Positions 1 through 64,000 of a DNA stretch of 64,000 bases are shown piece after piece. Both the position numbers and the translations under genes were made by a program. This DNA is from Eledone cirrhosa (lineage: Eukaryota): NCBI GenBank assembly GCA_964016885.1, contig OZ024746.1:39680001-39744000 (forward strand), in the 5' to 3' direction. The notes below the pieces were generated by a model that saw only the letters and a list, made by a program, of their open reading frames with translations, was not told where the DNA came from and ran no database searches. The first letter of the stretch is position 1. The number at the start of each line of letters is the position of its first letter.

Positions 1-612
1 GATAGCTGAATACACTATCATTAGTTCTGGCATGTTAACAATGGCGTCTATAAATACGAAGACACTGGATATCCACAGTTAATTGTGGAACAGACATGTA
101 CTTTTTCAGGAATGTTAAAACCACTAGATTGTATTGTAGTGCATCACTGCGTTTTCAGTGAACCGAACCAATGGCCCGGTTTCGATTCTAAGTTAAAACC
201 ATTTCACACCTTCCATGTCACTACGTTTAAGTAAAGAATGTTGAATAACAGCTTATTTTTATTTTTATTTTCTAACCAACACGACCCACAAAATATCCAC
301 ATGATTCAAAAAATTGAACAAGAAGCAAAGTATTACATTTTAACACGATGATTATTATTTACCTTTTTAAATATTTGTATACTAACGTAAACCATCAGTA
401 GTAATATTTAGATTTTGTACTTTTGTTTGCCTCCTTAACAGTTTTGGTACATTTTGTAAATTTTTTAAAACAGTTTCAATGTTTCCCTGCTAATGTATAC
501 CTTTAGCCTTTTAAAGAACGTACACGTTTTTGTTAATTTAATGATAATACAATCTATTAGAACATAACTGGATTCGGCGCTCATCAGCGAATTGGTTGTA
601 GACAATATATAT

Positions 613-652
<40 letters not shown>

Positions 653-654
653 TA

Positions 655-1070
655 TCTCAAAGAAAAATACAGGGGTAGAGTACTCTTTAAGAAACCCAAA
701 GCAAGAGGGCTCAACAAATATTTCCCTTACTGCAGTTTCACGAGCAAAGGGATAGAATTGACCATATTAATTAATTAAGACAGCTAGTTCTGCCAGTAAT
801 ATAAGCGGTTCTATTGGCTTCTCACAACACAGCCAGATGTTACGACACTTGTCTCATCGGAGATGACTGACAAATACGAAATTTTGCGAGGAGTATAGCA
901 CAGATTAGGAAAAGGAGAATGGGAACGATGAAATGGGGAAAGAAAAGGGACTAATCGATGAAAGAAAGATTAGGTTTGGGAAGGAAAGGGATTGAAGAAG
1001 AGAAATTGAAAACTGAGAGGTTGAAGGAAGAGGGAAAACACGAGGGTGAAGGTGAGGTAGGGAGCTGCCG
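655..1070 (-). mobile_element. Degraded PLE-like 3' end (pyrimidine-rich tract, decayed HHR, tail motif)
   Basis: The minus strand reads a C/T-rich tract, then CCGATGA-GAC-AAGT-GTC-GTAA (about 840-860; two changes from the CTGATGA...GAAA core). GAGTACTC follows at 678-685, and the element ends in (TC)n/(TA)n. Confidence 0.4.
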
Positions 1071-1605
1071 TAAAAAATAATAATAGTAAAAGGGTCTATT
1101 TTCGGAGAAATGATGAGGGTTTTAACATTACCACCTTTTTTACTATTAGTTTTATTTTCATTTTTTAACTACTTTTTAGGTTATAATTTTATTGTTATTT
1201 TATTTCGATTGTATTACATTTTTATTATTGTTATTGATGTTATTATCACCATCGTCATTATTATTACTACTACTACTACTACTACTACTACTCCTACTGC
1301 TACTACTACTCCTACTCCTACTACTACTCCTACTACTACTACTCCTACTACTACTAACTACCTTTCTTCCTAACCTTCTCTACTCATTACGTTCTTATGC
1401 TGACGTCACCAGTAATCCGAAAATAGTTGCCAGTGTTACTATTATTATTATGTTCACGGTACCACCCAACTCATCATTTTCTCTCTCTTTTATCCTCTTC
1501 TATTCTCACTCTCTATCACTTTTCAGCTTTTTTTCATTTCCGCTTTCTCCTCTCACTTCTCCTAATCCTGGTCACAATCTTCACTTCTTCTTTCACATTT
1601 TAAAC

Positions 1606-1663
<58 letters not shown>

Positions 1664-1669
<6 letters not shown>

Positions 1670-1870
1670 GTAGACAAAATTGACAAAGCAAACAACAGAG
1701 TATTACGAAGAAATATCTTAGTTTAACGCTTGAAATAATAGGAAAAGTGTTTCAATGTTTCGGACACTAGTCCTTCATCAGAAGATAGAATGAGAAATAA
1801 AAAATGAAATTGAAAAATAAAGAATAAGAGGAAGGTAAGGAAAAAATAAGAAAAAAACCACACGTGCGTA
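1664..1870 (-). mobile_element. HHR-bearing repeat, family B copy 1
   Basis: The minus strand has TCTT-CTGATGA-A-GGAC-TAGT-GTCC-GAAA at 1758-1785. It aligns by eye to 12130-12350 and 59936-60130, and its 3' end runs into (CA)n. Confidence 0.75.
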
Positions 1871-3179
1871 TACAGTCAGACATTTTGGACACGAGCGAGA
1901 GAGAAAGAGAGAGAGATGACATTCAAGAAATTCAACCTTCTCTGGTGATTAGTTTATAACATCAGGTCATGTAAGAAAACAATAAAAAAATTGGACTATA
2001 CTTTCTAATACTGAGTTATTTACTCAAACATGTGTGCACAAAATATCAGCGAAAGGTTACCAAATAAACACACATAAATGCGTATTTGCTTATTTGGAGT
2101 AGGAATAAGCAAAAGATTAAAAAATAATAAATAAATTACACAAGAATAAAGCAATCCTATTTTATCTATATCCCATTCGGGACTGTTTGCCGAAGTAAAT
2201 TTACACCATATAGGGTGTGGATGTTATGTCGGTCTTCCTAAACTGTCAAATCTATTTCAAGATATGATGTGCCCAAGACATCAGAAAGTGTTTGGTATTT
2301 TTCTCAGTTTTGCCACCGAATCTTATTTCAGAGACAATTAAAAGCACATTTAATAAGTATATCGAACAAGACATTTTTACCGTAACATATAGTTACTTTA
2401 GGTGGCGAATTAGCAGAGTTGTTAGAATTTCGGACAGAATGCTTTACGGTTTTCGTTCTGGTTCTCTGCTTTCTGAGTTCAAATCCTGCTAAGGTCAACT
2501 TTGCCTTTTAAAATTTCTAGATCACTAAAAAAATTTTTAAAAACGTAGGAGTCCAGTGCTGATGTCGATTCTTCCTCTGTATCTCTTTCTCACTTTTTTT
2601 TCTATTATTCTCTCTTTCTCTAGAAGAAATAGGTTGCGTTCAAACCTGAAGAGGGGATGGGCTTTTCAAGGTTTAAGATACCCAAGAAACGCCGTATGTC
2701 ACTACGGCGCCTCTTCTACGCCAACATACATGCATAATTACATCAGTTTTGAGTTAATATTTACATCACTTACATCACTACCCTTCTTGAAAAAGGCTTG
2801 TGTATTGTCCAGTATCATTGCACTTGAGAAATGTATTTGATTAAAATTTAACTGAACTTACAAGAAATTGCTGCTGAATCCATAATTATTATTACAATAT
2901 ATACATACATAATCTATTTCTAAATGTATGTACAATTACCAATGAGTGTTTCTTTTCCGAAGAAACGGTAATTAAACGGGCTTATATCTGATAGAATTGC
3001 AATAAAAAGTTTATGTATAATGTATTGTCACATTATTAAGTATAAACTGGTATAGTTATCGGACCTAGTATATTACTTGTTAAAACTAAACTCACGTTTC
3101 TGAATTCAAACTGTGCTGCAGCCATGTTTTCCTTTCAAAGCGCGCTTTTTTTTTAAATTCTTATCTATCCCCATTATTA

Positions 3180-3471
3180 GATTGGCAGTAACTTTGCCTT
3201 TCATCCTTACGGGGTCGATAAAATAAAGTACCAGTAATGCACTGGGTAATTGCTGGCCTTGTACCTAAAGTAGAAACAATTATTAGATTGGCAGTATCGG
3301 TAGAGGGTCGGGCGCCATGCTTTGAAGCATAGAGTTACCTCCCTTTATGATCTGAGTTCAAATCCCGCCGAGGTTAACTTTGCCTTTCATCCTTACGGGG
3401 TCGATAAAATAAAGTACCAGTAATGCACTGGGATAATTGCTGGCCTGGTACCAAAAGTAGAAACAATTATT
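3180..3471 (+). mobile_element. Two tandem tRNA-derived SINEs (Nin/Deu-domain-like family)
   Basis: A-box-like GATTGGCAGTATCGG, B-box GAGTTCAAATCC, central GCCTTTCATCCTTACGGGGTCGATAAAATAAAGTACCAG and an AGAAACAATTATT 3' end. The first copy has an internal deletion. ATTATTAGA occurs at each junction. Confidence 0.85.
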
Positions 3472-4759
3472 AGACTATTTTGCAGAATATTATCAGAGCC
3501 TATTCAAGAGGCAGCTCTTCCCACGGCTAAGCCGCCGTTCTACCCCAAGCTTAATTTTTATCCCTTCCAAAAAGATTTGCGTTCATATTGTAATCCAAGA
3601 AAGCTCTCAGAGATCCGACTGTTAATTTTGATGAGTTGTATATCATTAAGGAGATAAATATTTCCTCCATGGTTATACTATAGAGATAGAGTTTATATAC
3701 AAACCGATCCACGTTGGGTTGGTATGTCGCCAAGCTAGTCAGCCGTCAGTCGTAGTTATTTATAGAATATAGACGGACGGACTAAATGGTTTACCATAAA
3801 TATTTTAATAGTTCTCGATTTTGATGTTTCACTCAAAATAAATACCACTGAGGTATTGTATTTAATTCAGTCGACTATATCCTTCGCCATTTAAACAATT
3901 GGTCTTGTGTCTAGTGAAAATGAATTGCTATCTCTTTCACTTTTTTTTTACTCTTGGCATACATTTGGTACATTAAGATTTCGATGTGAATTCAATTAAG
4001 ATAAACTGCAGTTTAGCCACACATATAAACATACCGCTGTAATCTGTGATCTTGTAACAATAACAAAACGATGACGATAACTTACGTAAAGGTTTGTTTC
4101 GTTACACAAGCCATCCAGAAATAAACCTATTCATTTTGATAAAAGGAAATGAAATGTCTAAAACACAAGCCAACATAATATAAATTACCAAAAGTCAGAA
4201 AGCAAAGTAAGTGAGGTTTTATGTTAAAGTTTGAAAAGAAAAAGAAAAAAAGAGATGTTGCATTTGGAATAGTTCAATTTATTTAGCAGTTCGTCCTGTT
4301 TTATATATTGGCTGTGCTTTGTTTTCAGTTAACATATATTTGAAGAAATGTTTATATATATTCTTATATTTTTTCAGTTCCAGTGATCCTAACATGACTT
4401 ACATGTTAAACATGTCCTTCTTTCCGTCAATGCTTTCATGTTGTTCGGAATTTACCCTGGAGATATTCATCTCCGCTAAACATAACAGATTTTTTTAAGG
4501 ATGTCTTCGATGTCTTCATATTTTTTTCACATTACCTCACACAAAGATGCAGAAAAAAAAACATATGCATACACAAATATATACATACCAAAAACACACA
4601 CTGTCCAAACGAAAATGTAGACAAATACTATTCACCTAGACTATATATATATATATATATATATGATAAGTGCATCAGCACAAAATTATAGGAGCCTGCT
4701 TATAAAAATATAGATAGACAAATACGTTACTTCATGCATTAAATTCTATTTCTTTCGTG

Positions 4760-4845
<86 letters not shown>

Positions 4846-6443
4846 GTACATACATACATACATACACACACACATTGAGCTCTTCGCTCAATGGAACGCG
4901 ATATATCCAATTTCCTCAAAAAAAAAAAAGAAAAATCGAGAAGAACCGACCCCAGTATATCACTGGTTCTCTATTTATTGAATTCAATAGGATGCAATGT
5001 AGTATTTGAACTCAGATTGCAGAGAGCCGGAACGAAGATGGTAAAGCGTTCTTCAAACACGTCTGCCATTTCCTGCACACATACATAAACACACCCACAC
5101 AAACATGTATATATGTGTGCGTGCGTGTCTTTGAGAGAGATTTAATGTGTGCTCTACCAATATATATACATACTCATACATACATTCAATTACACGCAAA
5201 TATATATATATATATAAGTAGCGTTTGTACGTGTTACAGTAAATGTGAAAATACCAATATGTTTTCTTAACTGACTCCATTCTCATGTGTAAATGTTTTC
5301 ATTACTGTGTGTGTTTGTTTGTTTTTTTCTTTATCTGACGTGCTTAAATGTGTCTGTTTCATCTGCCAATAGTTGAAGCTAGGTGGTCACTCCCGGCAGT
5401 ACTAATAAAAACTTCTGCAACACTAGTAAATATTGTCTAAAAACTACTAATTACTGTAGTTTAATTAGTTGTTGTCTGTATTCGCTTTTATTGATTTGTT
5501 CTTTCTTGTATAATTGTAAATGAAGTTTCGTCTCTTATTGACTTTATTAAGAAAAAAATATCTTTTAATAAACTGCTTTCAACAAAAAAATAATTAATTA
5601 TCTTCTGTACACAATCGAAAAATACAATGTGTAAATTCAGCTTCGATGTTCGATAAAGCAGAAAGAATTAGAAAATGACCATATAAGCATAGTGTTATTT
5701 TCTTCTGTGGAGACTGCATGACCAGATCGTTAAGGAGTTTGTTTCGCAATCATTGGATCTCGAATTCGATTGCGCTGTGTGTTATCTTCCACAACTTTCA
5801 TTTACCATTTCCTCTAGTTAACCCTTGCCTGGTGAGTAAAATTGGGCAGACGGAATTTGTTTTGAAATCCGTTGGGCTGACTGTACCTGTTACACACTGT
5901 AATATTTTGTCACACACTGTGTAATATTTTGTCATATACCGTATTACGCTAAATCCATCAAAGAATTACGTATCTGTGAAATTCTTAGTCACTTGCACGC
6001 TGATTTCACCAGCAGGCTGTTTTATTGATCGAACAACTGGAACACTCATCGTTTAAACCGATGGAGGTCCATACTATTCTAAATATTCCTACTTTTTTTT
6101 CATAATTCCAAGAAACATGTGATTTCTAAATTGTTTATTCACAATTCCTTCTTTATTGTTTTGCTCCCTCTGATTTCTGTCCATGACTTTCTGTACATCA
6201 CTACGAAAGTAGACGTCTTGTACTGTTTTTGTTTACCCTTGATTCAAGGATTTATTGCATAAATATAACATGTAGGGGGAAATGTGTGAATTTTCCACTT
6301 GTGATGCTTTAATACAGTCAGTAACATCAGGTCTAACGAACTCATTAATATTTATTTACACTGCATTTTAGTTTTAAGAGGATTAAACATAGAATGTAGT
6401 ATTCGCACCTTTCTGTGCAAGATATATGACGGGATTGCTTTCT

Positions 6444-6677
6444 TCATGCGCTTGTTGCGGTAGCAGACGTTAGTAAACGGTACGAATCGTCGATCGCAGC
6501 TGGTGCGTAATGGTCTTCCGAGTAACTTTTCCCCAGGTGAAGCAGCTTTCCTACCTGATGAAGATCGATGATTGAATAGAATTCGCTGGAGATATTGATA
6601 CCAATCTTCTCAAAATCTGCCAGAGCTGTCAGACCGTCCTTCGAACCTATTAGATAAAATTGTGTACCCCCGTGTAG
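6444..6677 (-). CDS. Candidate host-gene coding exon, product unidentified
   Basis: A non-repetitive, GC-balanced island. The acceptor-like ...tttcttgcctatatattatgcttcag is followed in phase 0 by LHGGTQFYLIGSKDGLTALADFEKIGINISSEFYSIIDLHQ..., open to TGA at 6444. A possible donor CAG|GTAGGA lies at 6555. Confidence 0.45.
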   Translation of the reverse strand, partial: LHGGTQFYLIGSKDGLTALADFEKIGINISSEFYSIIDLHQVGKLLHLGKSYSEDHYAPAAIDDSYRLLTSATATSA

Positions 6678-7017
6678 CTGAAGCATAATATATAGGCAAG
6701 AAACACGAGCAAACTTCAAACACGTGATTGTGATATGATTAGCTGTGTTAAGTAATTGAACAATTACACAGCACTTGTTAGATAACACTCAATACGAGTT
6801 TAATACACGACACCTACACTGCACATATTTGAAGCTACTTAAACACCATTATCATAGATAGCTAGCAGAATCTTTCACAGAGTATGAAATGTTCCCATTT
6901 TAGGCATTTTATCCACTATTACATTGACATGGGCAGTTGAAATTCTCAAATCTATTTTCGTTAAACAACGGCATTGTAGCGTAACTATGAAAGTATACCA
7001 TTCTGTATATATTTACT

Positions 7018-7119
<102 letters not shown>

Positions 7120-7193
7120 GATATATATATATGTATTACCCTTGGACCACACCAGGATTTACCTACGGACTCCGACATTTGACCCTTTTGTAT

Positions 7194-7294
<101 letters not shown>

Positions 7295-7530
7295 TATTAA
7301 TAATGAGTTCAAACCTCAGGCAGTCCTTTACAATGAAATAGCTCAAAGAAATATTTCCGAGCCGTGTATTTGTGTTTATCAAATATATTAATTTATATTA
7401 ACTTGTATATATATATATATTCGTGAGTGTGTGCAACTATACATATATATATATATATATTTATTTATGTGTGTGTTCGTAAGTGTTTGCGTACATGCCT
7501 GAAGTAACAGCAGCATTAGCAGCAGCATTG

Positions 7531-7579
<49 letters not shown>

Positions 7580-7723
7580 TAGTAGTAGTAGTGGTGGTGG
7601 TAGTGGTAGTGGCAGTAATAGTAGTAGTAGTAAATCAAGAATTCTTATCATTGAGATATAGTGCCCTGCCTAAACAGTTATTCAGCCAAATGACATTCAG
7701 ATGACTTAACCCCAATGGCCATT

Positions 7724-7886
<163 letters not shown>

Positions 7887-8671
7887 TATATTAATTCCCT
7901 TCTGTCAAGCAGCGGACGACATCACCTTTATCGTTAAATGATATAAGTTGTTAAATAAATTATATTGTGTGTGCTGTGTATATACTTATTGAGTTTGTGT
8001 GTATGTGTGCGTGTGAGTGTGTGTGTGTTTGTTGTGTTTGTGTATTTTTATGTGTATCTGTTTGTGTTAATTTGTATTTGTATGTGTTTGTGTGTCGTTT
8101 GCATGTGTTTTTGTGTGTCTCTGTTTCTCTCTCTCTCACTCTCTCTACATGAGCGTGTGTGTGTGTGTGTGTGTGTGAGAGAGTGTGTGTGTGTATTTAT
8201 GATGTGTTCACAGGAGCATCTGTGTCTATGTTAGCAGCAATGTGGTTGTTATCGCCTGACTTGTTCGTTCCTTCAGCAGTGCCTTCCTTCTCAATATTTC
8301 TAATCTTCCTGTCAACAACTTCACACTTAAACAAAGAAAAAACAAAGAATTATACCAAAGGAAAGTATATGAAAATGAGCAAACATTTGTATCCAATATA
8401 TAACGAAAATCCGGCAATAAAACATCAGTAAATCAAACGTAACCCTCCAGCACAGTAAAACTTGAAGCAACATATACATATGGAAATAAATCATATAATA
8501 AAAACGAGAACACAAAACTGAAAGTACACTCCTGTATAGGGCAGAGATTGAAAACCCCTGGAAATTTCTCTCGTAATCAAATTTCGAAATCCTTCACTGA
8601 AATCCCGTGATAAAAGATAAACGGTTTAAGACTTGAGCCCAAAATAGTAATTCAATACACACACATGTACA

Positions 8672-8718
<47 letters not shown>

Positions 8719-10510
8719 AGAGAGAGAGAGAGAGAGAGAGACTGGGACACACAGAGACGTGTATATATATATATATTTATACGACCATATAAAATTACAA
8801 CCAAAATTCCTACTACTATGATAATATCAACAAACATCTCTCCTTTAGCTACTACAGTTTCTTCTTCATCTATATCCTACATCCTAATAATTCCTATACA
8901 CACAGCCAAACAATCTATATATCTGAGAGATATTAAATACCACAGTACTTTTCTGAAGAAGCTTAGGGAACTCCTGATCTTTGGCAAAATACTTTCACGT
9001 GGCTTCAGTCCATTCAGGTGCATAAAATGATCACCATCACCACCATCAGCAACATCAGCAGTAGCATCTGGGAGTTAACCCAACTACGGACTAACGTTCT
9101 GTCTAGGTCGTAGTCTTTCCGTCACTGGTGCCAAGCTGTATTGGACTGTGCCTTTTTCTTGGACAACATTGGTCATTTGAGACTAGCAAGCATTGGTGAC
9201 TGCTGCTATTTCACAAAACATCTTTCCCTGGCTTGTGCCTTAGAGAGGAACATTCTACATGTAAACACACGGTCATTCATGACTTTGAGACGACTGATGT
9301 GTCATTTGTTTGTCAGTTTGCTGGGTGTAGCCTTTTAGCCGATACTTATTCCTCTATTTTCAGTTACAGGTCAGACCCTGCCTTTTATTGAGAGTCTTAT
9401 GAGGCTTTTTTAACAAGGGATATTTTTTTACATAGCTTATCTACTCATAAACCCTCAGTGAACATGGTAACAGATATTACACACTTATATCACCACCATC
9501 TTTCAACACAGTGTTCACAAGCATTTGAATAGAACTATTAAGTTCGGATTGTGTAAAAATTACTAATATTGTGTAGGACGTAGTTCTTTGAAATAGTTGT
9601 TTGTCAATCTAGTATAGCTAGTTTATTTACAGATGTACGTTGTTACTTTGCCACTGTATACAATATTCATTGGCACTAAATACAATAGCCAGTTGACATT
9701 CCAGTATCCCAAACAATTAGTCATTGAATGCAAGCATGTATGTATTTGTGCATGCATGTATGTATAGATAGATGGATGGATGGATGTAATATGTGTGCAT
9801 GTATGCAGGCATCCGTACCTATACGTGTGTATATATTTATATATGTATAATATTCAATATATTAACTATTTGCTCGAGATCCTATTATCACTTTTCTTTA
9901 AGTAACATTGATATTATATTATATCTGGTTATTTAGGCATACAACAACGGATACTTTTTTCCCCCAAACCCTATCCCATCTTTATCTTTCCGCCCACTCT
10001 CATATACACTTCCTCGAAACAGGACTAAGCATCATTCATCCTTACTACATGCTTCAATTACCTGAGGCCATTATTTCGTTCTGAGCTTTAGCATTCTTCT
10101 GGATCACGCATTCTTGGCTTCTCTTTGTAATTTCTGATCATCGATCTTCTATTCTGATCTTCTATTCTTCTGCTTGAACACAACACCAACGAAATAGGAT
10201 ATCGGGGATCCTGCTCGAAGCAACATCAAAAGTACTGTACATCATTCTTGCGACTAAAAGAGTGTTAAACATAGAAGACTTACTTTCATGTACACGTAAC
10301 ATGTATTCACGTATCACACTCATGACTATATGATCAGGCGCGAAAATATGATCATCTTCTTGCAGTTAGAAGTCTTTTTTTTATGTGTATAGTTGTCGCC
10401 ATTGAAATATATTTTTCACTTTGTATTTTTACATTGCCCTTGTCAAATTATCGGCTAAATGCACCAGCCAGAATCTTAGGAATGTATATTTAAAGTAGTG
10501 TGTGCGTGTG

Positions 10511-10575
<65 letters not shown>

Positions 10576-10614
10576 CGTATGTATATTATTTCCTTATATA
10601 TATATATATATATA

Positions 10615-10729
10615 CAATGATATTAAATAAATATCATTGAATATTTACTCCAGTAACTTGTTGAGTGCTCTAAATCAGTTATAAACATTTATATTTGTCG
10701 GACTTCCAACAATCTATATACCACTTCTA

Positions 10730-10731
<2 letters not shown>
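10615..10731 (+). mobile_element. Miniature fold-back plus tail element in (TA)n
   Basis: A CAATGATATT-aaata-AATATCATTG hairpin, then ACTC(10647)...GAGT-GCTC(10663-10670), with (TA)n on both sides. Confidence 0.55.
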
Positions 10732-10780
<49 letters not shown>

Positions 10781-10788
<8 letters not shown>

Positions 10789-11090
10789 AGAACAAAAGAT
10801 GGTTAAAAGAGTTCCATGTATTTTATTATGCGCATTTCAAAAACAAATATCATCATGCAATAATATTTGTGTTTTTATCAGATAAAACAGGAAGACATGA
10901 TATGAAGGTTAAAAAACACTTGTGGATAGTTCAGTTTTAAATCAACATATATGCGCATAATAAAATACATGGAACTCTTTTAACCATCTTTTGTTCTTAT
11001 ATATTATGTATACTCCAGTCCTACAAACTGTAGAGTGCTTCTTATCCGATATCTGCATTGCTTTATTGTACTACAATAAAACTCACCTCC

Positions 11091-11093
<3 letters not shown>
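10781..11093. mobile_element. Fold-back HHR element, family A copy 1
   Basis: The inverted arm 10781-10950 carries a minus-strand HHR with a mutated core (CTGATAA). It joins a tailed arm 10951-11093. Near-identical to 35945-36358 and 62222-62490, with (TA)n flanks. Confidence 0.85.
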
Positions 11094-11132
<39 letters not shown>

Positions 11133-11146
11133 TGTGTGTATGTATA

Positions 11147-11244
11147 CAGGGTGTCCCAAAAATGCATACATACTTTGATTACTTGTACAGGCAATATTTA
11201 TTGAAATATTGTTGAAGTGTGTATACATTTTTTGAGACACCCTG
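11147..11244. mobile_element. Tc1/mariner-type MITE
   Basis: TA|CAGGGTGTCCCAAAAATGCATACA...TGTATACATTTTTTGAGACACCCTG terminal inverted repeats. Confidence 0.8.
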
Positions 11245-11246
11245 TT

Positions 11247-11353
<107 letters not shown>

Positions 11354-11638
11354 TCATTCATGGTAAAGTAATAGTTGAAGTAGCATGTTGTTCGTAGATT
11401 TGCGAATGCATGACAGAGCTCTTATTTGTCTCTTCACTGACGCAAATGAGATTGATCCCTAATAATACTGACAGCTCACTTGTGGAACAACTAAACAACT
11501 CAATGGGTTTAGCTTGACTATTGGGCATTCTATCCTATATTATCTACTACTCACTACTCACCCTAAGTATGGAATACTAAGTTGAATAATGATCTAACTA
11601 ATGTTAAATCGTATTATCTGCATTTTTTGTTGAATCAC

Positions 11639-11727
11639 CAGTCTGAAGAGCAGATCGATAATGGAATCAAGACCATAACTTTTTATGGGTGACCCTGAGC
11701 CAATCCTCTCCGAAACGCTTGTAACAG
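11639..11727 (+). ncRNA. Degraded type I hammerhead ribozyme
   Basis: CAGT-CTGAAGA-[GCAGA...CCATAA/TTATGG...TCTCC]-GAAA-CGCTTG-TA-ACAG. The core is intact but stems I and II have mismatches. Confidence 0.55.
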
Positions 11728-11885
11728 ATTGATACAAGATTAAAATCTAACTATATGTAAACGAAATTCCATCGTTTTTCTTAATACAATATATACAGCC
11801 TATCTGTGCATTGAGTGGTCATTTTGGTACCATCACCAGTAATTCACTGAATCACATACAATATATATATATATATATATATATA

Positions 11886-12089
11886 GTGAAGGCGTGTGGC
11901 TGAGTGGTTCGCAATCGTAAGGTTGTGAGTTCGATTCCTGGACCAGGTGATGCGTTATGTCCTTGAGCAAGACACTTTATTTCACGTTGCTCCTTCTACC
12001 TGGAGTTGCGGCCGATAGATAGTATTAGCAATTGGAAAGACCAACGGAAACATTGTTCCCTCGGTCCGATTTGACGAAAATCGATCGTT

Positions 12090-12090
<1 letters not shown>
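11886..12090 (+). mobile_element. tRNA-derived SINE, second family
   Basis: GTGGCTGAGTGG A-box, GAGTTCGATTCC B-box and a GTCCTTGAGCAAGACACTT domain. Related minus-strand copies lie at about 14085-14255, 15040-15160, 26150-26395 and 53850-54185. Confidence 0.75.
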
Positions 12091-12127
<37 letters not shown>

Positions 12128-12129
12128 GG

Positions 12130-12350
12130 CTACGTGTTTTCTTCTCACTTTTATTCCTCATTTTCCTCGTCCCTTCCTCTTCTCACTCTTTTCTTTCTGT
12201 TTATCTTCTATTTCTAACTCTATCTTCTGATGAAAGACTAGTATCCGAAACATCAATTATCTCTTCCTGGTATTTCAAGCGTTAAACTAATATATTTCTT
12301 CAATGTACTGTATCGTTTGCTATGTTATTTCTGTTCACTATTTACATACT
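12130..12350 (+). mobile_element. HHR-bearing repeat, family B copy 2
   Basis: TCTT-CTGATGA-A-AGAC-TAGT-ATCC-GAAA at 12223-12250, after a pyrimidine-rich tract. Homologous to 1664-1870. Confidence 0.7.
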
Positions 12351-12357
12351 TACATGA

Positions 12358-12446
<89 letters not shown>

Positions 12447-12695
12447 CTTGAGAGATAGTGTTTATGTGTTCATAAACTAAAATCCAAATACAACCTCAAA
12501 GTTCAAAGGTCATTAAGTGCTTGAGTACAAAATTATAAATAACTTCTTGTTTATGTAACAGAAGGCGACAATGTGTACATATTCAATGTTCCTTAAGAAA
12601 ATGTATAAAAGATAGTTGTATATGATATTCTTTTCAGAATCTGCTTTGTTAATCAACAAGTCAATTCCTGTTCAGCCAAAATATAACAGGGAGAA

Positions 12696-12730
<35 letters not shown>

Positions 12731-13149
12731 GGGGTGGATAATGGGTACTGATTTTGTACATTCTATGCTTCGAACGACAACTGTTAGTCGTTTAAAACGA
12801 AAGATGTACAGGGATTTATGTATCTTTACATTTAGGAATATTTTGTAAATACAACAGTTTACTTCCTCTTATTTGTGAGTAATATTGTATAGATTTCTAC
12901 TTCTTCCGTTCTCTGTAACTGTTTGTAGAGTCATCGTACTAAAGTTAATGTTAAGAACAATAGAAAATGTTCAATTAACATTTACAAAAACTACGCAAAT
13001 TAGTAACATAAAGAAAATCTGTTAACTTGAGATTTTATTATCACACTTCTTTAAATATCACTGATACTATATTATAATGTCTAATTATTTAGGCATACAG
13101 CGAAAGATGATCTTTTTTCAAGCCATGTCCTATCTTCATCTTTCCACCT

Positions 13150-13365
13150 CGTGTACAGGTTCCTCGAAACATTACTCGATAGAGTGCGTAACTCGGAGAA
13201 CAGAGAGTCACTCCAGGTAGAGCCGCTACTTCTCCGAATTGAGAGATCACATAGCTCTGATATTATGGGCATATGGTTAGAATGTCTCGGGATAGAGTCG
13301 CTGGATACATTTTACGGGCAAAATCAGGGGTAGACCCCGAGCAAGATGGTTAGATAACATCCATG
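13150..13365 (+). mobile_element. RTE-clade LINE 3' ORF fragment (frameshifted)
   Basis: The translation LDRVRNSENRESLQVEPLLLRIERS, continuing in shifted frames to GHMVRM...RWLDNI, resembles the post-RT C-terminus of RTE elements. Confidence 0.65.
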
Positions 13366-14588
13366 AGCTTGGCTGGTCTCACTCATCATTCATCCTTTCT
13401 GCATATTAGGTGCAGGCATAGCTGTGTAGCTGAAGAATTCGTTTTATTAACATCTGTTTCTTGGTTTCACCCAATTACGAGAAACTATGGGAAAATGCTT
13501 ATTTCTACAGATTCTAGTTGACCAAATTTGTTAGAAATAATGCCGAAGCCTTGTCGTCTGGAGGAGCGTCTTTCTCCGATTTTTAACGGCGTAAGTCTTA
13601 AGCTAGAAAATCGCAAAGGCTGTGCTTTAGAAAGGAAGTCCCTTGAATCCATATGTATTAGGCCTTATCACACTCGCCAACAACAATACAGTTCATAAAT
13701 TGATTGGCTCGTTGGAAACAGGTCAGCATAGACATTATTAGAATTAATAAATAATTAAGTATGTTGATTACAGGGAGGATTTATGTTTACACCTGTTAGC
13801 TATTTGTTGCTAGGTGGAATGAACTGGTTTGGGTTATGTCTTGATTATATACATAATGTAGTAGTGGTGGGGGTATATCAATTATCGCTTCCTCGTTGTT
13901 TAGTTAGACATATCGATTTTCAATATTGACAAAAGACAATGTATTTGGGGGGGGGGGTTAATTATATGTTAATTATATCCTCTTCAGTACTTGATTGATG
14001 CCTTATTTTATCGAATTCAGACGGATGAAAAGAAAGGTAAGTCGACACCGTTGTGATTTGATCTCAGACCTCACTCGCTTACCAAGTGGGGTGGACCTCG
14101 TCAAATCGGACCAAGGAAACAACGTTTCCTTTGGTCTTTCCATTGATAATACTATCTATCGGTCGCAACTCCTGGATAGAAAGAGCAGCGTGGAATAAAG
14201 TGTCTTGCTCAAGGACACAACCTCACGATTGCGAATCCAACTCTCTAACCATGCACATACACAATACATAAAGAGCCGTAACTAAAGATATTTTGTCCAA
14301 CGCTACATTCTTTTTAACAATCTACCGCTATAGCCAGACATTGATTCCTACAGATTGCATTTTTTTACTGTATTTATTTCTAATAAAATATAATTGGTAT
14401 GGTATTATATAATGCAGATTGCTAAAATTGTTGTTCAATTTCCTATCGTCTTCGACAGCAATATAGCAATATACTGGAGCTTATTTTCGCCATGATAAAG
14501 GACGGAAGGAAAGGCCACCTTTTGGTTATGAATTTACTTCATCGACGCACAAGCTTGGGCAGGATATCTTGCTAAGATTAGCAGTCAC

Positions 14589-14984
14589 CAGACCTGTCAA
14601 CTCACCCCGTCGGATGGGGAGATCTCCCATTTACTTTGGAGTGGGTGAGAGACGTCTTCTCTTGTGAAAATGGGTTTAGCTTTCATTATGTAAAATCTCC
14701 CCGGTGGATTGGCAGTATCGGTAGAGAGTCGGACACCATGCTTTGAAGCATAGAGTTACGTCCCTTTATGATCTGAGTTCAAATCCCGCCGAGGATAACT
14801 TTGCCTTTCATCCTTACGGGGTCAATAAAATAAAGTACCAGTAATGTACTGGGTAATTGCTGGCCTTGTGCCTAAAATAGAAACAATTATGTAAAATCTC
14901 CCCATTTTGCCTCATTTCCTCCAGTTTTGGAGCACTTTTTTTCATGGTACTCATCGTTTGGATTTTTAGAGGTTGGCAGGTCTG
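14589..14984. mobile_element. Non-autonomous hAT-type DNA transposon
   Basis: TIRs CAGACCTGTCAAC / GTTGGCAGGTCTG with a perfect 8-bp TSD GCAGTCAC (14581-14588, 14985-14992). Confidence 0.85.
14703..14885 (+). mobile_element. SINE (Nin/Deu-like family) nested in the hAT element
   Basis: A near-full SINE flanked by the 18-bp TSD ATTATGTAAAATCTCCCC (14685-14702, 14886-14903). Confidence 0.9.
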
Positions 14985-15728
14985 GCAGTCACCGATGCAT
15001 GCAAGTATCCCTTCTCCATGACATCGACGTTGCCCAAAGGAAAGGCTTACAACTTGGCGGTAAAGTGAATCAACGTAAAAATATATTGTCTTGCTCGAGG
15101 AAACACTACGGCGCCCAGTTCAGGAATTGAAGTCCGAACTATACGATCGTGAGATCAGCATCTTACTATGAAATGACGACATGATAAAATACCTGTAATA
15201 TAACATTTCTTTTTTTAAGGTCTATGGCATCGACTGTACATCTCTCTCCTTTATAAAATTTGGCTTTGAGCCTGGACGAATGAAATCAATAACATAAAAT
15301 AAGCATGGAGCGGTTGTAGGAAATTCGGGCAACAATAATTTGGCAAGAAACTAAATTTCCAAGACTAAGACAATAACAAAAATGCAATTATCGATAATAT
15401 AACCAATTGGCATTTTGATTGAAGATATACTAAAGCAAATATTTATATAAGTATTTACCGAAGAAAAATATATCTGTAATTAGATTTTCTGGGATTCTTT
15501 ATTATGTTGTGTAATATTTGCCAATAGATTTACTGAAACAAATATATCATTCAATGCAAACATGTCTGTTAATGTATGTATGTATATATGTATATATGTA
15601 TATACTGTGTATGTATGTATATATATATATATATATATATGTGAGTGTGTGTGTGTGTAAATATATAGATATATGAATATATATTTATTTATTTTTTTTT
15701 TTTTTTTCATATATATATATATATATAT

Positions 15729-16158
<430 letters not shown>

Positions 16159-16164
16159 CCGGTT

Positions 16165-16295
16165 AGTTTTGCCCGTAAATACTTTCCTGAGACATTATAA
16201 CCACATGTCTGTAGTATCAGAGCTGTAATCTCTCAATTCGGAGAAGTAGTGACTCTACTTGGAGTAACTCTCTGATATCCGAGCTACGTACTCTA
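16165..16295 (-). mobile_element. RTE-clade LINE fragment
   Basis: The reverse complement aligns to 13178-13325. Confidence 0.65.
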
Positions 16296-16419
16296 GTGGG
16301 TAACTTACTCTGGGGTCGATTTAAACGACTTTCCTCCTCCCCTTTAAATTATATCAAAAGTAGAAAGAATTATTATTTGTTTATTGGTATATATACAAAT
16401 GTGTATGTATGTGTATATA

Positions 16420-16572
<153 letters not shown>

Positions 16573-18647
16573 ACACACTTCCAAACTTGTAGATATTTAT
16601 ACATGCATATTTCCTTCCCGCTTTTGACCTTAGTCTTGCGTATTTGGGGCCGTTGACATCTCTAACTTGCAATGTATTTTTTTATCATATATTTGTGTCA
16701 CGTTCTTGCACTTTAAAATTGTGTGTTTACTTTATGGGGCGCCGATTTGGTAAAGTCGGTGAAACATCGGTATGTGTTTCAACTCTACCTTCCGACGCTC
16801 TACGCTCTGTGTTCAAATCCTACCACAGTCAACTTTGTATTTCATTATTTCAAGGTTGATAATTAAAGTATCAATCCAGCAGTGGGGTCGATATGTATGT
16901 CTCCCTTCTCTTTCTCCTGAAATAAATTGACTGTGTTTTGCCTTGCAGTGGCATGAACTTCTTTAAGCTTAATTGCCCAAAATATATCATATATTACGAT
17001 GGTGCCACTTTGGTTCCATCAGAGGTTCAGGGTATTTACAAATAGTATGATTTCAACAGTTGGCACAAACAAATTCAAAGACTCAGTCTTCGGTGATATC
17101 TGAGTGCTTTTAAGGAATTAATTTCATAGTGCTATTACCATAGCGAAATTCTAGATTCACAGAATTTGGTGTATAGATTCGGTTTGAATCATTGAGATAT
17201 CACATTTTTTTAACATTCCTGGTTACAGGAGGTTCTCCTCCTTCTCCTCCTTCTCCTCCTCACCCTTCGTCCCATCATCATCATCATCATCATCATCATC
17301 GTCATCATCATAGTTAATGCTTTTATTGACAAAAATACTACAAACAGCAACAATTAACAACGAAGCAATCATTACTTTCATGCATAAATAAATAATTAAA
17401 TCTGTTGCTTACAGGTAAGACTTATGCTTACACCTGCTAGCTATTTTCTGCTAGATACAATGAACTGGTGTGATTTACGTGTCTTGGTCATATACATAAT
17501 GTATTAGTGGTGGTGGTGGTACACCAACCATCATTTCCGCAGCCGTTTGTCAGATATATTGATTTTGAGGGTGGTGTATACTGAATTAAACCTATTCCAG
17601 TACTCGATTGGTGCTTCATTTTATCGAATTCAGAACAATGAAAGGCAAAGTCGAAATTGTTGGCATTTTAATTCAGAACATACAGCCGTATTTAAAGTTG
17701 TTGTTTTTTTTTTTCTTTTGTTCAACGCTCTAGTGTTTCTGACAAGCTATTATTATGGCCAGATATTGATTCGACCAACTTCAATATTGGGGGAAAGGAA
17801 AATCGATTATATCAAACCCAGTATATGACTGGTACTTTATTTTATCGACGGCAGAAAGATGAAAGGCAAAGTTGGCCTCGGCCGGAGTTAAAACCAGAAT
17901 GTAGAGAGCCGAAACGAAATACTGAAATATATTTCACCCGACATACTGCCGATTCTACCAATCCTCTGCTCTTTTGTATTATAATTAAATTAAATATAAT
18001 TATCAACGATATAATCACTACAGTCAAGCATAGTGACCTTCAAAATTAGAAACAACTTCAATCTTATTGATTTGCCACTTCGCATATAGTCAATTATTTG
18101 AAACCGAAATACTTATTTCATCAGAAAATATTCATTCCTTTGAAGTTGTACGATTTCAGATTGTTCATTAGAAGATAAACAAATTGTAATTATGTTAGTT
18201 TAGAAGTTTAGAAGTAGAATATATTTACACTAATTGTGTAGTTGTTTTAAAACAATAACAAAAATGCTCAAAAGAAAACATCACTTGTGTGCCCTTGAAT
18301 TTGATAGAAAGATATTGAAATCTGAACTTTGAGGTTTGACTCTTTCTCCCCATTTAAATCAATAATATCTAGTATTATATCAACATATCAACATACTCTG
18401 ATGTTTGATAACAAGAAAGGAACAGTAATCTTAGTTACTTCCTCTTCTTGTGATGATTTATTTTGATGCCATATAACATACCAAATTATCTTCTTATTTA
18501 CCAATGATATACAATACACACACACATATTGTATATATATATATATATATTGTAAGAGCAGATTAAAGTTTAAGCAAAGAATCGCTATTTTCACCCTTAA
18601 CGGGGTCTTCTGAAAGTGTAATCGTGTTAGTTTAGAGGTTTATATAT

Positions 18648-18683
<36 letters not shown>

Positions 18684-20367
18684 AGAGTAAAAAATATATA
18701 CACCTTGCGTGCAATATTTATTAGAATGCTGTATATAGTTTTTCAACTGAGAAGGCCAGAAAGTGTTACAGAAACACAACGAAAAGTCATATGTTGCCAC
18801 TATCAGAGCATATGGGAATTAAGTACATGAATAACAATATTGAGTAATGTGTCCTGCAAGTGTTATCTGAGTCCTGAAAGAATTTAGTCTAGGATATTAA
18901 TTACCTTCATCACAAGTGTCGTGTATTATAGTTATGAAAGTTGCTAAAGGTTGTATTGTACCAGTTTCTACTTGCATTATACAAGATATTATGTAACTTT
19001 GATATCAACATTACGTGAATTGTTTACCGTTAATTTATCAGTTCCATATCGATCTAAAGTACTTTCATAATTACACACACACATACGCACATACACATAT
19101 ATACACATATACTAGCACGCACACATATATACCACGGATTGCGATACGTTCTACTAAAATGGCTTGTAAAGATTTATACAAATAAATAGAACTGATAAAT
19201 TGTTTTAAGAGATTTTAGTTTCTATTTAATTAGTCGAAACTAAAACTACCAAAAAATAGGATTTAAACAATTTACTTCTTTAAGGAATCCTAGAGTTTAC
19301 CGCTATTAACCTGACATTTCTGCAGCTATTTTTAAGTTGTTTAAAAAATCCAATTCAGCTGACAGGTGGGAGCTATAATCTCTTAAAAGCTATATGTGCG
19401 GTCAATTACAACTAAACCCCTTAACTTTGGTTCATTGATTCATTAATACACAGTGATCTTTATTTTACTATATTTTACAACTTGTTTGTTGGGAAAATAA
19501 TAGCAATCTACATATATCATTTTTTTTTCTAAATTAAAGTATGTCACTTTTTTCTGAAATTTCACTATACAATGAAAAAGATCGCATTTGTATTATAAGT
19601 AATAAATTCAAACTGAAATATTATTATTGTTTCATGACATGTATCAGATTGCCCATTACAGCATTTAACATGCTAGAGATTTGTGCTAACGACTGAAATA
19701 ATTACCAGGAAAGGGTTAAAGCATTCAGAATTTCATAACTTCAGTCGCATTTGACTAAAAGCAAAATGAAACGTTGTGAAAGGATAGAGGTCGCGAAAAA
19801 AAAAATACTTCAATGGTGCAGGGGTTAAGTGGGTATCAATTTTAGATGCTTAAGGAGTCCCTAATAAAAGAAATCAGTTGAAAGTAGCAAAAACACTTAA
19901 GTGAAGTTGAAAGACGCCGCTAAGTACCAACACGATTTACACTGGAAGATGTTTACTAAAACATGTTAAGTGGTAAGGCTAATCTATTTGGTTGAATGGA
20001 TGACCAACTCATTATTTTTCTTTTCAAACCGTTTATATGTTGTGAATTTGACCATCTAGATTCTGGTTAACAAGGTTAACTCATTAAATAAAACAACAGA
20101 GGACTAACTAAGGACACTAAATATAGATGAATAGGTTCAACAAGGAACAAACTGCAACAGCACTACGCTGTGGGAATGAAAATATATAGTGTCTTTTAAA
20201 GTTATATATGATGATTTTATTAAAAGTTCTAGATGCCACAAGAAAATAAATGAGCAAAGATTAAAGGGATGACACATTGAAAGAAACTAAATTATAAAAT
20301 TCCGAGTCTAAAAATACTCCAATTCATGTGCTTAAATTAGAAACCAAAGATCGAACAAAATGCAGCG

Positions 20368-20499
20368 TAGCATTTAGTTAGGGCCCTTATAGCATTTAGT
20401 TAGGGGTCTTATAGTATTTAGTTAGGGTTCTTATAGCATTTAGTTAGGGCCCTTATAGCATTTAGTTAGGGCTCTTATAGAATTTAGTTAGGGCTCTTA
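20368..20499 (+). repeat. 22-bp minisatellite, 6 copies, inside a SINE
   Basis: Unit TAGCATTTAGTTAGGGCCCTTA with variants, followed by the SINE B-box. Confidence 0.9.
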
Positions 20500-20653
20500 A
20501 ATGTTCTGAATTCAAATCCCGCTGAGGTCAACTTAGCCTGAGGTCAACTTCCTTCTGGAATCGACAAAATAAAGTACCAGTAAAGTACTAGGTACAATAT
20601 AAGCGACTTTCCCCTCCCCACAAACATTGTGCTAACCTTGTGCCTAAATTAGA

Positions 20654-20847
20654 GGGCGGTGGATTGGCAGTATTGGTAGAGGGTCGGACGCCATGCTTTG
20701 CAGCAAAGAGTTACGGCCCTTTCCATTCTGAGTTCAAATCCCGCCGAGGTTAACTTTGCCTTTCATCCTTACGGGGTCGATAAAATAAAGTACCAGTAAT
20801 ACACTGGGATAATTGCTGGCCTTGTGCCAAAAGTAGAAACAATTATT
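20654..20847 (+). mobile_element. Full-length SINE (Nin/Deu-like family)
   Basis: GGGCGGTGGATTGGCAG...AGAAACAATTATT, directly behind an older SINE. Confidence 0.9.
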
Positions 20848-21803
20848 AGACGATCCTATTGATGATGATGATGATGATGATGAAGACCATCATCATGATG
20901 ATAATGATGATGGGGTAGAGGAGAAGAAAAATGGGGACGGGGAGATTTCTTAGCAATGAAACCTAAAAGATATGAGGGAATATGGTGTGTTCGTGACCTA
21001 CGTGACACCGCTTTAGTTATTATATACAGGAAGAAATATTTCTTCATCGAAATATTTTTCGAGCATAATGTGCTTGGCGCCTATTAAGAATACTTATATA
21101 ACTTTACAAGAGATCAATTTAGTTGTAGCAGCATAGACTTGTCTTAAATGAAACTGCATTGGGTCTACTTAGTCAACATTGCTCTTTGTAATCTGGCGTT
21201 GTATGTTTTTTTGGCTTCATGACTCTGTACTTTCAATGAAATTCGGTTTGCATACAGCCGCCTACCTATGTTTATGTTTGTAGTATAAAGATGGTGTCAG
21301 AATAATAAGATGATTGAGTGTAGTCATCAGGGAATAAAAATCATCCTGCTATTCTTTTATGATTATCATATAAGTTTTGTCGCGTTAAAACCCTTTACGG
21401 CGACAAACAGTACATGGTAATCATATAGCACCCAATGGCACGTTAACCTACAAACATATGAAAATACAGTGCTGGGTATAAAAAAAATGGGTTGATTATA
21501 TTTGATTAATGTACTCAATGAACCAGTTATGTGAGAGAATCGGATGGAAACATTTGAGTTTCCACTTGACATTATAGTCAAGGTTTACAAGTGCATATAT
21601 ATATATGTGTGTGTGTGTGTATGTATATATATATATATGAGAGATAGAGAAGAGGTGCATGCAGATATACCCACCTACAGACATATATATATATAAATAC
21701 AGTGAGTAACCGTGACTACACCAATGTGTATAAATATATACATATAATCTAATGTGTATGTATATAAACAGTAAACATGTCAGAAAATACGAATTTCTCT
21801 GTA

Positions 21804-21863
<60 letters not shown>

Positions 21864-22718
21864 AGCATACACACATGATACACACAGTTGTAGGGGAAGA
21901 TAACAGTCGGTTGACTGGTATTAAATTTTGATACTGTAACACCAAAATATGAAATTTATCTCAGTAAAATTCGAACGCACAAAAGGAACGTTAGTATATA
22001 CCGTAAAGGAAGAATATTTCTTAACACTCTACTGTGTCTGCCATTGATATTCCTTCTTTAAAAGTCTAAGTTATCTGAGAAAATTATTTGTAAAATCAAC
22101 AAACAAACATTCCTCTAATCAAAATATTTGGTAATTAAAGATTCTCGAGAATCGTTTGAAAATAAACTACGAATATTTTAGAGTCGTGTCTGTCTATTCC
22201 AGATGATTTATTCGCTTAGTAAAATGTATGGCTATCGCATAACTACATTTACATTTACTATTTCATGGGACAAACGGAACTAGAAGTTAAATGTTGACGA
22301 AAAGTATGTCATGTCAACATGATAGACAAGTGGAAATGTTTTATATTGGCAGAAACAGTCATAGATATACCGAAAAGAGATAAAAAGAGAGAGAGTTTAA
22401 AGCAACATATATTAAATGTAATTGTTTCAAGATTTTTTTCCTAGGAGCCTACCTAAATACGCATCTGGAAACTCGGTTATTCACCAGCTTCCAACTTAAA
22501 GATAGCACCACACCAATTTATTAACGTTCTCCTTTCTTATTTCATATATGTTGTTGAAAGGATATTTGATCCCTTTGTTACCATTAAAGGGATTAGGTGA
22601 GTTTACAGATGTTGTAGATTTCGTTATTTCGTTATTTATGCTTTTTTACATACTCGGACACACACAACCAAACACACACACACACACGCACGCACGCACA
22701 CATACACACACACACACA

Positions 22719-25130
<2,412 letters not shown>

Positions 25131-25276
25131 TTTTGAGTTTATGTTGGTTGTATACCAACACCTCAGTATGCAGGCTGGAGCACTCGACGAAGTGCGCAGG
25201 TTGGTTTGGTTACTCCGGAGTAGTGTAAAATAAAGTTAAATAAAAGTCAAATGATTAAAATTTAGCTTCGTTTATT

Positions 25277-25331
25277 ACTGCTATATATATTTCAGTGACA
25301 GCCATCTTTGGCTGTGACCTCTTCAGGCAGT
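25277..25331 (-). ncRNA. Type I hammerhead ribozyme (mirror copy)
   Basis: Exact reverse complement of 25527-25581. Confidence 0.88.
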
Positions 25332-25526
25332 TTGAATTAGTATGGTATAGACAAGTACATATGTTGTTTAGGTGTATGATATTGTCAATACTCTGATATG
25401 CCCAGTTCCTTGCTGGGTTGTTTCCCCAGTGAATTAACAACCCAGCAAGAAACTGGGCATATCAGAGTATTGACAATATCATACACCTAAACAACATATG
25501 TACTTGTCTATACCATACTAATTCAA

Positions 25527-25581
25527 ACTGCCTGAAGAGGTCACAGCCAAAGATGGCTGTCACTGAAATATATATAGCAGT
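25527..25581 (+). ncRNA. Type I minimal hammerhead ribozyme
   Basis: ACTGC-CTGAAGA-GGTCACAGCCA-AAGA-TGGCTGTCACT-GAAA-TATATA-TA-GCAGT. Predicted cleavage after 25576. Confidence 0.9.
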
Positions 25582-25659
25582 AATAAACGAAGCTAAATTT
25601 TAATCATTTGACTTTTATTTAACTTTATTTTATATATACATATATATATATACATATAC

Positions 25660-25723
<64 letters not shown>

Positions 25724-25724
<1 letters not shown>

Positions 25725-26092
25725 CAAAGGAATTGTGGTAAGGAACCAGATGGACCATAACGCACCAGAGTACTCAATACTTAGGGTAGTAGAGTGGGAA
25801 ATAGGAAAAAGTATGACCCCGACGGCAGAGCTCAAGCCGTTTCGACGGCTATTTCTGGACTAAATTAGAATTTTTAGCCTGGTGAATAAATAGCTGAACT
25901 TGTCAAGGGGGTACTTCCTTATATGGGCAGATCGTAGTTGTCAAGAGGATTGGTTGACAACTACAATCTCCCCATATAAGGAAGTACCCCCTTGACAAGT
26001 TCAGCTATTTATTCATAAGGCTAAAAATTCTAATTTAGTCCAGAAATAGCCGTCGAAACGGCTTGAGCTCTGCCGTCGGGGTCATACTTTTT

Positions 26093-26097
<5 letters not shown>
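25724..26097. mobile_element. Fold-back HHR element (family E copy 1)
   Basis: Palindrome 25801-26097 (loop 25945-25953, a few mismatches) with a tail at 25724-25800 on the left arm only, and (TA)n flanks. Confidence 0.9.
25986..26082 (+). ncRNA. Hammerhead ribozyme with variant U3-A8 core (mirror copy at 25816-25912, minus strand)
   Basis: CCCC-TTGACAA-[G..GCTATTT...AAATAGC..C]-GAAA-CGGC-TTGAGCTCT-GCCG-TC-GGGG. Predicted cleavage after GUC at 26077. Confidence 0.75.
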
Positions 26098-26160
<63 letters not shown>

Positions 26161-26417
26161 GGTTGATTCGATCACCGGAATAGCCTGCCCGTGATATTAT
26201 TGTGCAAGTGGCCGAACATTCCACAGACACGTGTACACTTTACGTAGTTCTCAGGGAGATTCAATGTAACCAAATGTGTAACAACCCTGAATGAACTGGA
26301 ACCCCGCAAAATAAAGTGTTTTGCTCAAGAGCTCATCACACAATTGGAAATCGAACTCATGACCTTACGATCGTGAATCAAATATCCTGACCACACATAG
26401 ACCCATACACACACACA

Positions 26418-26466
<49 letters not shown>

Positions 26467-26772
26467 TCTCGCTCTCTCTCTCTCTCACATACACACACAC
26501 AAGTGCACGCGTACACACACTCATACATATTAAGTTGACGTAACCTACCTCCTCTTGAGAGTGATATTTCGAATCGTATGAAGACATTTCGTTGAGTCCT
26601 GAGACCCATCACTTCACAGATTCTATTTCATCTAGACGTTAAACACACACACACATATATATATATACATATATATATATATGTGTGTGTGTGTGTATAT
26701 ATATATACATATATAAATACATATATAAATACATATATATATATATATACACGCACTCACAGATACACACAC

Positions 26773-26961
<189 letters not shown>

Positions 26962-27479
26962 ATATATATATATATATATATAATATATATATAATATATA
27001 TATATATTATATATATATTATATATATATATATATATATAATATATATATAATATATATATATATTATAATATACTTAGATTTAATCTACCATTATTATA
27101 CCCAAAGCTATACAATATTTCGTTTGAATCTTTCGTGGCTTAGGTTTGTTTGTTTGTTTTTCTTTTGGTGTTCTAATGTATATATTTATATATGAAATTT
27201 GATATGTGTGTGCCCCCATACAAATTACCATACGAATTGTTGATCTTTATAGATACTAGTTTTTAAAAAATCGGGTGAAATGCACTGGAGATGGTAAAAC
27301 GTTAACAGGGGCGTATACATGAATCGAAAACAATATCGGGGTGCCGGGCCTATGTCACTGTTCACAAATTTCAATTTTTATCAGATTAAAGCGATTGATT
27401 TAAGAAGCATTGCGAGCATTTGAAATTTGAAATGCGTACGTGTCAAACAAATGGCTATAATATTAGTTGATCATTATAA

Positions 27480-27790
27480 ATAATTGTTTCTACCTTTGGC
27501 ACAAGGCCAGCAATTACCCAGTACATTACTGGTACTTTATTTTATCGACCTCATAAGGATGAAAGGCAAAGTTAACCTCGACGGGATTTGAACTCAGACC
27601 GTAAAGGGACGTAACTATGCTGGAAAGCATGGCCTCTGACCCTCTACCGATACTGCCAATCCACCGCCCTTGATCATTATAAATAATTGTTTCTACTTTA
27701 GACACAAGGCCAGCATTACTGGTACTTTATTTTATCGATCCCGTAAGGATGAAAGCCAAAGTCAACCTCGGCGGGAATTGAACTCAGATA
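27480..27790 (-). mobile_element. Two tandem SINEs (Nin/Deu-like family)
   Basis: Full copy 27480-27669 with duplicated flank TTGATCATTATAAATAAT, and a partial copy at 27683-27790. Confidence 0.85.
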
Positions 27791-27977
27791 TTATATATAA
27801 TATTTGAGAATAATCAGAGAAAATATTGGACAGGCGTGCCTGCGAGGAATTAGTCTGCTCATTTACTTTGGGACGCTCACATTTCAAATTTTCTGAATAC
27901 TTCAAGGGTCAACCTCGTTTATTACCCTTCTAGGTACAGGCTGAAGATCTTCCAAATAGATGGAATTAGTGGCCAGT

Positions 27978-28050
27978 GGCTCTATAGCGTAGTGGTTAAC
28001 ACTGCCACCTGGCATCCGGGAGATGCTGGGTTGGATTCCTCACACCACTA
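27978..28050 (+). pseudogene. tRNA-like sequence (degenerate; possibly a repeat head)
   Basis: GGCTCTA-TAGCGTAGTGG A-box, CTGGCAT anticodon-like loop and GGTTGGATTCC degenerate B-box. The acceptor stem does not pair. Confidence 0.5.
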
Positions 28051-29428
28051 TTAACTTTTCCCCGTCTTCAGTAGTATTTTACCCAATTTTCTTAAATATT
28101 TTGTATAGTGATCGATTACTATTATGATGATTTGCGTTAAAATTTTTAATTTTCTCAATACTGCTTAAGTCAACCGCTTTGTTTATATAGATATATACGC
28201 ACAGTCGAAAGTGTACTGAATGTTGTACACGATGACTTCTTAATTTAGTATGATGTGCTTCGCAAACAGAGAGGGTGGACAAAACTTACTGGTGATTTTT
28301 AGCAATTCTGATATGCATGCATGGTCCCGTAACTCAGGGAGAGTCTTAAGGGCGCCGTATTGCATATGGCGTTTCTATGACGTTTTTTGTTTGTTTGTTT
28401 TTTGTTAAACCTGGTGGCGCCCATCTCCTCTCCAGGTCTGTATACAGCAGGTTTCTTCGTATATAAAGTGAGAGAATAGAAGTGAAAATGTGGAAGAATC
28501 GACCCCAGAACTAGACTGGTACTTTTATTAATCGACTTCGAATGGATGAAAGGCAAAGTTGACCTCAGTGGGATTTAACCTCAGAGAGGAGAGAGCCGAA
28601 ACGGATACGACAAGGCATTCTATCCGATGCTCTAGCAACTCTGCCAGTCCGCTGCCTTAATTCTGATTAAATTGTAGGGACAATTTCAAGAAATCAAACA
28701 TGAATTCTCATTGAATTTATATATACTTATATATAATATACATTCAAATTAGAACCGCCCTTGTAAGCTAAAAATATTAGTCATATTCAATAAAATTGAT
28801 TTTAGTAGCGTCTAGCTTTACCTATATTTGACGAATTTCTATTTTCTGTAAATGTTTAGCCTAGAAATATTACAGCGACACTAGAGTCTTGAAACATGAC
28901 CTATTGACCTTAGAAGATTAAGTGACATATAAATTAAAACCAAAGAGCAATTAAAGCAAAAGCTTTTATGTCGTGTAACGTTGTAGGTAAAGCAAAGTGA
29001 TGCTAATGTTTCCTAGAAATCTCGGATTCTGAAGAACGGACGATCGTAACTAACGAAGCATAGATGTACAGAACTGAAGGAAATATGAGAATTTCCGAGT
29101 TATTATTTGTAAGAAATTGAGTTGCGAAATAAAGAAATAGAAAGAACTGGAAGGAGAAGAGGGTGGGGGAGAGACTGATGTATCATACATAGTACAAAAT
29201 TATAGAAATCTGAAGAGAAAGAGAGAAAAGGATTATATAATAATTATTTTATGCTGATAAAGTTATAACTTTGGCGAGGAGAAATATGAATAAGATTTAC
29301 TCAAAGTACATTTTAGATCGTAATTCATATAGAAGCAACAAGAACATAAATGATGACCCAACTAGAAATAGCAACCATATTCTCCATCAGTCTTAAAAGG
29401 TCATTTAATAATAGAGTACTATATATAT

Positions 29429-29600
29429 ATAGGAAAAAGTATGACTCCGACGGCATAGCTCAAGCCGTTTCGACGGCTATTTCTGGACTAGAAGTAGCCG
29501 TCGGGGTCATACTTTTTCCTATTACCCACTCTACTACCCTAAGTATTGAGTACTCTGGTGCGTTATGGTCCACCTGGTTCCTTACCACAATTCCTTCGTT
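29429..29600. mobile_element. Short fold-back element, family E copy 2 (ribozyme core absent)
   Basis: Inverted arm 29429-29490 plus tailed arm 29491-29600, matching 25724-26097, with TA flanks. Confidence 0.85.
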
Positions 29601-29879
29601 ATATATATATATATAATATATATAATACTATGATATAGCACAATATGTATAATAAGTAGTACTATTAGTACTATAATATAGTACTCTATGTATGGATGAA
29701 TGAACTTGTAACTCTCGGTAGATTCGTAGGGGCATCGTAGTGATATACGGTGTTTCTTGGTCACAGGCAATTTTTTTTTAATAATGAAAGACAACGTTGA
29801 CCTCAGAGCGCTGAAAACCGAGACGAATTATGCAAAGTATTCGACTTGCTGTTCTAACGACTCTGCCCATAATATAAAG

Positions 29880-30047
29880 AAATGTACTGGGTAATTGATG
29901 GCCTTGTGGTACTTTATTTTATCGACCCCGTAAGGATGAAAGGCAAAGATAACCTCAGCGGGATTTGAACTCAGACCGTAAAGGGACGTAACTCTATGCT
30001 GAAAAGCATGGCGTCCGACCCTATCCGATACTGCCAATCCACCGCCC
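29880..30047 (-). mobile_element. SINE (Nin/Deu-like family)
   Basis: Reverse complement of the family consensus; flanking ACTCTGCCCATAATATAA is duplicated. Confidence 0.85.
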
Positions 30048-30169
30048 TATTACTCTGCCCATAATATAATACAGAGTGCCGCTGAAAAACCTCCCATATT
30101 TACCCATTGACAGTGTAAAATATGGGGTGGGTGTTTGATGCACCCTATACCAGATAGACTATTTCTGAA

Positions 30170-31317
30170 AGAGTAGTAGTAGTAATAGTAGTAGTAGCAG
30201 CAGCAGCAGGAACAGTACTACGACTACTAGTAGTAGTAGTAGTAGTAGTAGTAGCAGTAGCAGCAACTAGTGGTGGTGGTGGTGGTGGTAGTGGTGGTGG
30301 TAGTGGTGGTGGTAGTAGTGTGGGGGTGTTAGTGTCGGTAGTGATGGTGGTGGGGGTGGGGTAGTGTCGGGGGTGGTGGCGTAGGTAGTAGTAGTGGTGG
30401 TGGTAGTGGTGGCGGTGTTAGTAGTGGTGGTGGAGGTAGTAGTAGTGGTAGTGGTGGTGGCGGTGTTAGTGGTGGGGGGGGTAGTGTTGGTGGTGGTGGC
30501 GGTGGTAGTAGTGGTGATGGTGGTGGTAGTGGTGGTGATAGTGGTAGTGGTGGTAGTGTCGGCGGTGGTGGTGGTGTTAGTAGTAGTGGTGGTGGTGGTG
30601 GTAGTGGTGGTGGCGGGGTGGGGTAGTGTCGGTGGTCGTGGCTGAGGTAGTAGTAGTGGTGGTGGTGGTGGTAGTGTCGGCTGTGGTGGTGGTGTTAGTA
30701 GTAGTGGTGGTGGTAGTGGTGGTGGTAGTAGTAGTGGTGGTAGTGGTGGTAGTGTCGGCGGTGGTGGCGGTGTTAGTAGTGGTGGTGGTGGTGGTGGTAG
30801 TAGTGGTGGTAGTAGTGGTGGTGGTGGTAGTGGTGGTAGTGGTAGTAGTGGTGGTGGTGGTAATGGTAGTGGTGGTAGTGGTAGTGGTGGTGGTGGTGGT
30901 CGTGGTAGTAGTGGTGGTGGTTGTGGTGGTAGTAGTAGTGTCGGTGGTTGTTGTGGTGGTAGTGGTGGTGTTTGTGGTGGTGGTGGTGGTAGTAGTGGTG
31001 GTGGTTGTGGTAATAGCAGTAGCAGCAGCAGCAGCAGTAGTAGTAATAGTAGTAGTGATTGTAGTAGTGGTTGTGGTAATAGTAGTAGTAGTAGTATTAG
31101 TAGTGGTGGTGGTTGTAGTTGTAGTAGTGGTTGTGGTAATAGCAGTAGCAGCAGCAATAGCAATAGTAGTAGCAATAGTAGTAGTAGTAGTAGTAGTAGA
31201 AGTGGTTGTAGTAATGGTTGTGGTAATAGCAGCAGCAGCAGTAGCAATAGTAGTAGCAGTAGTAGTAGAAGTGGTTGTAGTAATGGTTGTGGTAATAGCA
31301 GTAGCAATAGTAGTAGC

Positions 31318-31361
<44 letters not shown>

Positions 31362-31406
31362 AAGTGGTTGTAGTAATGGTTGTGGTAATAGCAGCAGCAG
31401 TAGCAA

Positions 31407-31448
<42 letters not shown>

Positions 31449-31485
31449 AAGTGGTTGTAGTAATGGTTGTGGTAATAGCAGCAGC

Positions 31486-31523
<38 letters not shown>

Positions 31524-31773
31524 AAGTGGTTGTAGTAATGGTTGTGGTAATAGCAGCAGCAGTAGCAATAGCAGTAGTAGTAGTAGTAGTAGTAGAAGTG
31601 GTTGTAGTAATGGTTGTGGTAATAGCAGCAGCAGTAGTAGTAGTAGTAGTAGTATTAGTAGAAGTGGTTGTAGTAATGGTTGTGGTAATAGCAGCAGCAG
31701 TAGCAATAGTAATAGCAGTAGTAGTAGTAGTAGTAGTAGTAGTAGAAGTGGTTGTAGTAATGGTTGTGGTAAT

Positions 31774-31853
<80 letters not shown>

Positions 31854-31855
31854 AA
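30170..31855. repeat. Compound (GTA/GTG/GCA)n array with a higher-order unit
   Basis: GAAGTGGTTGTAGTAATGGTTGTGGTAATAGCAG recurs 8 times between 31199 and 31780, separated by variable (GTA)n. Confidence 0.9.
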
Positions 31856-32799
31856 TAAAGTTAAAATATCGATTTGAAAAAGATGTGTGATAAAATTAGT
31901 GAAGCATCAGAACTGATCGCGACAGCTTTACATAGATGGAAGGAGAAATAGGAGACGAAAGGGTAAAAAAAAGAAAAGAAATACAGAAAGATAAGAGAAA
32001 ACGAAATCCTATGTCACCTCCTGAGAATGAAGTGGCATGTAGAAGAAAATTTAGAAGACAGTGAAATTATAGATGACAGATATCACTTGGAAGTAACTTA
32101 GTAGAACGAAGTAGATGTAGTTTGTGACAGAAAGTGATGTACGATCTTTTGAACAGAAATAAATGCCGTCAGATTTATTACTTATTTTAAGAAATTGGTA
32201 AAATACTGAAGTCAATTTGATTGTTCGTATTGTGTTGAATTATTTCTGACATTGGCAGCTAAAGGATTGTTAAGGAGGTTCTAATATAAAGAAGACTAAC
32301 AGAGGATTGTTCTGTTGAATATAACGACAGCCAGAACGATTTAAGTATATATATGTTCTATCTAATACGCACGTAGTTAAAAGTTTTGTGTGAATATTGA
32401 TTTCTTACCTTGGCACACAAGCTGAAGCTGAATAATTGTAGCGGGGGATTTTAGTCGTTTGAACTAACCTTTATTACATAACTGGTATTCAGTGTCTCTA
32501 TTCCGAGATGAATAAAAAAACAAACATGATCCCGAAAGGATTTAAATCTAGAATCTAAAAAAATATGTTAAGTCGCTCTCGAGCACTAGTGGTAGAATAT
32601 AACCCAGTACAACCAGCTACATAGTCTGGTAGTTAGGTCGTAGGGGACTAAACTGGCAATCCCACCAAACTTGCTTTGTGAGGGGGGGGGGGGATTTTTG
32701 GACACCCTGCATGATGTAAAAGAAAACCTGACAAAGGGCGGAGAAACTCAGGAAAGTCAATGGCCATCCAATAAAGTATGTACATGTGTATATATATTT

Positions 32800-33297
32800 A
32801 TATATTTTATGTGTATTTAGTTGCGATTTTCTACGTTCTGAGTTCAAATTCCACCCAATTCAACTTTGCTTTTCATATTTCCGAGGTCGATAACAAAATT
32901 CCAGTCAAGTACTGGGAGCAATGTAATCGTCTTTCTTCCTCCCTACAAATTGTTTGTCTTGAGCCTAAATTAGAAATCATTATCAAATCCCGCCGAAGTT
33001 AACTTTGCCTTTCATCCTTACGGGGTTGATAAAATAAAGTACCAGTAATGCACTGGGTAATTGCTGGCCTTGTGCCAAAAGTAGAAACAATTATTATTAT
33101 TGTATGGGCGGTGGATTGGTAGTATTGGTAGTATTAGTAGAGGGTCGGACGCTATGCTTTGAAGCATAGAGTTACGGTCCTTTACTGTCTGAGTTCAAAT
33201 ATTGCCTTTCATCCTTACGGGGTCGATAAAATAAAGTACCAGTAATACACTGGGATAATTGCTGGCCTTGTGCCAAAAGTAGAAACAATTATTATTG
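32800..33297 (+). mobile_element. Cluster of three SINE copies or fragments
   Basis: Repeated B-box and GCCTTTCATCC domains, each copy ending in AGAAA(C)AATTATT-like sequence. Confidence 0.8.
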
Positions 33298-34017
33298 TTG
33301 TATGAATACATTTGTTCATTTTATGGCATTATAAACATGTAATATTTAACAAAGTGCTAGCTGTAACTCTAAATAGTATCAAAAAATAGAATACACGTAG
33401 ATTACATAACTACGTTAAACAGCAGTTTCATATTTTTTACACACAAATGCACAAACATTCCGAAATAAAGCTACACACACATCGTTGTTTTGTGTATTTT
33501 TTTATGCAGAAGCGTACAATAAATGTAGATATTCGTATTTGTGTTGGTAATGTCATTTACATCGGTAAATATTATGTCTCCAAATCCCATTTACAAACGT
33601 TTATATAGAGGCTTGCATAAACAACTTCGACAAAGAATCTTCTATATATTTTTTACGTGAACACGTGTATACAAATAAGTATGCATGGATGTGTAATAAT
33701 GCAAACAAACATTCTATGATAGCAAGAAGCGATCTATTATTTTAATGTGAAGAAAGACAAGTTGTCCTGCACTTTCAGTGACTCAGCTTTAAACGTATGT
33801 TGCATTACTTAATGTGCAGTTTTTATTTCACTTCTAACTTATATGTGCGTACGTGTGATGAGCAAACACACACGGATACATAAATAAGTACATACGCAAA
33901 CATATGTGTGTATGCATGTAAAAAGTATGGACACTAAATATATATACAGTATATATATATATATATATATATACAGTATATATATATACAGTATATATAT
34001 ATATATACACACACACA

Positions 34018-34081
<64 letters not shown>

Positions 34082-34088
34082 GACACAT

Positions 34089-34185
<97 letters not shown>

Positions 34186-34210
34186 GATATATATATATAT
34201 ATATATATAT

Positions 34211-34266
<56 letters not shown>

Positions 34267-34308
34267 GTTTATATATATATAGAGAGAGATATAGATATAT
34301 ACACATAT

Positions 34309-34371
<63 letters not shown>

Positions 34372-34712
34372 TATATACACATATGTTTATATATATATAT
34401 ATATAAGCTTACGTAAATACCGAACTAGGTTATATTTAGACAAGTTAGTCGGAAAATCATCCATTTCAATGGTCATTTTGCAGTTTATAGCTCTTTGCTA
34501 TAAGGACTGTTTATTTTTGTTAGATAAGCGAAATGACAAAGGGTTTATTGTCGTTTGTTATAGAATCTAATACGACATTGTGTAGGAGGTAGAAAGTTAG
34601 AGAAGCATCTGACGGAACACAGTGGCATAAGTAGATAGAAGTAAAACTTATATGATTCAAATTTAAATAGTCATTATCTGTACAGAAAGATTTTATTATT
34701 TCCAAGGGCTTT

Positions 34713-35287
34713 TCTAGCATAGTTACGTCCCTTTACATTCTGAGTTCAAATCCCGCCGAGGTTAACTTTGCCTTTCATCCTTACGGGGTCGATAAATTAA
34801 AGTACCAGTAATGTACTGGGTAATTGCTGGCCTTGTGCCTAAAGTAGAAACAATTATTTCCAAGGGCAGTGGATTGGCAGTATCGGTAGAGGGTCGGACG
34901 CCATGCTTTCCAGCATAGTTACGTCCCTTTACGATCTGAGTTCAAATCCCGCCGAGGTTGACTTTGCCTTTCATCCTTACGGGGTTGATAAAATAAAGTA
35001 CCAGTAATGAACTGGGTAATTTGCTGGCCTTGTGCCTAAAGTAGAAACAATTATTTCCAATATATGGGTGGTAGATTGGCAGTATGGGTTGAGCGTCAGA
35101 CATCATACTCTCCGGCATATCGTTACTGCCTATTAGGTTCTGAGTTGATATCCCGCCGAGGATAGCTTTGCCTCTCATCCATACGGGATCGATAAAATGA
35201 AGTACCAGTAACGCACTGGGGTCGACTCAATGGACTTTCCCTTCCCTTCAAATTGCTGACCTTGTGCCAAAAGTAGAAATAATTATT
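34713..35287 (+). mobile_element. Head-to-tail array of three SINEs
   Basis: ATTATTTCCA occurs before, between and after the units. Confidence 0.88.
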
Positions 35288-35347
35288 TCCAGTATATTAA
35301 AAGCTTCAATATTGCACAGACACACACTCACTTACGCACACACACAC

Positions 35348-35417
<70 letters not shown>

Positions 35418-35910
35418 CTGCTGCGGGCAAGTGTCAACAATGAGTCGTCAAAGTGTCGGAGTAAATGATTCGTTCTTTGTAATGGCTTATTGCGCACTAA
35501 GTTCAAATCTCGTGAAAGCAACTTTGCTTTACATTCTTTTGAGATCGATAATTGATGTACCATTCCAAGTGCAGTGAATTGTCGGAAGTGTTAATCGGTG
35601 AAGATGCTTCGTGCACTCTGTACGCTGTACATTCTTCTTCTTCTTCTTCTTCTTCTTCTTAGACATTAACATTTCTAATATATAATACCCAATGTGTGTT
35701 GGTTTGTTGGTCCAATGTCATGTTTGACAACATATAAAGAGTGGAAGAGAATGAGACTGAGAGGGAGATAGTTAATATATGGGTTGAAGGAGGATTATAC
35801 ATACTCATTAATTTCACGAGCAGGCTGTTCTGTTGTTTCAACACCTGGAACATTCACCGTCGTAACAGACGACCCTAACCACTATTTCATGAGCCTACAC
35901 ATCTTCACAT

Positions 35911-35944
<34 letters not shown>

Positions 35945-35947
<3 letters not shown>

Positions 35948-36358
35948 GGAGGTGAGTTTTATTGTAGTACAATAAAGCAATGCAGATATCGGATAAGAAG
36001 CACTCTACAGTTTGTAGGACTGGAGTATAAATAAGATGGTTAAAAGAGTTCCATGTATTCTATTATGCGCATTTCAAAAACAAATATCATCATTCAATAA
36101 TATTTGTGTTTTCATCAGATAAAATAGGAAGACATGATATGAAGGTTAAAAAACACTTGTGGATAGTGCAGTTTTAAATCAACATATGATATGTTGATTT
36201 AAAACTGCACTATCCACAAGTGTTTTTTAACCTTCATATCATGTCTTCCTATTTTATCTGATGAAAACACAAATATTATTGCATGATGATATTTGTTTTT
36301 GAAATGCGCATAATAAAATACATGGAACTCTTTTAACCATCTTTTGTTCTTATATATT
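35945..36358. mobile_element. Fold-back HHR element, family A copy 2
   Basis: Palindrome 36033-36343 centred on a single G at 36188, with a tail at 35945-36030 on the left arm only and (TA)n flanks. Confidence 0.9.
36250..36320 (+). ncRNA. Type I minimal hammerhead ribozyme (mirror copy at 36056-36126, minus strand)
   Basis: TATTTTAT-CTGATGA-AAACACAAATAT...ATATTTGTTTTT-GAAA-TGCGCA-TA-ATAAAATA. Predicted cleavage after 36312. Confidence 0.9.
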
Positions 36359-36586
36359 GTATATATATATATATATATATTGGAATGGTGAAGCTAAATC
36401 TGACTAATGGAAAAGGGGTTAATTCTACTGATGCTGTGAATTAGTTCATTCTAAATCATATGCTACCGGTGCCTTAAGAAAGCAACACCAAAATTCAGCA
36501 CGGAGCATATCAAAGAATTGAAATAACATACGTAAGCTTTATTCCATCGTTATGTTTTTCTGGGGAGTTTTCTGTTCAACTTCTAC

Positions 36587-36653
36587 CTGTCTGATGAGGT
36601 CATAGCTGTTGGATAATGGTTATCACCGAAATATATATATATATATATAACAG
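36587..36653 (+). ncRNA. Type I hammerhead ribozyme with (TA)8 stem III
   Basis: CTGT-CTGATGA-GGTCATAGCTGT-TGGATA-ATGGTTATCACC-GAAA-(TA)8-TA-ACAG. Confidence 0.85.
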
Positions 36654-36980
36654 TGACTATGAATAAACGAACTTAATTTTAACCTGTTGTCTTACACTTC
36701 TTGCTTATATATATATATAATAGTATACCATCCTTTGTGAAACAGGTTTATTTTTTGAAGTTCGGACTGATCTGCTGAAAAGGTTTGAATTTTGGAATTT
36801 AAACTTGTCTAGGCACCAGGGTAGTTGCCGATATACGTCTGTGAGTATAGATTTATTATTTTTTCAGATCGATACAGGCAGACTATATGTATTTGAATTA
36901 AGGTATTTCTATCTGGCTAAATTATTGTCAATTTGCAATAAAAACACATTAGTGTTGATCATATATTTTTTATATTAACT

Positions 36981-37025
<45 letters not shown>

Positions 37026-37063
37026 CTATATATATATATGTGTATGTGTGTGTGTGTCTGTGT

Positions 37064-37110
<47 letters not shown>

Positions 37111-37292
37111 ATGTATATAAATTCTGGTAACAATATTTATTGTATATTACAAACGTCTGATCCATTCCAAACTTCATGACTTCGTTTATCTGGAAATCTA
37201 TAAACTCTGTGCTTTATTAAGATTCAAGCGAATACGCACATACACGCACACATATACACACACGCATATGTATACATACACAAGCATACATA

Positions 37293-37345
<53 letters not shown>

Positions 37346-38103
37346 TCTCCCTTTCTCTCGATAATTTCCCTATCTTCCCTTTATCCAGTGTACTAATACT
37401 AATAACAAACAATGGCCGGAAACAAGAATCCAGATTTAGAAAGAAGGTGTGGTTGGCCTTCTTTATTCTTCTATTTTTATTAGTCAATCTTCATTTGTCA
37501 TAGGCGTCAACGTCATTGTGTCTATAAACTGTCTGTGCTTTACTTCCAGCACAACGTAGTCAAACCGTTTTACTCTTTACACGCGATTTTTATTTTTCTT
37601 CTTTCCGCTGCTACCGAAGCAAAGAGAAGCCCACCTGGAATACATCGGAAGAACAAACAATTCAATCCTGCTAACGCCCACTATATATATATTAATACTT
37701 GTTTCTACTTTTGGCACAAGGCCAGCAATTACCCAATGCATTACTGGTACTTTATTCTATCGACCCCGGAAGGATGAAAGGCAAATATAATAATACTGTG
37801 GTCATATAATGGCATAAGAACCTAATACATAGCATGTAGGCTGTTAATAACGCTGATATTCTATACATAAATCAATTTATCCCCCTAGATAGTCAGAAGC
37901 GGAGTAACTTTTTAACTACTTACCAGCATATGAATTTAGTTTAGTGAGATTGTAGGCGGTGAATTCAGAATATCAGAACATCTGAATTTTTTTACGATAT
38001 TTGTTCCGACTCTCAACACTGAATTTAAATCCCAATATGGTCAACTTTGCCTTTTTTTTAGGGGTTTATAAAAATGTACCTTACTAGTCCACTACGGGGG
38101 TCG

Positions 38104-38137
<34 letters not shown>

Positions 38138-38488
38138 CTGAAAGAGATCGGTTATGCTTAGAACTGTTTCATTCGTAAGACCATCCAGTGAGACCATTTT
38201 ATCGTGGCTAGAAGACTTACATAATAATAATAATAATAATGCTTTCTTTATTAACCACAAGGGTTTACATAAAGTACACATTAAGGACAGTACAGGACAA
38301 TACAGGACGGTACAAATTGGCATTTCTGCGTGTAAAAAAAACAGAGGATGTAATAAAAAAAATAACAATGAAAAATTCCCCAATAGGGGGGAGACTTCCG
38401 AGGGACATTTGTGAAGAAAGCCCATTAAAAGGCCACAGTGACCCTGACCACCAGGGCAAGTGCCCTCTCCCAGTTTTCCACCTTTAAT

Positions 38489-41400
38489 TTACAGACACAT
38501 ACTCAGAGTAGGCCCATTCATTTGGGCCATACTTGCTTCTCTCACCCATCTTTCAACAAAATGCTGGGAAGAGAGCACTTCCCTCTCTACCCTGATTTTC
38601 CTTTTCAAATGAAATTTGAAAAAGTTAATCAGGGCATCACCGAAGAGGTAAGTGCTCGTCTTCAGCCCTTTCAAACGTGTCCACCATACTATCTCTTTCG
38701 CCATGGCCACAAGACAGATAAAAACTGCCTGCCCTTCCCGGCTAAAGGAAGAAGGTGGGGCAATCCTCACGATGGACTCTGCTGATAGCTGGATCCGTCC
38801 TACACGTGACAGCAGGTGTGCGTCATAAACCCACAAGTCAGCAATGCTCGGACACTGGACGAGTGCGTGCAGGACGGTTTCGTCGCCCTGCGCGCATCTC
38901 GGACATTCCCGGCTGACGGCACCTCCATGCCTGTAGTTTATCCCGAACTGGCAAAGCTCCTCGGTAGCACTGCCAGACCAGGGATTTCTGGAAGTTGTCC
39001 ATAGGCCCCGGCCCGAAAGTCCTTCCGAAGAGATTGGCTAGTTGATTTTCGTCGACGCCTAGAGTTTCTCCAAGTACGTCGTCGCTCTTCCCCTCCACTA
39101 ATGCTCTATAGAACGCCAAGGTGGAGTTTCCACCGATCACATTGCCCGATTGGTCGAGCACTGTGAGCGCCTGAAGACATTCCAGTCTCCAAGCGATCCC
39201 TCTCGGTCTTCGCTTGACCCAGGACTGCAGCACCGTCAAAGAGACGAGCTGGAGAAAGACGCGTCTAGCAAACGGCGACCACACCTGATCACCGTCGAGG
39301 AAGAGGTGGAGATGTCGTAGCCTGAGCGCGTGTCTGCGCATCATCATCCACGGCATGTCCAGGCCTCCACGTAGCGGGTGTTGACAGCAGATGGACCTTC
39401 CACAAAAAGCGAAAGAGCAAACGCTCCAGCGCAGTGAGGCGGGGCTTACGACAAGGTACAACGGTCAGGCGGTAGTAGATGACGGATGCGATATACGCGT
39501 TAGCCCCCTCCACTCGACCTTTCAGGGATAGCTTCCTCTCCGCCCATTTCTGGGTGAGAGAAGCCACCCTGCTCGTCACCTCGTCGCAGTTTTTGTCCGT
39601 CTGGAGGTCCGGACTGAACCAAACCCCTAGCAATTTAACCGGTCCGTTCGTCCAGCGCCCGACGACGCTGTTGGACGGCATGGACCTGCCTCTCCAGGTG
39701 CCGAGCTGCAGGCCCACTGACTTTTCCTGGTTGATCATTGCTCCTGTCACCGCTTCGTATTATCTTAGTGTAGTGCCGATCGCCTCGATGTGTTTGGCGT
39801 TCGACACCACTACGGTGACATCGTCCGCATATGCTAACACGGATCTTCCTAGTTCGCGCGGGACCCCCTCAACGTCTCCAGTTTGTGCAGTAATGGCTCG
39901 AGAGTCAATACGTACAAGAGGGACGAGAGGGGACATCCTTGGCGGACCGAGCGCATGATGTTGAACGGTTCTGAAAGGTGACCGTTCACTCTCACTACAG
40001 AGCAGATGTCGCTGTGCATGGCAGCGATCCAGCATCTGAAGACGGGCCCAAAGCCAGCCGCCCTCAGGACTGCCGCTAGGTAACAATGGTCGACCCTATC
40101 GAAAGCTTTCGACTGATCTAAATTGATCAAAGCCCCCCCCCCCCCGTTCCAGGTTCCCTACCTACTCTCTCTACGATGTATCGCATGAGGTGGAGGTTAT
40201 CGTGGATGGATCTGTCGGGAATGGCGCACGTCTGCGCCTCTCCCACCAGACCACCAACGACAAGCGCCAACCTCTTTGCTAGCACCTTGGCCAAAATCTT
40301 GAACTCTGTGTTTAGCAGAGTTATGGGCCTGAAATTATCTATGTTATCCCCCTTGTTCGGATCCTTTCTCAGCAGCGCCACAGCTCCTCGGCTCACAGAG
40401 CTGGGAATCCTCCCGTTCTGTTGCCAGTTGCAGTAGACGTCCGCCAAGAGGCCTCCGAACAAGTCTGGCATCTGTACGTAAAGTTCATAGGGCAGACCAT
40501 CCAAACCAGGCGATTTACCCCTTGTGCAGCCAGTCATTGCCTCCCGTACTTCAGCGGCTGTTATCGGCTTTTCGAAACACTCCGCCTCAGTGGCCGAGAG
40601 CCGCGGCAGTCCGTCGAGGTAGGCACTAAAGTCCATCCCTCGATTCAGCCCGCCGCTTCCCCCGAACAGCTGGGCGAAGTGTCGCTGGAAAGCTTCACAC
40701 ATTTGCCCGGTGTCGAGTAGCATGCGCCCGTCATGGTCCACCAAAGACCGGATCGTGGCTTTTTTGCCACGACGCGCCTCCGCCACTCGGGTCCATTGAA
40801 CGGCTTTCGTCCCCACGTGTCTGAGAGCATGCACCCTAGCTCTGACAACGCAGCCTTCGTGCTTTGCATTGAATAATTGGTCAAGGGCCAATTTCGCCGC
40901 AAGTACGTCGGTCGCGATGCCTTTGCTAAGCGCCTCATCTAATTTTATAACTAGTTCTCCCTCTGCTCTATTTTTCTCTATTGCTAAAGCCTTACTAAAT
41001 CTAATGGACTCTATTCTAATCGCTCTTTTCAGAGCAAACCACCACTTGTTGTTGACGATGGCCCCCGCCAACACCCGCTTAACTAGTTCGCTAATCCGGT
41101 CTTTGTAGGCCTTGCGCGCTGGTAAGGACGCGTTTAGCTTCCAGTAGCCGGGTCCTCGTCTATGAAGCCTATCTAAGTCAAGCACACAGATCACGAATTT
41201 GTGGTCCGTGTAGCTGACTATCTTGAATTGTGGACAGCCTATGCTAGACCTATCTATTTCCCTACAAAATACTCTATCTAGATATGATCTGGATGACCCT
41301 ATGCAATTTGTCCAAGTCCACATTGGCACATTCAGGAAATCCAATCGGTACCTGTCAGACAGTTTAAAACGCCTGAGCAGGTTGGTGAGGCTCTTTCACC

Positions 41401-41878
41401 CTCCTCCCCTATCCACTGATCCCATACAGTCCCAGCATGCATCTAAGATCCCGTTCCAGTCGTCCCCTAACACTAACGAGCGGGACGTTCCAAGAAAGGT
41501 CTCCAGACGCCGGAAGAAATCAGGCCGCCCTGCTCCTGTCGGGGCGCGACGGCCACTAGCCTGAAAGCTTTCCCGTCTCCGCTGGTCACATCCAGCACCA
41601 CCAACTTACCTTCTGGGTCCAGGAAGATGGCCCGTATGGCGAGATCAAAACCTCTCCGAAAAGGCACAGCAACTACTCCCCCGATCCCGGACGGCTGGGA
41701 GATGCGTACACATCGTAGCCGCCGAAGATCGGTGCGAAGCCCGTGCTTCGGAGATTCTGGTCTCGCTGATGGCCATTACATCTATGTTTAGTGACCTGAG
41801 GTCGTTGAGCAGGTGGCCCTGCTTCCATGACGACCCCAAGCCACGCGCATTTATGCTGCCTATTCTGAGTGAGCTCAT
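38489..41878 (-). pseudogene. LINE-A ORF2 (AP endonuclease, reverse transcriptase, C-terminal zinc finger), multiple frameshifts
   Basis: LRIGSINARGL, YLDRVF, TDHKFV, KSPGLDGL, FRPITLLNT, LDQSKAFDRV, RQGCPLS and LAYADD are spread over several frames. Confidence 0.92.
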
Positions 41879-41914
41879 GTTGAAATGGAGTGGAAAAGAT
41901 GGGAAAGACCACTT

Positions 41915-43723
41915 ACCTTACTTCTCGTAGAGGAAGTCTCCGATGTCTTTAGGGAATTTTTGTTTTAGTGTCGTGTACGTTTTCTGTGTGATGCGAGTGA
42001 TTTGTATGTGTGGAGGTGGTGTGAACTTTTAGGTTGTTGTGTAGTCTTTTTCTGTGATGCTGGTGTTATGTTGGATGTAGTGTAATAATTGGTTGTTGTT
42101 CAAACTTAATGCTGTGTAGTGTGTATCGTTTTGGTTGTTTTGTTTTGTATGCGTTTGTTGTGGGTTTGTTTGTTTCGCTTTTTGGTGACTTTTGTGGTGT
42201 AGGTGATGGTGGTGTTGGGGTTAATGATGGTGATGGTGTTGGTGTTTGTGGTGATGGGGTTGGTAATGCTGGTGTGGATGGTGGCATATCTGTCCTAACT
42301 GTTTTGTTTGATAGTTTATTTGTTTCCCTCTGTATTTTGTTTTTGGAGGGGGAAGGAAGAGAATTTTTTCTTTTTGGGTTTCTTTTTATCTTTTTTCCTG
42401 ATACCGTTTCCCACTCCTCGTCGTCACAATCTGTCTCCAGTTGTGATAGGCCGGGGAGTGGAAAATCCTCCACAGGCGTTGGTTTTGGTTGTGGCGTGGC
42501 GCTGGTGCTAGTTCTGGCGCGTTGGGTGGTGGTGGTGTTGGTTTTGCTACTGTTGCTGGGGTTGTTGCTGTTACAGTTGCTTCTGTTGTTGCTGCTACAG
42601 TTGTTGCTGCCATCTCTGCTGCTGGTGGTGTTGATGGTTGAGTCACTGGGGTGGGTAAGAGAGGTGGCCTCAACCTTTTAGCCTGAGGGCAGAAATCCCT
42701 TAGGTGGGTTCCTTCACCACAAACGACACACCTAGGCCTTCTGCCCTCGACGATTACGGTGAGGTGGCTGCCGTCAGTGAGGTCTATTACCTCTGGGATC
42801 TCCTCAATGCTTTTTTGGTCCGCTTGGATCAGGAGCTCCATCCCAGATCCGGACCTGTTCTCCTACTTTTCTTTCGCTATTTCGATTATCTTGGTGTTGG
42901 CTTCGATGCCGGCGAGGACGGCAGCTATTAGCCAGGGAATTTCAATGGCCGGTGGAACGTAGGTCACCCTGATCTTTACGAGTCTCTGGCCACAATAGCT
43001 TGGGACGAGTGTGAAGTCGTGGAGTGTTCTCTAGCCTCCTGTGGTGTTTCAAAGAACACGTCCACGGTTCCATATTTCTGCCCACGTCTGATGTGGTGTT
43101 TTTTGCCCACACATGTCCCAAAGCTTTTTGGATTTGGGACTCGCATGTCCGTTCCACTCGGCGCGATTTTATATTAATTGTTCGATAAGACACGGTGCAT
43201 AGGCGCCGATGTTCCATTTTATTAGGTGGGGGGTGAGGCTGACCCTGTACCCATCTTTCTTTACCATTTTTTTGGCTTCTTCTAATTCCTTCTGAGTTAC
43301 CTGAAATGCTTCGCACTGTTTTGCTACTCTGGCAAAACTCAGGGTGGTTTTCTTAATGTCATTGTTGCTGTTGTTGTTATCGTTATTTTTGTTATTATTA
43401 ATTTTAGTTTCAGTTGTGGTGGTGGTGGCGTCAGTGGTGTTCGGTGTGGAAGAGTTCATTTCGGTTGAATTCATTTCGATATCACGAGTTAATTTATTTT
43501 TTTCTTTTGATTCTGTTGTTGCTGTGGTGGTTGTGGTGGTGGGGGTGGCGGCTTTAACACCTGCAGTCATTGGTAATGGCGGGAAATGAATGTCTGCCTG
43601 AGACAAATTTAAAATATTGCTACTGCTTATATTTTTAGTGTTGGCAAACGTAGTAATATTTACAATGGTGGTGTCGGTGTGAGGTGTTAGTTTGTGAGGA
43701 AGGAGTGACTTTGAGTCGTCCAT
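41915..43723 (-). pseudogene. LINE-A ORF1 (gag-like), frameshifted
   Basis: ATG at 43723, T/N-rich N-terminus, SFARVA motif, CVVCGEGTHLRDFC (CX2CX4HX4C) knuckle and a P/T-rich linker. The 3' boundary is approximate. Confidence 0.75.
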
Positions 43724-43930
43724 GATTTTTCAAAGAAAAAACTTTTGCTTGATAATTTAAATTTTTGGTTCAAGGCCCCAATCTTTTTTGGGTGTCCTTT
43801 TCAGATAACAATGTATGTGAACTTATATACAGTTAACAATAAAAATTTTCCATAAATGGCAATTTTAAACAACTGAAAATAACAAACCTTTGCGGAGCTC
43901 ACGATGATACGATTTACTACGTAGGTTGCC

Positions 43931-46900
43931 AATAATAATAATAATAATAATGATTTCTTTATTGGCCACAAGGGCTGACATCAAGAAAAACATTACAGAC
44001 GGCACAGGACGGGACAGGACGGTAGGATGTGGGTTTTGTGCGTGTAAATATTTTTATTATTTATATAAGAAAAGAAAAAAAGGACATAGAAACATATATA
44101 TATATAAACAATAAAAATGAAAATTGAAACAATGAAAAATTCCCCAATAGGGGGGAAACCTCCGAGGGTTACTCGTGGCGAAAACCACACAAAAGACCAC
44201 GGCCACCCTGACCACCAGGGCAAGCGCCCTCTCTCAATGTTTCCATTTCTCAAACTACAGACGTATATTCAGAGCGGTCCCGTTCACTCGGACCATTCTC
44301 GCTACATTCACCCACCTTTCAACAAACTTGCTAGAAGGCAGCACTTGCCTCTCCACCCTGATTTTCCTCTTCAAGTGAAACTTGAAAAAGTTAATTAGGG
44401 ATTCGCCGAAGGGGAAAGTGTCTGTCTTTAACCCTTTTAACCTTGTCCACCACACAATCTCTTTCGCCATGGCCACCAGGCAGATGAAAACCGCCTGCCC
44501 TTCCTCCTCGAAGGAAGACGGCGAGACCATCTGCACAATGGACTCAGTCGATAACCGGATCAGTCCTACACGCGACAGCAACTGTTCGACATACCTCCAC
44601 AAGTCAGCAATGCTCCGGCACTGAACGAGTGCGTGCACGACGGTTTCGTCGCTCTGCGCGCATCTCGGACAGGCTCGGCTGATGGCACTTCCGTGCCTGT
44701 AGAGCTTATCTCGAACCGGCAACGCTCCCCGGTAGCACTGCCAGGCCAGGGATTTTTGGAAGTTATCCATAGGCCCTGGGCTGAAAGTTCTCCGGAAGAG
44801 AGTAAACAGCTGATCTTCTTCGACGCCCAGGATCTCTCCGAGAATGTCGTCGCTCTTCCTCTCCACTAGTCCTCTATAGAACGCTGGGGTGGATGTTCCA
44901 CCGATACTGGTGCCCAGCTGGCAGAGGGCAGCGAGCGCCTGGAGACATTCCAGTTTCCAAGCGCTATCCCTCGGTCTTTTTCTGATCCAGGACTGCAGCT
45001 CCGTCAAAGAGACGAGCTGTGGGAAAACGTGCCTGGCGAATGGCGACCACACCTGTTCACCGTCAAGGAACCACCAGAGATGTCGCAGCCTCAGCGCATG
45101 TTTGCGCATCATCAGCCATGCCATGCCTAGTCCTCCACGCAATGGGTGTTGACAGCAGATGGATCGTCTGACCATGGGAGCGCGTCTCTTCCACAAAAAG
45201 CGGAAGATGAGGCGCTCCATTTTGGTGAGAGTTGAGCTGGAGCAAGGGACGACGGTGAGGCGGTAGTAGATGACGGATGCGATATACGCATTCGCCACTT
45301 CCGCCCGGACTTTCAGGGACTGCTTCCTCTCGGCCCATTTCTGGGTGAGGGAGGCCACCCTGCTCGTCACCTCGTTCCAGTTTTTCTCCATCTGGAGATC
45401 CGGTCCGAACCAGACCCCGAGCAATTTAACCGGTCCGTCCGTCCAACGCCCCACGACGCTGTCGGACGGCATGGACTTGCCTCTCCAGGTGCCGAGCTGC
45501 AAGCCCACCGACTTTTCCTGGTTTATCTTTGCTCCTGTCACCGCTTCGTATTCTTTGAGAGCGGTGCCGAGCATCTGGACGTGCCTGGTGCTCGACACCA
45601 TCCTAGTTCGCGTGGGACGCCCCTCATCGCCCCCAGTTTGTGCAGTAACAGCTCGAGAGCCAATATGTACAAGAGGGACGAGAGGGGACAACCCTAGCGG
45701 ACTGAGCGCATGATGCTGACCGGCTGCGACAGGTGACCGTTCACCCTCACAACTGAGCAGATGTCGCTGTACATTGCTGCGATCCAACCCCTGAAAACGG
45801 GCCCGAAACCGGCTGCCTCGAGGACCGCCGCCAGGTACCGATGGTCGACCCTATCGAATGCTTTGGATTGATCCAAGTTGATCAGGGCCCCACCCGTTCC
45901 AGGTTCCTTAACCACCCTCTCTATGATGTATCGCATGAGGTGGAGGTTGTCGTGTATGGATCTGTCCGGAATGGCGTATGTCTGCGCCTCTCCCACCAGA
46001 CCCTTGACGACAAGCGCCAACCTCGTTGCTAACACCTTGGCCAAAATCTTGAACTCTGCGTTTAGCAGGGTTATGGGCCTGAAATTATCGAGAACATCCC
46101 CCTTGTTCGGGTGTTTTCTCAGCAGCGCCACTGCTCCCCGGCTCACAAAACTGGGAATGCTCCCGTTCTGCTGCCAGTTGCAGTAGACGTCCGCCAAGAG
46201 GTCACCGAACAAGTCTGGCATAAATGCATAAAGCTCGTAGGGCAGACCATCCAAACCTGGAGATTTACCCCTTGTGCAGTTAGCCATCCCTTCCCGTATT
46301 TCACAGGCTGTTATTGGCTTTTCGCAACACTGTACTGCGGTCGTCGAGAGCCGAGGCAGTCCGTCGAGGTATGCACTGAAGTCCATGCCCCGATCCAGGC
46401 CGCCGCTGCTCCCGAACAGTTCAGCAAAGTGCTGCTGAAAATCTTCACACATCCGCTCGGGTTCGAGCATCACACACCCGTTTTGGTCAGACAAAGACCG
46501 AATTGTGGCTTTGTTGCCACGTCGCGCCTCTGCCACCCGGGCCCATTGGACGGCTTTTGTCCCCTCGTGTTTCAGAGCACGCGCTCTATCTCTGACAACG
46601 CAGCCTTCGTGTTTTGCGTTGAAGAATTGGTCGAGTGCCAATCTCGCCGCAAGCACGGCGGTTGCGATGCCTGTCCTAAACGCCTCTTCTAGCTTTCTGA
46701 CTAGCTCTCCCTCTACTCTATTTTCCTCTATCACTACTCCTTTGCTAAACCTAATCGACTCTACTTTAATTGCCCTTTTCAGGGCGAACCACCACCTGTT
46801 GTTGACGACTGCTCCCGTCAACGCCCGCTTAACTAATACGCTAATCCGGTCTCTGTAGGCTTTGCGCGCCGGGAAAGACGCGTTCAGCTTCCAGTAACCA

Positions 46901-48384
46901 GGCCCTTGTCTATGAAGTCTGTCTATGTCGATCTCACAGATCACAAATTTGTGGTCTGTGTAGTAGACTATTTTAAATTGTGGACAACTTATACTAGCCT
47001 TATCTAGTTCCCTGCAGAATACCCTATCTAGATACGATCTGGATGACCCGATACGGTTTGTCCATGTCCACATTGGCACATTCGGGTGATCCAGTCGATA
47101 CCTGTCAGACAGTTCAAAACGTCTGAGCAGGTTGGTGAGGCTCTTGCACCCTCTTCCCCTATCCACTATCTCCACACAATCCCAGCGTGCATCCAAGATA
47201 CCGTTCCAGTCGCCCACTAACACTAAAGAGCGGGACGTTCCAAGAAAGGTCTCTAGACGTCTGAAGAAATCTGGCCGTCCTGCCCCTGTTGGGGCGTAGA
47301 CGGCTATTAGCCTGAAAGCATTGCCTTCACTGCCGGTCACGTCCAGCACCACCGACTTACTTTCTGGGTCTAGGAAGATGGCCCGTATGGCGATATCCAA
47401 ACCTCTCCGAAAAAGGACGGCAACCCCTCCCCCCGATCCTGGACGGCTGGGAGATGCGTATACATCGTAGCCGCCGAAGATCGGTGCGAAGGCTTGTGCT
47501 TCGGAGATTCTGGTCTCACTGATGGCCACCACATCTATGTTTAGTGACCTGAGGTCGTTGAGCAGGTGACCCTGCTTCCAAGATGACACCCAGGCCACGT
47601 GCATTTATACTGCCTATTCTGAGTACGGCCATGTTGGATGAGAAACGGGGCAAGTGAGAAAGGGTCACTTAGCTTGATCGTGTGGTGAAGGGACAGTAGA
47701 ACCGTCCCTTTCGCTGGTCATGGGTGATTCCAAGAGGATTTCAGTGTATATCCTCTTGGTAGCCGACCCTCTGAAATCTCCAACTGCGTTGGGGAATTTT
47801 GTTTTAAAGGTTTGTACTGTTCTATTGAGATTTCAATGATGCTTATGTTTGTTGGGAGAGTTCTTGGTGTTGGTGGGGTGTAGTAGTTTTTTTCTGTGAT
47901 GTCTGTGTGCTGCTGCTTTATATATTGTATGAGATCTTTTTTTGCCATGTTTATGGCTGTGTACTTTTTTGGGGGGAGGGGGGATTTTGTTGCTGTTTTC
48001 TTCTTGTTGCTGTTTGGTGTGTGTGTTTTGTTTTGTTTGCGTTGTTGATGTTTTTGGTGATGCTGGTGGTGGTGTGGTTGTTTTTGTCAGTGGTGCTTGT
48101 GGTGGTGATGGTGATGGTGATGGTGTTGCTGCAAGTTTCCTTGCTGCCTTTACCCCTCTTTGTATGCCTTTGCTTTTGGAGGGTGAATCTAAGGGTTTTT
48201 TTGTTTTTTTTTGTTTTTTGCCACTTCACTCCCGCCTCAAATTCCATGTCGGATTCCGTGGCGTCTGGGAGGGGTATGTGCTCCACGGCTGTTGGTGGTG
48301 GTAGTGGAGCCCTCTTCGGTAATTTTGTTGCTGGTGTAGCTACTTCAAATGTAGCTATTGGTGTTGCCGCCACTGATGCTGCTC
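43931..48384 (-). mobile_element. 5'-truncated L1/Tx1-clade LINE (LINE-B), a related subfamily
   Basis: (ATT)n tail at 43931-43951, 3'UTR and ORF2 colinear with LINE-A, and an ORF1 C-terminal remnant at about 47670-48384. A SINE head abuts it at 48385-48451. Confidence 0.9.
44255..47632 (-). pseudogene. LINE-B ORF2 (APE-RT-CCHC), inactivated
   Basis: Starts MAVLRIGSINARGL, has an early frameshift, a TAG at 45694 and a deletion of the YADD segment near 45600. C-terminal CPRCAQSDETVVHALVQC. Confidence 0.92.
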
Positions 48385-49860
48385 AGAATAGCAAGGGCCG
48401 TAACTATATGCGTCAAAGCATGGCGTCCGACCCTCTACCGATACTGCCAATATAATAATGATAATATATCACAAGATCATATCCATATGAAAGCCCTTGA
48501 AGTGTTGTTTTGAGTTGTTTGTAGCTGTTACATACCGGAAGTTGTAAAGTTGTGTCATTACCGTTCAGAACAATACAATGATATTTTTAGAAGTGAAACA
48601 CTAAAACAAAGTATTTAAAAAGAATCTGCTATGTTCTTCAAACGTAATTTCGAACTAGCACATTGTGATAATAATCACAGTTGATAATGTTTTATTCATG
48701 CTTATGCCATTTTACCAACAATAGCCATGTACACAGCTGGAAGTGCTCAGCAATGGTTGCGATTCATGTTTGCAAAAATAGAATAAATTTGAATATATAA
48801 AAGAAATATATGATAAAAGAAAATATAGCAATGAATATTGTAACAATCATGGTTACTTTTACTTAAGCTTTATATACAGAGGTAAACCCCTAGATAGTCA
48901 GAAGCGGAGTAACTTTTTCGGTTATTACGACTAAGTATGTAATGTTGGTGGTAGATTGTGTTCGCTGAATTTAGCTTAATTGTGTATTTATGGAAATTAC
49001 TTTTCGGTATCCTGGACGGAGTGATTTCTGCAGCATATGAGAATCCACCAACTTTTTCCACTTGAAAGAAACCCTCACACTGAAATCATTACGCAAAGCG
49101 CAAAAGTGTAATTGCTATTCGAAAACAATGTCGCAACACTGCATACATTCATTCATATGAAATATTCAACCTCGCTTTCAATAGAAAATGATTATTTCCT
49201 TATTCGGAGAAAACACTATAAGGATAGGATTTTTCAATGAACTAAGTCCATGACATCGTTTTAATTTCAGATAGAAACCACTTTCTTCTATTTATATCAC
49301 AAGGGATTTGAAAAAATTACGAGTGTTACGCAATCTCATTTCCTTCCCTTCAGACAGTTTTTGCAGGAAAAATATATGCCTGTCAAAGTAGAGCACAATA
49401 TGAGGTTCTACGATATATAGAATTAAGGACTTCAATACTCAAAATATAATTTAGTCAAAGGAAATTGTTATAACTCAGTAGAATATAACATGTGCCATTG
49501 AAGATGTGCAAATATGTAAGTTAGCGGTGGAGTTAGACAGATGTGGAACAGTTTTACATATATATAATTTAGGGCGTACACTCAGTTATATACTCACATA
49601 TAGGTGTATATAATTATACAAGAATGAACATACTAAGCAATGACCTTGAAAATATATGAATGCTACTAATTGCCATGTTTTATTTTTGTTTTAAATTCCT
49701 GTTTATGCTTATACCAGAAAACAATTGTAAAATATCAATCAATTTATCTAGGAAGAGTGTAGACCCACAAGATTTCGCAAAAAGTTTATTTTCCTTGCCA
49801 GGCCATATTTATATATCTACTATGTGTAATTTATATACACACACATTCGCGCGCATACAG

Positions 49861-49888
<28 letters not shown>

Positions 49889-49894
<6 letters not shown>

Positions 49895-50419
49895 GAAATG
49901 ACAGGCGGCTGGATTTGTGTAAATCCTTGAAAGGTTTATTATACTATGATCATTTCAATGACCGGGTTCCGTATGAATCCGGTGATATCATCAGGTATTC
50001 GAAATATAATACGTGAATGTAATAGATAAAATCCATGGGGCTGAAAAACGAGGACTCGAGGGCGACCGGCTGAGGTTGAAGGAACAGAATAGCGGTCGCC
50101 CTCGGGTCCTCGATTTTCAGCCCCATGGATTTTATCTATTACATTCACGTATTATATTTCGAATACCTGATGATATCACCGGATTCATACGGAACCCGGT
50201 CATTGAAATGATCATAGTATAATAAACCTTTCAAGGATTTACACAAATCCAGCCTCCTGTCATTTCATTATAATATTTAACTCCGTAATAGCACCACCAA
50301 CTACAAAAACAAAGACGGTTGAACTGCTTTACGTTGAGTACTCTCTATATTATTGCATTACGATTGACCATACGGAATAGACCAGCTCTATGCAGTGGTG
50401 AACCTCAAACCTGAATAAA
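49889..50419. mobile_element. Fold-back HHR element (family F)
   Basis: Palindrome 49889-50272 with arms of about 180 bp (3 mismatches seen) and a 24-nt loop at 50069-50092. A tail at 50273-50419 is on the right arm only, with (TA)n flanks. Confidence 0.9.
50163..50220 (+). ncRNA. Type I minimal hammerhead ribozyme (mirror copy at 49941-49998, minus strand)
   Basis: ATAC-CTGATGA-TATCACCGG...CCGGTCATT-GAAA-TGATCA-TA-GTAT. Predicted cleavage after 50216. Confidence 0.88.
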
Positions 50420-50508
50420 TATATATATATATACATAGTCGCAAACGTGTACAAATATATAAATGTATATATATATTCATACACACATACATACACACAT
50501 TCACATAC

Positions 50509-50539
<31 letters not shown>

Positions 50540-50545
50540 CACACA

Positions 50546-50586
<41 letters not shown>

Positions 50587-51099
50587 TATCATTGTGTATA
50601 AGTGAGTGTTTGTGGTTGCATCGTAGTAGTGTTTGTTTCTTGTGTACGAAAATCACATTACAATAAATTTTTATAAACTATCGATTTTTCAATCAATTAT
50701 AATTTTTTTAAATCAATTACGACAATGTGTTTCGTTGTCGTCTCCTTAAATATCCTTAACAAGAACATCTCTTAAAATAGTGAATTCAAGAGCAGCTAAA
50801 AGCATGTTCTTCTCTGAAGTAACCCCCACCACTCTTGCCATTCTCTTTGTCTTCTTTCGACCTTTTTTTTTATTTGAATTTTTGTTTCTTTAAATGTTCT
50901 TTTCTTTAAATGTTCTTTTCTTTAAATGTTCTTTTCTTATCAAGGTAAACAAAAACGTTTTACTGAAAGCAAATCAACAACTGACAGATGGAAAAGATAT
51001 AATTCTACCAGCAGTGGGTGTTTAGAAACGATTGCAATATAATGGCAATGGAATGAAGCAATGGATGTATAATTATTGGAAATGAAGGAGTTAGAACGA

Positions 51100-51740
<641 letters not shown>

Positions 51741-54309
51741 AAGGATTGAAAGAATTTATGACTAAAGGATTGAATGCATGGACTCAAATTATTACTAAAA
51801 ATAACATTATTGTCTGCGTGGGACACATGATAGGATTTCATTGAGTAAAATAGCATATGTTTATATTCGCGGCCGCGCATGTGCAAATTTTAAATCTTTA
51901 TCGAAATATCAAATTATATTTGAAATACAAATGATTTTTAAAAGTTAGATTAAACAGAAAAGGGGATAGTGGAAGATCGGATGCTAAGACTATATAATTA
52001 AGAAACAGTGAAAAACTATACACGAAGTGTACCTTAAGCAAGTACTTAGAAGTATGCTCCATAAGTGAAACTATGATTGATATATAAAGTGTATCGTATA
52101 AAGTATAAGGGATGAATAGTAGAAAGAGAGAAAGTACTGGAGATCGGGTTGTTGTTATTCTATCAGTATATCAAACCTATTTATTGTAAAACTGACAATG
52201 TGGTAGTACCAATAGTTTACTAAGAATTCCCAACTAAAATGATTACATGAAACTGCTCCCATTATGTCAAATGTCCTAATGACAGTTAAGATGAACAGGG
52301 ACCTTGCTTTTTAAATCAAATCCAGATGATCAAACAAATGGAAGATACTCAACGTGATCGCTCTATTTTCTCGAATTAGAGGTTAAATCTCCCTCAAATC
52401 ATTCTCAAGTGAAGAAGAACACATTGGATAATGTAATGCTGATTATAGACAAAAAAGAGTGGATGATGCTGACTGGAGTATTTTTTATCGTTGTTATATT
52501 CGATTAGACTGGCTTTACATTGCTATAAACAACAACAATAATAAATTATACAGAAATATATTAAATTCATTATTAAAAAAATATTAGGGCGACGGATTGG
52601 CAGAATCATTAGAGCACCGAAGGAAACTATTTGAGGCCTTTCGTTACGGCCCTTTACATTCTGCCATGGTCAACATTGCCTTTCCTCCGTCTAGGATTCA
52701 TGAAGTAAAGTACAGTACATTACTGGCCTTCTGCGAAAATTAGAAATCACTATTAGAAAGCTTATTATAACTAATATTGTGTTCTAATGCTACTTTTATT
52801 GAAAACTTGTACAAAGATTACGGGCCTAACGAGAAAATAAAAATGTGTCGTATCCTATAAAGCTTAGTATATTAAGTCTAAATTGTATTGATTCAATTGG
52901 TAAACCAATTTAGAAGCCATCTATATATGTTTGCAATATTGCATACTATTTTAAAAGACTTCATGAAACAATATTTCCATCTGTAGGATTAGTTAATTTG
53001 GAAGTTTATAGTCTTTTAACATGGAATATATCGTCTGTAGTTGAGACATAATGATATCTCTGCCGCCTCGTTTTCTGGAAATATAATAGAGATAAAATAT
53101 ATTATATTTTTGAAGGATTATATTGAAGCATACTTAATATATAAGATTACTCAGCACTTCGTTTTTACTAAAAAAATACATCAAAACGAACAACCAAACT
53201 TTTATTTAATATATTATATTTCAGTATTTGGAATTTCGATGTTTTTTTTTGTTTCGCAAAGAAAGATATTCTTTTGAAAGCAGTATTAATCTTGGTGTTT
53301 TGAAATAATGAGATTGTTGTCACAATAGAAGGGGGCTATAATTGAATTAACGTGATATCATTGAAATAGTATATGAAATATTGTGTGATAAAATAAAATA
53401 GTGAGATATTACTAATAAAGAGTGACACACAGAAATACTAATCGCTGAAATAAAGTTACAATTCCTACTAAAATGGAATTTGGGAGAAAGTTTTAAGATG
53501 ATGAAACAGATAGACGCCACGATAAAACCAAATACGAACTGAAATGATTTGATAACAATTTTTTTTCTTTTCTTTTCTTCAAACATTTCAGGAATTCTTT
53601 CAAAATATTACAGCGAACCAAGGATAATAACAAATATATTATCTACTGTTAGAACTTCTAATGTTCTCAGTGTTCTAGTGTTGCTACAGCTGGTTGTAGA
53701 TACCAATGTGGTTGTAGACGCCATCACCACTACCTCATCTCTCTTGTTTACAACCTATGATTGTACTGTACCAAGTTATGCACTGACATTTCATTACTTG
53801 AGTTCATGTGCTAGAACATGTGAATGATAATATCTCAATCTCTGACTTGCCGGATAGCGGTGTTGTGTAATGTGTTGGACATTCGTCGGTTTCGACGATG
53901 AGTGTTCCGGTTGTTCAAAAAACAGAAGAACCTGCTCGTGAAATGAACGTACATTCCACAAACCCATGCACCTTTAATGTAGTTCTCGAGGAGATTCGGT
54001 GTTGCACAGGATCTGACAAGGCTGGTCTTTTGAATTACAGGTACAGCTCATTTTTCCAGCTGAGTGGATTAGAGCAACAGCAAATAAAGTGTGTTGCTCA
54101 AGGACATACAGCCCCTCAGAGAGTAGAAGTAACACCAAACGATAGTGAGCCGAACACTCTAATCTCTAAACCACATACCTTCACAGCGGTGTTGGGTATA
54201 AACTCCATTTAACATAAAAAATTACAAGTATGTTCTTCATAAACAGATATTGTGATTATGTAGATCGACAAATACTGGAAGAATAATTTTCACGAAGTTT
54301 ATATACTTA

Positions 54310-54586
<277 letters not shown>

Positions 54587-55801
54587 GTGTTTATATTGTT
54601 TTACTTATCGGTTCAGTAAAAAGGAGATCGATAAAATAAGACAGATTAAAAAAATATGCACTAGGGTCGAAATCTAGGTATTACTCCAGCATGGTCGCAG
54701 TAGCTAAAACCACCAAAAGAATAAAATTATCTGGTCTAAAAAGTGTAGGCGGAAGTAACTTAGTATATATTAAAAGTTTTGTTTTCCAATAGAGATTACT
54801 AACTGACGTCTGTTATAGTGTAGAAATGAAATGATTGGTGCCTAATGTATTGAACAGACAGTCAATGACTATTGATTGATTTTTAATGTATTAGAAAAGA
54901 CTTGTAATATGGAAATACAATAATACTACATTCTTCATTTTAATTAATGGTAAGAAAGAGGAAATACATTCAAGATCGTCTGGGAATGCTAGTTAAAGCA
55001 GACTAGTACTCTATTCAACGTAATGTGTGCAACTTTAACTGTTTAATACATTAATACCGTGACAAAGATAAGACCGTTATGAACTCATTGAAATGTTTTA
55101 TACATTTACACTTATTTTTTAATTATTCTGCAATCTCTTCTGCAAAATTAACACAATTATTCAAGAAAAGAAGACACAACAGAATTATATTATTGTTGAC
55201 AATGTGAAGATGTCGATTGAATGTGTTTCGATTTTGAGCAAAGTTTTATATTGAGAGAGTAGCTTTGATATAAATGCTATTGATAATTCTTCTGACTGAA
55301 TTTCCCAATCATAAGACAACAATAAGTCAATTCAGTGAAGACTACAGTGTATTTCACGTCGAGTGTTATAAAGTAATTAAAATCACGAATATCTAAAATG
55401 GCCGTCAATTGAATCGTATTACAGACATCAGTTTGTATTTGTGAATATCCATCTTATAGTGTTATGTACATCTATATTTGTGATAGCTATGCATCAATAG
55501 TACTATAGATATGATATAGGTTTCATATCATATATAAGTTTCATAAGATAAATCAAATTAAGCAGACAGGCGAGAAAATATGGAAAACAAAATATACAAT
55601 CTTACACATACACCGAAGTACAACATATTCATATACAAAACTAATGATATACAATGATGGAAAAAGAGAAATGGGCTAGCAAACAAAATATATATGGGCA
55701 AATATAGATTAGTTACTTAAAATCAATACCTTAGTGATGAATGTCTCAGAAGTATACAATGACATCTAAAGACTACAAAGCGACGCTGTGTCGTGTATCT
55801 A

Positions 55802-55912
55802 CGAGGGGTGTCGAAAAAGTATCCAACTTCAGACAGAGAAACGCTACGTACTTTTATTTCCTCAACATAGTTCTTACCGGAGGAGGGGGTCGGACACTTT
55901 TTTGACGGACAA
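55802..55912. mobile_element. Degraded mariner-type MITE
   Basis: TA|CGAGGGGTGTCGAAAAAGTATCCAAC...GTCGGACACTTTTTTGACGG imperfect TIRs. Confidence 0.5.
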
Positions 55913-57201
55913 TATATTGTCAGTTCAGGAAATAGTCATATACTTTATATGCAAATGTGCATTGTAGTTACATTTTGATTTTTGTGACATAATATATCTT
56001 TATTGAATCGCTTTGAAGGCGAGTGGCTTAGTGGTTAGGGTATGTAAATCCCCACCGTGTTTGTAATTTATTCTTGTAATGTCCCTCTTGGCAAATAAAG
56101 ACACGATTCTTGCTGTAGCCAGTACTATCATCTCATTGAACATTTGTTGGTGCTACATTTAAAGTAATAGCATCTATTATGTCCACTATGTCCTCGGTTG
56201 ATGCCATTCAGTGACGTGGGACAAAAACAGATTTCTTCCCTCCTCTACCCGGTTTATGCAGGAATATGATATAAAAGGAATGCAAGTGGAAGATGGAAAT
56301 CATCTTAGTAATGCAATATATTCTTACATACATACATACACATAAGCACACACACTCACATGCATTCGCGTACACATGCATACATATGTATGTTTGTATG
56401 TATGTCATATTTGTGTTTTGACGTATGCTTACAAATCATTAACACATGCTTATGTATGACATAGCGTGTAATCAAAGAAGTAATATATTGTATGGAATTA
56501 CTATAAGACACGTTGCAAATATTATAGTAATATTAGACATCATAATGATAAAATATTACAAACCAGTTAGGGAGATAATTAACTTATCTTCGTTATATGC
56601 AAAAGGCTGTTTTCTCGATGATTGATTCGTCTTCTATTGATTTTGTTTACTATCTTCGAAGTTTCCTTAGAAACATAATCCATAGATTGATATAGTGTGG
56701 TTCTTTGAATGCAAGGCTAACAATTCGATCCGCTAATGATGTTATCCTAATTCCAATAATTCTATCTTGATGCTGATTTATCATTCTCTTTATGTTAATA
56801 ATGGATTCTACTTTAGGCAGAAGGTCATTAATTTTGAAGGAGGAGAAAGTCTATTATATTGACCCCAGTAGTTAACTGGTAGATTATTTTATCGTAAATT
56901 TGGCTCCAGCCTGATTTGAACTCAGAGCGCAAATTACTGTATGAAATATTATAAAGGATTTTATCCGACACTCAAACAATTCTGTCAATCCACCACCGCC
57001 TTTTGTGTTAATAGCGAAGGAAATAATCATATTTAAACAGAGAAAATTCATACCCCGTCGCGTACATACATGCGTGTGAATATGTACTTAAATGTACACA
57101 CATACATGCAGGCATTAATATGGATGGGCAGTATTGGTAGAGCGTCAGACACCATGCTTTGCAGCATAGAGTTATGGCCCTTTACGTTCTGAGTTCACTC
57201 T

Positions 57202-57465
57202 GTGGTGACAGTCAAGTTTGCAATTTTCAACAGTTGAAAATTGCAAACTTGACTGTCACCACGCATTATGAACCTGAAGATTGCGAAAGCATGAAAGTAC
57301 TTGTTCAATTAACACTTAACATTTAATATTCTACCATACTATTTCATTCTAATACCATTATAAATTTTAAAGGATTGTAAATAAAACGAGTAAATCAGAC
57401 AAAGTTGGAATTCCTTTTATTCATATAATCTTCTATACACAATCATACACATCCGTGTATATTTA
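57202..57465 (+). mobile_element. HHR element with a 30-bp perfect 5' fold-back (family G)
   Basis: Perfect palindrome 57202-57262 (centre 57232), then an HHR, then an AT-rich 3' part running into (TA)n. It follows a truncated SINE head at 57125-57198. Confidence 0.75.
57269..57307 (+). ncRNA. Very compact type I hammerhead ribozyme (39 nt)
   Basis: TGAAC-CTGAAGA-T-TGC-GAAA-GCA-T-GAAA-GTAC-TT-GTTCA. Confidence 0.8.
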
Positions 57466-57508
<43 letters not shown>

Positions 57509-58073
57509 TGAAATAAAGGATTCTTTCTGTAAACACGTTGTCCTTTTTGTTTAGTGTATCTTGGACTTCATTATCTAATGTACCGTTCCCTTATTTCAAG
57601 ACGGCAGATTAAATTTATCATATTCTACTTTTTGAGATTTAATGCAAAAATAAGAAATCAATAGTGTTTTCATCTCTATAAATATGTAATGTAAATTTAC
57701 TTTCTTTTAATTACAGTTTAAATAAAAAAGATTCCTGTATCATCCATATGTTACCTGCCTGCCTGGAGATTACCTACCACTAGTTGAACATGGCTCTAGC
57801 ATATTCTCTTGGTTAGAAACGAAAGTCATCTGATTTAAACAACTCTAAGGTAAAAGTTTGAAATATTTCTTTACGCCCAACAATTTTTTATAATATATTT
57901 TATGAATACAAAAAGGAAGTGAGGTTGTGACGGCAGCTTGGCATTTAATTATACTTTATAAACTCATGGCAAAGCGTATCCGCACTATTCCCCTAGAATT
58001 GTAGTGATTCAATTCAATTATATCGATGTATATGATTTTGATTAATGAGTTGTTACATTATCAGAATAAATTA

Positions 58074-58280
58074 GGGCAGCGGATTGGCAGTATCGGTACA
58101 GCGTCGGACAACATGCTTCGTGGCATAGAGTTCTGTGTTCAAATCCCGGCGAGATTAGCTTTGCCTTTCATCCTTACGGGGTCGATAAAATAAAGCACCA
58201 GTAATACACTGATGTCGATTTAATCGACTTTCCCCTCGCCTTCAAATTGCTGACCTTGTACCTAAAGTAGAAACAATTAT
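58074..58280 (+). mobile_element. SINE (Nin/Deu-like family) with TSD
   Basis: TSD ATTATCAGAATAAATTA (58057-58073, 58276-58292). Confidence 0.88.
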
Positions 58281-59747
58281 CAGAATAAATTAACGTTTAA
58301 ATTTTACTTCTATACACAGCGAATTGTCTGAGTTGTTAAAGCCATCGGATTAAACGTCTTGATATTTGTTCCGCCTTTCTGTTCAAATTCAGCTGGAGTC
58401 AACTTTACTTTTGGTCCTTTCGGAATCAATAAATAAAATACAAGTCCACGTGAAATGGATTGGCGGAATTGTTAAAGCGTCTGACGGAATGCTTTGTGGC
58501 ATTTGTTCAGACTCTGTGCGTTCTGAGTTCAAATCCCGCCTCCTGTCACCGGAAAAGCGGTGACACTTCTGTCATAGGTTGCGATCGACAGATTGTCTCA
58601 GCAATGACAGGTGAAATGACCTACCGGTTAGAAAGCACTGCCTTGACATCACTATTCTTGACAACCTATATTATCACCAACACAACACAACACAATACAA
58701 TACTGACACACACACATACACATCCATGCACACAGATCCCCCCCCCCCACACACACACACATCTCATCATTTACTCGTATATACATATTCTCTCTCTGAA
58801 GTGAATCCCATTAAAAGGGATAAGGCAAATAAAAAAAGAAGAGATCTATTTGTTAGTTGTACAAATTTCTTATTCGTGGTGTCATTAAGTACGCGAAATG
58901 AAAAGTAAGAAAAAGAAATAAGAGAGGAAAATGAGAATGAGAGATGGGGCGGAGGAGATGCAAAACAAAGCGCAGGCACAACAACACTTTTTCTGGACAT
59001 TAAATGCTTTCTTAACAGAAACGCTAAGAAGTAAACAGATGTAGATGAATGCACTGCTGTTAGCCCTATTATCCAGTCCTAATGAATAACTCCTTCACTC
59101 CATTGTTCAGCTAATCAAAACTACTGGTCTATATCGATTACCATTATGATCGTATACATCTATCGGTTTTTGTATCTTCTCCTCCTCCTGGACTCTTGGT
59201 ATTTGAATATAAAACAAAGAGATCGTTTTGTTTGGCGCACAGCTTTCATTTCATTTACAATACAAAAACCTATTTGCACGAGATTATGACATTAGGATTT
59301 GATGCAACACACTTCCAGTTGGTCATTCAAAGTAATAATGGTTGCTATCTATTGTTATATTCTTTATATAAATCCGCAGTTACCTCTTATTGATTTTTCA
59401 AAATCTATGTTGTGATAAAAGCTTGTCTACATTAAAATATTAATCCTCTGGAGCTTAACCAACAATATGAGAAAGACGACGAAAAACGCAATTTAATTCT
59501 AAAACCACGATAATAGTTTTTTCGATGAATTATTGAAGAAGAAATAGCTGGTGATAGCTTGTCCTAATCATGTCTAAGACTAATTTGCAATGATTAAATA
59601 TAACTGCAGTAGAAAGTGTTTTAAGAGAGCATGTAATCCAAGCCAGTGATAGCCATCTGTTCTGATATTTGACCCTATCAAACAATTTTATACAAATATA
59701 TCAAGTTAATAGATAAGACAACCTACTTCCTTAAAAAGCATGCATAC

Positions 59748-59935
59748 AAAGTTCCTGGCTTTGGGTAAAAGAAAATACAGAAGGATTTTATTCAGCTCAT
59801 TCTCTTCTCAGATTCACACACTTATTGCAACAGTCCTTTAGTTTTTCTAAGCCCTGTAAAAATAACTCCGATGACTGGGTCTCCACCAGGCCTCTGTAAT
59901 AGCGATCAAGCCAGGAACTTTTCAGCTCACCCTCG
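59748..59935. mobile_element. Mariner-type non-autonomous element remnant
   Basis: AAAGTTCCTGGCTT...AAGCCAGGAACTTT inverted repeat; the right end reads ...CACCCTCG. Confidence 0.55.
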
Positions 59936-60130
59936 TGTATGCATTTTCCCCCGTTCCTTTCTGTTCTCATTCTTTATCTTTCTATTGTATCTTCTACTTC
60001 TAACTCTACCCTCTGGTGAAAGACTAGTGTCCGAAACGTTAAGACGCTTTTCCTGCTATTTCAGGCATTAAACTAATATAGTTCTACGATGTGCTGTGTC
60101 GTTTGCTTTGTTATTTCTGTTCACCTTTTA
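59936..60130 (+). mobile_element. HHR-bearing repeat, family B copy 3
   Basis: CTGGTGA-A-AGAC-TAGT-GTCC-GAAA-CG-TT-AAGA at 60013-60044; the 3' end runs into (CA)n. Confidence 0.7.
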
Positions 60131-60170
60131 CACACACACACGCACCCCACACACACATACACACACACAC

Positions 60171-60226
<56 letters not shown>

Positions 60227-60347
60227 TTTAAACAGCAGGTTTAGAGGAGTTGCCTATCTAATCCGCCCATGCAACAAATTGTACTAGGTATTCCAACTTA
60301 CCAATAGCACTCAAGAGTAACCTACACAGACGCGGACACACGCACAG

Positions 60348-60448
<101 letters not shown>

Positions 60449-60461
60449 GTCGTTGTAGGGT

Positions 60462-60534
<73 letters not shown>

Positions 60535-60892
60535 TGTGTGTGTGTGTGTGTGCGTATATACATATATATATATACACATACACGCACATACTTATACATT
60601 ATGCAGACAAGTGAAACACAACAGAACAAAACTTTTGAAAATGGCGGGTTCTATATTGCGACCCAGCGTATGTAAAGGTCAACAAGTTTCATCTTTATTA
60701 CTCATCACATCACTTTGATCCTTTTTCTTCTCTCTATTCACTTCATTTTCCCATGACCCTTTACACACACACACCCCAATTAATACTGACCGATATACAT
60801 CAATGGCTCTAAAGTGTTGTTAAAAATAACTTCACACATACGCACGAATACGTTAATATTCACGTACACACACACACATAGACAGACGCAGA

Positions 60893-60980
<88 letters not shown>

Positions 60981-61425
60981 CGTGTGTGTGTGTGTTATTT
61001 ACATACGTAAACTTGTATACTCTTTCACGCACTCTCTGTGTATATATATATATATATATATCCGAATAAGCACTCAATACAAGTGAATAGACTGCAAAAT
61101 CTATTTTTTAAAGAGAAATGTGGTAAGGTCTTCGAAGCTTCAGTTATATATATATATATATCATAAATCATGTCCTTAGAATCATTAGATAAAATATATA
61201 TACTATTTCCTCTCCCAATTAGCATAATAAACCATATCAAAAATCAATTAGACCAGGCTATAAGAATAAAGGCTCCTATGAAGAAATATTTGATAAATAA
61301 CTGAAAGCAGCCTCTTCGCGGTTGACCACGATAGAGTATTTACCCAACATTTCAACAGCATGTAGAAACTGACCAAATATACCGTCAACCATACACAATT
61401 AGGTATAAATTTAAAGTTAGAAGAA

Positions 61426-61462
<37 letters not shown>

Positions 61463-61604
61463 TCACTTCTCATTTTTTGAATCGGTTCGAGCACTTCTTT
61501 CAGAACTGCTGGACTGGCAACCTGACAGATACCTCAGGCACAGAAAGTGATTATCGCTAAATGCTGATGTTGGTTAGATTATCAATATTAGTATTATTGG
61601 GGCA

Positions 61605-61731
61605 CCCACTGATGAATTATAGGAGCCCACTTGAATATATATCTATTGATGGTATACAAGCTCCTACATAAATTGGTATAATTTCACCCAAATTGTAGGA
61701 ATCCTATAATGAAACGAGACGTCCGTCTGGG
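61605..61731 (+). ncRNA. Type I hammerhead ribozyme with a branched stem II (family H)
   Basis: CCCA-CTGATGA-ATTATAGGA-[two hairpins]-TCCTATAAT-GAAA-CG-AGACGTC-CG-TC-TGGG. Predicted cleavage after 61727. Confidence 0.82.
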
Positions 61732-61902
61732 AAGAGATATATTAGATATGTCTCATATGAAATAATACAGCCAATTTTCTACGCAATACTTTTAGTTAGC
61801 ACCCCGAACACATAATTGGGAATATGATCACTTATTTCCTAATGTTTGTTGAGTGAGTTGGAATTTGGCCGGAGTATCGCTAAAAAGCTTTCTCCGATAT
61901 TG

Positions 61903-61966
<64 letters not shown>

Positions 61967-62190
61967 TAAAAATTAGCGAGAATCGAATTTCAGCCCATGA
62001 ATTAACGAGAATCACTTTCGAGTTGTGAGGCAAGCGCTCTATAATTCATATGAATTAGAGCTTACAACTTACGTTAAAGGCCAAACACACTGAGATGGTG
62101 GTTAAACTAATCATCCACACAGCGAAGATTCGATCTCCTATTTCGGCTCAAACAGATATACAGATATAAAAATATAAATGGTTGAAAGCT

Positions 62191-62221
<31 letters not shown>

Positions 62222-62223
<2 letters not shown>

Positions 62224-62490
62224 AGGAGGTGAGTTTTATTGTAGTACAATAAAGCAATGCAGATATCGGATAAGAAGCACTCTACAGTTTGTAGGACTGG
62301 AGTATACATAATATATCAGAACATATGTTGATTTAAAACTGCACTATCCACAAGTGTTTTTAATCCTTCATATCATGTCTTCCTGTTTTATCTGATGAAA
62401 ACGCAAATATTATTGCATGATGATATTTGTTTTTGAAATGCGCATAATAAAATTCATGGAACTCTTTTAACCATCTTTTGTTCTTATATA
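62222..62490. mobile_element. Family A copy 3 (inverted tail plus sense arm)
   Basis: Inverted tail 62222-62322 fused to sense arm 62323-62490, with microsatellite flanks. Confidence 0.85.
62385..62453 (+). ncRNA. Type I minimal hammerhead ribozyme (family A)
   Basis: GTTTTAT-CTGATGA-AAACGCAAATAT...ATATTTGTTTTT-GAAA-TGCGCA-TA-ATAAAAT. Confidence 0.88.
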
Positions 62491-62778
62491 TATATATATA
62501 TATTATATACATATACATAAGAAGAAAAGCTGATATTTTGTTGCGAATTTTCAGTATATTAAGGAAACATTTCAACTTGCTTACATTTCAATTGACAGAA
62601 AACTTTATTCATATTACTTCTATCATCTATTTTGAGAACCCTCAATCAGATAATCCAGGATTTATCACTTGGACATTTAAAACCTAAAGATGCCCATTCT
62701 CCATTTGGTCGGAACGAAGCCGATTTCTTCTAGGAAATGATGAAAGAGAAACTTGACACCATCACTGAATTGGTATGT

Positions 62779-63129
62779 CAGAGATTCTCAAAGTGGCCGT
62801 TACCGGGGGGGGGGTGAGAAGGTCCAGGGGGAGTTGGGGCCTAAGGGGGTGCTAGAGATGATATAATAGTATATTAAATATCAAATCATACATATTGCAT
62901 TTAAATATAGTAAAATAAAAAATATATAATATTTATTTATTCATAGTTTATATCATATAAATTATTATATATAAATTAACGGTTTTATATATTTTATATT
63001 ATTTACAATTTGCGTGTAGTCAGGTCTCTCTGGAAATATGGGTGGTGGTAGGTGTGGTGGGACGTTTAGGGTATTAGTGGCCGTGGGGGGTAGGGGGGGG
63101 GGGCGGTCCAAAACATTTGAGAACCTCTG
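62779..63129. mobile_element. Non-autonomous hAT-type element
   Basis: TIRs CAGAGATTCTCAAA / TTTGAGAACCTCTG; the flanks TGGTATGT / TGGTGCTG are a degraded possible TSD. Confidence 0.7.
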
Positions 63130-63569
63130 TGGTGCTGTATTTTATCGACTTCAAAGGATGAAGAGTAAAGTTGACTTCGGTGGAATTTGAACTCAGATCT
63201 CAGTGAGCTGGAATAAATTTCGAATCACTTCTAAGGCGTTCTCTCATATGGTTTTGTCGCGATCAAATTAAATTAAAAAATAGATCCTTATCTTGTTCAA
63301 ACTTCGTTGAATCTTCAGTATACTGTGAGACGTTCACCATAGTTCTTCACTTTATACTTGTTATGATTTTCTTAGGTTTCTGTTGTAATATTCTTCTATT
63401 TCTTCCTCTAATATTCCCATACAACTTGATTCCGCTACATTTAGATTCATTAGTGCGAATGGTGATGAAGGGTGAATCTAGCTGCTATTTCTAGCAAAAT
63501 CGAGAGAATTCTTGTTCCTTTAGAGAGATATTAATGAAGGTGGTAATGGCGATGAAGAGGATGCTATTG

Positions 63570-63573
63570 ATGA

Positions 63574-63632
<59 letters not shown>

Positions 63633-63931
63633 ATGGTGGGGGTGATGGTGGTTATAGTATTAGTAATAATCATAGATACAGTGATGCCAATGGTGTTATT
63701 GTTCGTGGTGGTGAAGTTAGTGGCGTTGGCCCAGGAGGTGGTGTAGTAGTAATAGTAGTAGTGGAGTTGGTGGTGGTGGTGGAGGTGGTGGTGGTGGTTA
63801 CAGCAATAAGCTTTATAGGAACGGTAGTTTTTACAGTAATGGTGGTTGTAGTAGTGGTACTCTTTGCGATAGTGTTGATGTTGTTAATAGTGATGGAGAT
63901 GATGATGCTGCTGCTGCTGATGATGATGATG

Positions 63932-63966
<35 letters not shown>
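63570..63966. repeat. Compound trinucleotide repeats (TAG/TGG/TGA/CAT)
   Basis: Direct reading. Confidence 0.85.
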
Positions 63967-64000
63967 GTTTATTAGTCATGCGCACAGCACACATAGCCAT

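Follow-up and report, generated by a model that had tools for sequence, protein, structure and literature searches.

Hammerhead ribozymes of Penelope-like retroelements (PLEs) are dispersed by the thousand in animal genomes. Those carried in the pseudo-LTRs (pLTRs) of metazoan PLEs are described in the accessible text of Cervera and de la Pena 2014 (PMC4209133), which also reports that a single Schistosoma PLE hammerhead is inactive and that it cleaves once a helix III has been added, though for the most part in magnesium that is not physiological. Three further papers (PMC6466107, PMC6765202, PMC7229834) contain the known principle that lengthening stem III makes a hammerhead independent of dimerisation; the last of them gives cleavage values of 22% for an axolotl hammerhead with two pairs and 6% for one with a single pair. 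In work on an anole PLE, catalytic mutants showed no reduced insertion in vitro (PMC11167929). Traits ascribed to PLEs in the accessible part of PMC8557442 include 5' truncation, inverted copies and TA targets.

The 64-kb stretch of DNA analysed here (hereafter, the window) carries at 36587-36653, on the forward strand, a type I hammerhead motif of 67 nt, recognised both in the sequence and by a descriptor scan (Table 1). The elements CUGANGA, GAAA and UH were found around a three-way junction, and stems I, II and III are able to form, with stem I open; three of the 12 pairs of stem II are G-U. Position A17 and the cleavage position at 36649 are numbered according to the standard hammerhead scheme, and the TA counts used below (eight here and three in the closest relative) leave out the TA of the cleavage triplet, the full tracts being (TA)9 and (TA)4. 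A strict descriptor returned six motifs in the window, and nothing at all in 100 local shuffles of it. Three other families of the window (D, B and E, see below; 36587-36653 left out) served to build a covariance model, which matched the motif with 34.6 bits and an E-value of about 2e-6, rank 9 of 23 matches, these E-values being rough and the model including the related family D. On the other hand, Rfam returned nothing at gathering level anywhere in the window, so that none of its hammerhead motifs was recognised there, and among the six Rfam matches with E up to 10 in 36200-36800 none was to a hammerhead family. Judged from its sequence, 36587-36653 is most likely a metazoan PLE hammerhead.

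Table 1. Coordinates of the hammerhead motif at 36587-36653, its host element and related features in the window.
Feature	Positions	Strand	Remarks
Stem I, 5' strand, CTGT	36587..36590	+	Descriptor scan
Catalytic core CUGAUGA, intact	36591..36597	+	Sequence and descriptor scan
Stem II, 12 pairs	36598..36627	+	C.C mismatch at pair 4, 4-nt loop, G10.1-C11.1
Core GAAA	36628..36631	+	Sequence and descriptor scan
Stem III, 18-nt self-complementary A(TA)8T	36631..36648	+	
A17 and stem I 3' strand ACAG	36649..36653	+	Predicted cleavage after 36649, triplet AUA
Whole element, 3' end of high-copy repeat, 325 bp	36381..36705	+	Homologous to 25428-25640
Left TA microsatellite, 21 nt	36360..36380		Likely insertion target; divides the element from the adjoining family B element
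Right TA microsatellite, (TA)7, 14 nt	36706..36719		
20 codons and stop, possible end of element ORF	36382..36444	+	Translation
AATAAA, likely polyadenylation-type signal	36662..36667	+	Followed by T-rich tail common to family D
Family D element, 403-nt tail-to-tail palindrome	25228..25630		5 arm mismatches, 4 at centre
Family D identical hammerheads, stem III (TA)3	25527-25581; 25277-25331	+; -	
Family B hammerheads, stem III TGCGCA	36033-36343; 62222-62484; 10789-11093		Inverted pair next to the motif under study, and two further insertions
Family E palindrome, two identical hammerheads	49893-50268		Stem III TGATCA, U.U at stem II base
Short palindrome, then compact hammerhead	57202-57310		3-bp stem II, GAAA loop
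Older palindrome, arms 89% alike	15857-16045		Two hammerhead-like motifs, stem III non-palindromic
Stem II pair 4 mismatch	25542/25561; 36601/36624; family B 36250-36320; family E 50160-50224		
LINE remnants, 82% alike	38377-41882 and 44141-47636	-	Endonuclease, RT and zf-RVT domains (second copy scanned)

The element that contains the motif is likely the 5'-truncated, dead tail of a PLE. Summed contig depth in public data is 124 at 36387 and climbs to 26,500 by the hammerhead, and the loose ends behind 36715-36719 vary among loci, most of them entering TA repeats; this depth gradient and the distinct 3' junctions indicate 5' truncation with a hammerhead-bearing 3' repeat. The position of 36381-36705 between TA microsatellites fits the bias of Neptune/Naiad-type elements for insertion into such tracts. 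In a masked self-BLAST of the window, the element had no self-match and no inverted or tandem partner. The fragment has space for about 20 codons at most, and the peptide at 36382-36444 may resemble a GIY-YIG C-terminus. A Pfam search of its two short frames returned no PLE domain and one chance-level YadA match, and neither RT nor GIY-YIG was found in 146 of the 179 non-LINE frames of at least 55 codons in the window. Because the fragment is so short and RT and GIY-YIG were not found, its identity as a PLE rests on its architecture.

The surroundings are AT-rich, animal-type DNA with 89 tandem-repeat rows, a dispersed SINE-like repeat, which may be octopus-like, and two related LINE remnants; of the 176 alternating A/T runs outside the four large arrays of the window, 27 reach at least 18 nt. 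The right flank of the element, 36720-36982, is another multi-copy repeat, whose end has an AATAAA, then a short tail, then a TA tract, and three repeat ends are stacked within 35945-36982. A palindromic repeat family, in which neither descriptor nor model detected a hammerhead, lies beside TA tracts at 25804-26094 and 29429-29599 and may represent a hammerhead-less Penelope-type end.

Six hammerhead families are present in the window, five of them with a self-complementary stem III, which is the known dimer design. We refer to the family of the 36587-36653 motif as family T and to that of the motif at 25527-25581 as family D. The inverted pLTR-like structure of the family D homolog at 25228-25630 is absent at 36381-36705, and families B, E and F also sit in palindromes similar to that of family D. 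Stem III is an 8-nt palindrome of differing sequence in families D, B and E, a 6-nt palindrome in the hammerhead at 57266-57310, and measures 18 nt at 36587-36653. The family B insertions at 62222-62484 and 10789-11093 have an extra tail segment in common, and the family B copy at 10819-10889 carries a core change, G8 to A. Outside the core, the 36587-36653 element was judged not to be homologous to the neighboring family B, with a score of 65 and a shuffle mean of 58.

Beyond the window, a family-specific hammerhead pattern had no matches in metagenome contigs, and a general hammerhead pattern found 114 loci in viral sequences, none of which came through the stem filter. In the metagenome data (5 of the 64 parts of the collection), the general pattern gave 116 loci with at least four TA units; five of these passed a loose filter and two were convincing (L176 and L201), sharing the same motif sequence, with a (TA)3 stem III and an extra base before G10.1-C11.1. 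No obvious PLE reading frame was seen by eye in 2 kb at L176.

The initial annotation had taken 36587-36653 for a diverged relative of 25527-25581, and rightly so, as the alignment with the 25527 element scores 160, whereas 500 shuffles averaged 69 and did not exceed 91, the homology comprising about 120 nt upstream and the 3' tail. The family D motif has stem I ACTGC/GCAGT, core CTGAAGA, GAAA, (TA)3 and TA, with a stem II of ten pairs and a C.C mismatch as in 36587-36653, and has a G-U where the latter has G10.1-C11.1. The difference between (TA)3 and (TA)8 in stem III was confirmed from the sequence, and both compensatory changes that had been pointed out are real: one in stem I (CTGC/GCAG to CTGT/ACAG, pair 1 going from C-G in D to T-A in T), the other in stem II, where pair 6 goes from C25544-G25559 to T36603-A36622. 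Across the 15 comparable pairs, nine substitutions change both sides of these two pairs and one side of four others with pairing kept, and break one; the broken pair, the fifth of stem I in the 36587-36653 copy, had been passed over in that annotation. Under random placement, the probability of at most one broken pair is 0.003, 0.012 or 0.07 at transition shares of 0.5, 0.67 and 0.9, and that of at least two double changes 0.08-0.23, depending on the assumed transition share. As a comparison of two sequences, the D/T covariation alone is suggestive and would amount to weak evidence for selection on the fold.

The further claim that covariation shows such selection held at a different level, that of families. 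In a set of five rows from the three independent families D, B and E, from which 36587-36653 was left out, both partners change in 11 of the 17 pairs, which none of 500 shuffles reached, and 97.6% of cells pair, compared to 37-53% in slid controls, a result flattered by the structure having been named from the same sequences. The inner bases of stem III covary as palindromes (TATATA in D, TGCGCA in B, TGATCA in E), and since a palindromic inner stem III is needed by a dimer helix and not by a monomer loop, this points to the dimer design as what was selected for in the parent elements. For retroelement families, sequence comparison thus supports selection on the fold, and the covariation and the TA expansion appear to belong to different stages.

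In four sequence-divergent families, stem II has at pair 4 a C that faces a pyrimidine without pairing, and the next pair is A-U. Located at the canonical end of stem II, this mismatch may be a stand-in for the loop 2 tertiary contact; no description of it was found in the accessible parts of the PLE hammerhead literature examined.

Tract length in other family T copies was approached with public runs carrying one organism label, namely the contigs of run X1 and three RAD runs, which contain at most 0.66 of the sampled words and may derive from another individual or a sister species. Family T is high-copy in these data (1101 contigs in X1; 706, 724 and 644 reads in the three RAD runs). Read depth over the tract was 0-0.9, compared to 250-290 directly to its left. 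As read mapping masked 36623-36658, tract length was derived from read geometry: RAD second mates are 150 nt long and start at AATT, and three control groups summed to 150, 150 and 151. Reads with a match start at 36568, which probably represent one dominant locus, numbered 179, 197 and 206 in three individuals, with a median loose end of 49 nt; a mixed group with a match start at 36581 comprised 42 reads in X4, with a median loose end of 62 nt and an agreement of 0.43. Both groups are exactly 10 nt short of the window distance to the AATT at 36675-36678, equal to five TA units, which implies (TA)3 provided that the reads start at the homologous AATT and that the deficit does not fall elsewhere in 36623-36678. 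That 77 contigs contain the spacer behind stem I favors a deficit inside the TA tract. One X1 contig gives a stem III of (TA)3 directly, with the family stem II end, an 8-nt duplication, then GAAA, (TA)4 and ACAG. On the other hand, one divergent contig spans the tract region, with 140 letters on 138 and 17 differences, and about one read crosses the tract in each of X5 and X6, so that long tracts recur at low frequency. From these sequences, most family T copies seem to keep (TA)3, and the long tract would not be a family trait.

The window copy also departs from its family outside the tract. Its letter is found in at most 8% of contig depth at no fewer than seven positions (36476, 36529, 36531, 36586, 36672, 36690 and 36704). 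At 36586 it has C, and most family copies have G (15,207 of 16,417 in contig depth; 220 of 271, 212 of 277 and 215 of 252 reads), which means that the fifth stem I pair has been lost. Compared with the family majority, these minority letters, that in stem I included, are read as signs of decay.

We consider it rather probable (about 0.74) that 36587-36653 belongs to a dead, truncated PLE tail whose (TA)3 became (TA)8 via neutral replication slippage after insertion. The active parents would have retained a short palindrome so that two ribozymes could pair via stem III and cleave in dimeric form, and families D and T would have diverged under selection on this dimer fold, as their compensatory changes support. 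A truncated T copy would have inserted alone among TA tracts and, released from selection on the fold, gathered the point changes seen against the family majority, among them the loss of one stem I pair, while its TA tract, the only microsatellite-like palindrome, would have slipped from three to eight units. The copy itself probably does nothing. Among the points that speak against this reading, the core is still perfect, and stem III is not palindromic in one of the six families (15857-16045).

An unlikely alternative, although the best of those considered, is that the long stem III was inherited from the active master of a minority subfamily, a lineage that had moved toward monomer cleavage and kept transposing. 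The divergent contig of similar length and the single crossing reads of X5 and X6 would fit such a subfamily, as would the occurrence of the window's minority letters in some contigs too (e.g., depth 59-87 at 36476-36531), and the accessible text of PMC4209133 describes fungal and protist PLEs with a long, monomer-active helix III. However, with 17 differences in the spanning contig, independent slippage explains it equally well, spanning depth is 6.5 compared to 11,000-26,000 beside the tract, and two read groups give (TA)3.

It is very unlikely that the tract length in this TA-rich genome is partly due to errors of assembly or base calling. Dinucleotide runs are error-prone, and nearly no public reads cross the tract at the window length; against this, an 18-nt run is short and five extra units would be a large error, the adjoining palindrome arms are near-perfect, and one contig of similar length spans the tract.

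Fold estimates (ViennaRNA), which consider secondary structure only and ignore tertiary contacts, magnesium and proteins, gave the isolated motif a predicted active-fold share at 37 C of 5e-4 for n = 3, 0.03 for n = 5 and 0.11 for n of at least 7, where n is the TA number, with similar shares at 15 and 20 C; going from n = 3 to n = 8 thus lifts the predicted monomer fold about 200-fold. The predicted response has its threshold between n = 4 and n = 6 and is flat above n = 7, so in these models it is a threshold with a plateau by n = 6-7 and not a dial. At n = 8 the active fold equals the minimum-energy fold in energy (-11.5 kcal/mol). Because stem III is a pure repeat, it can also pair one base out of register, engaging the cleavage-site A17, and this slipped form is predicted at nearly the probability of the active one (0.35 vs 0.38). 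The stem III hairpin is predicted at -1.2 kcal/mol and the intermolecular duplex at -15.2 kcal/mol, so that TA expansion would strengthen dimers too, and more than the hairpin. With the natural upstream flank, in which other folds are favored over the active one, the predicted probability of the active monomer fold was 4e-5 to 2e-3 in all 16 settings, since stems I and II mispair, whereas family D with (TA)3 in its natural flank (3e-4 to 1.4e-3 in 12 of 12 settings) is predicted to keep both stems. In the same fixed flanks, the models place n = 8 above n = 3 by a factor of 200 to 9,000. The motif has a folding z-score of -0.12, no better than that of shuffles, and family D one of -2.61. For the isolated motif, weak monomeric self-cleavage is predicted at high magnesium, and little in the natural context.

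These predictions bear on the initial annotation's proposal that (TA)8 may favor the monomer and that repeat slippage could tune self-cleavage. As an explanation of the locus, tract length would then be a selected, polymorphic dial from dimer-dependent to monomer-active that regulates a transcript. The proposed direction is borne out by the models (n = 8 above n = 3), the catalytic core is intact, and precedents exist in the engineered longer helix III of the single Schistosoma PLE hammerhead (accessible text of PMC4209133) and in the two-pair axolotl hammerhead with its 22% cleavage against 6% with one pair (portions of PMC7229834). Nevertheless, we regard such a switch as the least probable explanation, and a highly improbable one: the natural flanks are predicted to hold the active fold at 0.2% or less, with stems I and II misfolded, the dimer gains more than the monomer, the predicted gain saturates at n = 6-7, the slipped register competes, most copies seem to have (TA)3, this one shows signs of decay, the published engineered monomers cleaved mostly at non-physiological magnesium, and a host exon was recognised in none of the 146 non-LINE reading frames scanned.

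With neutral slippage in a dead tail as the most likely case, the locus matters little, being one slipped copy in a TA-rich genome, as mutation alone would yield. Tract variants nonetheless constitute a natural allele series for the question whether dimer-gated cleavage matters to PLEs: if young copies avoid long tracts while old ones drift, this would indicate selection against monomer cleavage, and should host transcripts be cleaved by long-tract copies, mutation of a microsatellite would act as a switch of ribozyme activity, for which no description was found in the literature searched. On a doubtful and more general reading, the TATATA dimerisation palindrome would be a microsatellite seed, and slippage past about five units would keep making self-cutting D/T hammerheads, a one-step route from dimer-gated to monomer-active ribozymes such as fungal PLEs carry, with the 36587-36653 copy as one such product, cutting read-through transcripts.

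Compared with the hammerheads in the accessible text of PMC4209133, the motif agrees in type I topology, the CUGANGA/GAAA core, a helix I of 4-5 bp, a long helix II, G10.1-C11.1, and palindromic positions 15.2-16.2 and loop 3. The hammerheads of that set are mostly solitary, from truncated elements, with some opposite-strand pairs 100-700 bp apart, as here, and as here they form sequence families full of compensatory changes. The unpaired base between 9 and 10.1, usual in that set, is absent at 36587-36653 and in two of its 56 representatives. The motif differs from these representatives in its helix III, an 18-nt (UA) palindrome, the longest of the 56 being about 10 nt; none of them, as drawn in Fig. 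S3 of PMC4209133, has a long UA run in helix III. The C.pyrimidine mismatch at stem II pair 4 in four families of the window is a further difference from the published hammerheads as far as that text covers them. In a search of the literature, no description was found of microsatellite growth inside a ribozyme stem.

With the hammerheads of fungal and protist PLEs, such as that of Serpula lacrymans (accessible text of PMC4209133), the motif shares a helix III whose length would permit folding as a monomer. There, the long helix III is a family-level trait with a monomer activity of 0.16 per min at 1 mM Mg2+, whereas the long helix at 36587-36653 is A-U only, register-slippable and apparently specific to the copy. 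Animal non-LTR retrozymes (PMC7229834; bioRxiv 10.64898/2026.07.22.740005) resemble the locus in that their type I hammerhead sits in a repeat that is short, AT-rich, non-coding and akin to PLE ends; unlike them, 36381-36705 has no head-to-tail tandem units, its relatives in the window being inverted 5'-truncated pairs, and in the absence of a tandem unit with hammerhead a retrozyme identity was rejected. A further parallel is to the dimer-dependent double hammerheads of ASBVd, newt and axolotl (PMC6466107, PMC7229834), in which a short palindromic stem III needs the dimer and a longer one allows the monomer; those hammerheads are expressed tandem or circular units, whereas 36587-36653 is a solitary genomic fragment.
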